Shown here piece after piece: positions 1-64,000 of a stretch of 64,000 nt of DNA. Made by a program: the position numbers and the translations under genes. Numbering within the stretch: the stretch's first letter is position 1; every line of letters starts with the position of its first letter. Source of the stretch: Magnetospiraceae bacterium. Its GTDB lineage: Bacteria > Pseudomonadota > Alphaproteobacteria > Rhodospirillales > JBMYUJ01. Below the pieces are notes generated by a model that was not told the origin of the DNA, made no database searches, and saw nothing but the letters and a program-made list of their open reading frames with translations. The stretch lies in the NCBI GenBank assembly GCA_049605255.1, contig JBMYUJ010000001.1, positions 25,486 through 89,485 of the forward strand, written 5' to 3'.

Positions 1-379
1 CGTGCTGAGCGTCTGATCCCGCTTGAATAATAGTTCCATTTTTGTTCCCCCCCTCATAGGCAGTATTGATTCCAGACCCGTTTACCGAGTAGGTCAAGAG
101 CCGTGTTGGTTTGCGCCTTTTTGTGCCGTCAGCGATGACGGTGCAAAAAGCGCAAAGGGGCGAAAACAGGGCTTTGGGGTAAAAACGTGGGGTGATGATG
201 CCGAGTCAGTCATGATGAGGCATGTCGTGGAAAGTGATTTGCCGGAAATGTTCCGGGGTGGACGGCTATGTTGATCTATGGATGCGGATCGGGAATCGAC
301 AAATATGGGGATACAGGTGGAACGTGTTGTATCCGCATCCTGTTCTCCATAAACTCGATCGAAAGCGAACTTCGGGAAA

Positions 380-1705
380 ATGCCAATGCGACGATTCATT
401 GCACTGCCGGTCGCGGGAGATTCCTTCCTCCTTCAGACTGGCGAGAAAACGATCATGGTTGACGGCGGATATGGATCGGGCACCTTGCAGCGCGCCCTAA
501 CAAAACATTTTCCGGAGATACAGTGGATCGACATTGCCGTTTGCACCCATGCCGATATCGACCATGCCGGCGGGTTCAAAGAGATATTGGAAAGGTGGAA
601 AAATACGCACACGGCGTCGGCCCCGCTGATACGGCAATTCTGGCTGCCTGGCGCTTGGCAGCCCGTGGTGCGTTCGGTTTTCGATGACCCGAGTAGACTG
701 GCCGATCAACTGGTTTCAGAACTCAAGGAAGTCGCCGAGGAACTCGACAAAGCGGAAACTGAAGAGCAGATCGACGAGCATTTGTTCGACAATCTGCTGG
801 CGCGACAACAGGAGAATCTAGCTAGCTTGCTGCGGGACCGAGAGCGCGATACGGAATGGGACCCGGAGGAAGATGAGCTTCGAGAATTCGATCCGGACCG
901 GGTGTCGGAACCCGCGTGGATGATCGTTCTCCGAGGCCGGGTTCGTGAAATCCTGGAACAAGATCCAGAGGCCCAAAAGGCACTCGAATCCGCCAAACGT
1001 CGCGTCCGTTACATACTCAAAAATCGCAGGATTGGAGAAGTCCTGGGCAACTACTGGCTCAACCTCATCAATACTGTTGACATTATCCGGGAGATCGCCC
1101 GTTCCGCCATCAAACACAATGTCAAGGTCCGCTGGTTCGATTATGGAGAATACGCAAAAACCGGCATAGCCTCGGGCGGCGAGCCCGGGTTGCTGATCCC
1201 AATCAATGCGGTTGAACAGTCGCAACCACCCTCACTGAATTTGATGATGTGCCAATATGTCAGGCTGACCGAACGAAACGAGCAAAGTCTTGTTTTCTAT
1301 GCGCCGAGCAGGCCCGATCGCGATTACAGCCCGTCCGTACTATTCTGCGGCGATTCCCCACTTGGGGCGGGCAATAAATACTCTGCGGCATTCCATTTGC
1401 CTCGATACAGAGGCCCCCGGCCATTGATTGCAACGGCACCGCACCACGGCTCGCAATCCAACGCCATGGGATATGGCTATGTACGCAACGCGGTATGGCA
1501 CGAGGAGATATTTTGGGTCCGTAGCGGAGGGAGTAAACGCCACCCTGGAAAAGCCTACAAGACGATTCCTTCCGATCACCGCGCCTGCACGAAGTGTCCG
1601 CCAATCAAGGGAATGCCCCGCAAACCGGTCGAGATCGTTTGCTCAGATCATCGATATCGCTGTCGCAGCCTGATCGTTCTTTGCAGCCATCGCTGCGATT
1701 GCTAA
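380..1705 (+). CDS. MBL-fold metallo-hydrolase (ComEC/Rec2-like) with acidic helical insertion
   Basis: VDGG, THADIDHAGG (HxDxDH), GDS and PHHGS motifs; Cys-rich C-terminus. Confidence 0.75.
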   Translation: MPMRRFIALPVAGDSFLLQTGEKTIMVDGGYGSGTLQRALTKHFPEIQWIDIAVCTHADIDHAGGFKEILERWKNTHTASAPLIRQFWLPGAWQPVVRSVFDDPSRLADQLVSELKEVAEELDKAETEEQIDEHLFDNLLARQQENLASLLRDRERDTEWDPEEDELREFDPDRVSEPAWMIVLRGRVREILEQDPEAQKALESAKRRVRYILKNRRIGEVLGNYWLNLINTVDIIREIARSAIKHNVKVRWFDYGEYAKTGIASGGEPGLLIPINAVEQSQPPSLNLMMCQYVRLTERNEQSLVFYAPSRPDRDYSPSVLFCGDSPLGAGNKYSAAFHLPRYRGPRPLIATAPHHGSQSNAMGYGYVRNAVWHEEIFWVRSGGSKRHPGKAYKTIPSDHRACTKCPPIKGMPRKPVEIVCSDHRYRCRSLIVLCSHRCDC

Positions 1706-1735
1706 GCGACTGACTAAAACCTCAGTCCCGGACCT

Positions 1736-1960
1736 TCATACGCCCATGCGTTGATAGGCGGCCGCGACTTCCTGGTCGCTGGCGAAACGGTCATGGGGAT
1801 CGGCGAGCCGGCGGGCAAGGTCCCGCAGTTGCGCCTCGCTCAGGTGGATGTCGTCCGGGTCCTGCGAGACCACGTCCAGCAACACCCGCGCCGCCTCGTC
1901 TTGGCGCGCCTCGGGGAGCTTCTTGGCCTGCGCGATGGCCTGTTCCAATAGCTTGGTCAT
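1736..1960 (-). CDS. Addiction-module antitoxin-like protein (orphan)
   Basis: 74 aa MTKLLEQAIAQAKKLPEARQDEAA...LSEAQ...ASDQEV pattern; followed by an ATGA-overlapped 5-codon stub MKVRD. Confidence 0.55.
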   Translation of the reverse strand: MTKLLEQAIAQAKKLPEARQDEAARVLLDVVSQDPDDIHLSEAQLRDLARRLADPHDRFASDQEVAAAYQRMGV

Positions 1961-2106
1961 GATGGCCCTAGGATACCACAAAATCCCGGCGGCGCCATCG
2001 AGGCCAACGTTTGCCAGAAACGCCAGCGTGAAACAGTGTGAGCTTCCATCGTCCCGATCCCTGGCTTAAGATCAACCTGTTGTTGCATCAGTGATGGAAG
2101 TCCAGT

Positions 2107-3306
2107 TTGAAACAGGCACTCTTCATAGCCATTCCGGCAACCATTGTGATCGCCCTGGCTGTTTTAGCTTGGAGCGTGTGGGATCTGGAATCCGGTGTTG
2201 GCAGCCTAGAAAAAGGTAAGAATGTAACGGTGGCATCACTCGGCGGTGGTGATGCAAAGCCAGGCATCCCCGTGGTCGGTGTCAACGGCGACCTTTTCAA
2301 TCCGACATCCAATGATGTTGTTCGCGCCTACGATGCGATTCTCGTTTCCGCCTTGGTTGATCCAGAGTACGAACGGGGAAAGTGGCGGATCGTTGAACAC
2401 AACTCCTTGCTGACCAGCTTCCTTAGGTACGTGGCAGAGGATCCGCAAGCCGAACCCATGCTCAGCATGATATGGAAACGCTTGAACCGCCTGGAGGATG
2501 AAGCCGGTCGCAAGGGAGTCTGCACCGCCTCGGTCACCACCGATGACAAACTTCGGATCAGGAACGGACGGGATATTCTCTATGAGCACTGCCGGCCCTT
2601 TATCGTCGAGACACCCGTCGACTCGGTGATTCGAAAGAGGGGAATTCGTCATGTCGCGATTCTTCCACTGTTCATTTCCCGCCATTCCGACTATTCGGAA
2701 GCATCACGAAAAAAGCTGGCCGCCAACGTCACACGCTCGGTTACCAGCGCGGTCAGGGATCTGGCGAGAATCCCTGAGGTGGAGAGCGTTGCCATCCCTG
2801 CTCTTGCCGGAACCGAGTTCCGTATCGACAGCTTCCTGTTCCTCACCTACCGGACAAGCTTTCACCATATCCTCGAGGGCTTGAAAGCGGCGATTCCGGG
2901 CACGGGTTTTCGGAACATCTATCTGGTGGCGTGGGAGGGGCTGTCGGATCCCGAGGCAAGTGCTGCGCTGTCGGGCCTGGTTCAAGCAGCGTTTGCGACC
3001 AAGACAGGCAAGGTAACAGGATGGGCTTTCGCCGTTACCCTGGCTGTAGTGTTTTTCCTGAATCTGTTTCTGCGATCCGGGACCTCGATCGGCGAAAGAA
3101 TTGCAAAGACATGGTTCCGGCTGCTCCTGTTTTTCTCATTTAACCTCGCAGTCTATATTGGCGCACCAGCAATCACTGGAAATGCCGCCGAGTGGTTTTG
3201 GTTGAATACCGGGTGGATGGGTTTTTCCGCCTGGATCTTTCTGTCGGCCGGTGTCGCGGCCCTCCTGGGCAGCGCTCTTGCCGCGAGCGAAGCCGTCGAC
3301 AAGTAG
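2107..3306 (+). CDS. Membrane protein with macro-domain-like soluble region
   Basis: N-terminal TM; VNGDLF, SVAIPALAG and IYLV macro-like motifs; about 3 C-terminal TM helices. Confidence 0.5.
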   Translation: MKQALFIAIPATIVIALAVLAWSVWDLESGVGSLEKGKNVTVASLGGGDAKPGIPVVGVNGDLFNPTSNDVVRAYDAILVSALVDPEYERGKWRIVEHNSLLTSFLRYVAEDPQAEPMLSMIWKRLNRLEDEAGRKGVCTASVTTDDKLRIRNGRDILYEHCRPFIVETPVDSVIRKRGIRHVAILPLFISRHSDYSEASRKKLAANVTRSVTSAVRDLARIPEVESVAIPALAGTEFRIDSFLFLTYRTSFHHILEGLKAAIPGTGFRNIYLVAWEGLSDPEASAALSGLVQAAFATKTGKVTGWAFAVTLAVVFFLNLFLRSGTSIGERIAKTWFRLLLFFSFNLAVYIGAPAITGNAAEWFWLNTGWMGFSAWIFLSAGVAALLGSALAASEAVDK

Positions 3307-3624
3307 ATTTGTGTGTGATTGAAAGTCGTTTTTTTTCGGAGCAAGGTATGGCAAATTGGAATCAGGTTTGTAAACGTATCGAAGATGAGCTGTCGTTTAT
3401 CGAGAGCGTCCGTCTTATTTGGGCGAGCCAGCGGCTCACTGTTTTCCGGAACGACACGACCGACGCTCTGTCGAGCGCAGGTGATCTGTAGTAATCGCTA
3501 CGTATACCTTTACGATCGATGATGGTACTTGTGCGGAGCGCGTCGAGTAATTCCCTTTATCGAAAAACCAAATTTCGCAAGTTGTACTCTTCACCGCACC
3601 GGAATTTCACTCCTAAATATCACG

Positions 3625-5574
3625 TTAACGCAAAACGGTCGTAGCAACGCGGAAACCAGTTGTGCCGACATCGACTTTGCGGCTGGCTGATCGCCAGTTT
3701 CGGTTCGCGGCGCGGATATCTCGGGGAATGTTAAACCAAGAGCCTCCCCGCATGATGTGACTAGAGCATTTACCGGTCTTACGTGCGCTACCGTCAGTTA
3801 GCTTCCCAGCGTAATTTTGGCTATAGCAGTCCTCGACCCATTCCCAAACGTTACCATGCATATCATGTACACCGAAAGAGTTCGCGAGTTTTGTTCCTAC
3901 AGGATGAGTCTTTTTCCCGCTATTACGATCGTACCAAGCAACACTTTCCAAGCACCGATCGGCGTTCCCGCACGAGTATTTAAAGTGCGTATACCCTCTG
4001 GCTACATACTCCCATTCTGATTCACTCAATAGGCGATATTGCTGGCCAGTACGCTGGCTAAGTTTTTGCACAAACGATTGCGCGTCATCCCATGAGACAT
4101 TTTCAACAGGATTTTGGTCATGTTTGAACCGACTCGGGTTATTTCCCATCACTGCGCGCCATTCAGCCTGCGTGACCTCAAACTTACCTACCGCGAACGC
4201 ATAATCAATTGTAACTAGATGTGTGGGCTTTTCGCTGCTATGCCCGCCTCCAAAATTGTCACCCATACGAAATTGTCCAGACGGAATAATGACCATTTCA
4301 GGGCAACCTGCGCAGTCTCTGAATACCGAACCTGGAGCGCCCTTAGCGAAGTTCACGGCAACAGGCTCTGAATTTGCTCGCTTTTCTTGCAGCAGCTCCC
4401 CATGCACAAACCCCACCACTCCACCAGCCAGCGATACGCGATACCAGCCAGACTCCCGGTCTTGCCCCGTAACCTCAACCTTGTCACCGGTATCGAGAAC
4501 AAAGATTTTACTATGGTTGGCGCCGGGACCGGTCCGCACATTTACTTTGCCAGAGCTCCGCACATACATGGTTTTCGAAAATGCCTGGATACCGGATGTT
4601 TCGGGCGGTGGCTCCCCTGTCGCAGAAGGCATGGGCTTAGGTGTGGGGGCCGGCGTCAACGCCGTTAATTTCAGCTTTGCCGCGCTCGCGTAGCGACCCG
4701 TTGGGTAGTCCTTCAGGTACGCTTCAAAGGCTGCCTTCGTCCCGAGACCTTCTGCAGTCTGCCACAAGACCGTCTCCGGGTCTGGTCCCGCTGGCGGTTC
4801 CACTGTAACCTTCGACCCTTTGGGCACGAAATAGAAGTCGTGCGGTACCGACCCCTCGCGCCATGGCCGCTGGTTGCCTTTGGTATCGGCTAGCACTTTC
4901 GCGGTAGTCCGCTTAAACACCTGCTCCAAGGTGAGCCCTGGCTTATCCATGTAGGCAAGCAGCGCGCGCGTAAAGATGCCGTTGCCCCCCTCAGGGCCAT
5001 CTTGCGCAACCTGCCCGGGAGCCGCCGCATACACAACAATTATGCTCTGCTCATTGCCCTTCATTTCGAGGGTGCGCAGCCCCTTGGCCGCAGATCGGGT
5101 GCGCTTGGGCAGAGGATTGTCGCGGCAGGCATCGAGGATCAAGATATTGGTGGGGGTTTCTGTATACTGCATGGAGGACAGAAGCTCCTGGGCATTAACA
5201 CCCCATGCTTGTAGGTCAGACTCCACTAGGATGTTGCTGTCCGATGGTATCAACCAATTCGTGCCCCGGCCATCTTGGATGCCGTGCCCGGCATAGTAGA
5301 CCAAGGCCACCTGGGCATCGTGCAATTCGTTCTCGAACTCGGTTTTGCGGCGGAAGAAGGTGGTGCGGTCGACGTTGATCCCGTTAATCACCTTGAACCC
5401 AATCGCCTTGAGTTTCTTGGTGACGGCCCGGGCGTCGTTGCCAGCGTTGCTCAAACTCGGCAGCGTTTTGTAGGTATCGTTCCCGATCACCAATGCCACC
5501 CGCTTCTCGGCCTGGGCAACACTTCCAGTGGCCGTGATCAAGACCAGGACGAACAGTAACAGCTTGACACGCAC
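3625..5574 (-). CDS. Secreted caspase-like (peptidase C14) + SH3b + FGE-sulfatase domain protein
   Basis: Signal peptide, RVALVIGN, YYAGHG/ILDACR dyad, VNVRTGPG (SH3b), DMHGNVWEWVED and GFRVA (FGE); GTG start chosen from GAGGGG SD. Confidence 0.85.
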   Translation of the reverse strand: MRVKLLLFVLVLITATGSVAQAEKRVALVIGNDTYKTLPSLSNAGNDARAVTKKLKAIGFKVINGINVDRTTFFRRKTEFENELHDAQVALVYYAGHGIQDGRGTNWLIPSDSNILVESDLQAWGVNAQELLSSMQYTETPTNILILDACRDNPLPKRTRSAAKGLRTLEMKGNEQSIIVVYAAAPGQVAQDGPEGGNGIFTRALLAYMDKPGLTLEQVFKRTTAKVLADTKGNQRPWREGSVPHDFYFVPKGSKVTVEPPAGPDPETVLWQTAEGLGTKAAFEAYLKDYPTGRYASAAKLKLTALTPAPTPKPMPSATGEPPPETSGIQAFSKTMYVRSSGKVNVRTGPGANHSKIFVLDTGDKVEVTGQDRESGWYRVSLAGGVVGFVHGELLQEKRANSEPVAVNFAKGAPGSVFRDCAGCPEMVIIPSGQFRMGDNFGGGHSSEKPTHLVTIDYAFAVGKFEVTQAEWRAVMGNNPSRFKHDQNPVENVSWDDAQSFVQKLSQRTGQQYRLLSESEWEYVARGYTHFKYSCGNADRCLESVAWYDRNSGKKTHPVGTKLANSFGVHDMHGNVWEWVEDCYSQNYAGKLTDGSARKTGKCSSHIMRGGSWFNIPRDIRAANRNWRSASRKVDVGTTGFRVATTVLR

Positions 5575-5576
5575 CG

Positions 5577-5894
5577 CTAATATCCCCTCGCGCAACTCGC
5601 GTATGGGGCCGATACTAACCTTACAATCGGCTCAAAGTCTATGAGGCGGTTCACATTCGCGGGATCTGTCAACTGGAAGTAAATTGCATGCGAACCGCAG
5701 ACGCTTCGGCGGTAGCGTTGGCGGATGTAATCCACGGCGGGAAAATGCTGCGGGTTTTCTGCGATTTCCTGGAAACGCTTTTTCAGCTTGTCGCGGTAGC
5801 GTTCCGATTGCGCGGCGCCGAAATGCTCCAGGCCGTAGAGGGCGATATTCAGCAGGTCCTGTTCCGCCCTCGGGGAGAGGACGTAGTCAGCCAC
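5577..5894 (-). CDS. parE: ParE/RelE-family toxin, C-terminus probably disrupted
   Basis: MADYVLSPRAEQDL...FG..Q..RY...YRRSVCGSHAIYF; sequence departs from the family pattern afterwards. Confidence 0.75.
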   Translation of the reverse strand: MADYVLSPRAEQDLLNIALYGLEHFGAAQSERYRDKLKKRFQEIAENPQHFPAVDYIRQRYRRSVCGSHAIYFQLTDPANVNRLIDFEPIVRLVSAPYASCARGY

Positions 5895-6165
5895 GACCGG
5901 CCCTGAAGCGCGCGCTGGCTTCCTGCCAGATGTCGTCGATGGATTTGTCGCTGTATCCGTTTTGCTTGACGCTTTGTTCGGCCTCGATCAGCGCGGCGCG
6001 GATGGCCTCTATTTCCGCCGGGGTTTCCTGCTCGCGCGATTGGCGTTCGCGGATCAGGTCGCGGATGACCTCGCTCTCGTTGCCATAGCGCCCGGTTTCG
6101 ATCTGCGCCTTGATCCAGCTGTTTTGCTGGTCCGTCACGGAGATGCTTTTCTTGACCATGCCCAT
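5887..6165 (-). CDS. parD: ParD-family antitoxin
   Basis: KKSISVTDQQ..WIKAQIETGRYGNESEVIRDLIR RHH motif; overlaps parE start. Confidence 0.85.
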   Translation of the reverse strand: MGMVKKSISVTDQQNSWIKAQIETGRYGNESEVIRDLIRERQSREQETPAEIEAIRAALIEAEQSVKQNGYSDKSIDDIWQEASARFRAGRG

Positions 6166-6252
6166 GGGGGCCTCCCAGGAAACGGATGGGAAATTGTCCT
6201 ACTCAGTAGGATATATTGCTCTGAACTCGGCGGGCAAGGTTTTTCACCGATC

Positions 6253-6280
6253 AAAGAAAACCCCGCCATGGCGGCGGGGT
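6253..6280 (-). terminator. Intrinsic terminator
   Basis: ACCCCGCC-GCCAT-GGCGGGGT followed by TTTCTTT on the minus strand. Confidence 0.7.
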
Positions 6281-6288
6281 GAAGTTGG

Positions 6289-6552
6289 TTATTCGCTCGG
6301 CTCCTTGTCGAAATCGGGAACGATGAGGATGCCTTGGGCATCCGAGGGATCGTAGATCGTGACCGTCCTGTTTTTCCGGTCACGGACGGCGATGGTCAGG
6401 TTATTGGGTCGTGCGTGGCCATAAATCCGCGCCCGGGTGTCCATTTCGATGTACGTCTCGACCGTCGCCTTCATGAGCTTGAGAAGAACATCGCGGTCCA
6501 CCGGTATGGAACGGGACCGAACCGGCGGATTCTTGAGTTCCTTGTCGGACAT
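6289..6552 (-). CDS. Hypothetical protein
   Basis: 87 aa ORF with GGGAGG SD, ends at a terminator. Confidence 0.6.
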   Translation of the reverse strand: MSDKELKNPPVRSRSIPVDRDVLLKLMKATVETYIEMDTRARIYGHARPNNLTIAVRDRKNRTVTIYDPSDAQGILIVPDFDKEPSE

Positions 6553-6576
6553 GTCGCGTCCTCCCTCGCCGCGCCA

Positions 6577-6936
6577 TCAGTACTCCGCCGCCAACATGAC
6601 CGTCAGGACGCGGGTGGTCTTGGCGGGATCGGCGGGGTCTTCGGAACCCCAGGTCATGGTCTTGTCGTAGTAGTCGATTTTCCAAATGATCTTGTGGTCC
6701 TCGACCTTCATGACGGCACAATCGTGTTCGCCGTAGGGGTCGTTGTCCCCGTTGAAGTCATTGAACCGGGCGACCGCCGTCAGGATGCGGGTCTGGATTC
6801 CCAGGTCCAGGGCAGCGATGCCGCTGGTGAGCATGACCTTGCCGCCCTGGTGGTGATAGCGCAGCCGGTCGTTGAGGGTGCGGATACGTTCCGCGCGCTG
6901 TTTGTCGTCCATTGCAGTCCTCCTGCGTTTTGCCAC
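6577..6936 (-). CDS. DUF3768 family protein
   Basis: IRTLNDRLR, NDPYGEHD, WKIDYYD, SEDPADP..T.RVLTVMLA.EY; real start probably near 6912. Confidence 0.85.
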   Translation of the reverse strand: MAKRRRTAMDDKQRAERIRTLNDRLRYHHQGGKVMLTSGIAALDLGIQTRILTAVARFNDFNGDNDPYGEHDCAVMKVEDHKIIWKIDYYDKTMTWGSEDPADPAKTTRVLTVMLAAEY

Positions 6937-6981
6937 GCTCGACCCATTCGAGCGCGGCAGTCGGAGGAGGACGGCGGGGGA

Positions 6982-7485
6982 TCACATTTCCTGGCTCTTG
7001 TAGTAGGCGAGGGCGTAGCCGGCGGCCTCGAACATGGCCATGCGGAATCGTTCCGGGTCCCAGGGGTGGCGCTTCGTAGGCGCGCGGCCCAGTTCCGGGA
7101 GCTGCTGGAGGATGACGCTGGCGATCTTGTCCTTGTTGACCTTGCCGTCGATGTAAAAGAACCGGTTGGCCACCGCGCGGGCGACGAAGCGAACCTCTAT
7201 GGACCGAAGACTGGCCTGTTTCTCGACGCGCTTGATCAGCGCCTTGGATGTATCACCCTTGCGGCAACTCTTGTCCTTGGGGTTCTCCAGGATCAGCACG
7301 TCGGGCAGAAACCAGGCGATCTTGTCGGCAATCATATCGATGACCGCCTGCTCGGACTTGCCCCGCAAATCCATGACGCCCCAGTCGATGGCGAAATGCG
7401 GGCCTTCGAGCACCACAAACCCCACTCGGCCCGAGGCCATGGACAGCGCCATGACGCGCTCGAACCCATTACTCACTTGAGTCAT
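6982..7485 (-). CDS. RuvC/RNase H-like fold protein with degenerate first catalytic motif
   Basis: VMALSMASGRVGFVVLEG...DWG...PDVLILE...NKDKIA...FEAAGYAL matches RuvC layout. Confidence 0.5.
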   Translation of the reverse strand: MTQVSNGFERVMALSMASGRVGFVVLEGPHFAIDWGVMDLRGKSEQAVIDMIADKIAWFLPDVLILENPKDKSCRKGDTSKALIKRVEKQASLRSIEVRFVARAVANRFFYIDGKVNKDKIASVILQQLPELGRAPTKRHPWDPERFRMAMFEAAGYALAYYKSQEM

Positions 7486-7759
7486 AGGATGGTATTGAAT
7501 CTGATAATCGGTGTTGGCGGGCGCGGGTGGCCACATTGGCCCTGGCCTCTTCCATGACACCGGGGAAAATGCGATCCGCCGGCACGCCGAAAACCGCCTG
7601 ACAGCCGAAAGCCACCTCCAGCGACGGCATGCGCCGCCGCCTCTCAAGTTTTGATATGGCGGTATCCTGCGGCAAACCGAGCAAATGGGCCAACTGCCAT
7701 TGAGTCAGCCCAGCCCGCTTGCGGTAGGTCCGTAAGTAACATGGAAGCGTCTTCGACAT
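7469..7759 (-). CDS. XRE-family HTH regulator
   Basis: LRTYRKRAGLTQWQLAHLLG...ISKLERRRRMPSLE. Confidence 0.85.
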   Translation of the reverse strand: MSKTLPCYLRTYRKRAGLTQWQLAHLLGLPQDTAISKLERRRRMPSLEVAFGCQAVFGVPADRIFPGVMEEARANVATRARQHRLSDSIPSYDSSE

Positions 7760-7938
7760 AAGACGAGAAAACGGATGTCGGCGGCCAGCGCCCGGCCAAC
7801 ATCACGAAGGATACGGGAATTGCTTTTCCGCAAAAGACCGAGAAACCTGCCCCCACAAGCAAGTTTAAAGGACTGGTTGACAGACAGAGGATATCATGGC
7901 GTAGGAAACTGACAATAGGCTGAAGCGGAACTTACGAG

Positions 7939-9342
7939 ATGACAAAGGCTCTAAGCCAGGCCCGTTTCGATCTTTACGCTCTTGGGACGCGTCAATCTAT
8001 GACTCGGCTCTACTCGGAGGAGCTGTCCTATTGGTCTGATTTGGATGAGACTGTTATTGGCGCTGTGATCAGAGACCTGGTCGACGATGATTTTGGCTGG
8101 GTGATGCTTGCGCGGGACCGGGTTGGGCGTTTTCGAGCAATCAAGATCGAAACTGACTTTTCTACGGAACGACAGGCAATGGCGCAGCTACGCTTAGCGA
8201 TCGCCGACACCGTTAAAAGCGAGAACGTTACCGAAGCGGCGGTGCAGGGAGATGAGCCCAATGCCCCTTATGACCTGCTGACCGTTGGGGCTGAAGTTAA
8301 CCCCGAATCGCTTCATCCATATTTCAAAGAGCTTGTAGAGCGCCCCGGCCGCGCACCCGCCAGGGCAGTTGTGCGCGAAATCGGGCCTTGGTTGGCGCCG
8401 AGTGATCCGCATTTTGTTAAGGAGTTTCAACAGAATCAGTTTGATCAACGTCTATGGGAACTTTTCCTATGGGCGGCATTCCGGGAACTCGGATTTGATG
8501 TCGAACAACTTGAAGCACCGGATTTCGGTTGTTTCGCCCCGGCGATTTCGTTCACTGTAGAGGCCACCACAGCAGCTCCATCAACCATGGGGCCTCTTGC
8601 CTCCCATCCTGAGCCAAAGACACCTGAGGAACGAGCTGAATTCCTCTCGGGCTATATGCCGATGAAGTACGGGTCGAGCTTGGTAAGCAAGATTCGGAAA
8701 ACGAACAAGGACGGCAAGCATTACTGGGAACTTGATCCCGCTTCAGATAAGCCTTTTATCCTTGCTATTGCGGATTTCCACAAGCCGGCCGAAAAAGGGG
8801 AAATCGGCTCGATGGTCTATACCCAATCCGCGTTGTGGTTGTACCTCTATGGCCGTCGACTGACTTGGGAGGATCGTGATGGTCATCCAGTATTGGTACC
8901 CACAAAGGCTGCAACACATGTGTACAGGGAAAAGGTAATTCCTTCGGGCTTCTTCGATCAGCCTGGCGCGGAGCATGTTTCAGCAGTTCTGTTTTCCAAC
9001 GCGGGGACGATAGCGAAATTAGACCGCATGGGCGTAGTTGCTGGTTTTGGCGCAGATAAACATCACTACTATCGTGTCGGGCAGATGCATAATCCTGATC
9101 CGAACGCGGTGATGGGAACACCATTCTCAGTGAATATTTCCGAACCTGAGTACATGGAATTCTGGTCCGATGAACTTCAGATTTTCCACAACCCAAACGC
9201 CGTGAGACCATTACCAACTGAATGGTTTGGCGGGATAGCACAGCATTTCTTCCTGGATGGAAATCTTTACTCGGATTACCCGGACGGTCATGTTTTATCG
9301 TCATACACCATGCTCATGCAGTTGAAGGAAGGCCGAGATTAA
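7939..9342 (+). CDS. Hypothetical protein, putative PD-(D/E)xK-like nuclease
   Basis: 467 aa, lower GC; FDQRLWEL...APDF...TVEATT motif. Confidence 0.5.
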   Translation: MTKALSQARFDLYALGTRQSMTRLYSEELSYWSDLDETVIGAVIRDLVDDDFGWVMLARDRVGRFRAIKIETDFSTERQAMAQLRLAIADTVKSENVTEAAVQGDEPNAPYDLLTVGAEVNPESLHPYFKELVERPGRAPARAVVREIGPWLAPSDPHFVKEFQQNQFDQRLWELFLWAAFRELGFDVEQLEAPDFGCFAPAISFTVEATTAAPSTMGPLASHPEPKTPEERAEFLSGYMPMKYGSSLVSKIRKTNKDGKHYWELDPASDKPFILAIADFHKPAEKGEIGSMVYTQSALWLYLYGRRLTWEDRDGHPVLVPTKAATHVYREKVIPSGFFDQPGAEHVSAVLFSNAGTIAKLDRMGVVAGFGADKHHYYRVGQMHNPDPNAVMGTPFSVNISEPEYMEFWSDELQIFHNPNAVRPLPTEWFGGIAQHFFLDGNLYSDYPDGHVLSSYTMLMQLKEGRD

Positions 9343-9415
9343 GAGTTGGTGGACATTGGGGACTCCAGACAGCAAACGTGGCATCAGTTTTCCAAGCCGC
9401 TACCTCCGATGACGG

Positions 9416-10798
9416 TCAGGTGATAACGGTCCCGAAAGAGTCCCCAATCTCCCCGTTGTCTACGGGCACGATTTGTATGTCGCTGGAGGCTTCTGGCTTT
9501 TCGTCGTTGATGCCGTACCGCTTGAACAATTCGGAAAGTTTAGGGTTCTCGGAAACAGGTACTACGTAAATTCCGTTGCTCTTGTGCGTGCGAATGGCGA
9601 GCTTGGTCCGGATCACCGCGCCGATGAACCGGCTGGAGATCGGCGCGCGGTATTCGTCGCCATGGCGGTCGCGGAACCGCGCGGCGATGTCTTTCAGCCT
9701 GACGGCGCCGTCACCTTGCAGGTCGTGGATGATTTCCAGCACCTGGGCTTCGATGGCCATGCCGCGCTCCTCGGCGAGACGGGCGTTGTTGTCGGTTTGG
9801 CGTTCGATCAGTTCGTCACGTACCGCTTCGTCAGCGGTGACGCTGAGCAGGGGCAGGTAAATCTGGTTGATGCGGTTGTCGACGGCTGGATTGGCCAGCT
9901 CCGCCTCGATGGCGGTCTTATGGAAATTACGGAAGCGGCAGAGCAGAAGCTTGTTGCGCAATGCCAGGGCTTCCGTTTCGTAGGCATCGGGCAGGTTCAG
10001 CGGGATCTCTGCACGCAAGGAACCAGTGCGTGTTTCCTCGGTGATGCAACGGCTTTCAAGTGCCTGATCTTCGTACTGGCCACGACCAGCGATGATCTTG
10101 GGCCCGAAGACAGAGAAGGCGCGCGGGTCGAATTCCCGGTTCTTGTTCATCATGGTCCGCAGAATCGGAATGCCGCGCACGTTGCCGGCATTCAGGATCT
10201 TCACCACATCAGCTTTCTCGTCCGAGAACCGAAAATCCGCCTCGTCCAGGATCAGGGTGCCCTTGAAGGTGTCCAGCAGGTGGAATAGGGGTGAGACCGT
10301 CGAGGCTCCATTGGCGAAGATGGGTTTGTAGCAGAGCGATCCGACGATCAGCAGAAAACGGGTCTTGCCGGTGCCGTAATCGCCGCGCAGGCGTAGATAT
10401 GGCAGCTCGTTGAACCGGTCGTGGAGCCAGGTCAGCAGGACATACCGGCAAGCCAACCGGGTGAATTCGGGCGTCAGGTCAACGTAGCGGGCGATGAAGC
10501 CCTCGATCTCGGCGATCAGGTCTGCCTCCGTGCCGTAATCCTCTGGCTCGGTGGGCAGAAGCACCACCTTCTGCCTCACCACCGTGTTGCCGGGCGCGTA
10601 GGGGCGAAAGGCCTTGCCCCGGATACTCAGGCTTTTCTCCAGCGACCAGTCGGTGCCATCCCAAACGGCGAAGGCGGTTTTACCCTCGGTCTCGTCGTAA
10701 ACCATCTCGGCCACGGTGCCGTCATCGAGCACCAGCGAAACTGCGGGTGTCGCATCGTCCTTGCAGCTATTTTCTTTCTTGTTTGAGGAATTGTCCAC
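9416..10798 (-). CDS. P-loop NTPase/helicase-like replication protein of integrative element
   Basis: Walker A GDYGTGKT, Walker B LILDEAD, ALESRCI arginine finger; start approximate. Confidence 0.7.
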   Translation of the reverse strand: MDNSSNKKENSCKDDATPAVSLVLDDGTVAEMVYDETEGKTAFAVWDGTDWSLEKSLSIRGKAFRPYAPGNTVVRQKVVLLPTEPEDYGTEADLIAEIEGFIARYVDLTPEFTRLACRYVLLTWLHDRFNELPYLRLRGDYGTGKTRFLLIVGSLCYKPIFANGASTVSPLFHLLDTFKGTLILDEADFRFSDEKADVVKILNAGNVRGIPILRTMMNKNREFDPRAFSVFGPKIIAGRGQYEDQALESRCITEETRTGSLRAEIPLNLPDAYETEALALRNKLLLCRFRNFHKTAIEAELANPAVDNRINQIYLPLLSVTADEAVRDELIERQTDNNARLAEERGMAIEAQVLEIIHDLQGDGAVRLKDIAARFRDRHGDEYRAPISSRFIGAVIRTKLAIRTHKSNGIYVVPVSENPKLSELFKRYGINDEKPEASSDIQIVPVDNGEIGDSFGTVIT

Positions 10799-10906
10799 GC
10801 TCACAGGATACCGCTTGGCGGTAGGCCGAAAGAAGACCGGGTAACCTGCTATCGGAGCCAAGCACCTCGGTCTTTTGGCTGAGCGCATGGACGGTACGAT
10901 GTCACC

Positions 10907-11056
10907 ATGTCAAAGAAGAAATCGATTGAAGACAAAAGGCTTTTGAAACACCTGACCCGTTGTGGCCGGGAGTGGCGGAAGCTCAAACGCAAGGGCAAGA
11001 ACCCGTGGGAGAGCGATTCGCGTGAATCTGGCGGTCGTGGTAGGATTCGACTCTAA
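10907..11056 (+). CDS. Small basic hypothetical protein (49 aa)
   Basis: Hand-translated MSKKKSIEDKRLLKHLTRCGREWRKLKRKG..., directly upstream of the recombinase. Confidence 0.35.
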   Translation: MSKKKSIEDKRLLKHLTRCGREWRKLKRKGKNPWESDSRESGGRGRIRL

Positions 11057-11067
11057 TTTTTCCGACC

Positions 11068-12648
11068 ATGAGGTACTTCGTCTATTGCCGTAAGTCCTCG
11101 GAATCCGAGGATCGCCAAGTGCTTTCTATCGAGTCTCAACGGTCGGAGATCACGCGGCAGTTCTCTGACCGCGATGACATCACAATCGTCGATACCTTCG
11201 AGGAATCCCAAAGCGCCAAACAGCCAGGCCGGCCCAAGTTCGACGACATGCTCCGCCGTCTGGAAAAGGGCGAGGCTGACGGCATCATTGCCTGGCACCC
11301 GGACCGGCTGGCCCGCAATTCCATCGACGGCGGCCGGATCATCTTCCTGCTGGATCAGGGGCGGCTGAAGGATATGCACTTCGCCACCTTCACCTTCGAG
11401 AACAACCCCCAGGGCAAGTTCATGTTGTCCATCATTTTCGGCTACTCGAAATACTACGTGGATAGCCTGAGCGAGAACGTGAAGCGCGGCAACCGGACCA
11501 AGGTAGAAAAAGGATGGCGGCCGAACCGCGCGCCCATCGGCTACCTTAACGACAAGGAAAGCGGCACGATCATCCCGGATCCGGAGCGTTATCCGCTGGT
11601 GAAATCCATGTGGCGGATGCTCCTGGACGCAGGGAAACGCCCCAGTGAAATCGCCCGCATCGCCCGAGACGAATGGGGCCTGACCACCCGGCAGAAGAAA
11701 GCTGGTGCTGAAAAGTCGCTGAGCCTGAGCCACGTCTACGCCATTTTCGACAACGTATTTTACGCGGGCCTGATCTTATGGGACGGACGCATTCACCTGG
11801 GCAAACACCCGCCCATGGTAACGGTCGAGGAATACGAGCGTGCACAGGCGATCCTAGGAAGGCCACTTCAGCGGCGACCGAAACGGCGATCATTCGCCTT
11901 CACTGGCCTGATAAGGTGCGGTGCCTGTGGCCAGGCCGTGACTGCCGAACACAAGGTCAACCGTTTCGGATCGGAATACGACTATTACCATTGCACCCGC
12001 CGCAAACGGCCGAAATGCCAGGAACGTTCCGTTGAGGCGAAAGACCTTGCAAAGCAGCTCCACGCTTACCTTCATACCATTGAGCTTCCCCAAGCTTTCC
12101 ACGATTGGGCGCTTGGAGAATTGGACGAGCGGTCGCGCGACGCCACCACTCGTCGAATCCAGGGCACGAAATCCTTGGAGGCAGCGGCAGCCGCAATTGA
12201 TAAGAAGATAGTCGCCCTGACTGACATGCGCATCGCGAGCCTGATTGACGACACCGAATTTTCAATAAAACGTAGAGAGCTGGATTTGGAGCGACATGCC
12301 CTTGAAGAACGGCAAAAAGCCGAGAAGCCCGAAAACTTGTTCGAACCCACCAAGGATGTCGTTTCGTTCATGAACCACGCCAGATCTTGGTTTGAAGACG
12401 GCGATGACGAGGCGAAGCGGTTGGTGCTCCAAGTCGTCGGTTCGAACCTTTTGCTAAAAGGCAAGAAGATCAACGTTCAAGCGAAAAAGCCGTTCCGCCA
12501 GTTCAACGGATGGTCTGATTTTTCAAAACTGTGCACCTTGGTGAAGGACGTTCGAACCCTGGCAAACGACGACGAGTTCAGAAATGACTTGGCGAGGATC
12601 AGAAGTCTTCAGGCAAAATTTTCAGCGAAATGCCGGGACTGTAAATAG
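11068..12648 (+). CDS. Large serine recombinase
   Basis: YCRKSS catalytic Ser, DRLARN, recombinase domain, CGACG...YYHC...C zinc ribbon, coiled coil. Confidence 0.92.
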   Translation: MRYFVYCRKSSESEDRQVLSIESQRSEITRQFSDRDDITIVDTFEESQSAKQPGRPKFDDMLRRLEKGEADGIIAWHPDRLARNSIDGGRIIFLLDQGRLKDMHFATFTFENNPQGKFMLSIIFGYSKYYVDSLSENVKRGNRTKVEKGWRPNRAPIGYLNDKESGTIIPDPERYPLVKSMWRMLLDAGKRPSEIARIARDEWGLTTRQKKAGAEKSLSLSHVYAIFDNVFYAGLILWDGRIHLGKHPPMVTVEEYERAQAILGRPLQRRPKRRSFAFTGLIRCGACGQAVTAEHKVNRFGSEYDYYHCTRRKRPKCQERSVEAKDLAKQLHAYLHTIELPQAFHDWALGELDERSRDATTRRIQGTKSLEAAAAAIDKKIVALTDMRIASLIDDTEFSIKRRELDLERHALEERQKAEKPENLFEPTKDVVSFMNHARSWFEDGDDEAKRLVLQVVGSNLLLKGKKINVQAKKPFRQFNGWSDFSKLCTLVKDVRTLANDDEFRNDLARIRSLQAKFSAKCRDCK

Positions 12649-12769
12649 CACCGTATAGCGTGAGCAACCGGTCGCCCATTTCCCGCGCTTCCTCCAAGGG
12701 AATATCCTCTGCGAATTCTTTTTGGTAAATCGCGCGGAATTGTTCTAACGATTCGTCCGACAAAGGCAT
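12599..12769 (-). CDS. Small hypothetical protein (56 aa), convergent with recombinase
   Basis: Hand-translated MPLSDESLEQFRAIYQKEFAEDIPLEEAREMGDRLLTLYGAIY...; preceded by the shared island motif. Confidence 0.6.
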   Translation of the reverse strand: MPLSDESLEQFRAIYQKEFAEDIPLEEAREMGDRLLTLYGAIYSPGISLKILPEDF

Positions 12770-13056
12770 GCATAGCTAGGGTGAGGCATCATAGTGGTAT
12801 TTTACAGACCGAGAAACCTGACTGGCATGACAGCTTTCCCGTCTACATTGCCTTGTGTATTGTCAATCGGCATTGAATCTTGATCCAATTCACACCCATG
12901 GTAACGGTAAAGAAAAAGCCGACATGCAGTGTTTTGCAGTCGGCTGATTAAAACGTATTAAGTTCAAGTATTGCCAATCAAAGTGCCTCTTTTGCTTCTG
13001 GCTATACCTATTTAGTTCTGCCTAGGTACGTTTATTCTCGCCTTCCAAACGGATTG

Positions 13057-13389
13057 TCAATCCGAACTTGCGAAGTAAAAACCAAGGACCGTTCCAAAAA
13101 TTCCTACAACGGGTGTCAAAAGTTCCAAAGTCGCTTTACCGACCACCTTAATTTGCTCAGACTGGCTTTCTGAAGAATCGCAACCGCCATCACAGCCTGC
13201 GACAATTACGTATCCAATCAGCCCCATACCAATTAGGACGATAGCTGCAAGAACAACAAATATCCCTACGGCTAACCACTTCCTAACAGAGTCACGACCG
13301 GGTCCAACTCCATCAATGCGTTCACGCAATGCGTTGTATTCATTGCGTTGCGCTTGTGGAGTGGCATCATCACCTCTGCTTTCTGGCAT
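13057..13389 (-). CDS. Two-TM membrane protein
   Basis: Two hydrophobic segments ending GTVLGFYF; AGGAG SD. Confidence 0.65.
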   Translation of the reverse strand: MPESRGDDATPQAQRNEYNALRERIDGVGPGRDSVRKWLAVGIFVVLAAIVLIGMGLIGYVIVAGCDGGCDSSESQSEQIKVVGKATLELLTPVVGIFGTVLGFYFASSD

Positions 13390-13417
13390 GTTGCGCTCCT
13401 TCAGAATAGCTATTCAC

Positions 13418-13663
13418 TCAGTACACGTCGGCTAAACGTGCATGGATATGTTCCTCGGTTTGTTCCGGTGAAGCTTGCGAAATTGTCTCCTCTAAAGAAG
13501 CAATTACTCGACGGTACTTTTTCTGCTCCTCATGTACCCACTTGAATACATTAAGAGCACGGCGAACAATTTCAGCTTCTGTCACATGATCCTCTTCGGC
13601 CAGGGCCTCTAGAATTCGTGCCATCTCCGGCGAAAACCGAAAATTTTTTCTGGCGTCACTCAT
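13418..13663 (-). CDS. Ribbon-helix-helix (CopG-like) protein
   Basis: RKNFRFSPE...LEALAE...TEAEIVRRAL; GGAGG SD. Confidence 0.65.
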   Translation of the reverse strand: MSDARKNFRFSPEMARILEALAEEDHVTEAEIVRRALNVFKWVHEEQKKYRRVIASLEETISQASPEQTEEHIHARLADVY

Positions 13664-14126
13664 CACAATTTTACCTCCGTTTTCACAAGACAAAGACCAA
13701 CGGGGCATCTACGCCCACATAGCCTCAACGCAGCGACACAAGCCTCGTCAGTACGGACGAGTATCATTTCTAGATTTCGTTCGCCCAAACTCTAGAAACC
13801 ATTGCTTCATTTTGGTTTTAGCAACGTCTTGATCCGCCGCAGAACCTGGTGAAGTGAAGCGCAATACATACATCAACCTCATGATCAAGTTTCCTCCCAT
13901 TGCTGTGTATAGACCTATCCTGCGTCAATTATATGTCAAAACTATGTCTTTTTCAATCCGCTGCACTGTGCCAAGGCCTTCTTTGACCCCTAGCCAGTGG
14001 AGGTCGAAAAAACACTCTAGGCTCACCCCCAAGAACCGCTCTATCCTTTCTTTAGGTTGAGGTATATCCATGAGGCAACTGGAGGATGGACGCCTAAGAG
14101 GTGTCAAAAATACATCACATCGACGC

Positions 14127-14155
14127 TTGCTAGACGTCTTTTTAATGGGTATAAT
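14127..14155 (+). promoter_or_regulatory. Sigma70-type promoter
   Basis: TTGCTA-N17-TATAAT upstream of the 14224 ORF. Confidence 0.6.
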
Positions 14156-14223
14156 GTGGCCCGTCAACTAGAATCGGCAATTATTGAGGGGAATGTCGCA
14201 CCAAACCAAAGGGAGACCCTGGA

Positions 14224-14859
14224 ATGATCGAGAAAGCCCTTTCCCCGCCGGAATCCATCGAAGTTCGGCTTCACCGCCGCCTACAGCGTTGCGTTAACCC
14301 CGATGAGGCTCAACACGCTAGAATTTGCGGCGAAGTCCTGGCTCTTGCTGAAGCTGCGATGCGGGATCCAGCTAACCTTGCCATCCAGCAGGCAGAAAGA
14401 GGAGTTACTGCTCTAACAAGTTTTCAGGACCTCGTAGAAATTGTATCTCCAACAGGCAAGCGAGAAATTGTTGTAAACGCAGTCTGGAGATTTATTAGTC
14501 GGGCAAGGCGCAAACAGTGCGGCCATATTGTTCGCCTAATGGACGACGTCTCAAGCATCAAGATTCAGCGCCAAGCAGCAAGAAACTTGAACCAAATCAA
14601 AAAGATCAGTCATATGGCTTACGATGACGCCATTGCCGTTCTCAAACATCCTGGAGAACAGGCTGAGGCCGCGCTACTAGATCCGAGGAAAAGAATCTTC
14701 GCCGTCCGCCGCATTGGCCGGATCGCGAGTACAGTGTACGGTATTGGCAGATTCCGCCCCAGGGCGGGGGTGTTCGAGTTGGGTAGTGTATTCCTAATGG
14801 AACACGGTGTATCTCCCGCTGGTATGTGGGAGAAAATAATCGCAATGAAAGCTGGGTAA
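14224..14859 (+). CDS. Hypothetical protein
   Basis: 211 aa ORF with its own promoter, GGGAG SD and downstream terminator. Confidence 0.55.
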   Translation: MIEKALSPPESIEVRLHRRLQRCVNPDEAQHARICGEVLALAEAAMRDPANLAIQQAERGVTALTSFQDLVEIVSPTGKREIVVNAVWRFISRARRKQCGHIVRLMDDVSSIKIQRQAARNLNQIKKISHMAYDDAIAVLKHPGEQAEAALLDPRKRIFAVRRIGRIASTVYGIGRFRPRAGVFELGSVFLMEHGVSPAGMWEKIIAMKAG

Positions 14860-14906
14860 TTGACAGGTGTTTATTAAACCCTTTGGGGCCGAGACCGGCA
14901 AGCGCA

Positions 14907-14955
14907 AGAGGCCGAAACTACTCTAATAAAGCAAGTTTCGGTCTCTTTCTTTTTT
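14907..14955 (+). terminator. Intrinsic terminator
   Basis: 13-bp stem AGAGGCCGAAACT/AGTTTCGGTCTCT plus T-run. Confidence 0.6.
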
Positions 14956-14977
14956 GATATTCTGACAACAGAATGAG

Positions 14978-16089
14978 GTGATGGAAGCTGATCCAATCAC
15001 CTACATCGGTCACACCAACGCACGGAAGCCATATCGTCGATTCGGCATCCGCCAAAATGATCGGCCCTCCCATTTTTACATCATCGGTCGAACGGGTGTC
15101 GGCAAATCAACAATGCTGGAGTACATGTCCCGGCAGGACATGGAGAACGGCGAGGGCCTCACCCTTCTCGATCCCCACGGAGACCTTGTGCGCCGGCTAG
15201 CGGCGATGGTTCCGGAATATCGAAGCGACGACGTGGTATATTTCGATGTGACCGATCCGGAGCAGCCCTATGGCTACAACCCCTTGCGCCGGATCGCACC
15301 TGAGCGCCGCGCTCTTGCGGCCTCCGGCATGATGGAGGTATTTCGAAAGCTTTGGGGCGAACGTGCCTGGGGGCAACGGATGGAGTACATTTTCCGAAAC
15401 GTACTCCTGGCCCTCTTGGATCAGCCCAGGGCCGACTTGACTGACGTTCAGCGTCTCTTGCTGAATAAGGATTGTCGTCTTCGTGCGGCCCAAAATGTCA
15501 CCCATCCGCCGGTTCGCGATTTCTGGCTCAAGGAGTACCCCAAGTACACTTACCGGTACCGAGCCGAAGCCATTGCCCCGATCCAGAGCAAGATCGGGGC
15601 CTTCCTTGCTGATCCGCGATTGCACCGAATTTTTGTGGAGCCGGAAAGACCGCTCTCCCTCCGAAAGATCATGGACAAGAACAAGGTCCTGCTAGTCAAT
15701 CTCAGCATCGGCCAGATCGGCGCGGACGCAGCGGCGTTGCTTGGTGGTTTACTGGTCACAACCGTCGGCTTGGCCGCTATGAGCCGGGCCGATACGCTCG
15801 AAACTCAACGCCGGCGCCATTGGCTCTATGTGGATGAGTTCCAGTCCTTCACCACGCTGTCGATGGCAAACATGCTCGCCGAGCTACGCAAATACAGCGT
15901 CGGCATGATCATGAGCCACCAGTACCTACACCAGCTCGATCCGGATATCCGCCACGCGGTTCTCGGCAACGCGGGGACGGTAGTCTCGTTCAGGCTCGGG
16001 GCTGAGGACGCCTCGATCCTTGCACGTGAGTTGGCGCCGGTCTTCTCAGCCGCCGACCTGATCAACCTTCCGAACTACGACATGGCGCT
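14978..16089 (+). pseudogene. VirD4/TraD-like coupling ATPase, 5' part, split by prophage
   Basis: GRTGVGKS, LLDPHGD, LYVDEFQ, ELRKY, HQYLHQL; frame resumes at 59896. Confidence 0.9.
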
Positions 16090-16096
16090 TGTTAGG

Positions 16097-16262
16097 GGAC
16101 ACTAGGTTTTGAAGTAACCGGGATATGGTGGCATTTAATGGCACATAACGAAATAGGGTTTGGTTCTCAACGGTTTAACCTGTCACCCCCACCCCCCGGC
16201 GCGATTTTTGGTTTTTGAAGTGGCTTCGAAAAAATCGCGGTTTCGGACACTTGATTTTGAAG
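16097..16262 (+). repeat. Left-end putative transposase binding sites
   Basis: GGACACTAGGTTTTGAAG (16097-16114), ...GGTTTTTGAAG (ends 16220), GGACACTTGATTTTGAAG (16245-16262). Confidence 0.8.
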
Positions 16263-16269
16263 CGGAAAA

Positions 16270-16713
16270 TCAAAAGATATCCCACCATTCGACGGGTTCC
16301 GCCTTGTGGGGGATACCCTGATCCGGGAGCCAAACCCTATACTCCAGATCGCCCGGCCCGCACGTGAGGCGGATGCGGGTTCCGTAGTGATCCCGCCCCT
16401 CTACATAGCCGCGAACGGCGCTGGCGCAGCTATAACCCAACAAACGCAGAAATTTTTCGCTGTACCCGAGAACACTATCAAGGGAAGCCGACAGAGTTAA
16501 CCCAACAGGGAGGCGGCTTGCCGCAACGGATGGACTGTAATTAGCGCTCGTAAGAATTTCTATTTCTTTTAAAATATCGGTACTGGCTTCCTGCGGACTA
16601 CGTGTTTTTGCAGAATTATAAGCAAAAAAACCAATTATTCCAAAAACGACTATAATATAAATAATTGCTTTTAAACCGAATTTGCTTTCAGCGTCTTTTT
16701 CTTCCCCGCTCAT
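16270..16713 (-). CDS. Membrane-anchored moron protein
   Basis: Low GC, one N-terminal TM, downstream of the repressor. Confidence 0.65.
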   Translation of the reverse strand: MSGEEKDAESKFGLKAIIYIIVVFGIIGFFAYNSAKTRSPQEASTDILKEIEILTSANYSPSVAASRLPVGLTLSASLDSVLGYSEKFLRLLGYSCASAVRGYVEGRDHYGTRIRLTCGPGDLEYRVWLPDQGIPHKAEPVEWWDIF

Positions 16714-16722
16714 TATTCTGTC

Positions 16723-16992
16723 CTAATTATTAAAGTTTGGGGGTGGTAGCGTTTCGAGAGACGCCCTCAAATCATTGCTACTCAGGGGGTTTTGGCCAAA
16801 TAATTTTGTTTCGTAAACAGGGATTAGGTCGATAGGTTTGCGGGCACCGAAGAAGTAACCATCCTCTGTAAGCCGATAAATGGGGATAAGGTCATTGTTT
16901 TCATTATCCTTTGTCTTTGAAAAATCGGCCCTATTGTCATTTGAGGCGATAGAACGGTTTATGATTTTCTCGTATATTGATTTTTTCTTCAT
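16723..16992 (-). CDS. Hypothetical moron protein
   Basis: Low GC, 89 aa, internal repeat DLIPIY/DLIPVY. Confidence 0.5.
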   Translation of the reverse strand: MKKKSIYEKIINRSIASNDNRADFSKTKDNENNDLIPIYRLTEDGYFFGARKPIDLIPVYETKLFGQNPLSSNDLRASLETLPPPNFNN

Positions 16993-17015
16993 CGGATATT
17001 TTCCAAAAATGCTTT

Positions 17016-17525
17016 TTAATCATCTTCACCCCCGAAGGCGATGGTCACGCCCTCGATTTCAATATCGTCTGATTCCTCTTCGTCTGTTTCCTCTTTGTTC
17101 TCACCTACCAAGAGTATCCGATACAGATCGAGAATCAACTCCGATTTGCGCGGAATAGACATGGTTTCCCCTTTGATTTGCTCTTGTTGGTGCGCGCTGT
17201 GAATGGCGTTTTGCAAGGTTTTCAGGTCGATATCGGCGGAAACCTGCGTTTTCTCGCTGAGTTTGCGAGGGCCCTTGCCGGTGGCGATCCAATCCAACGA
17301 AACATCTGCCGCGCGAGATAGCGCAACCAAGGCGAAAAACGCTGGTTTCGATTTTCCGTCTCGCCATCGAGCCAACTGTTCTTCGGTTTCCTTGATGAAA
17401 GAAGCCGCATTTTTGAGGCCACCCAAATCCGATATGATCGAAGAAATGCGGACTCCCAGTTCCCTAGTGTAACTGGGAATCTCAGGTCCCGGATCTTCTT
17501 GGGCCTTAATAGCTCTGTTAACCAT
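17016..17525 (-). CDS. Prophage repressor (XRE HTH)
   Basis: QLARWRDGKSKP...ADVSLDWIATGKGP; divergent from ner-like gene. Confidence 0.8.
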   Translation of the reverse strand: MVNRAIKAQEDPGPEIPSYTRELGVRISSIISDLGGLKNAASFIKETEEQLARWRDGKSKPAFFALVALSRAADVSLDWIATGKGPRKLSEKTQVSADIDLKTLQNAIHSAHQQEQIKGETMSIPRKSELILDLYRILLVGENKEETDEEESDDIEIEGVTIAFGGEDD

Positions 17526-17598
17526 CTGTTTTTATTAGATAATCGCTTTTTTTCGGTAGGACATGACAAAAATTCGAACTGGGACTCGATTTTTTGCG

Positions 17599-17627
17599 TT
17601 TACTGACCGAATAAATGCGCCTATCCT
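17599..17627 (+). promoter_or_regulatory. Putative early promoter
   Basis: TTTACT-N17-TATCCT in the repressor/ner divergent region. Confidence 0.4.
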
Positions 17628-17693
17628 CCCTCAAATAATTGAGACACACGACGTTTAAAAAACCGGCCTGGCCGCCGGGGAATCGAGGATCGT

Positions 17694-17987
17694 ATGGAAT
17701 CGGATTGGCGCTGGTGGCGGGTGCTGGGGGAGCTGCGGGAACGGGGGCTGGATATTACGACCCTCGCCGAACGCCACGGCTACTCCAAGTTCGCGTTGTT
17801 CCGGGTCAAGCTTGACCCTTATCACGAACCGCAAACCATCATCGCCCAGGCCCTGGGGCTGACCCCCCAGGAAATCTGGCCATCCCGGTATCATCGTGAT
17901 GGCTCTCCGGTCTCTCCGACCCTCTGGAAACTTAAACATAGCAATCGGGCGCCCAGCGGTCATCGTCAAAAAAGCAAGGTGGCGTAG
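17694..17987 (+). CDS. ner: Ner-like transcriptional regulator
   Basis: LRERGLDITTLA...IIAQALGLTPQEIWPSRY. Confidence 0.85.
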   Translation: MESDWRWWRVLGELRERGLDITTLAERHGYSKFALFRVKLDPYHEPQTIIAQALGLTPQEIWPSRYHRDGSPVSPTLWKLKHSNRAPSGHRQKSKVA

Positions 17988-17990
17988 ACG

Positions 17991-18200
17991 ATGGACAAGC
18001 GCCCCAATATTTTTGTCCGATTTGCCGCCCGGATTCTTCGTCCGGTGATCAGGGAGGCGATCCGTCAGGATCGCTCTCGTTTTGACCAAGCGTCAACTGG
18101 AACAAATCTTGAATCTCCTGAGCGACTTCGTCAGGCGTTGCTTGCTGAAGCCAGGAATGAAGAGCGCGTTGCCGCTCGGGTCCGGCGTCAATGCTCATGA
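17991..18200 (+). CDS. Early hypothetical protein
   Basis: Starts 4 nt after ner stop; first member of the coupled chain. Confidence 0.45.
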   Translation: MDKRPNIFVRFAARILRPVIREAIRQDRSRFDQASTGTNLESPERLRQALLAEARNEERVAARVRRQCS

Positions 18201-18483
18201 TTGCCTGGGTCACCATAACGCGGCGCGGATCAGGCCTTGGTGTCTCGTCGAGGTCCCGGAACAAGGCCTCCAGAATGCCGACGCTACCGGCCATGATTGG
18301 CCCCACCCTTTTGTCGGTGGCCCCCGCCAAGACAGTGGCAGCCATGAGGGATTTCAACAGATCATTAGGTGCTATGGCCTGGGCTCGAACAAGCTCTACA
18401 GCAAGGCCAATCATCAACCATTTATTGGCGTCGGATTTTGCCCGTAGCATTGCAAGTTCTTTCCTAAGTTCAATCTCATCCAT
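18049..18483 (-). CDS. Antisense hypothetical protein (144 aa)
   Basis: GAAAGGG SD, MDEIELRKELAMLRAK..., protein-like helical composition. Confidence 0.6.
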   Translation of the reverse strand: MDEIELRKELAMLRAKSDANKWLMIGLAVELVRAQAIAPNDLLKSLMAATVLAGATDKRVGPIMAGSVGILEALFRDLDETPRPDPRRVMVTQAIMSIDAGPERQRALHSWLQQATPDEVAQEIQDLFQLTLGQNESDPDGSPP

Positions 18484-18679
18484 TCTAATTTCCCTTTCTG
18501 GTCGTTGTGGTGACACCAGTTTAGGGAAATACCGGCGGTGCGCCATCCATACTGCGCGCCGCGCCTCCGTCTCCGGGGCTTCTGGAGACGCCTCCCTGTC
18601 AAACCTGGCGCTCTGTCCTTCGGCTTCGGCCCAAGGCCAGGGCGCCTTTTTCTTTTCTCGAACCGGAGACCGCCCGTGA
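18197..18679 (+). CDS. Possible bridging ORF 1
   Basis: ATGA overlap upstream, GTGA overlap with ParB-like gene; shadow-like composition. Confidence 0.3.
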   Translation: MIAWVTITRRGSGLGVSSRSRNKASRMPTLPAMIGPTLLSVAPAKTVAAMRDFNRSLGAMAWARTSSTARPIINHLLASDFARSIASSFLSSISSILISLSGRCGDTSLGKYRRCAIHTARRASVSGASGDASLSNLALCPSASAQGQGAFFFSRTGDRP

Positions 18680-19578
18680 GTGATGCCGTTTTGTTGATCG
18701 ATCCCCTTGATATCGAGGTTTTGGATCGGGCCCGCCCCGTGAAGGTGGAGCGGGTTACTGCCCTTGCAGAGATGATCACCGCCGACGGGCAGCAAGATCC
18801 CATCGAAGTGCGGGAAACACCGGATGGAAAAATGCCCTATCGCCTGGTGGCAGGCGCGCACCGGCATGCGGCTTGTGCTGGTTTAGGGATCGCGGTGCGG
18901 GCGATTGTTTATGACCTTGATGACGATGCAGCCGCCCTTAGAGAGATCGACGAAAACCTTGTTCGCTTCGAGCTAACAGCGCTGGAGCGGGCGGTGTTTG
19001 TTGGTGAGCGGGCGCGTATCTGGAAAAAAATGCACCCCGAAAGCAAGCGCGGCGGGGACCGGAAAAGCGCCATATATCAGGCGGAAGATCAAAGCGCAGC
19101 CGATTCATTTTGTTCTTTCACGGACGAGACCAGCGTCCTTTTGGGTCGCGGGCGGCGGACGCTGCAGCAGTCAATCCGGATTTTTGAGGCGATCCCGAAA
19201 GCGCATCGTGACCTCCTGTGGAATACCCGGCTGGAGGATCAGCATGGGGCACTTTACGACATCGCGCGGCACCCGGCGGACATCCAGAAACTGATCATCG
19301 ATAGGATGCTGCGCGAGGAACGCCCTTGCGCGTCCGTGGATGCCGCCCTGGGGGAAATTCAAGGTCGCACGAAGCCAAAGGTGGATGAGCGTCAATATCA
19401 GGGATTGATGGATACCTATTCCCGCGCGAAGGACCCGGTTAAGCGGCGCGTTTTGACCACCTTCGCCACCCAGGGCCTGGTGATGCTGCCCACGGGCGAA
19501 GGGTTCGACGCCCTGAAAGATGGGGACCGGCTGAAGTTTGAGGCCTTCCTCGAAACCCAGGGCTACCGGAGGGTCTGA
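18676..19578 (+). CDS. ParB N-terminal domain protein
   Basis: GQQDPIEVR, YRLVAGAHRHAA, EIDENLVRFELTALER, RGGDRKS. Confidence 0.85.
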   Translation: MSDAVLLIDPLDIEVLDRARPVKVERVTALAEMITADGQQDPIEVRETPDGKMPYRLVAGAHRHAACAGLGIAVRAIVYDLDDDAAALREIDENLVRFELTALERAVFVGERARIWKKMHPESKRGGDRKSAIYQAEDQSAADSFCSFTDETSVLLGRGRRTLQQSIRIFEAIPKAHRDLLWNTRLEDQHGALYDIARHPADIQKLIIDRMLREERPCASVDAALGEIQGRTKPKVDERQYQGLMDTYSRAKDPVKRRVLTTFATQGLVMLPTGEGFDALKDGDRLKFEAFLETQGYRRV

Positions 19579-20141
19579 TGGTCCGGGTTAATCAACCGAA
19601 TACAGCGGAAACATTGTTGTCTATTGAACCACGTACCGTGCTTCTGGGGGCATCTCAATCCATGAGCGCCCCAAAAGATTTGACCAGGTACCAAGAATAT
19701 CGTTCGGCAATCCCAAAGGGATGGTTGGCGATTTGTCCTGTCTTCTTTGAAGTTCAGCAAATGACTGCCCGATTAGATGCGCCAGATATTGCTGATCCCG
19801 TGAACTTAGTTGGCCATATTTTTCAGGGATGTTTTCTGTGTCGCCGTCCGCAAATAACGCGCGAACAAGCCTGCCAAGAATTTCTAGCTGATGCCGATTT
19901 GGGGGTGGTTTACCTCGATCCCGTGACGGGTCTACCTGGCATAAGGTTGCGAGACCCGCAACTTTACGGATTGCTTCGCTTGGAAAGAACCACTGAATAT
20001 CGCGGCTCAGGTCCATCCGACTTTCCAATAGTGCGCGTTTTTTATCCTTTTCCGGCATTCCAACCCCTTTCTGGTCAGCAGCAAAGTTTGCCCCCCATCG
20101 AGTTTTGTGTCGAGGGGATATCCGGGGTGTCGGCATGGTAA
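19578..20141 (+). CDS. Possible bridging ORF 2
   Basis: TGATG overlap with ParB stop; ends across the next ATG. Confidence 0.35.
   Translation: MVRVNQPNTAETLLSIEPRTVLLGASQSMSAPKDLTRYQEYRSAIPKGWLAICPVFFEVQQMTARLDAPDIADPVNLVGHIFQGCFLCRRPQITREQACQEFLADADLGVVYLDPVTGLPGIRLRDPQLYGLLRLERTTEYRGSGPSDFPIVRVFYPFPAFQPLSGQQQSLPPIEFCVEGISGVSAW
19621..20058 (-). CDS. Antisense hypothetical protein
   Basis: Lower GC; MPEKDKKRALLESRMDLSRDIQW... after AAGGGG SD. Confidence 0.5.
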   Translation of the reverse strand: MPEKDKKRALLESRMDLSRDIQWFFPSEAIRKVAGLATLCQVDPSRDRGKPPPNRHQLEILGRLVRALFADGDTENIPEKYGQLSSRDQQYLAHLIGQSFAELQRRQDKSPTIPLGLPNDILGTWSNLLGRSWIEMPPEARYVVQ

Positions 20142-20599
20142 GGGCGCGGGGGGATCATCGGACTATGGACCTCTTGAACTGGACACCGCCAGAGACGGTA
20201 GTGCGGCGGTTCGATGATGCGCGGGTGCGGGCGGCGGACCTGCGATCCAAGATCGCCCGCGCGGTGGCCGAAGCACTGTCTGATACCCCGCTCGATCGGA
20301 AGGAGATCGCCAGGCGGGCCTCCGAATGGCTGGGAGAGACCATCAGCCCCGCGATGCTGAATAAATATGCCTCGCCTTCGAGCGACGATCATCCGCTGCC
20401 TCTGGCGAAGTTTTTAGCCATCGTGGCGGCGACGGAAGACCCCCGGTTGTTGCAGGTTTTCGCCGAAATGTTCGGCTGGTCGGTGATTGATGACCGGTAT
20501 CTGCCCTGGGTCGAAGTTGGCCAGCTTGCTGATGCAAAAGAGGAATTTGACAAGGCCTATGCGGCGGCGCGGGCGAAAACCCGGAGGGTGGGAAAATGA
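20135..20599 (+). CDS. Phage regulatory protein (CII-like DNA-binding)
   Basis: Typical Mu-like early gene pattern: EIARRASEWLGETISPAMLNKYASPS. Confidence 0.65.
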   Translation: MVRARGDHRTMDLLNWTPPETVVRRFDDARVRAADLRSKIARAVAEALSDTPLDRKEIARRASEWLGETISPAMLNKYASPSSDDHPLPLAKFLAIVAATEDPRLLQVFAEMFGWSVIDDRYLPWVEVGQLADAKEEFDKAYAAARAKTRRVGK

Positions 20600-21105
20600 C
20601 AAGCGGGACCGCTAAAATTCCTGGAATGGGTCCAGGTCATCATCAAAAGGCCAGAAGCTGGGATACCCAATCATTAAATCGAGAGAAAGACGCGCCGCCG
20701 TGCTGGTTGTGTCTCGAGCCGACCCGCCAATGGCGTTTTGTATATCCAGAGCAGACGCCAGGAGCGCCAACCCCGCCCGCGCATAATACAGGGCGGCAAG
20801 AACAAAGATTCCACGCTGTTCGGGAGACAGATTCAGATGCCTTTGCTTCCGCTTCGCGGGGGTCAGCCGAATATACTCTAAAAGCAGATCGTGGTTATCG
20901 GTACAGACTTTCTGAAAGCCCTGTTGCCCAAGATGAGCGCATAGGCCGGAAACCTTGTTTTTCCCTAATCCGAGAATCTCTTCCAGAAGTTCTCCGCAGA
21001 GCGCTTCGGCTTTTGCAGCGGCTGATTCAAAGTTCATATCCTTCCTCCCAGCATAAACCCTCGGTTGAAGGGGACCTTACCCGTACCGGCGGAGAGAAGC
21101 GATGA
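20596..21105 (+). CDS. Possible bridging ORF 3
   Basis: ATGA overlaps at both ends; coupled to transposase start. Confidence 0.35.
   Translation: MTSGTAKIPGMGPGHHQKARSWDTQSLNREKDAPPCWLCLEPTRQWRFVYPEQTPGAPTPPAHNTGRQEQRFHAVRETDSDAFASASRGSAEYTLKADRGYRYRLSESPVAQDERIGRKPCFSLIRESLPEVLRRALRLLQRLIQSSYPSSQHKPSVEGDLTRTGGEKR
20612..21037 (-). CDS. Antisense hypothetical protein (141 aa)
   Basis: GGAGGAAGG SD, lower GC, helical protein-like sequence. Confidence 0.6.
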   Translation of the reverse strand: MNFESAAAKAEALCGELLEEILGLGKNKVSGLCAHLGQQGFQKVCTDNHDLLLEYIRLTPAKRKQRHLNLSPEQRGIFVLAALYYARAGLALLASALDIQNAIGGSARDTTSTAARLSLDLMIGYPSFWPFDDDLDPFQEF

Positions 21106-23219
21106 AACAATGGTTCACCGCCCAGGAGATCGCCGAGGCCCGGTTGCCGGGAATGCCCGCCGTGAAAAGGGCAGTGAATGCCCTGGCGGCGCGTGAGGGT
21201 TGGGCGGAGCGTATAGACCCCACCGCAGGCCCCTTGGCGCGGCCCCGGGCCGGGCGGGGTGGCGGGATGGAATATCATCTGTCGTTACTGCCGAGCGAGG
21301 CGCGGATCGCGTTGTTGGCGCAAGTGGACATGGAGACCGCAACCGGTCCATCGGACCATGGGCGTTCCGATCTTTGGACCTGGTTTGACAAACAGACGGA
21401 CAAGAAAAAACAGACGGCGCGGGTGCGGCTGGGGCTGATCCGAAAAGTGCAGGCCCTGCACCGGTCTGGGATGCTGAAGAATTTCGCGGCGGCCACGGTG
21501 GCGGCGGAGGCCGGGGTTTCGGTGGGGTCGATCTATGGCTGGGAACGGGCCTGCCGCGCGCTGCCGGAAAGCGATTGGTTGCCCGCCTTGGCGCCGGGGC
21601 ATACGGGGCGCCGCAAGACGGCGGAAATGTCCGATGGGGCCTGGGAAGCCTTCAAGACGGATTATCTGCGCCCCGAGCAGCCAAACATGGAGAGCTGCTA
21701 TCGGCGGGTGACGTCTGCGGGGTCTGATAAGGGGTGGATTATTCCCTGTTTAAAGACCTTTCAACGCCGCTTGGAACGGGAGTTCAGTCCGGCGGTCGTG
21801 GTGCTGGCCCGAGAAGGGATCGATGCCTTGAAGCGCATGTATCCGGCGCAGGATCGGGATCGATCGGTGTTCCATGCGCTCGAGGCGGTGAACGCCGACG
21901 GCCATCGCTGGGACGTGTTTTGCCGCTGGCCGGACGGGGAGATCGCCCGGCCCATGATGGTGGCTATCCAGGACCTTTATTCGGGGAAAATCCTATCGTG
22001 GCGCATCGACCGATCGGAGAACTCCCACAGTGTGCGGCTCGCCTTCGGCGATCTGATCGAAACCTATGGGATTCCGAAAAGCGCCTATCTGGATAACGGG
22101 CGGGGGTTTGCCGCGAAGATGCTGACCGGTGGAACAAAGACCCGGTTTCGGTTCCGGGTCCGCCCCGAAGACCCGGACGGTATCCTGACCCAGTTGGGGG
22201 TCGATATCGTCTGGACCACGCCCTATTCGGGTCAATCCAAACCCATCGAACGGGCCTTTCGGGACCTTTGCGCAGATATCGCCAAGCACCCGGCGCTGGC
22301 GGGCGCTTACACGGGGAACCGCCCGGATGCGAAGCCGGAAAACTATGCCAGCCGCGCGGTGGATATTGAAGAGTTCCTTGGGATCGTCGAAAGCGGAATC
22401 ACCGAACACAATGCCCGGCCTGGTCGGCGCGGTGGGGTTTGCGCCGGGCGGTCCTTCGATCAGGTGTTCGCCGAGTCCTATGGATGCGCGCCGATCCAAC
22501 AGGCGACGGAGGAGCAATATCGGCTCTGGCTGTTGGCGGCGGAAGGGGTGACCCCGCGCAAGCCGGATGGGGCGATCCATTTGATGGGGAACCGGTTCTG
22601 GGGCGAGTTTCTGCATGGGCATATTTCCGGGAAGGTGGTGGCCCGGTTTGACCCCCAGAACCTGCATGTGGGCCTGCATGTGTATGGGCTGGATGGGCGT
22701 TATCTAGGCTTTGCCGACGTGATCGAGGCGGTGGGCTTTAATGATTTGCAGGCCGCCAAGGACCATGCGCGGGAGCGGCGGCGCTGGATGCGGGCGCAGC
22801 GGGACATGCTGAAGGCCGAACGGCAGATGGGCATCGCGGAGCTGGCCTCCATGCTGCCGGAGACGGGCCCGGCGCCCCTGCCAGAAACGAAGATCGTGAG
22901 CCTGCCCCGGAATATCCCGGCGGCAGCGATGCAAAAACCGTCGGCTGAGCCGGTGCCCTTGACGGAGGAAGAACAGGCCGCCGCCGATGCCGCCTTTGCT
23001 GCGATGAGTGGGGCGAATGTGACGCCGTTTCCGGCGCCCGAGGCGAGCGCAGAGGTGCCCGAAAGTTTCGACAGTGATGAAGCCTTCGCCCGCTGGGCGA
23101 TGGCCCATCCTGAGGCGTTGGACCGGCGGCAAGAAGTGTATCTCGCCACCCTGTTGGAGAACCGGAGTTTCCGCATGCTGTTGGGAATTGCCGAAGAAGA
23201 AAAGAGCCACGCTGGCTGA
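21102..23219 (+). CDS. Mu-like DDE transposase (MuA)
   Basis: N-terminal Mu-type HTH; ADGH, LDNG and KPIERAF triad; Mu transposase C-terminal region. Confidence 0.95.
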   Translation: MKQWFTAQEIAEARLPGMPAVKRAVNALAAREGWAERIDPTAGPLARPRAGRGGGMEYHLSLLPSEARIALLAQVDMETATGPSDHGRSDLWTWFDKQTDKKKQTARVRLGLIRKVQALHRSGMLKNFAAATVAAEAGVSVGSIYGWERACRALPESDWLPALAPGHTGRRKTAEMSDGAWEAFKTDYLRPEQPNMESCYRRVTSAGSDKGWIIPCLKTFQRRLEREFSPAVVVLAREGIDALKRMYPAQDRDRSVFHALEAVNADGHRWDVFCRWPDGEIARPMMVAIQDLYSGKILSWRIDRSENSHSVRLAFGDLIETYGIPKSAYLDNGRGFAAKMLTGGTKTRFRFRVRPEDPDGILTQLGVDIVWTTPYSGQSKPIERAFRDLCADIAKHPALAGAYTGNRPDAKPENYASRAVDIEEFLGIVESGITEHNARPGRRGGVCAGRSFDQVFAESYGCAPIQQATEEQYRLWLLAAEGVTPRKPDGAIHLMGNRFWGEFLHGHISGKVVARFDPQNLHVGLHVYGLDGRYLGFADVIEAVGFNDLQAAKDHARERRRWMRAQRDMLKAERQMGIAELASMLPETGPAPLPETKIVSLPRNIPAAAMQKPSAEPVPLTEEEQAAADAAFAAMSGANVTPFPAPEASAEVPESFDSDEAFARWAMAHPEALDRRQEVYLATLLENRSFRMLLGIAEEEKSHAG

Positions 23220-23260
23220 CACCCAGACGTGGCCCTGAACTGCATATTTGAGGAGACATA

Positions 23261-23992
23261 ATGTACACGACCTTTGTCAGGACCGCAAACGTCAACCGCT
23301 TCCTATCGGCGGTATCGGCCATCGATCAGCGGGGGGCGTCGGAAGCCTCTTGGTTGTTGATTTCCGGCGATGCCGGGCTTGGTAAATCAAAAACGGCGGA
23401 ATGGTGGGCGACCCATAACGACGCCATCGAAATCCGCCTCAAGGCTGCGGCAACACCGCATTGGTTTTTGACCGACCTGGTCGGCGTGCTGGGGGAGGTT
23501 GCCCCCGCCCATAGCTGCGAGAAGCTGTTTTATCAGGCGATGGATCATCTATCGAAATCACCGCAGCCGATTGTGGTCGATGAGGTGGAAAACGTCCTTA
23601 AAGGCGACCGGCTGGAGACCTTGGAGATGGTCCGGGATATTTCCGACATGACGGAGGCGCCGGTGATCCTGGTGGGCCGGGAATATGTGTGGGGCCGCCT
23701 TAGCCGCCATAAGCATTTTCGGACCCGGATTTCCGCCCGCGCGGATTTTTCTCCCCTCAGTTTGGAGGATGTAACCAAATGCTTCGGCGAGTTGAGCGAG
23801 GTGCCCGTCGATGAAGAGGTGATCGCGGATGTGCACAAAGCCTCGGAAGGGCATATCCGCGAGGTCGTGAACGCCATCGCCAATGCGGAGCGGATCGGCA
23901 AGCGTGCGCCCGGTGAGACGGTTACCCGCAAATCTGTTGGTAATACCTCCCTCGTGCGCGATTGGCAGCGCACCAAGGCGGGGGCGGTTTAG
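23261..23992 (+). CDS. Transposition AAA ATPase (MuB-like)
   Basis: GDAGLGKS, IVVDEVE, PVILVG; follows transposase. Confidence 0.9.
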   Translation: MYTTFVRTANVNRFLSAVSAIDQRGASEASWLLISGDAGLGKSKTAEWWATHNDAIEIRLKAAATPHWFLTDLVGVLGEVAPAHSCEKLFYQAMDHLSKSPQPIVVDEVENVLKGDRLETLEMVRDISDMTEAPVILVGREYVWGRLSRHKHFRTRISARADFSPLSLEDVTKCFGELSEVPVDEEVIADVHKASEGHIREVVNAIANAERIGKRAPGETVTRKSVGNTSLVRDWQRTKAGAV

Positions 23993-24583
23993 ATGGGCAG
24001 CGGGAGCCATACCCAGGCGCTGCTGGAGGCCTTGCCCCAGGGAGGTGATTGCCGAACCCTTGACGTGCTTTCCGGCCTTACGGGGCTATCCCACCGGCAG
24101 GTGTCCGACGCCTGCGCCATCCTGATCCGGCACGGCTTGGTAACCCGGGTGAGCCGTGGTTGCTTCGGGCTTTCCAAGGCCGGGGCAGAGGCGCGCGCGG
24201 CAGGCAAAAAGATCACCAGCGGCCCGAATGGGCAGATGGGCAAGCGACGGTCAGGTCGGCGAAAAACCGCCCGGCAGAAGTTATGGACGTATTTGCGGGC
24301 CTGCCGCTCAAAAAAGCAGAAGGTTACCGCCCCAGAGATCGCGACCATGACCGATATCAGTGCGGCGAGCATCCAGGCCTATCTGGCGGCGTTGAGGAAC
24401 GCTGGATATGTCGCCTGGATCGGCAAACCCCACCCCGGGACCGCGCCCACATCGAACGGGTTTCGAAAGTATTTTTTGGTGCGCGATACGGGCGCGCTCG
24501 CCCCGGCGTGGAACAATGTTTCGGGTGAGATGTTCGACCCCAATCTGGGCGAGGTGACCTGGCGGCGGGAGGGAACATCATGA
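23993..24583 (+). CDS. Winged-HTH early protein
   Basis: RQKLWTYLR...YLAALRNAGY...LVRDTGALAP. Confidence 0.7.
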   Translation: MGSGSHTQALLEALPQGGDCRTLDVLSGLTGLSHRQVSDACAILIRHGLVTRVSRGCFGLSKAGAEARAAGKKITSGPNGQMGKRRSGRRKTARQKLWTYLRACRSKKQKVTAPEIATMTDISAASIQAYLAALRNAGYVAWIGKPHPGTAPTSNGFRKYFLVRDTGALAPAWNNVSGEMFDPNLGEVTWRREGTS

Positions 24584-24939
24584 GCGGGTTCAACCTGGAG
24601 CGGGCCGCCCTGGCCTGGGGCGCGGCCATGCCCGATGCGGTGCGCGCCCTCGCTGAGGCCTGCGACCAATCCAGCCAGAAGGCGGTCGGCAAGCGCCTGA
24701 AAATAAGCTCCAGCGTCATCAGCCAGGTGCTGAACCGGTGCTATCCGGGGGATACCGAGGCGGTTCTGGATGCCGCCGCCGGGGCGCTTTTATCGAAGAC
24801 CGTCGACTGCCCGGTCGACGGAGAAATTACCAAGGATATCTGCCTGAAATCGCAGCGGGCGAAGCTGGTGACCACGAGCCGACGTCGCATTCGGTTGTAC
24901 CGCACCTGCCCGACCTGCCCGAACCGAAAAGGAACCTAA
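24580..24939 (+). CDS. HTH + Cys-cluster early protein
   Basis: SSSVISQVLN.YPGD, VDCPVDG, CPTCP. Confidence 0.75.
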   Translation: MSGFNLERAALAWGAAMPDAVRALAEACDQSSQKAVGKRLKISSSVISQVLNRCYPGDTEAVLDAAAGALLSKTVDCPVDGEITKDICLKSQRAKLVTTSRRRIRLYRTCPTCPNRKGT

Positions 24940-24941
24940 GC

Positions 24942-25160
24942 ATGATTGCCGAGAAGATCAAAAACACCCTGCGCTATGTGGAAGAGCGGATCGAGCATGA
25001 AACGCTCACCATGGCCGATTTGATGCAGGCGCGGAAGGTTTTGTTAGACGCCGCCGACCAGGTGGAAAAACTGGAACAAACGGTGGTGCCCTTGCGGGCG
25101 CGGCGCGATGAGGGTGCGGCCCTGGTGCCCATCCTTGCTTTTTCGCAGGTGACGCCATGA
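24942..25160 (+). CDS. Hypothetical protein
   Basis: Coupled ORF with AAGGA SD. Confidence 0.6.
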   Translation: MIAEKIKNTLRYVEERIEHETLTMADLMQARKVLLDAADQVEKLEQTVVPLRARRDEGAALVPILAFSQVTP

Positions 25161-25471
25161 ACGCGCCGCTGAAGTTTGTTATCGCGGCGCATGGGAAGGA
25201 ATACGACCTGACCCTGATCGCTAAAAAAGAGATGGGCCCCCAGGACATCCTGTTTTTCGAGGACGCTGACGGTGACATGCACCTCGCCTACCAGATGGTG
25301 GATGGGGCGTTCTGCCATTGCTTTGGCCCGCTGAAATTCGACGTCGTGCTTGGCATGGCGGAGAAGGTGATTTCCGGCATTCCCTGGCATCGGTCGGAAA
25401 CGGAGCTGGTCCGGAGCCTGGCGCTGGCGGTGCTCGTGCAAGACTTCAAAAAGGGGGGGGGCGGATCATGA
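25157..25471 (+). CDS. Hypothetical protein
   Basis: ATGA overlaps on both sides. Confidence 0.6.
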   Translation: MNAPLKFVIAAHGKEYDLTLIAKKEMGPQDILFFEDADGDMHLAYQMVDGAFCHCFGPLKFDVVLGMAEKVISGIPWHRSETELVRSLALAVLVQDFKKGGGGS

Positions 25472-25758
25472 ATGAGGTAAGCCAGATCATCGAGATCGTC
25501 TCCCAACAGACCGGAATTTCCAGGAAACGGATACTCTCCGCACAGCGTATGGCGGGGGTGGTTCGGGCCCGGCATGCGATCATGTATGTGGCCTGCACGC
25601 AGACGGAAAAGAGCCTACCGATGATCGGTCGCGCGCTTGGCCGGGACCATACCACGATCCTCCATGGATACCGAAAAGTGAAATCACGCCTGCGTGACGA
25701 CGAGGACCTGGCTGTGCTGGTGGCCGAGACCATCATGATCTTGGAGTCCCGGATATGA
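25468..25758 (+). CDS. DnaA C-terminal (domain IV) HTH protein
   Basis: RARHAIMY...SLPMIGRALGRDHTTILHG. Confidence 0.85.
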   Translation: MNEVSQIIEIVSQQTGISRKRILSAQRMAGVVRARHAIMYVACTQTEKSLPMIGRALGRDHTTILHGYRKVKSRLRDDEDLAVLVAETIMILESRI

Positions 25759-25886
25759 GCGACTGGACGGAGAGGGACCTCAGGATTTTGGCGGCGCGGG
25801 GTGTGGTGATTTCTTCACCGGACCTGCGGCGCATTGGAACCTTTAAACGCGTTTTGAAAGGGATTTTACGATGGCTGAAACGGTGA
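25755..25886 (+). CDS. Small hypothetical protein (43 aa)
   Basis: ATGA overlap; hand-translated MSDWTERDLRILAARG... Confidence 0.4.
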   Translation: MSDWTERDLRILAARGVVISSPDLRRIGTFKRVLKGILRWLKR

Positions 25887-26497
25887 AAACGGACGTGCCC
25901 GAGGGGTACATGATGGATGCGAAGGGGCGGTTGGTGCCGGAGCATCTGGTGAAGAGACAGGCGCTGCTGGAAGACCAGATGGTGAAGAAAATCCTGGAAT
26001 ATGCGGACGCGCTGTCGGCGCAGATCGCCAGGTTTAAGGGCCATACCTTCGACGATGTGGCCGCCTTCATGGATCTTCTGGCCGAGGAATATGGCGCCAA
26101 AAAGGGCGGCGCCAAGGGCAATGTTACATTCAGTACCTATGACGGCTGCGCGAAGGTGCAGGTCGCGGTGCAGGACCATATCGCCTTTGGCCCAGAGCTG
26201 CAGGTCGCCAAGGAGTTGATCGACGCTTGCATCGGCGAATGGGCGGCGGGGAGCCGGGATGAAATCCGGGCGCTGGTGAACCATGCCTTCGAGGTGGATA
26301 AGCCCGGGCAGGTAAAGCGGGAGGCGCTGTTCGCGCTGCGCAAAATCGAGATCGACGATCCACGCTGGAAGGAAGCGCAGAAGGCGATCACGGATAGCAT
26401 CCGGATCACCGGATCGAAAACCTATGTGCGGTTTTACCGGCGGGCCACCGCGCAGGATCGCTGGCGGGCGATCACCATCGATCTGGCGGCGGCGTGA
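25871..26497 (+). CDS. DUF3164 family protein
   Basis: DAKGRLVP, GGAKGNVTF, FGPELQVAKELID.C, SKTYVRFY. Confidence 0.9.
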   Translation: MAETVKTDVPEGYMMDAKGRLVPEHLVKRQALLEDQMVKKILEYADALSAQIARFKGHTFDDVAAFMDLLAEEYGAKKGGAKGNVTFSTYDGCAKVQVAVQDHIAFGPELQVAKELIDACIGEWAAGSRDEIRALVNHAFEVDKPGQVKREALFALRKIEIDDPRWKEAQKAITDSIRITGSKTYVRFYRRATAQDRWRAITIDLAAA

Positions 26498-26715
26498 TGA
26501 GCACCGACGCCTTAACCGATGCCGCGCGGGCCAAGCGGGCGTTGCAGTTCGTGCGGGAGTTTCCGGATTATTTCGATGATTGGCTGATCCGGTTCGCCGA
26601 CCGGAATTGGCCGCGCCTGGAGACCTATGGCGAGAAGACCCGCCTTTCCCCCGGGCAGATGCGGCAGATCGACCGGATCGAAAAGATCATCACCGAAAAG
26701 GAGTTGGACCAATGA
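26494..26715 (+). CDS. Hypothetical protein
   Basis: Coupled 73 aa ORF. Confidence 0.55.
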
Positions 26716-26957
26716 CGGATGTGGGTGGTGTTGCTGCGGAACGATTGCGGAGCCTGATCGAGCGGATCGAGCGCCTGGAGGAAGAGAAAGCCAGCCTCGG
26801 CGAAGATATCAAGGAGGTCTATTCGGAGGCGAAAGCTTCTGGGTTTGATACCAAGATCGTCCGCGAGATCATCCGGCTTCGCAAGATGGATCAGGTCGAC
26901 CGGCAGGAACAAGAAGAGGCGCTGGACCTTTATAAACGCGCGATCGGGCTCGAATGA
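26712..26957 (+). CDS. gapR: GapR/DUF2312 nucleoid-associated protein
   Basis: [15 protein letters not shown]...[17 protein letters not shown]. Confidence 0.9.
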
Positions 26958-27262
26958 TGAACGGGGCGATGGCGCAGGCCTTACTGGAACTTTCCCGGGT
27001 GTTCGGCACTTTCCGGGGGCAGCTTTCCCGGCGCAAGCAGGTGGAAATGCAGGATGCCATGAACCTGGTGACCGATACGGGCCTGCGGCTGCAAACGGAG
27101 GCGACGGAATACGCGCTGAATGCCCACTCCCTGGACCTTTTGGAAATGGCGCTCGATGCCTGCGCCCGCGACCCCCGGGTGACTTGGCCCGATGTGGTGG
27201 GCGCGGTGAATAAGCATGGCTTGGGTCACGCCCATGCCATGACGGAGGTGGATCATGTTTAG
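26954..27262 (+). CDS. Hypothetical protein
   Basis: Coupled 102 aa ORF. Confidence 0.55.
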
Positions 27263-27713
27263 CCGATTGTGGAGCTGGCTGGCGCCCCGGCTGCTGTTGA
27301 TCTGGGCGATTGTGGTGTTCTTGCTGGTGATTTACGGCACGGTTGCCAAAGCGGACGATGCGGCGCGGCGCGCGGTGGTGGTGTCGATCACCGATGGCGA
27401 TACCATCCAGGTGACGGCGGAAGCCTGGCCGGGGATGTATTACCACGGGCCGGTGCGGCTGCGCGGCGTGGATACGCCGGAGCTGCGCGGCAAATGCGCA
27501 TCCGAAAAGCGGGCGGCGAGGCTGGCGGCTTTCGCCCTTGAAACCCTGATCCTCGGCAAGGATGTGCTGCTGACCGATATTGCGGAAGATAAATATGGCC
27601 GGGTGCTGGCGCGGGTCTGGATCGACGGACGCGACGCGGCGGAAATCCTGGTCATGCATGAGTTCGGTCGGCCTTACGCAGGCGGACGGCGAAAGGGGTG
27701 GTGCCATGGGTGA
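27255..27713 (+). CDS. Thermonuclease (SNase) family protein, membrane-anchored
   Basis: TM then DGDTI, VRLRGVDTPE, DKYGRVLA. Confidence 0.9.
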   Translation: MFSRLWSWLAPRLLLIWAIVVFLLVIYGTVAKADDAARRAVVVSITDGDTIQVTAEAWPGMYYHGPVRLRGVDTPELRGKCASEKRAARLAAFALETLILGKDVLLTDIAEDKYGRVLARVWIDGRDAAEILVMHEFGRPYAGGRRKGWCHG

Positions 27714-28473
27714 TCAATCAAAAATCCAATATACGGATCATACTTTTTCGCCCTGGTATGGCTGCACCAAGGTGGGGCCCGGCTGCGATCATTGCTATGC
27801 GGAAAATGTGGGGCGGCGCCTGGGCGTGACCTGGGGCGGGCCGCGAAAATTGGCGGCGGACAGCACCTGGAAAAAGCCGCTGGTTTGGAACCGGATAGCG
27901 GCCAAGGCGGGGGTGCGCAAGCGGGTGATGGTGAGCCTGTGTGATCCGTTCGACAATCAGGTGCCGAGCGAATGGACGGCGCGGTTTTTCCGGCTGATCG
28001 ATGCAACCCCCAACCTTGATTGGATTTTGGTCACCAAGCGGATCGGCAATGCGGCGAAATGGGTGGATGGGCAGGAAAATATTTGGCTGGTGGCCACGGT
28101 CTGCACCCAAGCCGAGGCGGACCGGGATATCCCCCGGCTGCTGACCATCCCGGCGATGGTGCATGGCATCAGCATTGAGCCCCTGCTGGAGCCCATTCGG
28201 TTGCGGCATTTGTACTTCAGCGAGAAAACGCGGGCGAGCCTTAATTGGGTCATCATCGGCGGGGAATCCGGGCCCAAGGCGCGGCGCTGTGAACCGGAAT
28301 GGTTTGGCGAGATCATCGACCTGTTCGAGGGCATGTTTCCGGCTGTTTTTGTCAAACAGCTCGGGTCCGTCTTGGCGCGCGAATGGGATATGGCAGACCC
28401 CAAGGGCGGCGATCCGGACGAATGGCCCGAAGGGCTGCGGGTGCGGGAACTGCCGTGGGGGCTGGGACGATGA
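27706..28473 (+). CDS. DUF5131 (phage Gp37/Gp68) radical-SAM-like protein
   Basis: GCTKVGPGCDHCYAE, SIEPLL, WVIIGGESG, FVKQLG. Confidence 0.9.
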   Translation: MGDQSKIQYTDHTFSPWYGCTKVGPGCDHCYAENVGRRLGVTWGGPRKLAADSTWKKPLVWNRIAAKAGVRKRVMVSLCDPFDNQVPSEWTARFFRLIDATPNLDWILVTKRIGNAAKWVDGQENIWLVATVCTQAEADRDIPRLLTIPAMVHGISIEPLLEPIRLRHLYFSEKTRASLNWVIIGGESGPKARRCEPEWFGEIIDLFEGMFPAVFVKQLGSVLAREWDMADPKGGDPDEWPEGLRVRELPWGLGR

Positions 28474-29075
28474 CATCCTGGCCGTTCGGTTCGCTGTCTC
28501 GTGGCACCTATCAGGTGGTGTTGGCCGATCCGCCCTGGCGGTTTGCGACCTATTCTGAGGCGGGTCAGCAGAAATGCCCCACCTACAACACCATGACGAC
28601 GCCGGATATCGCCCTGTTGCCGGTGGCAGACCTGGCGGCGCGGCATTGCCTTTTGCTGATGTGGACCACCACCACCCATTTGGAGGACGCCCTGTGGGTC
28701 ATGATGCAATGGGGGTTCGGCTATGTGGGGGCCGGGTTCTGGCACAAGAAAACGGCGGGCGGCAAAACGGCGCTCGGCACCGGATATTGGTGGCGGGGCG
28801 CGGGGGAATTTTTGTTGCTGGGCAAACGGGGCAACCCGCCCTGCCCGCGAAAATTCATTTCCAATGTCATCGAAAGCTTTGATACCGGCGTGCTCGAAAC
28901 CACACGCGGGCGGCATTCGGAAAAGCCAGAGGAAATCCAAGACCTGGTCGACGGCCTCGCGCCGCTCGCCATCAAATGCGAGCTGTTCGCGCGGCGGCAC
29001 CGGCCTGGCTGGGAGTGCTGGGGGGATCAGTTGCCAGAGGTCAGATTACAGGGATCAGAAGGAGATAAATCATGA
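28470..29075 (+). CDS. MT-A70 family adenine methyltransferase
   Basis: VVLADPPW, WGF.Y, GTGYW.RG..E, HSEKP, ELFAR, WGDQ. Confidence 0.9.
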   Translation: MTSWPFGSLSRGTYQVVLADPPWRFATYSEAGQQKCPTYNTMTTPDIALLPVADLAARHCLLLMWTTTTHLEDALWVMMQWGFGYVGAGFWHKKTAGGKTALGTGYWWRGAGEFLLLGKRGNPPCPRKFISNVIESFDTGVLETTRGRHSEKPEEIQDLVDGLAPLAIKCELFARRHRPGWECWGDQLPEVRLQGSEGDKS

Positions 29076-29707
29076 GCGCCGCGCGAAAGGTCGATCCCCG
29101 TTGGTTGCAGTTGAACAAGGCGATCCGCGCCGCCGAGAAGAGCCGGGGGATGTCGCGAGACGATCATGCGGCCCTGGTGCTCCGGATCACCGGGCGGGAC
29201 AGCCTGAAGGGCGCGAAGCTGCACGAGATGAACAAGGTGTTGAATGCGCTGAACGGTAAAGCGGGCAAGGCCTCTGCCGCCGGGCGGCTCGATAACGCCG
29301 ATCCGCTGGTATCGAAAATGCGGGCGCTGTGGATATCGTTGCATCATTTGGGGGAGGTGACAGATCCATCGGATAACGCCTTGATTGCCTTCGCCGCGCG
29401 GCAGATCGGTGTGACGCCCGGCATTCAATGGCGGCCCTCCCCGGTGCAGGCACCGAAAATTATCGAGGCGCTGAAGGCTTGGTGTGAACGCGTCGGGGTG
29501 GTTTGGACGGATGGTAGCCCGCGGGTGGATGTCTACCGCGCGCAATGCCGGAAAATCTATGGGGACGATGTGGATGCGGGGGCAGTCCTGGACGATTTAG
29601 CAGGTTGTTTCCCCGATCTCTCCCACAAAGACCAGGACGCGCTGATCCGCGAGCTGGGAGCGAAGATTCGCGCGGCGAAGGCCGAGCAGGAGGCGGACAA
29701 TGGCTAA
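29072..29707 (+). CDS. gemA: GemA (Mu gp16, DUF1018) family regulatory protein
   Basis: TGRDSLK, KMRALWISL, IIEALKAW. Confidence 0.8.
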   Translation: MSAARKVDPRWLQLNKAIRAAEKSRGMSRDDHAALVLRITGRDSLKGAKLHEMNKVLNALNGKAGKASAAGRLDNADPLVSKMRALWISLHHLGEVTDPSDNALIAFAARQIGVTPGIQWRPSPVQAPKIIEALKAWCERVGVVWTDGSPRVDVYRAQCRKIYGDDVDAGAVLDDLAGCFPDLSHKDQDALIRELGAKIRAAKAEQEADNG

Positions 29708-30185
29708 TCCCCAATTCCACCGCTACGGCGCGCCCTGGACGCCGCCTGAAGATCGCCAGCTTGCCGATCTGCGGCGCGCGGGCAAAAGCCTGGCGGAGAT
29801 CGCGCGGCAAATGGGCCGCCCGGTGGATGCCCTGAGGAAACGGATGCAGAGATTGAACCTGCCCCGCCCCGGCGCGGGCGGGGCATTATCGGAGCCGGAA
29901 AAAGAAAAGCTGGCGCGGCAACTGGCAGAATTGTTCGTTAAGGGCCTTTCCATCAGCGCGATCGCCAGGGTGATGGGCAAATCCGAATGGTGGGTCTGCA
30001 CCCATTCTGACGATTTGGGTATCAGCCGCCAAACCGCCGATCGGATCGTAAGGGAAATGGACGAAAAGGCCGCGCAACGGAAAGCTCGGTCCTGCCTTTC
30101 CTGCGGCGTGGTGTTCGATAGCTGGGGGCCGGGGAACCGGTTGTGCCCTGCCTGCCGGATCGATCCGACGCGGATGCACGTGTAA
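29700..30185 (+). CDS. GcrA/Myb-like HTH protein with C-terminal zinc finger
   Basis: WTPPEDRQLADLRRAGKSLAEIARQMGR; CLSCG...CPAC. Confidence 0.6.
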   Translation: MANPQFHRYGAPWTPPEDRQLADLRRAGKSLAEIARQMGRPVDALRKRMQRLNLPRPGAGGALSEPEKEKLARQLAELFVKGLSISAIARVMGKSEWWVCTHSDDLGISRQTADRIVREMDEKAAQRKARSCLSCGVVFDSWGPGNRLCPACRIDPTRMHV

Positions 30186-30559
30186 TGCCCGGCCTGCCCG
30201 GCATCATGGCGCAGATCGCCGAAGTGACGTCGGAAGAGACCGCGCGCAAGATCATGCGCGCCTGGGGGGGGACGCCGCAAAAACTTCCTGTGCGCCCAAC
30301 GCGGCGGTGCAACCTCTCCCGATTGGTTGGATTTGAGAATGCCGTAAAAATCGTTACGGAGATCGGCCATGGGACCGTGGATATTCCGGCAGGCGATCAA
30401 CGTTGTGGCGGACGGCGCCGGGCACGGGCAGTGGAAATGCTGGCGGCGGGCGCGTCTCTTGCCGAGGTTGCCAACGCCCTTGATATGTCGGTGCCCGGGG
30501 TTCGGCATATTCGGCGGAAAATGAAAGACGATCTCCCCCTATTCCCGGATTCGGAATAA
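30185..30559 (+). CDS. Mor/C-like late transcription activator
   Basis: IAEV...WGG...LVGFENA...IP, C-terminal HTH; position before lysis genes. Confidence 0.75.
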   Translation: MPGLPGIMAQIAEVTSEETARKIMRAWGGTPQKLPVRPTRRCNLSRLVGFENAVKIVTEIGHGTVDIPAGDQRCGGRRRARAVEMLAAGASLAEVANALDMSVPGVRHIRRKMKDDLPLFPDSE

Positions 30560-30590
30560 CACCCACCCGCGCCGAGATGGCCGTGCACCC

Positions 30591-30635
30591 TGATCAGGTG
30601 ATCAGGGCTATTTGATTCCGGGATGGCGTTAGCTT
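30591..30635 (+). promoter_or_regulatory. Putative activator-dependent late promoter (lysis operon)
   Basis: TGATCAGGTGATCAgGGCTA-N19-TAGCTT; same layout at 38554. Confidence 0.7.
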
Positions 30636-30672
30636 CGCGGGCAGATATTGCATCGCACCGAAGGCTGCCCCG

Positions 30673-31251
30673 ATGATCCGAGACGAAGACCTTGCCCTGT
30701 TTAACGCCGCGATGGCGATCACCCTCCCCCGGGAGGGTGAATTTGTCAATGACCGGCTTGATCCGGGCGGCGCCACCAATTTCGGGATTTCCATTCGCTG
30801 GCTGAAATCCATCGGCGATTTCGATGGGGATGGCCGCCTGGACGGCGATTTGGACGGCGATGGGGATGTGGATATCGACGATATCCGCGCCCTGACGCCG
30901 GAAACAGCCCGGCAGTTCTACTACATCCATTTCTGGCACCCCTATCGGTATGACCTTTACCCCGCTGGGATCGGCTGGAAGGTGTTCGATGCCACGGTGA
31001 ATATGGGCTCGAAACAGTCTCATAAGCTTTTGCAACGGGCCTTGCGCGCTAACGGGCACCGGTTGGTGGATGACGGCCAGGTGGGGCCCCTGACACGCCA
31101 GGCGCTGATGGCCTCGCATAATGATATCCACGCCGTTTTGGTGGGCTTCAAAGAATCGCAGGCCGGGTTCTACCGATCGTTGATCGCCGCGAAGCCCTAT
31201 CGGGAGAAATACCGCACCGGCTGGCTGCGCCGCGCCTATGACGAAGATTGA
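30673..31251 (+). CDS. Endolysin, glycoside hydrolase family 108 + PG-binding
   Basis: EGEFVND..DPGGATNFGI, FDATVNMG, DGQVGPLT, GWLRR. Confidence 0.9.
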   Translation: MIRDEDLALFNAAMAITLPREGEFVNDRLDPGGATNFGISIRWLKSIGDFDGDGRLDGDLDGDGDVDIDDIRALTPETARQFYYIHFWHPYRYDLYPAGIGWKVFDATVNMGSKQSHKLLQRALRANGHRLVDDGQVGPLTRQALMASHNDIHAVLVGFKESQAGFYRSLIAAKPYREKYRTGWLRRAYDED

Positions 31252-31598
31252 GGGTGAGTGAGATGGAGAACGGGACCGCCGCCTATACCGGATGGGCGAT
31301 CGTGGAATTGATGGGGCATCGAGTGATCGCCGGGCAGGTGCAGGAGGTCAGCCAGTTCGGTTGTTCCATGCTGCGGGTCGATGTGCCCGGCACGGATGGG
31401 ATCGTTGCCAGCCAGTTTTATGGCGGCAACGCGATCTATTGCCTGACGCCCTGCGACGAAACCGCCGCCCGCGGTGTGTTGGAGCGCCGATACAGCCTGC
31501 CAGAGCCGGTGCGCCTGGCCCTTCAAGATCAGAGCGAGGGCGCTCGGGATCGGGAAAATCTCGACCTGTGGGTCGGTGAGGACGAGGACGATTATTGA
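31248..31598 (+). CDS. Phage hypothetical protein
   Basis: WAIVELMGHR..AG...LRVDVP pattern. Confidence 0.65.
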   Translation: MRVSEMENGTAAYTGWAIVELMGHRVIAGQVQEVSQFGCSMLRVDVPGTDGIVASQFYGGNAIYCLTPCDETAARGVLERRYSLPEPVRLALQDQSEGARDRENLDLWVGEDEDDY

Positions 31599-31876
31599 TG
31601 AAAAAGTTTCTTTACATTTTTGCGATGATCGTGCCCTTGGGTGCCTGCGGGCTGACGCCGCAAGGAGACCTGGTGCGCGAGGTGGTGAAATCCAAATCCG
31701 AACAGGCGGGCGAGGCCACCTTGGAAAATACCGAGTGGTTGTTGTGCGATGCCGCCCGCGTCGGGTCGGTGCTGGACCGCTACGGCGATCGGGAGCGCTG
31801 GCAAGCCTATCTGACGCTGTGCCGAGGTGTGCGCGATATCGATGCACCCCAAACGGTGCGGGAGCGTACCCGGTGA
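31598..31876 (+). CDS. Lipoprotein
   Basis: MKK plus hydrophobic stretch and LGAC lipobox. Confidence 0.7.
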   Translation: MKKFLYIFAMIVPLGACGLTPQGDLVREVVKSKSEQAGEATLENTEWLLCDAARVGSVLDRYGDRERWQAYLTLCRGVRDIDAPQTVRERTR

Positions 31877-32655
31877 ATCTCGACCCCAAAGACCGATTGT
31901 TGGCACAAACCTGCGCCCGGCTTTGCGCGCTGGCCTATGAGAACCATGACCGTGCCACCGTGCAGGCCGGGCTGAAGGATTTGGGTATCGATCATGTGAC
32001 GTTCTTTCAGGATGATCGCACGGGCGCCGACGGCTATCTCGCCTGGCGATCAGACAGCGCGGGACCGGTCTATCTGGTGTTCGCCGGGACGGAAGTTTCG
32101 AAGGGCGAATGGGAAGATGTTCTGACCGATGTCAAAATCCGCCGCCGCGAAGTTCCGCAACCGAACTATGGGCGCAATGTGGGGGTGCATCGGGGGTTTT
32201 TGGCCCAATGGGAGGCGGTGCGCAAAGACGTTTTGCAAATGCTGGATACGCTCGGGGCGCCGGTTTATCAAACGGTGATCACCGGCCATAGTTTGGGCGG
32301 TGCCGTGGCGATCTTGGCCGCCTTCGAGTTGAGCTGCGGAAACTTGGTGACCTTCGGCGCGCCCCGGGTTGGCGATGCCGTGTTTGCCGATGTGATGAGT
32401 GAGATCACCCCGCACCACCACCGTTTCACCCGGGGTGTGGATATCGTGCCGTTGTTGCCGCCGCTTAGTTTTGGCTACCGGCATGATTGCAACGAGCTTT
32501 ACCTGACCGGCAACGGCCAGGTCTCCCGCTGGCCCTGGTGGCGGGCCATGGCACGCCGGGCGCGGCAGGCGGCCTTGGGCGGGTTTTCTTTGTTCGGCTT
32601 TCCCATGCGCCTGCTCGATGACCATTGGATCGACCGATATTTGGGGGACCTTTAG
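31873..32655 (+). CDS. Lipase class 3 family protein
   Basis: VHRGF, TGHSLGGAVA, TFGAPRVG, DIVP, DH; GTGA overlap. Confidence 0.9.
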   Translation: MNLDPKDRLLAQTCARLCALAYENHDRATVQAGLKDLGIDHVTFFQDDRTGADGYLAWRSDSAGPVYLVFAGTEVSKGEWEDVLTDVKIRRREVPQPNYGRNVGVHRGFLAQWEAVRKDVLQMLDTLGAPVYQTVITGHSLGGAVAILAAFELSCGNLVTFGAPRVGDAVFADVMSEITPHHHRFTRGVDIVPLLPPLSFGYRHDCNELYLTGNGQVSRWPWWRAMARRARQAALGGFSLFGFPMRLLDDHWIDRYLGDL

Positions 32656-33048
32656 TTGAGCAACGACATTTTACAATTTCTCACCTTCGGGCTTGATATC
32701 GCCTGGAAGGCCGGGACCCTGGGGGTGGCGATCTGGCTGTTTGTTCATCGCAATGGGCTGAACGCCACCAAGGCGGTGGCCGATCTCAAGGATCATATCC
32801 ACTCGGAATTCAGCGCGCTCGATAAGCGGATCACCGGGGTGGAGGCGCGGATGAATGCCGCACCTTGCCAGTCGGATCAACAGCAGTTGCACGACCGGAT
32901 TTCCATGAACCGGGATCAGGCGAACCGGGCGCTCGACGAGGTGAAAGATATGTGCCACGGGCTGGCCGCCGGCCTTGCCCGGGTCGAAGAATTTATGAAA
33001 TCCGTGAACAATCGTGTCGATGACCTTCGTGAAATGGTGAGAAAATAA
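32656..33048 (+). CDS. TM + coiled-coil protein (Mu gp25/DUF2730-like)
   Basis: N-terminal TM, coiled coil, position before gp26/gp27. Confidence 0.6.
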   Translation: MSNDILQFLTFGLDIAWKAGTLGVAIWLFVHRNGLNATKAVADLKDHIHSEFSALDKRITGVEARMNAAPCQSDQQQLHDRISMNRDQANRALDEVKDMCHGLAAGLARVEEFMKSVNNRVDDLREMVRK

Positions 33049-33341
33049 TGTCCTATGAAGACGATGCGCCTGGCCGCCGCCTACTGATCCTGACGCTGCT
33101 GAATGCGGATCGGCAGTACAGCCTCAACCACGAGGTTTTGCGTAAAAGCATCGACCGGATGGGGCTTTATTCGGTGACCGATGATGTGGTGAAGCGAGAC
33201 CTCGCCTGGTTGCAAGATCAAGACCTGGTCGCCTGCGAACAGGTAGACCATTACGTTGTGGCCCGCCTGACCCGCTCGGGTGGCAATTACCTGGATGGGC
33301 AGATCACCATTCCCGGCATCACCCGCCCGCGACCGGTTTAA
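33048..33341 (+). CDS. Mu gp26-like winged-helix protein
   Basis: RRLLIL..L, DLAWLQDQDLV, PGITRP. Confidence 0.75.
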   Translation: MSYEDDAPGRRLLILTLLNADRQYSLNHEVLRKSIDRMGLYSVTDDVVKRDLAWLQDQDLVACEQVDHYVVARLTRSGGNYLDGQITIPGITRPRPV

Positions 33342-33351
33342 GGGGCGTTTA

Positions 33352-33903
33352 ATGGCCCGTCGAAGCAGCCTTGAAACCCTACCGCCGAAGATCCTCGCCC
33401 AGGTCAATTTTCTGATCGGCGACGGGCGCTACACCATCGACGATGTGGTTGCCCATTTGCAGGAGATCGGCGAGCCCCGGTCCCGATCGGCGGTGGGGCG
33501 TCATGCAGCAAAAATCAATCTGGCGGCGGCGCGGCTGAAGGAATCCCGCGCGGTGACCGAAGCCCTGGTGACAGAGCTGGGGGATTCCGCCGCGCAAGGT
33601 AAGCAGGGGCGCCTCCTGGTGGAAATGGCGCGCTCCCTGGTGTTCGATGTGATGACGGCGCTGGAGCCCGGCGATATCAATGCCAAGGATGTGGCCAATC
33701 TCGGCAAGGGCCTCGCGGAGCTGGGCCGCGCGCTGCGCCTGGATCAGGACTTCGAAGAAAAGGTACGCACCCAGGTCGCCAAGGAAGAACGGGAAAAAGC
33801 GGCGGATACCGCCACCAAGGTGGCGCAGCAAAACGGCCTTTCTGCCGATACCGTGGCGGCCATCAAGGCGGAAATTCTCGGCATTCGCGTGGAACCATCA
33901 TGA
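33352..33903 (+). CDS. DUF3486 / Mu gp27 (terminase small subunit)
   Basis: RRSSLETLP, SRSAVGRH, GLS.DT...IKAEILGI. Confidence 0.85.
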   Translation: MARRSSLETLPPKILAQVNFLIGDGRYTIDDVVAHLQEIGEPRSRSAVGRHAAKINLAAARLKESRAVTEALVTELGDSAAQGKQGRLLVEMARSLVFDVMTALEPGDINAKDVANLGKGLAELGRALRLDQDFEEKVRTQVAKEEREKAADTATKVAQQNGLSADTVAAIKAEILGIRVEPS

Positions 33904-35510
33904 CCCCGGAAGCCGCCCAAGCCATCCCCGAATTCATGGTTTCCGGGGCGGTCGATATCCCGGATGTATTGCTGCCGTACCAACAGCAGCTCCTCGCCAC
34001 AACGGCAGTTAACCGGGTTACCGTTTGCGAGAAATCACGCCGCATCGGTGTTACCTGGGCTATTGGGGCCGATGCGGTGCTGACCTCCGCAGCCGCGCGA
34101 AATGCGGGCGGCATGGATACCATGTATATCGGCTATAACTTGGATATGGCGCGGGAGTTTATCGACACCTGTGCCATGTGGGCGAAGGCGTTCAATAAGG
34201 GTGCCTCGGCTGTCGAGGAATTCATTTTCAAGGATCGCCATAGGGACGGCGACAAGGATATCCAGGCCTTTCGGGTCTCGTTCGCGTCCGGGTTTGAGAT
34301 TGTCGCCCTCACCTCCAACCCGCGCTCTTTGCGTGGCCGCCAAGGCTACCTGATCTTCGACGAAGCCGCCTTCCATGATGACCTTGCAGGCATGCTGAAG
34401 GCTGCCATGGCATTCTTGATCTGGGGCGGTAAGCTGCTGGTGATCTCGACCCATGACGGGGAAGAAAATCCCTTCGCCGAGCTGGTCGATGATATCCGGT
34501 CTGGTCGCAAGCCATACGCCCTCGCCCGAACCACCTTTGATGACGCGGTCGCCGACGGGCTTTATGAGCGGGTCGCCATGATCCTGAAATCCCGCGGCGC
34601 AACCATCGAACCCAAAACCAAGTGGGTGGACGGCATCTATGCCTTCTATGGTGATGATTCCGACGAAGAGCTGCGGGTTATTCCCGCCTCCGGATCGGGG
34701 GCGTTCCTGACCCGGGCGTTAATTGAAGCGCGGATGCAGGACGGAATTCCAGTGCTGCGCTGGTCGGAAAAACCGGAATTCACCCATAAGCCGGATGCGG
34801 TTCGCACCACCGCCGCGCGGGATTGGTGGGAAGAAAACATCCTTCCCGAGATCACTAAAATCCATCCCCGCCTGCAGGTGGATTTCGGCATGGATTTTGG
34901 TCGGATCATCGACCTCTCGGTTTTCTGGCCGTTAGTACGGGAGCAAAACTTGGTGCGCCGCACCCCCTTCGTTATCGAAATGCGCGGCATTCCGTTTCAA
35001 CAACAAGAGCAGATTGTTACCTGGACGGTGGAGGCGCTGCCGCGCTTCGGCGCGGGGGCTATGGATGCGCGCGGCAACGGCCAATATCTGGCGGAACGTA
35101 TGCAGCAAAAATTTGGCGAAGATCGTGTCGAGGCGGTGATGCTTTCAGAAGGGTGGTACCGGGAGCAAATGCCCGCCTACAAAGCCGCCTTCGAAGACGG
35201 CAACATCATCCTGCCGAAGGATGCAGATATCCTGGATGATCACCGCGCTTTCAAGAAAATCCGGGGTGTCGCCCGCATCCCCGACCAACGCACCACAGGA
35301 GCCGATAAGGGGAAGCGCCATGGCGATTCCGGTATCGCCGGGGCCCTGGCGGACTATGCCTCGCGCAAAGACGTTCACCCCATTGGGTTCACCAGTTGCG
35401 GGGAGAGCCTTGCGGCGGCGGGCGCTTTTGGTGGCCGATCGGGCGGGGTGGATATGGAGCGCGGCTGGGGCCGGGTGCGCAGTGATCTTTCCGGCATGGG
35501 AGACTATTGA
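33900..35510 (+). CDS. terL: Terminase large subunit (Mu gp28-like)
   Basis: LLPYQ, EKSRRIGVT, LRGRQG.LIFDEAAFH, GMDFGR, HGD. Confidence 0.95.
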   Translation: MTPEAAQAIPEFMVSGAVDIPDVLLPYQQQLLATTAVNRVTVCEKSRRIGVTWAIGADAVLTSAAARNAGGMDTMYIGYNLDMAREFIDTCAMWAKAFNKGASAVEEFIFKDRHRDGDKDIQAFRVSFASGFEIVALTSNPRSLRGRQGYLIFDEAAFHDDLAGMLKAAMAFLIWGGKLLVISTHDGEENPFAELVDDIRSGRKPYALARTTFDDAVADGLYERVAMILKSRGATIEPKTKWVDGIYAFYGDDSDEELRVIPASGSGAFLTRALIEARMQDGIPVLRWSEKPEFTHKPDAVRTTAARDWWEENILPEITKIHPRLQVDFGMDFGRIIDLSVFWPLVREQNLVRRTPFVIEMRGIPFQQQEQIVTWTVEALPRFGAGAMDARGNGQYLAERMQQKFGEDRVEAVMLSEGWYREQMPAYKAAFEDGNIILPKDADILDDHRAFKKIRGVARIPDQRTTGADKGKRHGDSGIAGALADYASRKDVHPIGFTSCGESLAAAGAFGGRSGGVDMERGWGRVRSDLSGMGDY

Positions 35511-36982
35511 TGGCGAAGGCGAAAATCCGGTCAAAGACCGCGCCGATCTATGCGGAAATCGCCGCGAGCGGGTCGGATGCCGAGCGGTATCTGAACGCGT
35601 ATGTGCAAGAGATAGCCATCACCGAAGATCCGATTTTGAAAAGCCTGGGCGGTGATCTTTCGCATTATGAACGACTGCTCACCGACCCGCAGATTTTTAG
35701 CACTTTCCAGCAGCGGCGCCGTGCCGTGACCTCCACTGAATGGGAAGTGGAGCCCGGGGGCACCAGCCGCCAATCGAAAAAGGCAGCGGATTTCTTGCGG
35801 GAGAATCTGAGCGCCATCAAATGGGACCGGCACACGGACAAGATGCTGTATGGCCTGTTCTATGGTTTTGCCGTGGGCGAGATGATGTGGATGAACGATG
35901 GCGCCCATGTGGCCATCGACATGATCAAGGTGCGCAAGGCGAAGCGATTCCTATGGGGGGTGGATGGCGGATTGCGATTGCGCAAAAAAGGCCACCCCAA
36001 GGGCGTCGGCATGCCCGACCGAAAGTTTTGGACCTATACCGCCGGGGCGGACAATGACGACGAGCCCCATGGCATCGGCCTTGGCCATTACCTTTATTGG
36101 CCAGTCTGGTTTACCCGGAACGGCGCGAAGTTCTGGGCTTTGGCTCTGGAAAAGTTCGGCGGCCCCACCATGGTCGGCAAGCATCCCGCTGGGGCGACCG
36201 AGGAAATGGTCAAAACCCTGTTGCAGGCGGCCATGGCGGCGCGCACCGATGCGGCGGTCGCGATCCCCGAAGGCATGGCGTTGGAGGTTCTGGAATCCGC
36301 CCGGCGGGCGGGCGGCGATTTCCAGGAGTTTCTGCGTTATTGGGATGCGGCGAAATCCAAGATCATCGTGAGCCAGACCATGACCACGGATGATGGGTCC
36401 TCGCTGGCCCAAGGCCAGGTGCACATGGATGTGCGCCAGGACGTGGTGAAAGGCGATGCCGATCTACTGTGTGAAAGCTTCAACGAAGGCCCCGCCACCT
36501 GGTTGACGGAATGGAACTTCCCCGGTGCGGAACCGCCCCGGGTCTGGCGGATCACCGAAGAGCCCGAAGACCTGAACACCGCCGCTGATCGCGATCAAAA
36601 ACTTTATGCGATTGGCTGGGAGCCGTCAGGTGAGCGGGTGAAGGATACCTATGGCGACGGATACGAAAAACGCAAAACCGCAGCGCCCGACGCCGCTGAT
36701 GATGATGCCGACCCAAAAAAGGAAGATGACGCCAGCTTTGCTGAACCCACCGATGCCTTCGAACGGTTTATCGAAGAGATCAGCGATTCCGAAGCCATGG
36801 CCAAAACCATGGGCCCGGTGTTGGATCCCCTGATCGACCTGGTCAATGCCGCGCAATCCTACGAGGAGCTGACACAGAAACTTCCCAGCATCACCGGTGC
36901 CATGCAGGTGGATGACCTGGCCGAGTCCCTCGCCCGGGCGCTGTTCGCCGCCAATATCGCAGGCCGGGTGCAGGACGGCTAG
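35507..36982 (+). CDS. Portal protein (Mu gp29, DUF935)
   Basis: YGFAVGEMMW, LEKFGGP..VGK, SQTMTTDDGSS..QGQVH. Confidence 0.92.
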   Translation: MMAKAKIRSKTAPIYAEIAASGSDAERYLNAYVQEIAITEDPILKSLGGDLSHYERLLTDPQIFSTFQQRRRAVTSTEWEVEPGGTSRQSKKAADFLRENLSAIKWDRHTDKMLYGLFYGFAVGEMMWMNDGAHVAIDMIKVRKAKRFLWGVDGGLRLRKKGHPKGVGMPDRKFWTYTAGADNDDEPHGIGLGHYLYWPVWFTRNGAKFWALALEKFGGPTMVGKHPAGATEEMVKTLLQAAMAARTDAAVAIPEGMALEVLESARRAGGDFQEFLRYWDAAKSKIIVSQTMTTDDGSSLAQGQVHMDVRQDVVKGDADLLCESFNEGPATWLTEWNFPGAEPPRVWRITEEPEDLNTAADRDQKLYAIGWEPSGERVKDTYGDGYEKRKTAAPDAADDDADPKKEDDASFAEPTDAFERFIEEISDSEAMAKTMGPVLDPLIDLVNAAQSYEELTQKLPSITGAMQVDDLAESLARALFAANIAGRVQDG

Positions 36983-36984
36983 GC

Positions 36985-38280
36985 ATGGCCACGGTTTCCC
37001 CCTTCGGTTTGGAGCCGGAGGATTCGATCCAGTTCTTTCGGAAGAAGGGTTTCGCCCTCGGCTTTGATTGGCGGGATGTCTGGAAAAAAGAGCATGCCGT
37101 CGCCTTCACGGTCGCGAAAGCCATGCGCCTCGATATCCTGGAGGATATCCGCGCTGCCGTGGATGCGGCGATCAAGAACGGGATCACTTTTTCCGAGTTT
37201 CAAAAGGGCCTCGAACCCATTTTGAAAGCCAAGGGATGGTGGGGCAAAGGCATGGCCTTTGACCCCAAAACCAAAACCCTGAAGCGGGCGCAGCTCGGCT
37301 CCCCGCGGCGGCTTCGGGTGATCTATGATACGAACCTGCGCATGGCCCATGCGGCGGGCCGCTGGCAGCGCATCGCGGCGGTGGCCGACCGGCGGCCCTG
37401 GCTGGTCTATATCACGGCAGGCGATTCCCGGGTCCGCCCAGCCCACCGGCGGTGGCACTACGTCGTGCGGCGTTGGGATGACCCATTCTGGGATACCCAT
37501 TATCCACCGAACGGCTGGTTCTGCCGCTGCATCATCCTGCAGTTGTCTGATCGGGATTTGGCCCGCCTAGGGCTCACGGAATCACCACCGCCGGTGATCG
37601 ATCTCGAGCCCCGGCTCAACACCCGGCGCGGCAAGATGGATTTCGTGCCCCAAGGTATCGATACCGGGTTCGATTACAATGTGGGCAAGGCCCGCCTCAG
37701 GGCCTTCACCCCGCCGCCCGATGGCGGCCTGCCGACCTCGTTTCCGTCCGATATCCCGTTGCCGCCCTTGCCGCCCGCCCGGCCCGCGGCGGCGTCACGT
37801 CTCTTGCCAGACAATCTGCCGGACGAGGATTATATGGATGCGTTCCTGGCTGCGTTTGGCGCGGTCCGGGGCAAGCCGGTGATCTTTACCGATGTGGCGG
37901 GCGAAGACCTGGTGGTGAGTGAGGGGCTCTTCCACGAAAAGGATAAGGCCGGAAACTTGCTCTTTTCGAAGGTGAAGAAATTTGGCCGACACCCCTACAT
38001 GCGTCTGATCGCCGAAACCTTGAAAGACCCGGATGAAATCTGGTGGGTGTGGGAAGAAGATACAGATACCCCGGGCGTTTATCATTTGAAGCGCCGATTC
38101 ATCGGTCGCTGGCAACTTCCCAACCAGCAGGTGCCCGGTCTCGCGGTGTTCGAGCATCATCCGAGAACCGGCTGGCGGGCCGCGACGGCGTTCGCGCCAA
38201 ATGCCAGGAAATCTCTAAATAAGCAATCAAAGAGTCTGGAAAAGGTGCGGGGCGGCACCCTGGCCTATCGCCGAAAATAA
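36985..38280 (+). CDS. MuF minor head protein (gp30) with C-terminal PBECR2-type nuclease domain
   Basis: AFTVAK, RLRVIYDTN, DSRVRPAH, PPNGWFCRC; C-terminal IAETLKDPDEIW...RRFI...ATAF...GTLAYRR. Confidence 0.88.
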   Translation: MATVSPFGLEPEDSIQFFRKKGFALGFDWRDVWKKEHAVAFTVAKAMRLDILEDIRAAVDAAIKNGITFSEFQKGLEPILKAKGWWGKGMAFDPKTKTLKRAQLGSPRRLRVIYDTNLRMAHAAGRWQRIAAVADRRPWLVYITAGDSRVRPAHRRWHYVVRRWDDPFWDTHYPPNGWFCRCIILQLSDRDLARLGLTESPPPVIDLEPRLNTRRGKMDFVPQGIDTGFDYNVGKARLRAFTPPPDGGLPTSFPSDIPLPPLPPARPAAASRLLPDNLPDEDYMDAFLAAFGAVRGKPVIFTDVAGEDLVVSEGLFHEKDKAGNLLFSKVKKFGRHPYMRLIAETLKDPDEIWWVWEEDTDTPGVYHLKRRFIGRWQLPNQQVPGLAVFEHHPRTGWRAATAFAPNARKSLNKQSKSLEKVRGGTLAYRRK

Positions 38281-38359
38281 AAGGGGCCCAGGCGGCGGCG
38301 CCGTGAGCCCCGAAACCGATCGTGTGCTGCAGCATCGCCTGCGTGGCATCGGTTCCATT
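38274..38359 (-). ncRNA. Predicted ~85-nt structured sRNA convergent on MuF-PBECR2
   Basis: Between a TTGGAT-N17-TATAAT promoter and a minus-strand intrinsic terminator; two nested hairpins. Confidence 0.55.
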
Positions 38360-38365
38360 GATCCC

Positions 38366-38394
38366 ATTATACCCCCATCCCTCCCAGAATCCAA
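38366..38394 (-). promoter_or_regulatory. Sigma70-type antisense promoter
   Basis: TTGGAT (38394-38389), 17-nt spacer, TATAAT (38371-38366). Confidence 0.7.
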
Positions 38395-38553
38395 GCCGGG
38401 CGATTTTAAGGCCCGCTGAGCGCGATTCCGGTTCTGGGGTGCCGATCTACCTAAAAATCCTTAAACGCAAAATTAAACGGATTCCCGGGGCTCTCAGGGC
38501 CGTTTCCCGGGCGGGGGTCTGGCGCGCGTCCGTCTTCGCCGGACCGTCAGGGG

Positions 38554-38598
38554 TGATCAGGTGATCATGGCTACTCATGGGGGGGATATGGATACGTT
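38554..38598 (+). promoter_or_regulatory. Putative activator-dependent late promoter (head operon)
   Basis: TGATCAGGTGATCAtGGCTA-N19-TACGTT. Confidence 0.7.
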
Positions 38599-38638
38599 GA
38601 CACCTTGAACCCGAAACCGCAAGCCCCGGAGCTTTTTC

Positions 38639-39697
38639 GTGAAGCCAATTCACTTTTTCAAGACCGGAAAACATACCAGCGCCGAAGGTGTCGAGATCAG
38701 CTTCGGTGAAAACGATCTGCGCCGGGCCGCCGAAGTCTACGACCCGTCGATCCACGAAGCGCCCATCGTTATTGGCCATCCGGTCGGCGACGCGCCCGCT
38801 TATGGCTGGGTCGGCGACGTTATGTTTGACGACGCCGGGCTGCACGCGACCCCAAAAGAGGTCGATGCCCAATTCGAGGAAATGGTAGCGGCTGGGAAGT
38901 TCAAAAAGGTTTCCGCTTCCTTCTACACCCCCGAGGCATCGGCCAACCCCGTGCCAGGGAGCCTCTATTTGCGCCATCTCGGATTTCTGGGGGCCCAACC
39001 GCCCGCCGTCAAAGGGCTAAAGCCCATCGAATTCTCCGGCGGCAATGAGGGGGTCGTGACCATTGAATTCGCGGATGATGCCGATCCCAGCCAAGAGAAT
39101 GCCGGGCTGGTCGTCCGAATGTTGCGCGATATCTGCAGCCTGCTTGCAGGTGATGTGAGCCCCACCTTTACCGAGCCCGCCGATGGCGGCACCCCCCCCG
39201 AACAAGAGGAGACCCCCGTGTCCGACCCTGACGACGCCGCCAAGAAGGCGGAGCTGGATACCCGCGAGGCCGATCTGGCAAAGCGGCAACAAGAACAGGA
39301 AGTCCGTGAAGCGGCTTTTGCCGAACGCCAGGCCGTGGCTGCCGCCCAAGCTGATCTTTCTGGTCTCGTGAAAACGGGCAAGGTTCTGCCTGCCGAGGTC
39401 GAAGGCCTCGCCTCCTTCATGGCGAAACTCGACGACAAGGAGGTTATTTCCTTCGCGGAAGGCGAGGACGGAAAGGCCACGCCCCGCGCCTTCTTCAAGG
39501 GCTTCCTCAATGGTCTGCCCAAGCGGGTGGACTATTCGGAGGTTGCCGCTCCAGACGGTGGGGATGGCGGCAAACCATCGCCGCAGGAAGTTGCCCGCAA
39601 GGCCCGGGATTATGTGTCTGACCAGCGGGCCAAGGGCAATGCGGTCAGCTATTCCGAGGCCGTCGCCCATGTGACCAAGGAAGGAGAGGCGCAATGA
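38639..39697 (+). CDS. Head protease/scaffold (Mu gpI/gpZ-like)
   Basis: EAPIVIGHP, PAYGWV, KKVSASFY, LRHLGFLGAQPPAVKGL. Confidence 0.9.
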   Translation: MKPIHFFKTGKHTSAEGVEISFGENDLRRAAEVYDPSIHEAPIVIGHPVGDAPAYGWVGDVMFDDAGLHATPKEVDAQFEEMVAAGKFKKVSASFYTPEASANPVPGSLYLRHLGFLGAQPPAVKGLKPIEFSGGNEGVVTIEFADDADPSQENAGLVVRMLRDICSLLAGDVSPTFTEPADGGTPPEQEETPVSDPDDAAKKAELDTREADLAKRQQEQEVREAAFAERQAVAAAQADLSGLVKTGKVLPAEVEGLASFMAKLDDKEVISFAEGEDGKATPRAFFKGFLNGLPKRVDYSEVAAPDGGDGGKPSPQEVARKARDYVSDQRAKGNAVSYSEAVAHVTKEGEAQ

Positions 39698-40068
39698 ACC
39701 GCACCTTGATCAAGAATTTCTCCGCCGAAGGGGCGATCACCAAATACCGGATCATCAAGATCGGTGCCGCCGACGGGGGTGTGCTGCAAGGCGCCGCCGC
39801 CACGGATGCGGTGTTCGGGGTTGCGACCGACGTGGGTGCCGCCTTGGGTGAACGCTGCGACGTGGTGATGGCCGGGATCACCCATGTGGAATATGGCGGC
39901 AACGTCAATCGGGGCGATCTGCTCGTTTCTGATGCCAATGGCAAAGCGGTCGCCGCCGCCCCCGCCGCCGGTGTGAACAACCGCGTTATCGGCATGGCCA
40001 TGGTGAGCGCCGTGGATGGCGATATCGCCGATATGTGGCTGGCCGCCCATCAAATCCAAGGAGCCTGA
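39694..40068 (+). CDS. Capsid cement/decoration protein (DUF2190-like)
   Basis: Gly/Ala-rich, GDLLVSDANGKAV; between protease and capsid. Confidence 0.75.
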   Translation: MNRTLIKNFSAEGAITKYRIIKIGAADGGVLQGAAATDAVFGVATDVGAALGERCDVVMAGITHVEYGGNVNRGDLLVSDANGKAVAAAPAAGVNNRVIGMAMVSAVDGDIADMWLAAHQIQGA

Positions 40069-40071
40069 TCC

Positions 40072-41013
40072 ATGAGCCTCGAAAACAATACCGCGCCGGT
40101 GCCGGTGAACGAGCACAACACCGCTATCGCCGTCGCCTACAAGAACCCGGGCTATATCGCCGACGATGTTCTGCCGCGGGCGGATGTGGATTTTGAGAAC
40201 TTCACCTATCTGGAATACCCCGTGGCGGAAACCTTCTCGGTGACCGACGACATGGTGGGGCGGCGGTCCCCGCCCAATGAGGTGGAGTGGACAGCGACCG
40301 AAAAGCCCGGCATGACCGAAGATCACGGCTTGGATGAGCCGGTCCCCAGCAAGGATACGGCCAATGCCCGGCGCGGCGCGGACCCGCTTGCGAAATCGAC
40401 GGAGCGGCTCTCGGAGGTGATCGCGCTAAACCGGGAAATCCGCACCGCCTGGTTGGTATTCAACGCCGCCAACTATCCCGTCGGTTATAAGGAAACCCTG
40501 GTCGGTACCGATCAGTTCTCCGATTTCGCCAATTCCGACCCCTTGGATGTCATCAATACCGCGCTCGATGTGCCGTTGATGCGTCCGAACATCATGGTGG
40601 TGGGGCAGGAAGTCTGGACCAAGCTGAAGCAGCATCCGGACATCATCAAATCCATCCATGGCAATTCGGGCGATAAGGGCAATGCCACCCGCCGCGCGGT
40701 GGCCGAGCTGTTCGAGCTGGAAGACGTGCTGGTTGGGCAAAGCCGGGTCAATACCGCCGTCAAGGGGCAGACTGCCGTGCTGAACCGCATCTGGGGCAAG
40801 CATATGTCTCTGATCTATCGCAATCGCCTGGCCGATTCCCAAGGCGGCATCAGTTGGGGTCTGACCTTCCAGTGGGGAACACCCATCGCCACCGACCGGT
40901 TCGATCCGGATATCGGTATGCGAGGCGGCACCCGCAATCGGGTGGGCGAATCCCTGGTCGAGAAGATTATCGCCGCCCAGGCCGGTTACTTCATCGAAAA
41001 CGCCGTCGCCTAA
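40072..41013 (+). CDS. Major capsid protein
   Basis: TAIAVAYKN..YIADDVLP, RPNIMV.G, AGYFIENAV; position. Confidence 0.85.
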   Translation: MSLENNTAPVPVNEHNTAIAVAYKNPGYIADDVLPRADVDFENFTYLEYPVAETFSVTDDMVGRRSPPNEVEWTATEKPGMTEDHGLDEPVPSKDTANARRGADPLAKSTERLSEVIALNREIRTAWLVFNAANYPVGYKETLVGTDQFSDFANSDPLDVINTALDVPLMRPNIMVVGQEVWTKLKQHPDIIKSIHGNSGDKGNATRRAVAELFELEDVLVGQSRVNTAVKGQTAVLNRIWGKHMSLIYRNRLADSQGGISWGLTFQWGTPIATDRFDPDIGMRGGTRNRVGESLVEKIIAAQAGYFIENAVA

Positions 41014-41023
41014 AGGAGGTCGA

Positions 41024-41386
41024 GTGATGCCGACATTTGAGGTCGCAAAAGACACCATCGTCCGCGCCAACGGCAAGCTTCGCGGTGCTGGGGCCATTCT
41101 CACCTTGACCGCGGAAGAAGCCGAACCGGCGGTCGCCCTGGGGCGGCTTATCCCCGTCGACACGCCCGATGTCGATACCGATGGGGCGGGGCTTTCCGAA
41201 GCCTTGATCGCGGCGGTCAAGGAGGCGGGCACGGCGGCGGGCGACAAACAGCCCACGGTCAAGGCGGTGAACGCCCTTCTCACGAACGAAAAGGCCAACG
41301 CGAAACAGGTAGAAGCTGCCTGGATCGCGTTGACCCAAGGCAAACCAGCCGAACCCTCTGGGGGGGACGCTCTGAACCCAGAATAA
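41024..41386 (+). CDS. Hypothetical head-associated protein (Mu gp35-like position)
   Basis: AGGAGG SD, PTVKAV..LL motif. Confidence 0.6.
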   Translation: MMPTFEVAKDTIVRANGKLRGAGAILTLTAEEAEPAVALGRLIPVDTPDVDTDGAGLSEALIAAVKEAGTAAGDKQPTVKAVNALLTNEKANAKQVEAAWIALTQGKPAEPSGGDALNPE

Positions 41387-41407
41387 CCCACGTGCCGGAA
41401 GCCTGCC

Positions 41408-41457
41408 GGGGGGGGGGGGAATCCGCGCCCACGGGATCGATCCCCACCCCTTTTTTT
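41408..41457 (+). terminator. Intrinsic terminator with G12 tract
   Basis: G-run/GGGGA pairs with TCCCCACCCC, followed by T7. Confidence 0.65.
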
Positions 41458-41483
41458 CCTAAAGATACGGACCCCGCGCTCCT

Positions 41484-41705
41484 ATGACCCAAGCCCTTGC
41501 CGCCACCGATCCCGATCTTGACCGCTTGGTCCGCCGCGCCGCCGTGACCGCCGCCGCCAACCGCGCAGGCATCGCCCCGGTGCGAGCCCATGAGCATTTG
41601 GATCAAGGCGCGGCGGCGCCCGAACCGCTGACGGAGGGCGAACAAATCGCCCTCAACCAGGCCGCCCGCGCCCTGCTGGCCGAAACGTTTAGCGGAGGCG
41701 CGTGA
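41484..41705 (+). CDS. Hypothetical protein
   Basis: 73 aa ORF supplying the GGAGG SD of the next gene. Confidence 0.5.
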   Translation: MTQALAATDPDLDRLVRRAAVTAAANRAGIAPVRAHEHLDQGAAAPEPLTEGEQIALNQAARALLAETFSGGA

Positions 41706-41708
41706 TCC

Positions 41709-42137
41709 ATGGCGGTGTATGCGACCTTGCAAGACCTGATCGACAGCTTCGGCGAAGATATGCTGATCAAGCTGACCGACCGGGCCCGTCCGGCTCGGAA
41801 CGAGATCGACCAGGCCGTGACCGATCGGGCGCTCACCGCCGCCGATGATTTGATCAACGGCTTCGTGCGGGGGCGTTATAGCTTGCCGTTTGCGGAAACC
41901 CCGCCGCTGCTCAAAACCCTCGCCCTCGATATCGCCTATTACCGCCTGCATACCCATAAGGCGCCCGAACGGGTGGAGCGCGCCTATCAGGACGCCATGA
42001 ACCAACTTCGGGATATCTCTAAGGGGATCCTGGCGCTGCCGGAACCGGACGGGGATGAACCCGCCGCAGCGGGCGGCACCGTGCGGATCGACGCGGCCCC
42101 CCGCGTGTTCGATGCCGACAGTATGGAGGGGTTTTAA
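41709..42137 (+). CDS. Mu gp36 / DUF1320 head-tail adaptor
   Basis: YATLQDL, RYSLP, DIAYYRL, RAYQDA...LRDISKG. Confidence 0.88.
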   Translation: MAVYATLQDLIDSFGEDMLIKLTDRARPARNEIDQAVTDRALTAADDLINGFVRGRYSLPFAETPPLLKTLALDIAYYRLHTHKAPERVERAYQDAMNQLRDISKGILALPEPDGDEPAAAGGTVRIDAAPRVFDADSMEGF

Positions 42138-42620
42138 ATGCCCACCTCCATCAAAATCGACGATACGGAAGTGCGCGGCGCGCTCGGTAAAATGATCGCC
42201 GGGGCGGGTGACCTTTCGGCGCCCATGAGAGAGGTCGCGAGTTATGGCGAAACCTCCACGCGCGAACGGTTTTTGACCAATATCGGCCCCGATGGCAAAG
42301 CCTGGGTGCCGTCCCACCGGGCCAGGGCCACCGGTGGGAAGACGTTGTTTCAGCATGGCCATTTGCAGGATTCCCTCCATAGCCGGTCAGGCCGGGATTT
42401 CGCCGAATGGGGCACCAACAAGATTTACGCCCGGGTGCATCAATTCGGCGCGATCATCCGCGCGAAAGCGGGTGGGTTCCTGCATTTCAAGGGTAGTAAA
42501 GGCTGGGCGAAAGTGCGCAGCGTGACTTTGCCCGCGCGCCCGTTCCTCGGCCTTTCAGCCGTCGATAAGGAAGAGATCGATTTCATCTTTACCGATTACC
42601 TGCGGGGGCTCGCCCGATGA
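42138..42620 (+). CDS. Virion morphogenesis protein (Mu gpG-like)
   Basis: PDGKAW.P, GTNKIYARVHQFG, LPARPFLGLS. Confidence 0.9.
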   Translation: MPTSIKIDDTEVRGALGKMIAGAGDLSAPMREVASYGETSTRERFLTNIGPDGKAWVPSHRARATGGKTLFQHGHLQDSLHSRSGRDFAEWGTNKIYARVHQFGAIIRAKAGGFLHFKGSKGWAKVRSVTLPARPFLGLSAVDKEEIDFIFTDYLRGLAR

Positions 42621-43024
42621 TTGCCAAAGAGGTGATCGCGCGGCTCGAGGCCGAATGCCCGCTTCTGACCTTCATTGGCGGCGCCATCGATAACGCCCGC
42701 GCTCTTGAGGGCACGTCGCGCGCAGGCGAAGCCTATGTGGTGCCGGTCCGCGAATGGGGCGATCCGCCCAACACCACCGGCACCGATCAGACCAAGCATG
42801 AGCAGTTCGCCGTGGTCCTCGCGCTCGGCGCGCCCAACGATCTTACCGGCGGCGGCGCGGAAGAGCATATCCGCGATGTGGTGAATGAGGTTCGGGCCGC
42901 CCTGGTGGGCTGGCAGCCGAAAGAGGGCTGGATGGATTGTTGGTGGCGTGAAGGCGGGCCCACGGGCATCGAGCACGGCCTGATCTGGTGGCAAGAAACG
43001 TTCGAAACTTTTTATAGGGACTAA
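42617..43024 (+). CDS. Tail terminator (gp37-like)
   Basis: AYVVP, ALVGWQP, WWQETF. Confidence 0.7.
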   Translation: MIAKEVIARLEAECPLLTFIGGAIDNARALEGTSRAGEAYVVPVREWGDPPNTTGTDQTKHEQFAVVLALGAPNDLTGGGAEEHIRDVVNEVRAALVGWQPKEGWMDCWWREGGPTGIEHGLIWWQETFETFYRD

Positions 43025-43028
43025 ACCC

Positions 43029-43262
43029 ATGAGCACCCCCGAAAAAGCCCCCCGAAAGGGCGGATCGCGCATCATCGATAACGGCAAGGTGACCGCCGAA
43101 ACTGGTGGCACCCAAGATCATCCAGACGGCAACGCGCCCCGGGATGAAAAAGGCAACCGGCTGGATCGCCCCGCGCCCGCGACGCCCGCGCCCGCCAAAC
43201 CCGAAACGCCCAAACCGGCGCCCGCGAAACCCGATTCCGCGCCGCAGAAGAAGGAGGGCTGA
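43029..43262 (+). CDS. Small Pro/Lys-rich hypothetical protein
   Basis: RKGGS motif; position before tail tube. Confidence 0.55.
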   Translation: MSTPEKAPRKGGSRIIDNGKVTAETGGTQDHPDGNAPRDEKGNRLDRPAPATPAPAKPETPKPAPAKPDSAPQKKEG

Positions 43263-43265
43263 TAA

Positions 43266-44189
43266 ATGTTTTCCCGTAAATCCGTCATCACCGGAAAAAT
43301 TGAAACCACCTATGGCACCGATTCAACGCCTGATGCGGCGTCGGACGCAATCAGGGTTTCCAACCTCCAATCCACGCCCCTGGCGGCGCAGTATCAACGC
43401 CGGGAAATTGTTGACGCGCGGTTCGGCTCATTCGGCATGACACCTGTTGGTATTCATTCTCGCGTGTCTTTCGACGTCGAATTGGTGGGCGGCGGCGCTG
43501 CGGGAACACCCCCGCCGTTTGCGACGGTCCTTCGGGTCTGTTCTTTGGCGGAAACCATCAATGTGGGGACAGACGTTCAATATGCCCCGATCAGCGATGA
43601 TCCTGAATCCGGCTCTTTTTATGGCTATCTGAATGGGTCGTTCAAAAAGCATCTGGGGCTGCGCGGTACTGGCGTGCTGAGCTTCAGCGCCGGCGCCTTT
43701 CCGAAGTTCAGCTTCGAAGGAACCGCGCTTTATGTTCCGAGTGCGGATATCGCTTTGCCCAATGCCACCTATCCCGCCGCCCCGGCGCCGATCGCACTCT
43801 CCAACGCGAATACCCCAACCCATACGTTGCATGGGGTTTCGCTCAGTACCCGGGCGCTGACGGTCACCTTAGGCAATTCTGTAATTCATCGGGATATCGC
43901 GGGGGATGAGGGGGTGTTGATTACCGGTCGTTTTTCGACGGGGCGGCTTAGTGTCGACCGGGTGCTGACCGCCTCATTCAATCCGGAGGCGGTGGCAGCG
44001 GCGCAAACCCAGGATGCCTTCCAGTTCGTTCACGGCACCGTGGCGGGCAACATCATCCAGATCGATGCGCCGAAAACCCAGATCGTCGGCATCGACGAGA
44101 CCGATGACAACGGCATTGCCGGTTGGGACCTCGCCCTCGATTTCGGCCTTGATACAGCCGACAGCGAACTTCTTCTGACCTTCAAATAA
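43266..44189 (+). CDS. Tail tube protein
   Basis: KIETTYGTD, G.AGTPP, HGTVAGNI; no sheath gene nearby. Confidence 0.8.
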   Translation: MFSRKSVITGKIETTYGTDSTPDAASDAIRVSNLQSTPLAAQYQRREIVDARFGSFGMTPVGIHSRVSFDVELVGGGAAGTPPPFATVLRVCSLAETINVGTDVQYAPISDDPESGSFYGYLNGSFKKHLGLRGTGVLSFSAGAFPKFSFEGTALYVPSADIALPNATYPAAPAPIALSNANTPTHTLHGVSLSTRALTVTLGNSVIHRDIAGDEGVLITGRFSTGRLSVDRVLTASFNPEAVAAAQTQDAFQFVHGTVAGNIIQIDAPKTQIVGIDETDDNGIAGWDLALDFGLDTADSELLLTFK

Positions 44190-44201
44190 GGGCCAACATC
44201 C

Positions 44202-44549
44202 ATGCTGAAAATCAATCTGGCGGACGAACGCCGCTTCAAGGCGAAGGTAACTGTTCAAACGCCTCAGGAAAGCGGCGGAAAGCGGGAATGCTCGTTCACG
44301 GCGCATTTCCGGGTCCTCACCTATTCGGAACAAGAAGAAATTCTTGAGCGCAACCCCGGCGGCGCCGACTTCCAAATCCTGAAAACCGCGCTCGTGGGTT
44401 GGGGGGATGACCTGCAGGATGAAGAGGGGCAGCCCATCCCGTTCACCGACGATACACTGCGGGCGATCCTCGATATCCCCTATATCCGCATGGCCATGTA
44501 CCGCGCGTTCATCGCCGGAAATACAGGGACGGGCCGCACAAAAAACTAG
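44202..44549 (+). CDS. Tail assembly chaperone
   Basis: LVGW.D..DE.G..IPF; ends in slippery A AAA AAC TAG. Confidence 0.8.
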   Translation: MLKINLADERRFKAKVTVQTPQESGGKRECSFTAHFRVLTYSEQEEILERNPGGADFQILKTALVGWGDDLQDEEGQPIPFTDDTLRAILDIPYIRMAMYRAFIAGNTGTGRTKN

Positions 44550-44950
44550 AGGACGCCGCCCGTATCTGGGTCGGGGCGGCGGATGCGGACGGCGAAGACG
44601 ATACGGCGGCGGCGTTCCGCCAACTGGGCCTGCAAGAAGACGCGGCGGCCTATGAGGCGGAGCAAGAAGACGCGCAAACCGTCACCTTGTGGCGGGAAAA
44701 CATGCCGGTGTTTCGGTTCTTCCTTCTGCTCGCCCATCAATGGCACGACGCGGCAGATGGATGGCCTCGAGGGCTTGATTTTGGCGCCGCGACGGATCTG
44801 TTGAAAACCCTCGGGTACCGGCGCCGGAACCGAAAAAGGATCGTGCTTTGGCTCCGTGCCATGGAAACCGTGGTCTTGGAGGTGTACGCCGCGAAAAGGA
44901 GAGAGCGGGACCGTGACCGACTACAATCTCAAAGTCCGCCTCACGGGTGA
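44546..44950 (+). CDS. Frameshift extension of tail chaperone (DUF1799-like)
   Basis: Open -1 frame after the slippery site: W.EN...F....QW...GLD.....ME..L. Confidence 0.75.
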   Translation, partial: LEDAARIWVGAADADGEDDTAAAFRQLGLQEDAAAYEAEQEDAQTVTLWRENMPVFRFFLLLAHQWHDAADGWPRGLDFGAATDLLKTLGYRRRNRKRIVLWLRAMETVVLEVYAAKRRERDRDRLQSQSPPHG

Positions 44951-47900
44951 TGGCAGCCAGCTCAAAGCGGAGCTGGTCGGTGTCGATAAAGGGTTCGATG
45001 CGGTCGAAGACGGGGCGAAGTCGGCAGGCAATACCCTTGATGCCTATCTTCAAAAGGCGACATCCGCCTCTGGGGGGCTCGCGGTCCTTAGCCAGAATGC
45101 CCGGCAGGCCACGGGTCGCCTCGATTCCATGGCGGAAACCGCCCAACGCGCCTCCCAATCCTTCCGTGCGCAGCAACGCAGTGTTTCGGCATTATCGGGC
45201 TCTTTTGGTGCCTACACCACCGCGCAAACCCGGGCTGCCGACGTGGGTGCGGTCACGGCCCGCGCCGCGCAACAAGCGCGAACTCAGTTTCAACGCTATG
45301 CCGACGCGGTCAGAACCGCCGCCCGGGCCGCCAACGATTACGCCACAGCAGCGATCCGCGCCGAACGGGAATCCCGCCGCCTCGCCACAGCAGGGCGTAA
45401 CCTTTTCCGGGAATTCTTCAACCTTCGAAATGCCATTGTCGGGCTCGGGTTGGGCCTCGCGATCCGCGAGTCCATCGAGCTGGCCGATGCCTGGACCAAT
45501 GCGAAAAACCGGCTGAACATCTACACGACCAGCCTCGCCGAAACCAACGAGCAGCTTTCCGACCTGTTCGATCTTTCCCAGGATGCGCGCACGGGATTGG
45601 ATCAGACAACAGCCCTGTTCAACCGGTTGGTGGTGGCTCAGGATTCCCTCGGGGCCTCTACTGCCCAACTGATGGTCTTCACCGAAGGCGCCTCGAAAGC
45701 GCTGCAATTATCCGGGGCCAATGCCCAAAGTGCCGCCGGGGCCATGCTGCAGCTTAGCCAAGCCATCGGCACCGATACGGTGCGGGCGGAAGAACTGAAC
45801 TCCATCATGGAGAACTCCCCGCGCCTCGCGAAGGCCGCCGCCGAAGGCATCGAGCGCATGGCCGGGGATGTGGGAAAATTGCGCCGCGAGATTTTGGCTG
45901 GCAACGTCTCCAGCAACGAATTTTTCTATGGCATCCTCAGCCAGGTGCCGCAATTGCGCGCCGAATTCGAGAAAATGGAGATCACGGTTTCCGCCGCCAT
46001 GACCCAACTTCGCAATGGGCTGATCAAATTCGCGGGCGGCGCCAACGAGGCGACGGGGGCCTCGAAAACCCTGGTCGGGCAAATCCAAGACCTCACCGAA
46101 TGGTTGGAAACCGCCGCCGCCCAGGAGCTGGCCGCAGACCTCGCCACCCTGTTGGCCGATGGCGCGCGCCTAGCGGGCGATGCGATCTCGTTTCTATCGA
46201 AAAACCTGGACGAACTGATCATCGCGGGTGGAGCCCTGATCGGCCTGCGCTTGGGCTCTGTGTTCGGGCCCTGGGGGGCATTGATCGGCACGGCAGCCGG
46301 GGCGACTCTCACCTGGGCGACCGCGATCGATAAAGCCACGGACGCGCATATCGAACTGGAGCGGGTGATCAATAAATCTAACGCGCTCATGAAGGTGGAA
46401 AATGTCACCACCCTACACGGCGCCGAGGCGCATCTCAAAAAGGCCCGCGGCGTTCGTGAGGAAACCCAGGCGCAATTAGAGCTGCAACGGACACTTCTCA
46501 AAGGCGAACTCGCAAAAGAGGATAAAGCCTCGGGCCTGGCCTATGGCGCCATTCCGGGGCTGGATACGCCGCAGGTTGTCAATCAGTTGGAGGCCTCGGA
46601 CGCGGTCAAGGATCGGCTCCGGATCATCGCAAAGCTCAATGGTGAACTGGCACTCCAAGATGGACTGATTCGGGGTTTGGACGAACAGATTGCCCATCTG
46701 AATGTGACCAGCGTAGGTACCTTCGGAGGGGGCGGGGGAAGCGGCAGGTTACCCAATGGCGTTTCCAAGACGCGCGACGAATTCGAGAAGATGCGGGCGT
46801 CCGTCGATAAGGTATTCGCCGCCAATAAGCAGTATCGGGAAGACTATGATAAGCTGGTAAAGGCCTATGAGGCCGGAGTTGTCACCGAACAGGAAGCCTA
46901 CGACACGTCGATTCGGCTGGCCGAACAGCGGGACGAGGCGCTCCGCCGCGCGATCACCGGGCAGGAAGAGCATAGCAAGGCGACCCGCCAATCGATCAAG
47001 GACAGCGCCGATTATCAGGCGGTGCTTAGCGAGGTGGATGCCATCTTGCGCGATGCCGCATCAGTTTACGAGGCCACCCGCACCCCCGCCGAACGCTATG
47101 CCGCCACGGTCGCCACCTTGAACGAATACTTACGCCTCGGCGTGATCGATCAGGAAACCCATGCCCGCGCGGTCGACCAGGCCAAAGATGCTTATGACCG
47201 CACGGAGGAAGCCGCCAGCCGGGCGGCGGAGCGCACATCTGAGGCCTGGAAAGACGTTTCAAACGACATTTCAGGCCTGTTTAACGATGCATTGAACGGC
47301 AATATCCGGTCCTTCGAAGATTTCGCGGATCGGCTGCTGGAAATCTGGAACCGCACCGCGCTGCGCCTCGCCCAAAGCGAATTTATCGAACCGGCGGCGG
47401 AAAACCTGTTCGGCGGTTTGTTTGGGGATGCCAGCAGATCGGGTGGACCCGGTTTCAACCTGGGCAGTATCGGCAATCTCTTGGGTGGTAACTCCAGTGG
47501 ATTTTCGTCCATCGGCAGCCTGTTCGGCCTTGGTGGCGGCAGCGCCCTCGCGGGGGCGGGCACTGGCGCTGCCGCCATCGCAAATGCGGGTATTGGCGGC
47601 GCTGCCATCGGAGGTCAGGCGGCAGGCGTGGCCTCTCTCGTCGGGTCTATCGGCGCCATTGCCGCGCCCCTTGCCGCCATCGCCATCCCGCTGATCCTGA
47701 GCCAGATCGATAATGGCCCCCGGAATATCTACGCCCGGCGCTACCTCACCACGGATGGCAACGGCAATCTGGTGCCCGATGAGGCGAGGTCCTTCAACTG
47801 GAAGGATCAGGCGGGGGCCGATGTGTTCGCCGCGCTCGATGAGCTGACCGGCGCGTTTTTGGATGTGACCGGGCAGATCGAAAGCGGGCTGCGGCTCACC

Positions 47901-49472
47901 CTTGATACGGCGGGGATCGCGGGGGTCAATAGCCAGGGGTCGGCGGGGGCAAATGCGGGCGCGTTCTTCGCCTATTTCGATGATCAGGAAGGCCAGCGGG
48001 GCTGGGTATCCCTGTTCGATCGGGCAGGCGATACGCTTTATGCCACCGCGCAAGAGGCCCTGTCGGCGGCCATCGCCGATGTGATCGGCGGCGGGTTTTT
48101 GTCATCTTCCGATCCCCGCATCAACCGGGCCTTGTCGGACGCGTCGGACGCCGGATATTTCGAGGGGCTTGATGGGAACGGGGCGTTGGCCGCCCTGCAA
48201 TCGGTCATCGGGTTCGTCGAGAATTTCGATGATAGTTTGCAAGCCCTGGCGGCGGGTGGGCTCAATTTCGCCGAGGCCATCGGGGTATCGATGCGCGCCG
48301 AGATTAACAAAACCATCTCCAGCCTGGATGCCTTCGTTTCCACCACCGCCGATTTGGGTTTATCGGTCGCCGATGCGCGTATTGCCTCCCGCGAGTTTCT
48401 AGAAGTGTTTTTCGGCCTGCGCGATGCCCCGGCGGCGCTCTCGGCCTATCAGCAGGCCGCCGCCGCCATCGACGCTTTGGAACAAGGTCTGATCGAGGCC
48501 CTGCCGAACTTGCGGGAATTTGGCGCCACCCTTGCCGGGATTGCCGGGGGTGCGGACCGCCAACGCCAGGCCCTGGCCGATCAGTTCAACACGGATACCC
48601 GCAATCAATATTTGGCCCTCACCGATCCGGCGCAGCTCGCGATCGAGGAATTCCTGGGCCAAACATCCGCGCTTTACGAAGACGCCCTGGCCGTGGGCGG
48701 CGATCTCAATTTGGTGCAAGACCTGGTCACGGCGGGGTGGGCGGCCCTTAAAGACGAGCTGGCGGGCACCGGCGAGGCGATCAGCGATGCCGCCAGCGAT
48801 CTTGCCAACTGGCAACGGATCGCCTTGCAGTATCGGCAATTCAGCGCGGGTTTGTTGTTGGATGATGCGTTATCCCCGCTCTCGGCTCGGGGCCGGTTTG
48901 AAGAAGCCCAGCGCCAGTTTCGGGAGGCCGCCGCCAATGCCCGGGGCGGCGATGAAGAAGCCTATCAACGGCTGCTCGAGATCGCCCAGGAATATGGCAC
49001 CGAAGCCCGGAACTATCTGGGGGACAGTGCCCGCTATTTCGAGGTGTTTAACGAAATCCAACAAACCATGGACCGAACCCAAACGTTCGCCGAACGCCAG
49101 GAAAGCATCGCCGCGCGCCAGATGGACGAGCTGACGCGGCAAACCACCGCCCTCGATTCCATCGCCTACACCAACGATCAGATCGTGCAGTCCCTCAATG
49201 ATCTCGCGCGGAATTTCAACCTGCAGGTCTCGGGGGGCACGGTGGTGCCGCGCACCATCTACCCCACCCATATCGCCCCCGATGGCACGAAAACCAAGAT
49301 CGCCCCGCCCGCCGATTACACCCCCAACGCCCTGCCGGGGCTGGTGGCGGGCAGCGGTGCCACGGACCGGAGCGATGAACAACATGCGGAGCTGGTGGGG
49401 GCGGTCAAGACCGTGGCGCAAAAAGTGGGAGAGCTGGATAGCCATATCCGGCAAGGAGCGGCGCGGGCATGA
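44913..49472 (+). CDS. Tail tape measure protein (~1519 aa)
   Basis: Ala-rich; LADAWT..NRL, QLSQA....RAEELNSIMEN; follows chaperones. Confidence 0.92.
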   Translation: MTDYNLKVRLTGDGSQLKAELVGVDKGFDAVEDGAKSAGNTLDAYLQKATSASGGLAVLSQNARQATGRLDSMAETAQRASQSFRAQQRSVSALSGSFGAYTTAQTRAADVGAVTARAAQQARTQFQRYADAVRTAARAANDYATAAIRAERESRRLATAGRNLFREFFNLRNAIVGLGLGLAIRESIELADAWTNAKNRLNIYTTSLAETNEQLSDLFDLSQDARTGLDQTTALFNRLVVAQDSLGASTAQLMVFTEGASKALQLSGANAQSAAGAMLQLSQAIGTDTVRAEELNSIMENSPRLAKAAAEGIERMAGDVGKLRREILAGNVSSNEFFYGILSQVPQLRAEFEKMEITVSAAMTQLRNGLIKFAGGANEATGASKTLVGQIQDLTEWLETAAAQELAADLATLLADGARLAGDAISFLSKNLDELIIAGGALIGLRLGSVFGPWGALIGTAAGATLTWATAIDKATDAHIELERVINKSNALMKVENVTTLHGAEAHLKKARGVREETQAQLELQRTLLKGELAKEDKASGLAYGAIPGLDTPQVVNQLEASDAVKDRLRIIAKLNGELALQDGLIRGLDEQIAHLNVTSVGTFGGGGGSGRLPNGVSKTRDEFEKMRASVDKVFAANKQYREDYDKLVKAYEAGVVTEQEAYDTSIRLAEQRDEALRRAITGQEEHSKATRQSIKDSADYQAVLSEVDAILRDAASVYEATRTPAERYAATVATLNEYLRLGVIDQETHARAVDQAKDAYDRTEEAASRAAERTSEAWKDVSNDISGLFNDALNGNIRSFEDFADRLLEIWNRTALRLAQSEFIEPAAENLFGGLFGDASRSGGPGFNLGSIGNLLGGNSSGFSSIGSLFGLGGGSALAGAGTGAAAIANAGIGGAAIGGQAAGVASLVGSIGAIAAPLAAIAIPLILSQIDNGPRNIYARRYLTTDGNGNLVPDEARSFNWKDQAGADVFAALDELTGAFLDVTGQIESGLRLTLDTAGIAGVNSQGSAGANAGAFFAYFDDQEGQRGWVSLFDRAGDTLYATAQEALSAAIADVIGGGFLSSSDPRINRALSDASDAGYFEGLDGNGALAALQSVIGFVENFDDSLQALAAGGLNFAEAIGVSMRAEINKTISSLDAFVSTTADLGLSVADARIASREFLEVFFGLRDAPAALSAYQQAAAAIDALEQGLIEALPNLREFGATLAGIAGGADRQRQALADQFNTDTRNQYLALTDPAQLAIEEFLGQTSALYEDALAVGGDLNLVQDLVTAGWAALKDELAGTGEAISDAASDLANWQRIALQYRQFSAGLLLDDALSPLSARGRFEEAQRQFREAAANARGGDEEAYQRLLEIAQEYGTEARNYLGDSARYFEVFNEIQQTMDRTQTFAERQESIAARQMDELTRQTTALDSIAYTNDQIVQSLNDLARNFNLQVSGGTVVPRTIYPTHIAPDGTKTKIAPPADYTPNALPGLVAGSGATDRSDEQHAELVGAVKTVAQKVGELDSHIRQGAARA

Positions 49473-50977
49473 TCCTTTATCTCGCGGAAATCGATCATCA
49501 TGATGGGGTTTCCCTCGCCACGTTACGGGTGGCGACAGGCGCCTACACCACGGGCCCGGCGGATGCCCCGGCAAATACCCCGTACCTTCCAAGGCTGTCG
49601 GTACCGGGAAATTTCGGGCGCACCGTCACCGATCAGCAGGCCCGGGCCAATGGCGGGGAAATTCGCCTCGCCAATGCGGATGGCGCCCTTGATTATCTGC
49701 GCGATCACGGCCTGGATGGGCGGCGGCTGCGGCTGCTGAGCATCGCGCCGGGCGCGCCTTACAGCACCGCTGTGATCCGCCTCGAAGGCACCATGGATCA
49801 GCCGTTATTCGAGTGGTCGCAATCCAGCCCGGCGGTGGTGGTGATCCGGATGCGGGACCGCATGGCCGAACTGGCGGAAAAACCGGTGCAGGAAATTTTG
49901 TTCGCGGGCACCACCACGGGCGCGGGCGCGACAGCCGAAGGCAGGCCGGAAGACCTTAAAGGCAAGGTCAAACCCTTGGGCTGGGGGCGGCCCGCCCATG
50001 TAACGCCCGCTTACGCCAATATCTTCGATCATATTTTCGATTTGGGCGGCGGCGCGGCGGATGATCTTTATTCGCGGGGGTATCCGCTCACCTTCGGCGC
50101 CGATCACGGGACCCTCGCTGACCTGCAGGCAGCGAGCCCCGCCGCGGGCACCTACGATACTTGCGATGCGGAAGGATATGCCATGATGGGCACGGCGCCC
50201 ACCGGGATCGTGACCGCCTTTTTGACCTTCGGCGCGAGCGCCGCCGACCGCACCGTGGTCGCCATCATGGAAGACCTGGTCACCGGTCCGGGCGGGATCG
50301 ACCCCGCCGATCTCGATACCGCCGCGCTTTCCGCCCTCGATGTCGCCTGCCCTTACGAGGCGGGCCTGTGGGTCGATACCCCCCGCAGCATCGGCGATCT
50401 TTTGGACGAGCTGGCGGCCTCCATCGGCGCCTATTGGACCTTCGATCGGCTTGGCAAATTCACCGTGGGGCGGATCGATGCGCCAACCGGCGCGCCGGTC
50501 GCCACCATGACCGCCGCCGAGATTTTGGCGATCCGCCGGGTGGCGGGCAGCCTGCCGATCTGGCGGGCGGTGGTGGGGTATGACCGTAACTGGACCGTCC
50601 TTCGGCCCGAAGACGTGGTCGACGCTAATATGGATTTCGAGGCCTGGGCAGGCGTGGAATATCGCACCACGGACCCGGCGGAAGATGGGGCCATCCAAAC
50701 CAAGCATCTGCTGGCGGCAGCGGTGGTGGAAAACACCCTTCTGACCCAACAGGCGGACGCGGATGCGGTGGCGGCCTGGCGCCTCGCGCGGGACAAACAG
50801 GATGTGGATTGGTTGATCGTAACCCTGCCCGCAGACCTTGGCGCCAACATCGATCTTGGCGACGAGATTCGCCTTGATATTCCCCGCTTCGGCATGGCGG
50901 GCGGCAAGGATTTCGTGGTCTATGCCATCAACGAGGAATGGGAATATGGCCGCATCGAGCTGGGGGTGCGCGGCTGA
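49469..50977 (+). CDS. Tail tip/hub protein
   Basis: GEIRLANADGALD, DLKGKVKP..WG; follows tape measure. Confidence 0.65.
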   Translation: MILYLAEIDHHDGVSLATLRVATGAYTTGPADAPANTPYLPRLSVPGNFGRTVTDQQARANGGEIRLANADGALDYLRDHGLDGRRLRLLSIAPGAPYSTAVIRLEGTMDQPLFEWSQSSPAVVVIRMRDRMAELAEKPVQEILFAGTTTGAGATAEGRPEDLKGKVKPLGWGRPAHVTPAYANIFDHIFDLGGGAADDLYSRGYPLTFGADHGTLADLQAASPAAGTYDTCDAEGYAMMGTAPTGIVTAFLTFGASAADRTVVAIMEDLVTGPGGIDPADLDTAALSALDVACPYEAGLWVDTPRSIGDLLDELAASIGAYWTFDRLGKFTVGRIDAPTGAPVATMTAAEILAIRRVAGSLPIWRAVVGYDRNWTVLRPEDVVDANMDFEAWAGVEYRTTDPAEDGAIQTKHLLAAAVVENTLLTQQADADAVAAWRLARDKQDVDWLIVTLPADLGANIDLGDEIRLDIPRFGMAGGKDFVVYAINEEWEYGRIELGVRG

Positions 50978-51858
50978 TGGGTAAGGCGATCCTGGCGCTC
51001 CCCGACTGGCTTCAAGCCGACCCTGATTTCGCGACCATCGCCTATTCCGGCGGGTCCTGGGTTCTGCCTGCATCCAATGTGGGCGATCCGTTCCTCGCCA
51101 CTATCGCCAGGTCGACCGATCTTGACCCGGCCTCGACCCAAATGGATATCGATCTGGGGCGGCGGCGGAGCGTGAAAGTGGTGGCGATCCCCGATCACAC
51201 CATTTCCCGGGCCGGAAAAATCCGCCTGCGCGCCGCCACCGATGCCGCCTTTACCGATGTGCTGGACGATACGGGCTGGGTCGATGTATGGCCCATCGTG
51301 GATCCGTGGGACACCCGGGAATGGCTGTCGGACACCTTCTGGGATGGCAAGATCACCGACGAAGAGGCCGCCACCTACAAGATCGGCTGGGTGCATGTGA
51401 CTGCCCAAACCATCTACCCCCAATTCTTGCGCCTTGAAATCGATGATCAGACCAATCCGGCGGGGGTGATCGATCTCGCCCGGCTGATCGCGGCGCCGGG
51501 CTGGCAGGTGGGGGCCGGGCCCGGCGAAGGGGTTTCCTGGCCGGTGGATTTCGGGATCGAGGACAATTCCCCGAAACAGGTTTCCCTCGGCAATGTGCAG
51601 TATTCGGAAAAACGCCCGATCCGGCGGCGGGTGCGCTTTACAGCCGATTTTTTGCGCGAAGACGAAACCTTTGCCAAGGCCTTCGAGGCGCTGCGGCGCA
51701 TGGGTGAAACGGACAGCCTTTATTTCGTGTTCGACCCAGACGATGCCATTCACGGCCATCGCCGATCTTTCCTCGCCACCCTCGCCCGGCTGGGCGATGT
51801 GCGCATGACCCGTGGCCGCTACGGGCAAGTCCGCATCGAGCTTTTGGAGACCCTTTAA
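50977..51858 (+). CDS. Distal tail protein with beta-sandwich domain
   Basis: IDLG, DTGWVDVWP, LRLEIDD..NP.G.IDL.RL. Confidence 0.6.
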   Translation: MGKAILALPDWLQADPDFATIAYSGGSWVLPASNVGDPFLATIARSTDLDPASTQMDIDLGRRRSVKVVAIPDHTISRAGKIRLRAATDAAFTDVLDDTGWVDVWPIVDPWDTREWLSDTFWDGKITDEEAATYKIGWVHVTAQTIYPQFLRLEIDDQTNPAGVIDLARLIAAPGWQVGAGPGEGVSWPVDFGIEDNSPKQVSLGNVQYSEKRPIRRRVRFTADFLREDETFAKAFEALRRMGETDSLYFVFDPDDAIHGHRRSFLATLARLGDVRMTRGRYGQVRIELLETL

Positions 51859-51860
51859 AG

Positions 51861-52709
51861 ATGGTTGAAATCACCGTTAACGGCACCCCCTGGACCTTCC
51901 CCGATGATTTTACGGGCGGGCAACATGCGGATAATTTCCCCGCCATGGTGGGCGATCTCTTGGCGGATACGAGCCGGGTGCCGTCAGGCACCTCGTTGAC
52001 CGCCAACACCATCGGCACCGGTGCGAAAACCTTCACGCTGGCCGAAGACCGGCCCTTGCACGTGGGCGGCCTCGTGGTGGTGGCCGATGCGGCGGCGCCG
52101 GGGGCGAACAGGATGTATGGCACCATCACCGCCCGGGCCGGGCTTGATATCACCGTCACCGTCACCGATGCGGAAGGCGCTGGCACCAAGGCCAACTGGA
52201 CCATCAACGCCACGGGATTACGCGGCCCTGCAGGGGGCGAACAGGTGGGGGTGTCGGCCACCGATACCACGCCTGGAACCCTGGACGCCAAGATCGCGGC
52301 GGGTGCCAATATTTCCCTCGACACCCTGAACCCGGGCGCGAACGAGGTTTTGGAGGTTTCTTTGGCCGCTGAACTTAAGGGCGTGACCGATAAGGTGGCC
52401 TCCGTGGCGTCCGTTTCCGGCGTTGTCACTTTGGATTGCAGCACCGCCCATGAATTCACCACGGCGCTGGCGGAAGACGTGACCAGCATCGTCTTTACCA
52501 ATGTGCCCGCCACGGGGGCTTTTTCCATCCTGTGGGATATCACCCAAGATGCCATCGTGCGGGCGATCACCTGGCCCGCAGCCGTGTTGGCGCCGGACGG
52601 CTCTTTCCCCGCCCTCGACGTGGCGAGCGGCAAATATGCGGTGCTTTTGCGCACGCTCGATGGCGGCACCACCTGGTTCCTCAACGAGCTGTCGGGGGAT
52701 TATCAATGA
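51861..52709 (+). CDS. Tail fibre/adaptor protein
   Basis: IGTGAKTFTL, G.RGPAG, ITWPA.V, T.DGGTTW. Confidence 0.65.
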   Translation: MVEITVNGTPWTFPDDFTGGQHADNFPAMVGDLLADTSRVPSGTSLTANTIGTGAKTFTLAEDRPLHVGGLVVVADAAAPGANRMYGTITARAGLDITVTVTDAEGAGTKANWTINATGLRGPAGGEQVGVSATDTTPGTLDAKIAAGANISLDTLNPGANEVLEVSLAAELKGVTDKVASVASVSGVVTLDCSTAHEFTTALAEDVTSIVFTNVPATGAFSILWDITQDAIVRAITWPAAVLAPDGSFPALDVASGKYAVLLRTLDGGTTWFLNELSGDYQ

Positions 52710-53449
52710 GCCGCGCCGCCGCCCGCGTCGCCGCCGCGACCCAAGGCCCCAAGGGCCCCGCCATGCGATTCACGGGTTCCCAATATCTGGTGGTGCCGGA
52801 ATTTGACACCAATACCGCCACCGCCTTTATCGTTTCCTTTTGGCTGCGGCTCACCGCCGAACCGGCGGGAGATGAACATATTTTCACCATGGATGCAGGC
52901 GGCGCGGTGCCCAGCTCCCACGCCATCAGGATCGGGACCAACAAGCGCCTCACCTATGTTCTGACGAATTCCAACGGCAATGGCCTGGGGAGCTGGCAAT
53001 CCAGCATCTTGACCGTGGGGCTTTGGTATCATTTCCTGATCCGGCCCAAGAAAGGCGCGGCCACCACCCAATATGTGAGCGAGGTGGGGTCCTCGAAAAC
53101 CTGGTTATCCCAAACCGGCGCGCCCCCTGCGGCGCGGGAATGCGTGATCGGCGGCAACCATAATGATGGCGGCGCCATTCTCGATCTGCTCACCTCCGCC
53201 GATTTGGCCGATTTTTATTTCAACCCCGTGGACCTCGATACCACCCTAGTCGCCAACCGGCGGGAATTTTCCACGGACGAAGGCAAGATGGTCGATTTGG
53301 GGGATGCGGGCGAAAACCCAACTGGCGCCAGCCCCTATCTCTATTTCCGCGATCCCACCGATTGGCAAACCGGCCTCAACCGGGGCTATGGCGACAATGC
53401 GGCGGTGACCGGCAGCCTCAAACCCGCCCCCGGCATTCCGAACTATTAA
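52706..53449 (+). CDS. LamG/concanavalin-like tail protein
   Basis: VSFWLR, GLWYHF beta-sandwich motifs. Confidence 0.55.
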   Translation: MSRAAARVAAATQGPKGPAMRFTGSQYLVVPEFDTNTATAFIVSFWLRLTAEPAGDEHIFTMDAGGAVPSSHAIRIGTNKRLTYVLTNSNGNGLGSWQSSILTVGLWYHFLIRPKKGAATTQYVSEVGSSKTWLSQTGAPPAARECVIGGNHNDGGAILDLLTSADLADFYFNPVDLDTTLVANRREFSTDEGKMVDLGDAGENPTGASPYLYFRDPTDWQTGLNRGYGDNAAVTGSLKPAPGIPNY

Positions 53450-53463
53450 AGGACGTCTCACCA

Positions 53464-53997
53464 ATGCAAACCGGCCTTTTTTATACCATCAACGACGGCG
53501 CCATCGTCTTGGGCCCGGTGCGCCTGCCCGCCACCTGGAAAACGCCGGACGGCAAAACCATCACCGGCTTCCGGCATCTCACGCTTGCCAAGCTCAAAGC
53601 CTTGGGCTGGCTGCCAGAAACCCGGATCACCGCGCAGCCGCAAATCGGCCAACGCCGCGGCGCGGATCAGATCGTGATCGGCGCCGATGAGGTCAGCGTG
53701 ACCGAAACCCTGGAGGCCCGACCAGGCCCGGAGATCGCCGCCGGGATCAAGACGGAGGCGAACCGGCGAATCACCGCGATTTACCCGGAATGGCAACAGC
53801 GGAACATGCTCGCCCGGGGGCTCGAACTGCAAAATATCGGGCCCGGCAACTGGACCCAATCCGAGGCGGACGAAGTGGCCGCGATCCAGGCCGCTTGGGG
53901 CTGGATCAAATCGATCCGGACCAATTCAAACGCCCTCGAAGGCAGCCCGCCCGCCGATTTCGATAACGATACCCATTGGCCCGCCAACCCGGCCTGA
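53464..53997 (+). CDS. Tail-fibre-associated protein
   Basis: LKALGWLP, IKTEANRRI...PEWQQRN, W.WI..IR..SN.LE, D.HWP. Confidence 0.6.
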   Translation: MQTGLFYTINDGAIVLGPVRLPATWKTPDGKTITGFRHLTLAKLKALGWLPETRITAQPQIGQRRGADQIVIGADEVSVTETLEARPGPEIAAGIKTEANRRITAIYPEWQQRNMLARGLELQNIGPGNWTQSEADEVAAIQAAWGWIKSIRTNSNALEGSPPADFDNDTHWPANPA

Positions 53998-54006
53998 TAG
54001 GAGGAC

Positions 54007-54246
54007 ATGATGGCTCTAAATGCCGATCAGCAACAAGCGGTCGCCGCGGCGTTTATCGCCATGGTCAACCATGACCGCGACCCGGTGACCCTTTCGCCCG
54101 ACGAGATCGCTGCCAAAGTGCAGGATTTCGACCTCGCCATCGAAGGCTTTATCGCCACCGTCAACGATATGGATCTATCCGAGCGCCAACAGGATTGGCT
54201 TCTCCGGCAGATCGCCCATAAGCGCTACGAGGTGAAACATGGCTAG
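54007..54246 (+). CDS. Hypothetical protein
   Basis: AGGAGG SD, 79 aa. Confidence 0.6.
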   Translation: MMALNADQQQAVAAAFIAMVNHDRDPVTLSPDEIAAKVQDFDLAIEGFIATVNDMDLSERQQDWLLRQIAHKRYEVKHG

Positions 54247-54727
54247 TGGAGACCTGATCGTCCGTTTTGGCCCCAAAGATGCAGACCCGCCCACGGCGAG
54301 CTTTGCCACCTTCGATTTGCGCAACGCCCGACCGGTGATTGATTTCGCGATCGGCGAAAGCGTCCATTTCGCCGATGTGCTGGGCGATTGGTACGCAGGG
54401 GGTGGCCTGACCGTCACCGTGCATTTTGCCATGAGCGCCGCCATTTCCAACAGCATCCGGCTGGAAGCCGCGTTCGAGCGGATTGGTGTTGGTGTGCAAG
54501 ACCTGGATGCGGATGGCTTCGCGGCGGCGAAAAACAGCGGCGATGTGGTGGTGCCGGGCACAAGTGGCCTGATCGGTACGGCGGTTATCACCTTCGCCAA
54601 CGGGGCGGAGATCGACAGCTTGGTCGCGGGGGAAAGCTTCCGTTTGATCCTGACCCGGATCGCCGCCGGAGGCACCGATGCCACCGGCGATCTCGAACTC
54701 CACCGCATCGATATCGAAGAGACCTAA
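54239..54727 (+). CDS. Beta-sandwich virion protein
   Basis: Beta-rich; DSLVAGESFRLILTR...D.TGD. Confidence 0.55.
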   Translation: MASGDLIVRFGPKDADPPTASFATFDLRNARPVIDFAIGESVHFADVLGDWYAGGGLTVTVHFAMSAAISNSIRLEAAFERIGVGVQDLDADGFAAAKNSGDVVVPGTSGLIGTAVITFANGAEIDSLVAGESFRLILTRIAAGGTDATGDLELHRIDIEET

Positions 54728-54739
54728 AGGGGGCGGGCG

Positions 54740-57211
54740 ATGGCGCTGCGGCTGGGATCAACGGGCTCTGCCCGGGTTAATTTCGGCGATCCGCCCATCG
54801 GCGGCGCGTCCGCGATCTCTGTTGCTCTTACCGTAAAACCCGCAGGCGCCATCAACGAATATCGCCTGCTCAACCAGTTCCTCTCGGGTGGCAATTACGG
54901 CATCTTAATCCGCATTTTAGATGTCGACGAGGTTGGGTTTTTGGTCTCGGGGAACGGCTATACCAGCCAATCCTACGGGCTGAAAACCCAAACCCTCAAC
55001 ATCGCCACCGATCAGGTTTATCGCATGCTGTGGCGGTGGAGCGCGCCTTCCACCATGAGCCTGTGGATCAACGGCGTTGATTGGACCGCCGACCTCACCA
55101 CCTGGATCATCAACGGCACAGTACCTGATATCCATGATAGCCCCGCCGACCTGGAGCTGGGCTACGATGTCTCCGCAGGGACCGGCCAAGATGGCGATTA
55201 TGCGGAATTCGCCATGTGGACTGAAAGCGTGCCCGACAAGATCGCTGCCGCCTATACACGCGGGCAAACCATCGGCCATTACCGCACCGCGAACAGCGTC
55301 ATCTACGCGCCGCTGGTGAATACAAGCCATCTGGTCGATCGCTGGAAAGGGTCCTCCCCCGCCAATGTGGGGGGCAGTAATGCCCGCCATCCTCGGATCT
55401 ATTTCACCACCGCCGCGCAGGCTTTCCCGCCGCCGATCCCCAGCGGCCTCACGCCGATCTCCGAGACCCTCACCGCGCCGTGGGATACCCGCGCCGCCCT
55501 TACCGAGGCGCTGTCCGCCCAGTTTGATCTGTGGGCAAATCTCTCCGAATCGGAGACCTTGTTATGGGATAACCGGGCCGCCATCGCCGAAGCCTTCACC
55601 GCCCTGTGGGATGCGGAGCAGACCCTTTCCGAAACCCTGAACGCGCCGTTCGATACCCGCGTCGCCATCGCCGAAGCCCTTGCCGTCCGCTATGATCTGC
55701 TGACCGCATTAGCCGAAACCACCACCCTTTCCTGGGATGCCCGTGCCGCCCTGATCGAAGCGATCACCGCGCGCTGGGATGTGGTAGCGAAGATCAACGA
55801 GACCCTTTCCGCGCCTTACGATATCGCAGGCACAAGCGAATCTCTGCCACCCAACACCCTGTTGGATCAGACCAACCTCTCGGGCGCTTTGGCGGATATC
55901 GACGAAGACCCGGCGGGCCCCGATGGCGCCTGGCTTACCGCCGCGTCGGATAACGTGGATTCCATCTGCCGCACCGGCTTTCCCACCCCCGCGGCCGACC
56001 TGCAGACCGGGGCGAATTTGCAGACCTTCCGGGCCTGGGTGCGGGTTACGGCCAATGCCAGCGCCATCGATTTTAATATGTATCTCTATGAGGCCGGATC
56101 GATCCTGAACGGCGGCGCGCCCATCGCCACCCTGAACACCGCCAGCACCTCTGGCGTGCTGATCACCGGCACCTGGAATGCGGCCCTGTTGGCCGATATT
56201 TCCGGCGCCGATGTGGAAGTAGAGATCGTCGCCACCAAATCGGGCGGTTCGCCCGCCGCCCGCACCACTGGCGAGGTGGGTGCCATCGCCTGGGATGTGG
56301 CTCTGACCAACGGATTAACGCCGATCTCCGAAACCTTGAGCGTACCTTTTGATACCCGCGCCGCCATTTCGGAGCTGCTGGACGCCCGCTGGGATGATTT
56401 CGCAGCCATCGCAGAATCAGTAGCGCTCTCCTGGGATACCCGCGAGCAGCTCGCCGAAAATATTGCCGCCGCCTGGGATACCCGCGCCGCCTTGGTGGAG
56501 ACCACCGCCATTCCTTATGACGTATTCGCTGGTGTTCTCGAGACCCTGAGCGCCCAATGGGACAGCCGCGCCGCCCTCGCAGAGACCACCACCGCGCCCT
56601 GGGACGTGGCGGCCACCGTTTCCGAGGTCTTGACCGCCCTGTGGGACGGCGCCGGGGTCATCTCCGAGACCCTAACGGCCCCTTACGATATCGCCCCCGC
56701 GCCGGGGCAGATCAGCGAGACCTTAGGGGTGTCATTCGATATCCGCGAAGGGATCAGCGAAACCACCGCCGTGCCCTTCGATACCTTGGCGGCCCTGACC
56801 GAGGCGGTGCAGCTCCTGTTCGATACCCGCCAGGTGATCTCTGAGACCGAGACCCTGCCCTGGGACGTGGCGGGGGTCTTGACCGAGACCTTCACCGCCC
56901 GCTGGGATGCGCGCCAGGCCCTGGCCGAAATGCTGGCATCCAGCGCCGATATCCGAGAGGAGATCACCGAGGTCCTAACCGCCCGCGCGGATATCCGGGC
57001 CAATATCGGCGAAACGGTCGATATCCGCTGGGACTCCGGCGGCGTGTTGGGCGAAACCCTGACCCTTAAATTTTCTATTGATGGCCTGCCCACCGGCATC
57101 GTGATCCGCAGCCCGATCATCGCCCCGGCGGGCCCCGGCACCCTGATGGCGCCGGGCGGTCCTGGCATTCTCGTGCCCGGGCCGGACAACACCACCTTCG
57201 CCATGGCTTAA
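54740..57211 (+). CDS. Fibre protein: LamG-like head plus 27 x 14-aa repeats
   Basis: N-terminal beta-sandwich; repeats [ILV]xExxxxx[WFY]Dxxxx in three blocks of nine. Confidence 0.75.
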   Translation: MALRLGSTGSARVNFGDPPIGGASAISVALTVKPAGAINEYRLLNQFLSGGNYGILIRILDVDEVGFLVSGNGYTSQSYGLKTQTLNIATDQVYRMLWRWSAPSTMSLWINGVDWTADLTTWIINGTVPDIHDSPADLELGYDVSAGTGQDGDYAEFAMWTESVPDKIAAAYTRGQTIGHYRTANSVIYAPLVNTSHLVDRWKGSSPANVGGSNARHPRIYFTTAAQAFPPPIPSGLTPISETLTAPWDTRAALTEALSAQFDLWANLSESETLLWDNRAAIAEAFTALWDAEQTLSETLNAPFDTRVAIAEALAVRYDLLTALAETTTLSWDARAALIEAITARWDVVAKINETLSAPYDIAGTSESLPPNTLLDQTNLSGALADIDEDPAGPDGAWLTAASDNVDSICRTGFPTPAADLQTGANLQTFRAWVRVTANASAIDFNMYLYEAGSILNGGAPIATLNTASTSGVLITGTWNAALLADISGADVEVEIVATKSGGSPAARTTGEVGAIAWDVALTNGLTPISETLSVPFDTRAAISELLDARWDDFAAIAESVALSWDTREQLAENIAAAWDTRAALVETTAIPYDVFAGVLETLSAQWDSRAALAETTTAPWDVAATVSEVLTALWDGAGVISETLTAPYDIAPAPGQISETLGVSFDIREGISETTAVPFDTLAALTEAVQLLFDTRQVISETETLPWDVAGVLTETFTARWDARQALAEMLASSADIREEITEVLTARADIRANIGETVDIRWDSGGVLGETLTLKFSIDGLPTGIVIRSPIIAPAGPGTLMAPGGPGILVPGPDNTTFAMA

Positions 57212-57230
57212 CCAAAAGGAGACCTTCGCC

Positions 57231-57737
57231 ATGCCCCTCACGTTAGCGGATATCAACTGGTTCTTGGGCGGCGGCGCCGCCAATGCGGACCCCAACGCCT
57301 CGCTCGGCGGCGCCATCTCCAATACGGAGATCGTGGATGCGACCGACAATAATCTTTTTGATGATGTCTCCGGCGCGGAAGGCGCGGCGGGGGATGTGGA
57401 ATACCGCCTGATGTTCCTCAAAAACGAAGACGACACCCTGACCTTGCAAAACGCGTCGATCTATATCGACACGAACACGCCGTCGGGCGATTCCAACGTC
57501 CGGATCGGGCTTGATCCGACCGGGAAAAACGGCACGCCCACCACAATCGCCGATGAGGGCACCGCCCCCGCCGGTGTGGTTTTTTCCGAGCCCACCCAAG
57601 GCGCCCCACTGGCCATCACAGACCTCGGACCGGGTGAGTTTTATCCGGTATGGGTGGAACGCACGATCACTGCGGGCGCCGCCGCCTATAACGCGGATAA
57701 TGTTCAGTTCGCCTGGCAGGGTGAAACCGCCGCCTAA
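57231..57737 (+). CDS. Conserved virion structural protein
   Basis: SLGGAIS, NNLFDDVS..E..AGDVEYR, PVWVERT. Confidence 0.65.
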   Translation: MPLTLADINWFLGGGAANADPNASLGGAISNTEIVDATDNNLFDDVSGAEGAAGDVEYRLMFLKNEDDTLTLQNASIYIDTNTPSGDSNVRIGLDPTGKNGTPTTIADEGTAPAGVVFSEPTQGAPLAITDLGPGEFYPVWVERTITAGAAAYNADNVQFAWQGETAA

Positions 57738-57797
57738 GCCGCCGCCCCCAGCCGGGTCCGCCCGGCGAGGGTAAACAGTAATAAAAAGGAGGTTATC

Positions 57798-58097
57798 ATG
57801 GCCCGCATCCCCCGGTTCGCCGCGCCCCAAGGCGATAACGAGCTTTTCCCGTTCGAATGGGCGGAGCGCCTGGCGAGCTGGGGCCTGGCCGAAGGGAATA
57901 TCCAAAGCCATGATTTTACCCTGCCGGTGGGCCTGACCCAGGTTTATTCGGGCCGGTCGGGCACCATCACCAAGCTGTGGGTGGCCGCCGATGTGGCGGG
58001 TGAATACGACATCATCGCCCATCTCACGGTCTGGGACCCGGAGGTCGGCGCCGTCGACCTCACCGCCAGCCACACCATCAAACTGTCCGTCAGGTAA
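57798..58097 (+). CDS. Small beta-rich protein, putative fibre adaptor
   Basis: AGGAGG SD; F.FEW...L, GEY.I. Confidence 0.5.
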   Translation: MARIPRFAAPQGDNELFPFEWAERLASWGLAEGNIQSHDFTLPVGLTQVYSGRSGTITKLWVAADVAGEYDIIAHLTVWDPEVGAVDLTASHTIKLSVR

Positions 58098-58169
58098 GAC
58101 GGCAGACAGCGATTCTGGCGCATCGCCCCACCGCCAGAGGACCCATCCCGGGGCGCATAGGAGGAAGTA

Positions 58170-58322
58170 ATGGTAGATATGAAGACGGAAATCGAATGCA
58201 AGCGGGCCGTCCCGGACCCGGAAGACCCCGACGCCGTGATCATGGGCTATAAGGTCCGCCCGCAGGATGTGAATCAGCACAATCGCGCCATGGAAAACCT
58301 GCCCGATCGGCACAGCCTCTAA
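58170..58322 (+). CDS. Small hypothetical protein (50 aa)
   Basis: AGGAGG SD; MVDMKTEIECKRAVPDPEDPDAV...; followed by a hairpin near 58348-58371. Confidence 0.45.
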   Translation: MVDMKTEIECKRAVPDPEDPDAVIMGYKVRPQDVNQHNRAMENLPDRHSL

Positions 58323-58421
58323 GATCGATCTTAATACTGGCTTGATGCTCGGCCCCCGGAAAGGGGGTCGAGTTAAGGCCCAACCAGCGGCTTTGGGATG
58401 GGGGAGAGGAAGAGTGAGGCG

Positions 58422-58625
58422 ATGAAAACCTATCACTGGCTGATCACTTGGGGCGTGATGCTGCTGGCCTGGCGGGGCGATGGCTTCGTTTGGGGCCTGA
58501 TCGGCGAACCGGTGATCATCTATGCCGCCCTGATCCTGGCCATCGGCGGCGGCGCCATGATGGTGGTGGAGCTGATCCGCAAACCCCGCACCGACGATAC
58601 GAAACCCACCCGGCCTTGGCCCTAA
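58422..58625 (+). CDS. Small two-TM membrane protein (holin candidate)
   Basis: Two hydrophobic segments and charged C-terminal tail; GAGG SD. Confidence 0.5.
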   Translation: MKTYHWLITWGVMLLAWRGDGFVWGLIGEPVIIYAALILAIGGGAMMVVELIRKPRTDDTKPTRPWP

Positions 58626-58630
58626 GGGCC

Positions 58631-58737
58631 GGGACGGGGGCCGGGGCGCGCCAACGCCCCGAACCGGGGAGCTAGAGGTCCCCACGACCTAGACCGGCCT
58701 GCATCCAGGCCGTCCCGCCACCCCGCACGGGGCGGGA
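58631..58737 (+). ncRNA. Structured 5' leader of the methylase gene (candidate D12-methyl-like RNA motif)
   Basis: GGGACGG/CCGTCCC closing stem enclosing three hairpins, plus an alternative 3' hairpin. Confidence 0.5.
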
Positions 58738-58759
58738 TCGAGAGTAGAGAAACAGATAA

Positions 58760-59563
58760 ATGGAGTCGACAAGAACCATCACCCCCACCGGCCCGGTCGC
58801 CCCGTGGATGGGCGGCAAACGCCTATTGGCAAAAACCATCGCCGCGCGCATCGAGGCCGTTGATCACCAGCTTTATGCAGAACCCTTTGTGGGCATGGGC
58901 GGGGTTTTCCTCCGCCGTCGCCAGGCGCCGCCGGTGGAGGTCATCAACGATTACAGCCAGGATTTGGCCAACCTCTTTCGCATCCTTCAACGCCATTACC
59001 CACAACTCCTCGATACCCTGCGTTTCCAGCTCACCTCCCGTGCGGATTTCACCCGGCTTTGCGCGGTCGATCCCAACACCCTCACAGATCTGGAGCGCGC
59101 CGCCCGGTTCCTCTATTTGCAACGGCTTTCCTTTGGGGGGAAGATCGAGGGGCGGACGTTTGGGGTGCGGTACAAGGACGCTGCGCGGTTCAATCTCACC
59201 ACCTTGGAGCCCAAACTGGCGGAGGTGCATGAGCGCCTGGCTGGTGTGACCATAGAATGCCTGCCGTTCGAGAAGTTCATCCCGCGCTACGATCGGCCCA
59301 CCACCCTGTTCTATATCGATCCGCCCTGGTGGGGACACGAGAACGATTATGGCAAGGAGATGTTCAGCCGGGATGATTTCGCTCGGTTGAAGGGGCTTCT
59401 AAGCAACCTTAAAGGCCGTTTTATTATGAGCCTGAACGATCATCCCGAGGTGCGGAACCTGTTCGACGAGTTCACCATCGAGGAGGTGGAAACCACCTAT
59501 TCAGTAGGCGGTGGTAAACATATCAAGGGTGTCACCGAGGTGCTGATCTTCAATGAGGGATGA
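58760..59563 (+). CDS. D12-class N6-adenine DNA methyltransferase
   Basis: WMGGKR, YAEPFVGMG, EVIND, RAARFLY, FYIDPPW. Confidence 0.93.
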   Translation: MESTRTITPTGPVAPWMGGKRLLAKTIAARIEAVDHQLYAEPFVGMGGVFLRRRQAPPVEVINDYSQDLANLFRILQRHYPQLLDTLRFQLTSRADFTRLCAVDPNTLTDLERAARFLYLQRLSFGGKIEGRTFGVRYKDAARFNLTTLEPKLAEVHERLAGVTIECLPFEKFIPRYDRPTTLFYIDPPWWGHENDYGKEMFSRDDFARLKGLLSNLKGRFIMSLNDHPEVRNLFDEFTIEEVETTYSVGGGKHIKGVTEVLIFNEG

Positions 59564-59565
59564 TG

Positions 59566-59621
59566 GGACACGACCGGTTTTGAAGGACACGACCGGTTTC
59601 GAGGGACACGATCGGTTTGAG
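59566..59621 (+). repeat. Three tandem 19-bp repeats
   Basis: GGACACGACCGGTTTTGAA / GGACACGACCGGTTTCGAG / GGACACGATCGGTTTGAG. Confidence 0.85.
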
Positions 59622-59843
59622 CCGGGCATGGCGGTGATCAGCGCGATAACCAGGCCCAGGCGCCGCAGGCCTCAAAGTCCCCCAGCCACCCCAGCGAGGT
59701 GACCACGGCTGCGATACACAAGAAATCATTTTTGGTTTTTGGCTGTTTTTCGAGAAAAAATGGTCGTTTAAATGCCGTTCAAAAGCCCATAAACAGGCCG
59801 TTGAGCGACCTGCAAAATCCGCAGGCTAAAAGCACTGCCTCCG

Positions 59844-59883
59844 CTTCAAAAACAAGAGTCCAGCACTTCAAAAACAAGAGTCC
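59844..59883 (-). repeat. Right-end putative transposase binding sites
   Basis: Identical 18-mers GGACTCTTGTTTTTGAAG at 59866-59883 and 59844-59861; the outer one is 7 nt from the end, as at the left end. Confidence 0.85.
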
Positions 59884-59890
59884 CGCTACA

Positions 59891-59974
59891 GCGCTCAAGC
59901 TGATGATCGACGGCACCCCGTCCCGGCCGTTCAGCGCTACGACAATAAGGCCGGGCCTAAATGCTGAGCTGTGA
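59891..59974 (+). pseudogene. 3' remnant of the VirD4/TraD-like gene
   Basis: ALKLMIDGTPSRPFSATT... continues ...NLPNYDM in frame. Confidence 0.9.
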
Positions 59975-60065
59975 GACTAGGGAATCCGGCGAGCCTATGC
60001 CGAGCCTAAAGAAATCTACGACAAGAGTAGAAAGATAAAAATGTTTTGTTCATCAATATATTAAC

Positions 60066-60140
<75 letters not shown>

Positions 60141-60158
60141 GCCGGAAAGGCCCGCAAC

Positions 60159-61847
60159 CTAGCCTGCCGCGCGGCGCCCGTCAACGTCTTCCGATGCGCC
60201 CTTCTCCGGGGGCGGCCCGTCAACGGGGATGGGCTCGGAGATATCCCGATCATCATCATCCATTCCCGCGCCCGTAGCGGCTTCCGCTGGGGCCGGGGCC
60301 GTATCATGGGTCATCCGTTTACTTTTTTTTTGGGCGGCGACATCCGGGGGGGAAATGGTCGGTTCTGGTTCCGGCGCAACCTCGGGGGACGTCGCAGCGG
60401 CTGTGGCGGTCTTGTCCTCGGTAGTTTCCTTGGATTCCTGGCCTGCAACAGGCGCGCTGATTTCCACCGCTGTTTTTTCTGCGCTGGCGTCAAGGGCAGG
60501 GTCCGCCGAATCGACCGTCACCGCCAATACCTCGCCATGGGGCGTGAGATCGGCGGGCAGCCGGGGCGGGCGCCGCCAGTCGAAGCTGCCGAAGCTGTCG
60601 CATTGGCCACAGACCGGTTCCCAGCTTTCCACCACATTGCCGCAATTGCCGCAGGTCCAAGCTTCGTCCGCCGGGGCGGCCAAAGCGCGGCGCAACCACT
60701 GCCGGGTGCCCACGGGATCGCCATGTTCCCGCTCTTCCAATTCCGCATACAAAAGGCAAAGCCGTGCGGTGGGCGTGCCGTTCGACGCCGCATCCAAATG
60801 GCTGCGTGCCTGCGCCCAATCCTCCGCCCGCAAGGCCGCTTCGGCGAGCGCCACATGGCTTTCCGGATGGGCCGGGTTGGCGGCCAGCAGCGCCTTGGCC
60901 CGGGTTAGTTCCAGAGCGGCATCGTCCCGCCCCTGGCCAGCCCGGAAGCCCGCGGCCAGTGCCGGATGCGGCGTTGTCGCCCAGGTTTCCGTGATCAAAC
61001 GGTCGGCTTTCTTGAGTTTGCCATCGCCATACATCAGGTTTGCGAGGCGCGCCACACCGGGCACGAAATCCGGCGCCATGCGCTGCGCCTTCTTGGCGAG
61101 GTTGAAGGCCAAGCCCTTGTTGTGCTTCTTCTCCGCATCAATACTTTGCAGATGATAAAGAATGGCGAATTTGGGCCGGGATTCCTCACTGGTGGTGAGC
61201 CGGGCGCGGATCGCCGCGTTCAGGGTTTCTTCCGCCGGTTCCCATTGCGCCGCATGCACCTGTAGATCGAACAGATTGTCAGAGACCCAGGCGGCACGGG
61301 GTTTTTCCCGATGCGCTTTCTGGGCAATTTCCAGGGCGGTCTCCCGATCCCCTTCCTTGAGCGCCTGGGTCAACCGGCCCCGCATGCCGAGGAAGGCCAT
61401 CTCCGGCCGCTCCATCATGCTTTCAAAGAACCGCTGCGCAGCGGTCTCATCACCCGAAAGCTGCGCCGCCTGGGCGGACAGCAACATGGTCAGCGGCGGG
61501 TCCTCCAACAAGGTTTCCGCCTGTTTGGCATGAATGCGCGCCTGTTCCGCATCGCCCGCGGCCACCGCAACCATGCCCTGGGTCAGGGCTTCATAGCCGC
61601 GCCGATGGCGGCTGTTATCCCGCGCGCCCCGCACTTTGTTGGGCACCGCCCGGACAAACAGCAAAACCCGATAGGCAACTGCCACAACACCCGCCAAGGC
61701 CAACACGCCGACCACCAGCAGCATGACCGGCAGTTCCACCTCGTAGCCAAGCCACACAATGGTGGTGGTGCCCGGATTGGCCAGCGCCAGGGCCGTCAGC
61801 CCAACGGCAACAAGAACCAGAATGATGAGGGTAATGGTAAGACGCAT
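60159..61847 (-). CDS. hemY: Heme biosynthesis-associated HemY-like TPR membrane protein
   Basis: Two N-terminal TMs, ALTQGMVAVAAGD, LLSAQAAQLSGD, W.C..CG...W...C..C. Confidence 0.88.
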   Translation of the reverse strand: MRLTITLIILVLVAVGLTALALANPGTTTIVWLGYEVELPVMLLVVGVLALAGVVAVAYRVLLFVRAVPNKVRGARDNSRHRRGYEALTQGMVAVAAGDAEQARIHAKQAETLLEDPPLTMLLSAQAAQLSGDETAAQRFFESMMERPEMAFLGMRGRLTQALKEGDRETALEIAQKAHREKPRAAWVSDNLFDLQVHAAQWEPAEETLNAAIRARLTTSEESRPKFAILYHLQSIDAEKKHNKGLAFNLAKKAQRMAPDFVPGVARLANLMYGDGKLKKADRLITETWATTPHPALAAGFRAGQGRDDAALELTRAKALLAANPAHPESHVALAEAALRAEDWAQARSHLDAASNGTPTARLCLLYAELEEREHGDPVGTRQWLRRALAAPADEAWTCGNCGNVVESWEPVCGQCDSFGSFDWRRPPRLPADLTPHGEVLAVTVDSADPALDASAEKTAVEISAPVAGQESKETTEDKTATAAATSPEVAPEPEPTISPPDVAAQKKSKRMTHDTAPAPAEAATGAGMDDDDRDISEPIPVDGPPPEKGASEDVDGRRAAG

Positions 61848-61850
61848 GGA

Positions 61851-63116
61851 TCACCCGTTCTGTTCGTTCAGTTGCGCCAGTGCTTGCGATTTCAGGTCGG
61901 AAATCGCCTGATCCGCCGTTACCCGGGTCTGTGCCTCGGCCAGCCAAGCAGCGGCTTTGTCGGCGGGCGGCCCGGAGAGGGTCCCCAACTCGGCAACCGC
62001 TTTGGAGAGATCCCCGGCGGCCAACGCGGCTTCGGTCCGGGCGACGACCGCATCGACGCCGTCGCCAGAAAGATCGCCGTCCACCCGCCGCACCTTCACG
62101 ACCGAGGTCATGCGGTCTACCGTACCGGTGAGCCATCCCGCATCTTCCGGGATCACCGCCGCCCGCACGATATCCCCCGCGATGGGGCGGAAGGAATCCC
62201 GGAGCGCGATGACCGTCGGTACGCCAGACGCCGCCAGCGGATCCAGCGTGGCCAGGGCCTCGCCACCGAAATCACCGCCCGCCAACGCCTTGACGGTCGA
62301 CAATTCTTCCGAGAACCCATCGGCCCCAGTCAGGGCCTCGCCCAACTGGCCGATGGCCAACAACAGGGCCGGAACCCGCGTACTCGCCCCCATGGGTTGG
62401 CTTTCCAGCGCGTCCAACCGTTCCGCCAGGGCAGATAGGCCAACTCCGAGATCGGCGACATTGGTTCCCAGATCGCTGAGATTGGTCTCCAACGCCGAAA
62501 GATTGCCCGACACCGCAGGTGTTACAGCGCCCTCCGATGGGGCCGGGGCGCCGCCTTCCAGCGCCGCCAGACGTTTTTCCAAGGTGGCGATTTGTGCCGC
62601 CGCGGATTCCGCGTTGGAAAGCCCGCTTATGGCTGTCTCCAAAGCTTCGATCCGGGCCGCGTCCACCCCACCTTCCATGGGCTGGGCGGCAACGGTCTCT
62701 CCGGTCCCCCCTTCCAAAGCGTCGATCCGTTTTGAGAGGGCACTGATCTTCGGTGACAGGCCGGAAACCGCCGATTGCATGCTGGCCACATCCCCGTTCA
62801 CTTTGAACAAGTAGGCGCCACCGGCAATCACCAAGGCCCCCAATACCGCCGTTGCCCAGGGGAAGCCGCCGGATCGGGGCGGCGGCACCGCCGCCGTGCC
62901 ACCTACGGGTTCTGGCGCGGGCATGTCCTCGGCAGGGGTGTCTTCCACTGCGGTTGCCTCGGCCTCGGGATCGGCAGCAATACCGTCGCTATCTGTCGCG
63001 TCATCGGGCTTGCTCTCCAGGCCTTCCGCCGTCGTAGCCGTTTCCGACTCGGCTTCCGGGGTGGCGTCGGTTTCGTCTTGAATCGCGGGGTCTTTCTCGG
63101 ATTTGGGATCGTTCAT
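61851..63116 (-). CDS. HemX/mitofilin-like (COG4223) membrane protein
   Basis: Acidic N-terminus, one TM, coiled coil, V.VRR, AEAAL..GDL..A..W; lies between hemD and hemY. Confidence 0.8.
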   Translation of the reverse strand: MNDPKSEKDPAIQDETDATPEAESETATTAEGLESKPDDATDSDGIAADPEAEATAVEDTPAEDMPAPEPVGGTAAVPPPRSGGFPWATAVLGALVIAGGAYLFKVNGDVASMQSAVSGLSPKISALSKRIDALEGGTGETVAAQPMEGGVDAARIEALETAISGLSNAESAAAQIATLEKRLAALEGGAPAPSEGAVTPAVSGNLSALETNLSDLGTNVADLGVGLSALAERLDALESQPMGASTRVPALLLAIGQLGEALTGADGFSEELSTVKALAGGDFGGEALATLDPLAASGVPTVIALRDSFRPIAGDIVRAAVIPEDAGWLTGTVDRMTSVVKVRRVDGDLSGDGVDAVVARTEAALAAGDLSKAVAELGTLSGPPADKAAAWLAEAQTRVTADQAISDLKSQALAQLNEQNG

Positions 63117-63274
63117 GGTGCCTTCCGTGTGGATTCCCTTGGGTCGGATCGTTCTGGATGGAAGCGCTTCCAGCGACGCCACCTAAACCGTAAATCCGCC
63201 CCTTTCTCTAAGGTAGAGTGCGATTCACGGGTCAGATTGGCGCTTTATGTGCGTCAATCTTATCCGATCGCACT

Positions 63275-63997
63275 CTAGGTCGCTTTGTCCAACCCCGCAA
63301 CCACGAGGGCGCGGAGAGCCTCTTGATGCGGGCGCGGCGCCACGGCACGGTCCGCAAACCCAAGACCGCCCAGTTTGGCGGCCACCGCCGGGCTTAGGCA
63401 GTAGGCAGTGGTTCCCCCCAATGCGCCGCCAATCCCGATCTTGTGGGCCAGCGTAGCAAAGGTCGTGGCGGTTCGGGGAGAAAAAAACAAGACTCCTTGG
63501 TAATTGCCTTCAAGCAGCCGATTCCGCACATATTTGGGAATGCTTTCGGCGATTTCGGCGGCGTAAAGAACCGCGCGACGGTAGGTAAATCCCTGTCTTT
63601 CCAGGAAACCGGCAAGATCGCCCGCGACTCGGCTGCCCGCCACATGCAGAAGGGCGCCCGCTACGGGGGCTAATTGCGCTGTTACCAGCCGCGCGAGATC
63701 GTCCACATCCCCATCGGCGCTGAAGACCTGGACCATTCCGGCCTCCCGGCAGGCCCGGGCGGAGGCATCCCCCACCGCATAAACCGGCAGGTCTGGCACG
63801 GGGCCCCGGGCCGCCAGCGCGCGCGCGCCATTGGCGCTGGTGATCAAGATCGCCTGCACCCCCTCCAGCGCCAACGGTGCCTGGGTATCCATTTTTATCT
63901 GCAAAAGAGGGGCGATATCGGCGTCGATGCCATCGTCGGCGAGTTGGCGCGCCAAAGGCGTCGAATCCTGTACCGGGCGGGTCAGCAGCACCCGCAT
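63275..63997 (-). CDS. hemD: Uroporphyrinogen-III synthase
   Basis: VLLTRP, ITSANG, AVGDASA, FFSPRTA, CLS.AVA. Confidence 0.93.
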   Translation of the reverse strand: MRVLLTRPVQDSTPLARQLADDGIDADIAPLLQIKMDTQAPLALEGVQAILITSANGARALAARGPVPDLPVYAVGDASARACREAGMVQVFSADGDVDDLARLVTAQLAPVAGALLHVAGSRVAGDLAGFLERQGFTYRRAVLYAAEIAESIPKYVRNRLLEGNYQGVLFFSPRTATTFATLAHKIGIGGALGGTTAYCLSPAVAAKLGGLGFADRAVAPRPHQEALRALVVAGLDKAT

Positions 63998-64000
63998 CAG

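Follow-up and report, generated by a model that had tools for sequence, protein, structure and literature searches.

Morons are accessory genes inserted between the backbone genes of temperate phages, and classic morons carry their own promoter and terminator. Within operons, overlapping stop and start codons (ATGA, TGATG) provide translational coupling, and translation shields the nascent RNA from Rho; Rho-dependent polarity on untranslated RNA inside an operon is the established default. A small accessory gene lying backwards in an operon is found among the HkaP-like genes of family phrog_1244 (HK620 hkaP, HK446 gp37, D3112 orf25 and RcWaterboi gp10), which are antisense to both neighbours in 12 of the 13 contexts inspected; the HK620 record labels hkaP a putative superinfection exclusion protein. 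Moreover, G+C-rich genomes contain long shadow ORFs on the strand opposite real genes, for the most part in the codon-on-codon frame, according to the excerpted text of PMC3454372. The nearest published case is the B3-like transposable phage Fc02, in which, as the excerpted text of PMC9936078 has it, the early-strand gene 10, next after ner, fully overlaps the repressor-strand gene olg1. Each of the two gave superinfection exclusion from plasmids; lysogens transcribe the antisense partner from a distal promoter that serves the repressor as well (PMC9936078, same excerpt).

We analysed a stretch of 64,000 nucleotides (hereafter the window) that carries the early operon of a Mu-like prophage, assigned to the RcapMu/RR1-B type from profile matches and gene order. 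It holds three cassettes with the antisense genes A1, A2 and A3, opposite sense ORFs S0 to S3. As in the gene 10/olg1-olg2 arrangement of Fc02, a repressor-strand gene lies antisense to a post-ner early ORF and both strands are open. The likeness is one of description: gene 10 of Fc02 is a functional exclusion protein, whereas S0 and S1 look like shadows, and the excerpted Fc02 text contains neither an anti-polarity role nor a codon signature (PMC9936078). Like morons, the cassettes are inserted between genes that abut in relatives, deviate in G+C and are likely expressed in the lysogen, but a simple scan found no promoter or terminator of their own. The phrog_1244 profile gave no match to A1, A2 or A3; none of them belongs to that family, and the HkaP-like genes are a parallel case only.

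Organization of the early operon

The divergent repressor/Ner pair is followed by ParB-like, cII-like, MuA and MuB genes, an order that is kept, with extra DNA at two junctions. The features are as follows.

17016..17525, minus strand: repressor-like gene, divergent from the early operon (phrog_3037, 8.3e-8)
17694..17987, plus strand: Ner-like gene, first of the early operon (PF13693, 3.5e-14; phrog_769, 1.4e-20)
17991..18200, plus strand: bridge ORF S0, 69 codons, opposite the 3' third of A1, no family match
18049..18483, minus strand: antisense gene A1, 144 aa, phrog_33093 family
18197..18679, plus strand: bridge ORF S1, 160 codons, joined by ATGA to S0 and by GTGA to the ParB-like gene, shadow-like
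18676..19578, plus strand: ParB-like gene, GTG start with GGAG 7 nt upstream (phrog_3264, 1.2e-43)
19578..20141, plus strand: bridge ORF S2, 187 codons, joined by TGATG to the ParB-like gene, its stop overlapping the cII-like start
19621..20058, minus strand: antisense gene A2, 145 aa, in a protein family that has no name
20135..20599, plus strand: cII-like (CP76/phrog_2345) regulator (phrog_2345, 2.5e-33; PF06892, 1.8e-7)
20596..21105, plus strand: bridge ORF S3, 169 codons, ATGA at both ends, shadow-like
20612..21037, minus strand: antisense gene A3, 141 aa, strong Shine-Dalgarno (SD) sequence, best coding frame
21102..23219, plus strand: Mu-type DDE transposase MuA (PF02914, 3.6e-56; phrog_310, 3e-163)
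23261..23992, plus strand: MuB-like transposition protein (tblastn likeness to the 'DNA transposition protein' of RcapMu-type loci)

The HTH_3 and CI-repressor Pfam matches of the repressor-like gene are weak and below cut-off, and the ParB-like gene scores 25.4 bits against PF02195, slightly below the cut-off of 26.3. MuA carries further Mu domains (PF09039, 2.6e-32; PF02316; PF09299).

An earlier reading of the sequence alone had described an unbroken chain of coupled sense ORFs leading to the transposase, and this chain is indeed present, with Ner at its head. The Ner stop (TAG, 17985-17987) is followed by acg and then by the S0 ATG at 17991, 3 nt after the stop; the further junctions are ATGA at 18197, GTGA at 18676, TGATG at 19576, ATGGTAA at 20135, ATGA at 20596 and ATGA at 21102, such that at every junction from Ner to MuA a start codon lies a few bases from the preceding stop. 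The ORF listing puts the S1 start at ATG 18191, two codons ahead of 18197. The ParB-like start (GTG 18676) and the cII-like start (ATG 20135, with ATG 20165 also possible) are chosen, though reasonable, assignments. The three antisense ORFs likewise exist as described, each after a purine-rich SD-like stretch; that of A3 (GGGAGGAAGGAT before ATG) is the strongest, A2 has a clear one (AAAGGGG) and A1 a weaker one (AAGGGA). The same reading had each of them spanned by one sense ORF, which holds for A2 and A3 but not for A1, covered by two ATGA-joined ORFs in different frames (17991-18200 and 18197-18679).

The backward genes are real and foreign-looking

Judged by protein comparison and coding scores, A1, A2 and A3 are real genes. 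A1 matched phrog_33093 (E 3e-11, with residues 6-140 aligned to positions 10-140 of the 147-position profile) and shares 31% identity with 9 Pseudomonas phage records across 95% of its length; its coding score beats those of the sense frames by 43-58 nats. For A2, HMMER found 15 further full-length representatives (E 8.5e-29 to 8e-5), and the relative in another Mu-like phage (L205) is also antisense and also spanned by a sense ORF. A3 has a 26%-identical relative over 140 residues, antisense in another Mu-like prophage (L030), and beats S3 by 34-40 nats.

A word-index protein search found only the query itself for A3 and S2; this search missed the A2 relatives that HMMER found. With tblastn against phages, two chance-level matches were obtained for A2 and none for A3 or S2. 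There was no DNA-level relative in 50,697 phage records and a single 47-base match in 60 related genomes, and locus searches of viral contigs by a single protein gave nothing for the cII-like gene and two weak partial loci for ParB. Single-sequence AlphaFold2 models had low mean pLDDT for both A2 (44.6) and S2 (38.8). Public gene calls on identical DNA disagree, with A2 called in one assembly and S2 in another.

The antisense genes had also been called foreign, and their composition agrees: the G+C content of the cassettes is 0.50-0.55, against 0.59-0.64 for the backbone. In comparison with RcapMu and RR1-B, A2 and A3 are insertions, since ParB, cII and MuA abut directly in these relatives and also in RcWaterboi, while A1 sits in a variable slot of the operon. 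A promoter scan for one promoter type gave 0 sigma-70-like sites versus 2.3 expected, and a terminator scan gave 9 sites versus 5.6 expected, none of them convincing at the cassette ends. A terminator in a cassette would block the surrounding operon.

Most of the bridge ORFs resemble shadow frames

If the sense ORFs were true coding genes, the cassettes would be antiparallel pairs with both products functional. There is a precedent in the transposable phage Fc02 (gene 10/olg1, in the excerpted PMC9936078), and S2 in particular speaks for this possibility, as it ties with A2 in coding score and has a 33%-identical counterpart in L205. We nevertheless consider it unlikely. S1 and S3, which had been suspected of being shadow frames, trail the antisense frame by 34-43 nats and are shadow-like in composition (for S1, the position-2 figures as reported are A 0.11 and C 0.39). 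None of the four S ORFs of the window matched Pfam or PHROGs, and of 19 sense ORFs from relatives only the Rha-like gene in L031, where the antisense call was wrong, gave a match. Between loci, no S-frame query gave a match stronger than the A-frame match, and S-frame similarity was absent or much weaker (7e-9 versus 5e-28 in L205, 7e-4 versus 1.6e-28 in L090). Bridges opposite one and the same family also have different lengths, and in some of them two frames share the span. Overall, family searches and cross-locus comparison found no sense-frame protein conserved in its own right. Three DNA runs returned only identical contigs and short unrelated pieces, and therefore no polymorphisms for frame-specific selection; among RNA runs, none was listed as containing this DNA.

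Coupling in the window and among relatives

A chain was considered coupled when each start lay between -7 and +5 nt from the preceding stop. When the synonymous codons of the antisense genes were shuffled and the spacers kept, such a chain appeared in 0.26, 0.27 and 0.03 of the trials for the three cassettes (product about 2e-3); with the spacers shuffled too, the fractions were 0.017, 0.025 and 0.019. The proposal that the coupling exceeds chance is thus only suggestive for the window alone, where part of the coupling is cheap, and stands once relatives are added. MuA begins with ATGA (Met-Lys) and the upstream genes end in NTGA, likewise in uninterrupted relatives, so the junctions may be inherited rather than newly selected.

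We then surveyed about 190 related loci together with known phages; the loci were collected with a MuA alignment and a four-member A2 alignment. A metagenome scan yielded one 2-kb fragment (L204), which was left out. A periodic-Markov gene caller made 20 antisense calls in 19 of 100 loci, three of which were wrong or doubtful: the call in L008 overlaps annotated ParB and cII, the sense ORF in L031 is a Rha-family gene, and the call in L019, where the sense ORF has a relative in L061, is probably false. Because of such false calls, the main counts were limited to homology-supported genes, a restriction that is itself a selection. Six cases without homology support (L082, L136, L010, L024, L187 and L083) stayed uncounted, with a tight chain in 3 of the 6. 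The A2 cassette itself (WIN-c2) and L205 are outside the 19 genes counted; WIN-c2, run as unsupported before A2 relatives were known, has a tight chain with a null of 0.084. L015a was dropped for a complex local duplication and L062 as probably not embedded.

A tight chain was found for 12 of the 19 homology-supported antisense genes embedded in operons of Mu-like phages, compared to 2.80 expected (P 1.8e-8), in counts for which upstream stops and downstream starts were hand-assigned after the maps had been seen, definitions were set post hoc and cases are phylogenetically non-independent. With the window left out, the excess remained (10/17 versus 2.41, P 6e-7); family phrog_1244 supplies 7 of the 12 chains, and without it the excess was weaker (5/10 versus 1.96, P 0.012). 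A single fully open sense frame was seen in 10 of 18 cases versus 1.65 expected (P 2.4e-8). The GC3-matched null behind the open-frame count fits three sets of controls, 666 genes in all, and tends to overpredict open frames: 90/220 sense genes were open versus 96.4 expected, 28/154 non-embedded minus-strand genes versus 35.7, and 15/292 low-GC3 genes versus 23.2.

L013, L093, L175 and phage RC1 have bridges with exact ATGA or TGATG junctions on either side, and L136, L082 and L049 have two-link chains. The A2 and A3 relatives in L205 and L030 likewise lie antisense, with the same relative frame open (P per gene 0.02-0.05 with the GC3-matched null, 0.014-0.13 by permutation). For A1, the non-embedded relative in JBD25/Ps56 has 7 TTA/CTA/TCA codons and a closed opposite strand, while the embedded A1 has 1 stop in that frame. 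The survey that the sequence-only reading had proposed, for different antisense cargo with an open and coupled sense frame, was therefore positive and well above the calibrated null. Selection for an open sense frame across embedded antisense genes is well supported by these comparisons.

That such genes are tolerated only if the sense strand stays translated, as the same reading had it, proved too strong. Seven of the 19 lack a tight chain (L030, VW-6B, D3112, L090, L060, L078 and L137); of these, six pass only at a tolerance of +/-25 nt, for which the null is already 10.4/19, and VW-6B lacks even the loose chain. Low-G+C and lambdoid members of phrog_1244 also carry sense-strand stops.

Codon usage of the HkaP-like genes

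The phrog_1244 genes avoid TTA, CTA and TCA, the codons that are read as stops on the operon strand. In nine embedded members, TCA makes up 2/55 Ser4 codons (0.14-0.20 in controls), CTA 1/137 Leu4 codons (0.06-0.08 in controls) and TTA 1/19 TTR codons (0.15-0.19 in controls), that is 4 such codons versus 21.2 expected (P 6e-6). No avoidance of other A-ending codons was seen in these genes. Operon-strand stops across the gene number 2-4 in N-antiterminated lambdoid pL operons and none or one in Mu-like phages with a G+C of 0.53 or more. All members with operon-strand stops are low in G+C (0.40-0.47), and composition and context are therefore confounded. Over the surveyed genomes, the statistics show that in this group of Mu-like phages the synonymous codons of backward genes leave a frame open on the operon strand, extending from the stop of the preceding operon gene to the start of the next one, with both ends at these codons or next to them.

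Ribosome transit as a proposed safeguard against polarity

As the best explanation, to which we give about an even chance of being right as a whole, we propose a Mu-like early operon with selected open bridges, on which ribosome transit would avert Rho polarity. After induction, ribosomes finishing the upstream gene would initiate anew on the bridge ORF, pass over the backward gene while translating and arrive at the next start codon. The early transcript would thus be spared several hundred untranslated, relatively C-rich bases for Rho loading, and the bridge peptides themselves are probably meaningless. This differs from textbook coupling in that the translated stretch, itself needing no functional product, would be the reverse complement of another gene, whose synonymous choices would keep it open. 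The host encodes rho (TIGR00767, 712 bits, over cut-off), and the C-G skew of operon-strand RNA is +0.02 to +0.03 in the cassettes compared to -0.11 to -0.15 in flanking genes, although the bridge RNA has only a small C-over-G excess. Since a GGAG of its own precedes MuA, its initiation does not depend on coupling. Expression of the backward genes in the lysogen would probably start from their own promoter or from the distal promoter of the repressor, as in Fc02, and by the same analogy it is plausible that an antisense transcript of A1 damps early mRNA (PMC9936078, in excerpt).

The open frame could be selected for reasons other than Rho, either because translation protects the mRNA from RNase or because it unwinds or displaces the antisense transcript or a converging RNA polymerase. 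The same sequence evidence would fit, and nothing in it, including the modest C-over-G excess, singles out Rho; however, nothing specifically favours these two forms, which together we rate as improbable next to Rho polarity as the established default.

A slightly smaller probability goes to chance and inheritance, in which G+C-rich shadow ORFs, ancestral ATGA overlaps and artefacts of selection or of the codon null would produce the pattern. Some fully open opposite frame accompanies 35% of the confident genes in the surveyed loci, most relatives start MuA with ATGA, and in uninterrupted relatives the end of cII that overlaps MuA reads NTGA. The G+C-rich codon usage of the phage itself lifts the per-case chain probabilities to 0.15-0.9, and the definitions were fixed after the data had been seen. 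Against this, the null was calibrated on controls and errs in the opposite direction, the depletion is specific to the three stop-mirroring codons, and the excess holds without the window and, more weakly, without the main family. In contrast to described shadow ORFs (PMC3454372, in excerpt), the excess has GC3-matched genes of the same loci as its controls and is specific to embedded backward genes. Finally, that the antisense ORFs are spurious shadows of an ordinary uninterrupted sense chain would be the simplest architecture and matches one public gene call on an identical contig (S2), but it is very improbable and was rejected on homology, as all three proteins have relatives at 26-48% identity, alignable only in the true frame, and the coding scores agree with the antisense frames.

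Returning to ribosome transit, it may extend to a general rule, which we hold a shade less firmly than the explanation of this operon: in an operon without antitermination, a backward gene could be kept only if its synonymous codon choice keeps the operon strand open. Insertions from ATGA to ATGA would keep the frame by a length of 2 mod 3, ribosomes would cross on a 'bridge ORF' whose product is irrelevant, and a second, strand-crossing layer of selection would remove TTA, CTA, TCA or the matching dicodons. Bridge ORFs would then form a standing pool for real overlapping genes, such as gene 10 of Fc02. No paper found by full-text literature search states this rule; closest to it comes the report on Fc02, whose excerpted text presents the overlapping pair without a bridge explanation (PMC9936078).

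If the rule is true, gene callers and annotators should be prepared for sites of this kind with both strands open and discard neither blindly, and a signature detectable from sequence alone would mark those backward genes that lie in a transcription unit in need of read-through. It would also offer a testable route from translation for transit only to new overlapping genes. Moreover, the codon choice of one gene would be tied to the expression of its neighbours on the opposite strand, a cross-strand constraint absent from the standard models of synonymous-site evolution.

Organisation of the early operon and its neighbourhood

The region is the left end of a Mu-like prophage, in which three antisense genes (A1 to A3) lie opposite plus-strand bridge ORFs (S0 to S3):

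17016-17525, minus strand: repressor-like gene, facing the Ner-like gene
17694-17987, plus: Ner-like gene (PF13693, 3.5e-14)
17991-18200, plus: S0
18049-18483, minus: A1
18197-18679, plus: S1
18676-19578, plus: ParB-like gene (phrog_3264, 1.2e-43)
19578-20141, plus: S2
19621-20058, minus: A2
20135-20599, plus: cII/CP76-like regulator (phrog_2345, 2.5e-33)
20596-21105, plus: S3
20612-21037, minus: A3
21102-23219, plus: Mu-type transposase, MuA (PF02914, 3.6e-56)
after the transposase, plus: MuB-like gene

All ORFs and junctions named in the sequence-only reading exist (TAGacgATG, ATGA, GTGA, TGATG, ATGGTAA, ATGA and ATGA). It had assigned one sense ORF to each antisense gene, which holds for A2 and A3; A1 is covered by two ORFs in different frames, S0 and S1.

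A plus-strand hairpin with a weak T-run at 18056-18075 (GGCGATCC-GTCA-GGATCGCT, then CTCGTTTTGA) sits within the final codons of A1, ~70 nt past the Ner stop; should it act as a terminator, it would matter for read-through from Ner. Downstream of the repressor and on its strand, two ORFs of 147 and 89 aa (16270-16992, minus; G+C of the stretch 0.47) look like further lysogen-expressed accessory genes. Immediately left of the repressor-side genes, an ORF of 375 aa carrying a P-loop motif (GRTGVGKST; 14978-16105, plus) may be part of another mobile element.

In the phages RcapMu, RR1-B and RcWaterboi, as in several prophages of our survey (e.g., L014, L018 and L019), the genes for the ParB-like protein, the cII-like regulator and the transposase directly adjoin one another or share four bases. 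At those two junctions the window holds about 560 and 500 bases of extra DNA, and the inserted segments have a G+C of 0.50-0.53 vs 0.59-0.64 for backbone genes. Judged by gene order and composition, the A2 and A3 cassettes are insertions between backbone genes.

Coding strand at the three cassettes

A three-periodic Markov model trained on 967 long host-genome ORFs scored the antisense frame best at A1 and A3, with sense frames 43-58 and 34-40 nats worse, respectively, while A2 and S2 tied; a second model, with the backbone genes of the phage itself as training set, agreed with this ranking. The coding strand is decided by the homology of the antisense proteins. A1 matches phrog_33093 (3e-11) and shares 31% identity over 95% of its length with a gene in nine B3-like Pseudomonas phage records, where it lies on the repressor strand, downstream of the repressor and outside the early operon. 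For A2, a word-indexed protein search returned the query alone, and an exhaustive HMMER search found 15 further full-length relatives (E 8.5e-29 to 8e-5, 28-48% identity); an 'orphan' verdict on a small protein from a word-indexed search alone is unsafe. A3 likewise returned only itself in the word-indexed search and had no match among phage records, and a relative is present in another Mu-like prophage, L030 (26% identity over 140 residues).

The four bridge ORFs of the window matched no Pfam or PHROG family, and the word-indexed search and phage records yielded no relative of S2 but S2 itself. Judged by comparisons between loci, the bridge peptides are not conserved for their own sake. In phage Fc02, both strands gave active proteins when expressed from plasmids (PMC9936078), which leaves room for the rival view that some bridges, most of all S2, are genuine genes. 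Public gene calls on identical DNA (19578-20141) differ in strand, with A2 annotated on a contig of 121 kb and S2 on one of 32 kb.

Backward genes and bridges among relatives

We surveyed 26 loci from same-phylum genomes carrying the cII-like family (matched in 27 of 401 genomes), together with two sets of 80 loci each, one from species-representative genomes and one from viral contigs, both recovered by MuA alignment (44-61% identity), and added annotated phage records. Backward genes inside the operon recur among these relatives, and several group into families:

Families of embedded backward genes (L numbers denote surveyed loci)
phrog_1244 (HkaP-like): RcWaterboi gp10, L013, L093, L144, L175, RC1, PeaS-P1, VW-6B, D3112/DMS3 orf25
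A3 family: window, L030
A2 family: window, L205
Three unnamed families: L102/L090; L060/L049/L078; L015b/L137

The phrog_1244 genes were antisense to both flanking genes in 12 of 13 contexts inspected, 689R2 being ambiguous; these include the pL operon in HK620 and HK446 and the terminase junction in D3112-like phages. A single bridge ORF, bounded on each side by ATGA or TGATG, crosses the backward gene in L013, L093, L175 and RC1. The joint is exact at the downstream end in L144 and L102 and at the upstream end in RcWaterboi, L030 and L137, and chains of two exactly joined links are present in L136, L082 and L049. In L205, the frame crossing the A2 relative can start on the upstream stop, at GTGA or TGAcgATG, and terminates at the next gene as TGAccATG.

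Two surveyed loci have peculiarities of their own. In L015 (the same locus as L039 and L118), the antisense gene adjoining the transposase is accompanied by a partial copy of itself on that strand, ~500 bases upstream and 52% identical (about 6840-7160 and 7382-8098). The L030 transposase is split over two frames (4590-4910 and 4774-6708), its N-terminal DNA-binding part in a separate ORF from the rest; a frameshift, an error in the sequence or disruption of the gene could account for this.

Open frames exceed synonymous-codon expectation

When synonymous codons were permuted within each antisense gene of the window, the fraction of trials that kept the S frame open was 0.10 for A2 and 0.023 for A3; opposite A1, no one frame is open along the full length. 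A complete coupled chain, each start within -7..+5 nt of the preceding stop, arose with the real spacers in 0.26, 0.27 and 0.03 of trials for the A1, A2 and A3 cassettes, and in 0.017-0.025 when spacers were also shuffled. On its own the window is no more than suggestive, since the site was selected from a very large scan.

For the survey, the synonymous codons of each antisense gene were redrawn from the usage of those confident same-loci genes (n = 1,840 in all) that lay within 0.05 of its GC3, holding protein, neighbours and spacers fixed. With a home-made gene caller (at least two false antisense calls), anchors placed upstream and downstream by hand, a coupling window fixed after the window's junctions had been seen, and family members that are not independent of one another, tightly coupled chains crossed 12 of 19 homology-supported embedded genes vs 2.80 expected (Poisson-binomial P 1.8e-8). 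The excess held without the window (10/17 vs 2.41, P 6e-7), without phrog_1244 (5/10 vs 1.96, P 0.012) and under a loose ±25 nt criterion (18/19 vs 10.4, P 2e-5). A single sense frame was fully open across 10 of 18 embedded genes (1.65 expected, P 2.4e-8). Control counts were 90/220 open for sense genes (96.4 expected), 28/154 for non-embedded minus-strand genes (35.7) and 15/292 for low-GC3 genes (23.2), all below expectation; the null is therefore calibrated, if anything conservative. For comparison, among confident genes of the first 30 loci the raw frequency of at least one fully open opposite frame, mostly codon-on-codon, is 35%. The operon-strand frame over backward genes stays open beyond what composition explains.

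The codons themselves carry this signature. A stop arises on the operon strand, in the codon-on-codon frame, only opposite TTA, CTA or TCA in the backward gene. Across the nine phrog_1244 genes that are embedded, TCA accounts for 2 of 55 four-fold Ser codons, CTA for 1 of 137 four-fold Leu codons and TTA for 1 of 19 TTR codons, vs 0.20, 0.06 and 0.19 in controls of GC3 0.58-0.70 and 0.14, 0.08 and 0.15 in controls from loci of G+C 0.60 or more; together, 4 such codons vs 21.2 expected (P 6e-6). Their A-ending Ala, Pro, Thr, Val, Gly and Arg codons (0.10-0.30) are like or above controls. The A2 and A3 families relate to the operon strand in another frame, in which first codon positions lie opposite one another, and 4/4 genes are open, each with a probability of 0.021-0.054 under the GC3-matched null and 0.014-0.131 under permutation. 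Opposite embedded A1, the codon-on-codon frame contains one stop; the non-embedded A1 relative in JBD25/Ps56 has seven TTA/CTA/TCA codons and at least two stops in every opposite frame.

Possibly inherited junctions and exceptions

MuA starts ATGA (Met-Lys) in most relatives, and genes upstream of insertions end NTGA, as at next-gene overlaps in uninterrupted relatives. A bridge would therefore borrow a pre-existing start and stop, and the exact junctions are less remarkable than at first sight. With both already in place, an ATGA-to-ATGA insertion needs only a length of 2 mod 3, as in the window (506 bases), L013 (599), L093 (653) and L175 (608). The fixed-spacer null already allows for all of this; it is the frame that stays open for several hundred bases that produces the excess.

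Some loci depart from the pattern. VW-6B (G+C 0.47) lacks a chain and carries three stops, and L060, L078, L137, L090, L030 and D3112 form chains by the loose criterion only. HK620, HK446 and 689R2 (G+C 0.40-0.46) have 2-4 operon-strand stops, which fits N-antiterminated operons needing no bridges, an agreement confounded with composition and, for 689R2, with an ambiguous context. The HK620 record (L203) annotates the pL-strand terminator tL1 at 1929-1952, inside hkaP, which belongs to phrog_1244; given that hkaP lies backward in the pL operon and holds both this terminator and stops, an antiterminated operon tolerates both there.

Expression and a possible role of the bridges

Fc02 is a published relative of this situation, with antisense transcription across the gene following ner: its lysogenic transcript runs from a distal promoter, antisense through that gene and into the repressor gene (PMC9936078). 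By this analogy, expression of A1 in the lysogen is plausible.

Full-text literature searches found no paper stating an open-frame rule for backward genes. What bears on Rho specifically is, in full, that the host encodes Rho and that bridge RNA has a small excess of C over G relative to flanking genes. Independent loci support the proposal, central to the sequence-only reading, that an open sense frame is maintained across backward cargo. Coupling to the transposase and damping by antisense transcripts would be further, hypothetical parts of the causal account. After induction, ribosomes would transit the bridges, and their passage would both prevent Rho loading and feed the next start.

Follow-up and report, generated by a model that had tools for sequence, protein, structure and literature searches.

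In the type I toxin-antitoxin pairs TxpA/RatA and BsrG/SR4, the antisense RNA is convergent with the toxin gene and overlaps it at the 3' end. Phage lambda makes OOP, a short RNA transcribed convergently from a promoter of its own and terminated within the 3' part of the gene upstream. A small ORF that could encode immunity reportedly follows 89.4% of 191 MuF toxin genes. ToxI-type antitoxins, in the literature excerpts consulted, form tandem repeats ahead of the toxin gene, share its transcript, and are cut by the toxin itself. For AvcI/AvcD, the consulted part of PMC10511110 describes one sRNA that binds to an enzyme toxin and inhibits it. The C-terminal domain of proteobacterial Mu-type F proteins was named PBECR in Iyer 2017, where the relevant section predicts an RNase or an RNA binder. 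In the BECR core given there, four or five strands come after a helix; a His (or Arg) is located at this helix and a Thr or Ser C-terminally. RNase activity and toxicity of PBECR2 are predictions in the pertinent passages of Iyer 2017 and Jamet 2017 (PMC5576092). Whether Ct_MAD, the C-terminal extension of proteobacterial proteins, acts as a toxin is left undecided in the latter passage. We take Ct_MAD as a candidate equivalent, roughly, of PBECR2. How cells tolerate the C-terminal domain of proteobacterial Mu-type F proteins is a question left by these portions of both papers.

In this study, the window is the whole 64,000-nucleotide stretch of Magnetospiraceae DNA that was analysed. It carries a prophage whose relevant features are listed in Table 1. 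The locus is best explained as a two-gene module, in which the F head protein gene is joined, on the opposite strand, by a predicted sRNA gene that is autonomous and about 85 nt long.

Table 1. Features of the F locus and its surroundings, in window coordinates
Feature	Position	Strand	Basis
Mu-type F gene, minor head / DNA pilot protein, 431 aa, MuF + C-terminal PBECR2	36985..38280	+	ORF list, Pfam, PHROG
PBECR2 domain, aa 286-429, with putative catalytic R60 and T126 (domain alignment numbering)	37840..38271	+	Pfam, alignments, AF2
Predicted sRNA transcript, ~85 nt	38274..38359	-	start inferred from -10 box, end from U-tract
Terminator U-tract TTTTATTTT over last Lys codon and stop codon of F gene	38274..38282	-	sequence
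Terminator hairpin with inner 4-bp hairpin	38283..38311	-	fold; detector -21.5 kcal/mol
Hairpin H1: 8-bp outer stem, 3 further pairs, inner hairpin P2, 3' internal loop	38312..38356	-	fold
Inner hairpin P2 of H1, loop GCGAUG	38329-38342	-	fold
-10 hexamer TATAAT of sRNA promoter	38366..38371	-	sequence; 1 of 6 TATAAT in window
-35 hexamer TTGGAT of sRNA promoter	38389..38394	-	sequence, pattern count
Best-conserved part of 157-nt stretch (about 38369-38522), 77% identical to C11 relic	38405..38490	.	nhmmer/blastn, alignment
Head maturation protease, next gene	38639..39697	+	PHROG 976 at 1.8e-91
G-like virion morphogenesis gene	42156..42602 (C1:67641-68087)	+	PF05069 at 2.2e-27

The F protein matched Phage_Mu_F of Pfam (1.2e-20) and PHROG 220 (6.1e-97). 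Its C-terminus matched PBECR2 (PF18810) at 100.9 bits against a curated cut-off of 27.1 (E 6.9e-29, aa 286-429). By Pfam, the protein is thus built like a MuF polymorphic toxin, with a MuF N-terminal domain and a variable C-terminal effector. The AF2 model of the domain (pLDDT 85) showed a helix (61-72) and then strands 76-83, 91-101, 110-117, and 121-128. R60 precedes the helix and T126 lies in the last strand; both are putative catalytic positions, assigned by analogy with one statement in the consulted section of Iyer 2017. A Foldseek search of the domain model against the PDB gave 0 matches at E <= 0.001. The domain is predicted to be a metal-independent RNase.

The sequence-only reading had placed a promoter, a two-hairpin RNA, and a terminator convergent with F at the MuF stop codon, and this arrangement was borne out by the sequence and by the minus-strand fold. 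The promoter is of the sigma-70 type (TTGGAT-N17-TATAAT, 38394-38366, minus strand), and the F stop codon TAA (38278-38280) lies under the U-tract of the sRNA terminator. TATAAT occurs six times in the 64-kb window, both strands together, and the pattern TTGNNN-N16-18-TATAAT was observed 4 times, against 0.41 +/- 0.59 expected. A simple promoter and terminator scan, which demanded at least 4/6 matches to the -35 hexamer and loop lengths of 3-8 nt, flagged neither site. The minus-strand fold (38362->38268) had a dG of -41.0 and a z of -2.19, with 6/200 shuffles as stable. It consists of an outer stem around a GCAG/CUGC hairpin, then the terminator with its inner hairpin. For the plus strand of the sRNA region, z was -0.31 and 67/200 shuffles folded as well. 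One U-G wobble in the terminator hairpin of the sRNA becomes a C-A mismatch on the plus strand, and no T-run follows the hairpin there, as expected from the earlier claim that the U-tract is confined to the minus strand. The signals of the sRNA gene are strand-specific. ARAGORN gave no tRNA-like or tmRNA-like match in 13 loci, and such a nature of the RNA was rejected on this result.

The minus strand might instead encode a small protein, since a leaderless 43-codon frame from ATG 38358 and a 55-codon frame from a TTG are both open. However, the ATG reads AAG in the C7 paralogue of the same genome, and the 43-codon frame passes through the terminator into antisense F. The minus-strand frames had no Pfam match. 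In alignments of a sister RNA class, termed class C, 1- and 2-nt indels occur while the pairs covary, which argues against coding. A protein gene on this strand is hardly credible, and the leaderless ORF formerly kept as an alternative was rejected.

The earlier statement that F has no convincing co-oriented immunity ORF held. The sole candidate for a small immunity ORF directly after F is a co-oriented 80-aa ORF (38322-38564). It overlaps the sRNA gene, has no Pfam or PHROG match, and its span holds a 1-nt indel relative to the C11 paralogue. Farther downstream, the best-conserved part of the 157-nt stretch has two TTAAACG repeats and an AATCC/GGATT dyad, and it is possibly the late promoter region of the protease operon. 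In the window prophage the G-like gene is not adjacent to F but 3.9 kb away.

The relatives of the window clade were surveyed for the same layout. A terminator at the stop was found on the minus strand in 61/92 loci and on the plus strand in 1/92, and after removal of near-duplicates in 40/67 and 1/67, respectively; kin are not independent, so the counts overstate the significance. Among the near-consensus -10 hexamers of the deduplicated relatives, 26/32 sit 70-89 nt upstream of the U-tract. The prediction that a convergent -10 box and terminator follow PBECR2-MuF homologues was therefore confirmed in this set. As a control, the stop of the next ORF had a terminator in 6/52 loci. A chance origin of the signals was discarded on the clustering of the -10 boxes in homologues, the result at control stops, and the excess of the promoter pattern.

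An unbiased sample of 401 Pseudomonadota genomes was also searched. A convergent, terminator-closed structured RNA was present at the stop codon of 26/27 assessable PBECR2 genes, and the permissive detector also fired on the plus strand at 7/27 loci. The PBECR2 gene without the unit was L157. Genes ending in PBECR3 carried the convergent unit at the stop codon in 8/10 cases of the same sample. The RNA-bearing PBECR2 proteins were solo, MuF-fused, or portal-MuF-fused. Both annotated F-G gaps that were inspected, of 92 nt in RcapMu and 103 nt in RR1-B, hold the RNA unit and have no recorded feature. These results show that RNA genes of several structural classes stand at PBECR2 and PBECR3 stop codons in many phages, whatever the N-terminal architecture.

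Covarying stems had been predicted as well, and they were found in two RNA classes. Between the window RNA and its C7 paralogue, 5/27 pairs changed on both sides, including three outer-stem pairs and one P2 pair, and 94.4% of the cells were paired, compared with 31-50% in slid controls. In class C, 16/34 pairs changed on both sides with 93% of the cells paired, and 0/500 shuffles matched this. The G-U pairs of class C favour the RNA-gene strand. Its invariant unpaired stretches and three-way junction recur across several genera, at 69% mean column identity. The C7 and C11 relics have lost the promoter and/or the U-tract and thus show no sign of selection as orphan immunity.

The RNA class of the window comprises 54 families beyond BLAST alignment, which indicates rapid sequence turnover. 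The RNA classes could not be aligned with MAFFT. A covariance model of five gamma-type RNAs (R1) gave 7 true matches in 89 sources, all in its own subgroup, and missed the window RNA. A second model, built from the window and C7 RNAs (R2), matched 10/11 non-seed loci at the PBECR stop on the expected strand, all marginally (E 2e-4 to 0.5). Over 150 genomes of the order, R2 returned false positives only, and of the 8 matches outside its own genome, 0/7 examined adjoin a PBECR ORF. Because the classes cannot be joined in one covariance model, a common ancestry of all of them would be conjecture. Against Rfam 15, the best match of the window RNA was BjrC68 (RF02353), with 16.7 bits against a gathering score of 39, so the RNA is not a member. 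Like BjrC68, it is a two-hairpin sRNA with a terminator and aligns over the whole model, but the score is terminator-driven. Rfam scans of 20 + 14 + 20 homologous loci at E <= 1 gave no match on the RNA regions. The RNA was undescribed in the literature searched, though supplementary tables such as the sRNA lists of R. capsulatus might list the RcapMu RNA.

The RNA unit goes with the PBECR domain, not with MuF or the gene downstream, and this link is stronger than the sequence alone could tell. The gene after the unit varies and may be the G-like gene, the protease, or another. Nine F genes lack PBECR or have altered R/H and T positions (BcepMu, Vibrio 1.142.O, D3112, Mu, JBD25, L111, L062, L026, and L028). 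The unit was found in 0/9 of them by the strict rule and in 1/9 by the permissive rule. By the strict rule, it is missing where the domain is absent or the putative catalytic residues are replaced, as had been predicted for nuclease-less MuF genes. For example, L052 has kept R and T and has the RNA, with a 98-nt gap; in L062, which is related to it, the residues are L and S, the gap is 55 nt, and the RNA is absent. L048, L051, and L064 have PBECR2 with R and T kept, yet the unit was absent by eye; the permissive rule gave no match in L048 and L051 and a match of -15.4 kcal/mol in L064. L005-L007 are F genes that bear RNA units. The comparison of the C-termini of L005, L006, L007, and D3112 with the PBECR2 alignment by hhalign was not significant. 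The N-terminal halves of L005 and L006 are 55% identical, and their C-termini are unrelated.

The region from F to the protease in Mu-like phages holds accessory genes, such as the anti-CRISPR loci of Pseudomonas Mu-like phages. The unit could accordingly be an independent accessory element at a head-module hot spot, either a host-directed sRNA or a promoter-terminator insulator of the late operon, with no tie to the nuclease. The great differences among the RNA classes and the ordinary host type of the promoter would suit this. However, the unit keeps its place at the PBECR stop codon whatever gene comes next, it accompanies solo and fused PBECR genes alike, and by the strict rule it is absent from all nine F genes without an intact domain. 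We therefore consider an independent element quite improbable.

We tentatively favour the view that the RNA is an antidote of the PBECR RNase and acts by direct binding, which may be true but has a somewhat less than even chance. The sRNA would be made from a prophage promoter and fold into its class-specific shape. It would then bind the PBECR domain and inhibit it, as a type III antitoxin does. In this way, the lysogen and the producing cell may be shielded from a nuclease that would otherwise travel inside the virion and enter along with the DNA. The tight overlap at the stop codon would keep the domain and the RNA together through cassette recombination. A counterpoint to direct binding is that the sRNA would match the late polycistronic mRNA with perfect complementarity, and antisense action could follow from this without any further assumption.

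Antisense action, as an antidote or a regulator, would resemble type I toxin-antitoxin pairs or lambda OOP, with the RNA pairing with the late mRNA where the PBECR gene ends. Such pairing would lead to duplex cleavage and decay of the F message; the nuclease would be silent in lysogens, or the ratio of F to downstream products would be set during lytic growth. The sequence-only reading had proposed an RNA antitoxin, an idea now partly supported, and had taken the minimal overlap as evidence against antisense silencing. Its comparative prediction stood, with the convergent -10 box, terminator, covariation, and linkage to the nuclease, but its argument from overlap is weak, because the late operon mRNA presumably crosses the whole region and the RNA is fully complementary to any such read-through transcript. 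The layout is convergent, and the U-tract, sometimes with the hairpin, lies within the last ORF codons. Co-occurrence with intact catalytic positions suits any antidote, antisense included, and the rapid turnover into 54 families that BLAST cannot align would be tolerated by a self-complementary pair. A precedent is RalR/RalA, an sRNA antitoxin for a prophage nuclease toxin, cited in the consulted part of Jamet 2017 (PMC5576092). On the other side, pure pairing does not require the invariant unpaired stretches and the three-way junction of class C, and, at the loci inspected by eye, the RNA leaves the ribosome-binding site of the next gene uncovered. Duplex scans at the F start region revealed no conserved second target: there was no common position, and the best duplex energy in the window was -64.8, against -58.1 +/- 3.7 for shuffled RNA. 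Overall, antisense action is a serious candidate, though a rather unlikely one.

The RNA could also be a substrate, a cofactor, or a packaged partner of the PBECR domain rather than its inhibitor, forming a ribonucleoprotein that serves in head assembly, DNA piloting, or counter-defence. An RNA-binding role of the MuF C-terminal domain is predicted in the section of Iyer 2017 consulted, the association with PBECR2 and PBECR3 is independent of architecture, and the RNAs are structured and class-specific. However, Mu, JBD25, and D3112 keep the C-terminal domain and form virions without such an RNA gene, so the RNA is not needed for a structural role, and it tracks the putative catalytic residues instead. 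We believe that this role is unlikely. If the reading as a protein-binding antidote is extended to all these loci, C-terminal RNase domains of the PBECR2 and PBECR3 type in phage virion proteins would as a rule be paired with a cognate structured RNA, convergent over their stop codon, that acts as a protein-binding antitoxin. We hold this broader rule as possible, and with some reserve.

A conserved RNA gene locked to the PBECR domain offers a concrete partner for a domain whose role is left open in the consulted parts of Iyer 2017 and Jamet 2017. RcapMu of Rhodobacter capsulatus and RR1-B of Rhizobium are cultured phages with such units. Should the RNA prove to be an inhibitor, RNA-antitoxin biology would extend to BECR nucleases and virion-delivered effectors, and the missing immunity gene would be explained. 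If the general antitoxin rule is true, these loci would form a large class of protein-RNA toxin/immunity modules that has gone unrecognised, with RNA in the role that proteins play in polymorphic-toxin immunity. Such pairs would diversify jointly as exchangeable cassettes and would decide which lysogens survive nuclease delivery by related phages. Whatever the function, several well-supported structured RNA families are new to Rfam, and they represent a common blind spot of phage annotation.

Compared with known systems, the sRNA is short and convergent like lambda OOP, and both use a promoter of their own and terminate inside the 3' part of the gene upstream. Unlike the sRNA, OOP overlaps the regulatory gene cII by tens of nt and has no conserved association with a nuclease domain. 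As in the type I pair RalR/RalA of the rac prophage, a small prophage RNA with a constitutive promoter is convergent with the gene of the toxin, here a candidate toxin, and overlaps the 3' end of its message. RalR is a nuclease, not a membrane peptide, according to a title cited in PMC5576092. Like a type I antitoxin, the RNA is complementary to the mRNA of the candidate toxin, as it lies on the opposite strand with its U-tract over the stop and the last Lys codon. In contrast, type I toxins are usually small hydrophobic peptides, whereas here the toxin would be the C-terminal domain of a 431-aa structural protein within an operon; the ORF overlap is only about 7-25 nt, and the RNAs have conserved multi-helix structures.

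The locus as proposed resembles the type III systems (ToxIN, CptIN, TenpIN, and AvcID) in that a toxin acting on nucleic acids or nucleotides is checked by a structured RNA, and these systems are also phage-related. Unlike in type III, the RNA gene here occurs once, lies convergently downstream, and carries a promoter and a terminator of its own, without tandem repeats; the two RNA copies at L015 and L039 are complete units rather than short repeats. The protein belongs to the virion, has a BECR-type domain, and is neither a ToxN-like toxin nor a deaminase, and binding is only proposed. Compared with MuF polymorphic toxins with protein immunity, no conserved ORF comes next, and an RNA gene on the other strand is found instead. 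In common with those toxins, as described in the part of PMC5576092 consulted, the locus has a MuF N-terminus, a variable C-terminal effector, and a putative protective factor immediately downstream, in temperate phages. The likeness extends to displaced C-terminal tips with a second putative protective gene, as seen at L015, where a remnant PBECR2 C-terminal tip and a second intact RNA gene lie downstream of the resident pair.

The genes and RNA signals of the window locus are listed in the table. ORF, Pfam and PHROG searches identified this region as a Mu-like prophage's head module, in which the Mu-type head protein gene (MuF, the F gene) ends in a predicted RNase domain, PBECR2.

Genes and minus-strand RNA signals around the F gene in the window
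Feature	Position	Strand	Remark
Large terminase	33900-35510		Mu-like prophage head module
Mu-type portal	35507-36982		Mu-like prophage head module
F gene	36985-38280		Phage_Mu_F 1.2e-20; C-terminal PBECR2 6.9e-29, aa 286-429 (Pfam)
U-tract run TTTTATTTT	38282-38274	minus	overlies the F stop codon
GC-rich second hairpin	38311-38283	minus	29 nt
First hairpin	38356-38312	minus	45 nt, enclosing a 4-bp inner hairpin
-10 TATAAT	38371-38366	minus	read from sequence
-35 TTGGAT	38394-38389	minus	read from sequence; 17-nt spacer to -10
Gap between F gene and protease			358 nt
Head maturation protease	38639-39697		Mu-like prophage head module
Scaffold or decoration protein, then major head protein	after protease

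The sequence-only reading had placed a promoter and a two-hairpin terminator unit on the minus strand after the F gene, and this unit held up. The fold on the minus strand was -41.0 kcal/mol with z = -2.19, compared with z = -0.31 on the plus strand, and two wobble pairs of the minus strand become A-C mismatches if the plus strand is read. TATAAT occurred six times in the 64-kb window, and the pattern TTGNNN-N16-18-TATAAT was found 4 times against 0.41 expected. Because of the strand-biased fold, the rarity of TATAAT and the excess of the promoter pattern over expectation, we considered the unit real. A simple promoter and terminator scan did not report these sites, solely owing to its stricter rules. 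Only three other sites in the window had the promoter pattern (13956 minus, 14127 plus and 16643 minus). Two of them face each other within about 170 nt and may mark the prophage's regulatory region.

Loci with relatives of the window's F protein were taken from species genomes (19), IMG/VR (80, the best of 107) and metagenomes (17); the IMG/VR set was found by the KDPDEIW motif pattern and is therefore biased to the window's clade. By eye, nearly all relatives showed the unit on the minus strand: a -10-like hexamer precedes a long hairpin, which encloses an inner hairpin and a longer 3' internal loop, and then a terminator that has its U-tract within the final codons of F. A strict rule (hairpin ≤47 nt, dG ≤ -8, T-rich run starting -32 to +25 of the stop) found a terminator on the minus strand at 61 of 92 loci and on the plus strand at 1 of 92; like the other counts given here, these are over related sequences and overstate independence. 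At 90% identity the 92 loci collapse into 67 clusters, and BLAST leaves them in 54 unconnected groups; by cluster, the minus-strand terminator was present in 40/67 and the plus-strand one in 1/67. Many of the 27 clusters failing the rule keep hairpins with poor U-tracts, as judged by eye. Near-consensus -10 hexamers sat 70-89 nt upstream of the U-tract in 26 of 32 cases. As a control, the strict rule was applied to the stop codon of the ORF that follows, and gave 6/52. In phages RcapMu and RR1-B the RNA lies in the F-G gap (L131:1969-2060, 92 nt, and L132:1927-2029, 103 nt, respectively), which is unannotated in both published records. In three RNA classes (loci L140-L142, L145, L146, L149, L152, L158, L160 and L161), a TATCCT hexamer, often after TG or GG, also recurred some 75-111 nt upstream of the U-tract. 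It reads AGGATA on the opposite strand, which may double as the G gene's ribosome-binding site and so overlap with the promoter.

PBECR2 was surveyed across 401 evenly sampled Pseudomonadota genomes. The domain was present in 30 genomes, giving 29 new loci, 27 of which had enough downstream sequence to assess. The proteins were MuF-PBECR2 (420-470 aa), solo PBECR2 (175-303 aa) and portal-MuF-PBECR2 fusions. Under a permissive rule (any structure ≤129 nt with ≥4 closing pairs ahead of a T-run), a convergent terminator-closed structure lay at the stop in 26/27; the exception among the sampled loci was L157. This rule is noisy, as it also fired on the plus strand in 7/27, where a short-hairpin rule gave 1/27. 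PBECR3, another predicted RNase domain, was found in 11 of the 401 genomes. Nine C-terminal cases and Mannheimia phage vB_MhM_3927AP2 (MuF-PBECR3, 2.7e-12) were examined; 8/10 had the unit and 0/10 had it on the plus strand. The gene after the RNA is a G-like gene, the protease (in the window) or another small ORF. The window's G-like virion morphogenesis gene lies at 42156-42602, behind a head-tail adaptor gene and not directly after F, unlike the order in Mu, RcapMu and most loci examined. This variable downstream gene and the distant G homologue indicate that the RNA follows the PBECR end, not G.

The sequence-only reading had called for a control with nuclease-less MuF genes, and its expectation was borne out. 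In nine F genes without PBECR or with a degenerate one (BcepMu, 278 aa; Vibrio phage 1.142.O, 264 aa; D3112; L026; L028; Mu; JBD25; L111; L062), the unit was found in 0/9 by the strict rule and 1/9 by the permissive rule. At the R and T positions taken as catalytic (R60 and T126 of the domain alignment), JBD25 has S and A, L111 V and N, and L062 L and S. These positions were assigned from one sentence of Iyer 2017 and the model topology. F and G abut or overlap in Mu, JBD25, D3112 and BcepMu. L052 and L062 have a C-terminal heptapeptide in common and similar starts of the downstream gene; L052 keeps R and T and has a 98-nt gap with the RNA, and L062 has a 55-nt gap with neither -10 box nor hairpins. 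L048, L051 and L064 keep R and T and had no unit by eye; the permissive rule gave a match of -15.4 kcal/mol in L064. In L005, L006 and L007, from the window's order, convergent RNA-like units follow unfamiliar C-terminal domains. The N-terminal halves of these F proteins are 45-55% identical to the window's, and their unrelated C-terminal domains, recognised by neither Pfam nor hhalign, may be unrecognised PBECR-like nucleases. The results showed a strand-specific, putative small transcription unit of conserved structure, linked near-constantly to PBECR2 and PBECR3 ends and absent from genes that lack the domain or its putative catalytic residues. An unrelated accessory element matches this co-occurrence poorly, and we consider it unlikely. 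The RNA could instead serve the PBECR domain as cofactor or substrate, which is improbable, as Mu, JBD25 and D3112 manage without it.

The RNAs fall into several classes. In the window's class, which includes RcapMu and RR1-B, a hairpin is followed by a separate terminator; the remaining classes are multi-helix RNAs whose closing stem also serves as terminator. Nine class C RNAs aligned well, and RNAalifold gave 34 pairs with a three-way junction. Of these pairs, 16 are changed on both sides and several are G-U on the RNA strand; 93% of cells pair, compared with 82% in shuffles (0/500 attain the observed values) and 33-50% with partners slid. No RNA matched an Rfam 15 family, and ARAGORN found none tRNA-like. 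A model from the window RNA and its copy on contig C7 placed the RNA at the expected site and strand in 10/11 other loci, RcapMu and RR1-B among them, with marginal E-values; it was useless at genome-wide scale. Matches of model R1, built from five gamma-type RNAs, were confined to their own subgroup. The models therefore do not establish a single origin of all classes. Six PBECR3 RNAs (L169, L170, L171, L173, L175 and L176) have a common short motif of type UUCGGACGUU within an inner hairpin and differ in their closing stems. L172 has a stem-loop akin to a tRNA T-arm, where ARAGORN calls nothing.

Two diverged copies of the gap occur at other places in the genome, neither inside a recognisable prophage. 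At C11:6724-7227, adjoining an ordinary host gene, the C-terminal 95 codons of a PBECR2 domain (48% identical) are followed by the RNA region and another ~150 bases; C7:387-580 holds the RNA region only. C7 has neither -10 box nor U-tract, and C11 has a decayed first hairpin. Both are relics that have lost the promoter and/or U-tract. The fold is retained in C7, where both sides of 5/27 pairs are changed relative to the window and, with the window, 94.4% of cells pair compared with 31-50% with partners slid. The C11 relic (C11:7067-7222) shares 77% identity with a 157-nt stretch of the window (~38369-38522). Within this stretch, conservation is highest over 38405-38490, an AT-rich segment of the plus strand that separates the small RNA promoter from the protease gene and contains an AATCC/GGATT dyad and two TTAAACG repeats spaced by 12 nt. 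This segment may serve the protease operon as late promoter or activator site, which would make it the analogue of Mu P_I.

The tie to the putative catalytic residues suggests that the enzyme's activity is the reason for the RNA's existence, and an antidote to the predicted PBECR RNase fits this best. RNase activity and toxicity of PBECR2 are given as predictions in the relevant passage of Iyer 2017, and the pertinent text of Jamet 2017 (PMC5576092) leaves open the toxin nature of the Ct_MAD extension. Foldseek found no solved relative of the PBECR2 domain model. Antisense action on the late mRNA, the less probable of two modes considered, needs no additional assumption. For three reasons we tentatively favour an RNA antidote that would bind the PBECR domain directly. 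Class C keeps its unpaired nucleotides and junction across genera, the RNA classes track PBECR subfamilies, and inhibition of an enzyme toxin by a single small RNA has a precedent in AvcI/AvcD, as outlined in PMC10511110.

Two loci point to cassette-like behaviour. In L015:4248-4600, a remnant of about 15 codons from the C-terminus of a different PBECR2 lies downstream of the resident F gene and its RNA, and behind it comes a further intact RNA gene, which belongs to another subtype and has its own promoter. L039:1947-2112 carries two tandem RNA copies (80.9 and 75.3 bits with R1), and the F reading frame extends into the first of them by 54 nt. The arrangements are reminiscent of polymorphic toxin loci, with their displaced toxin tips and orphan immunity genes, and could also have arisen when related phages recombined in the ordinary way.
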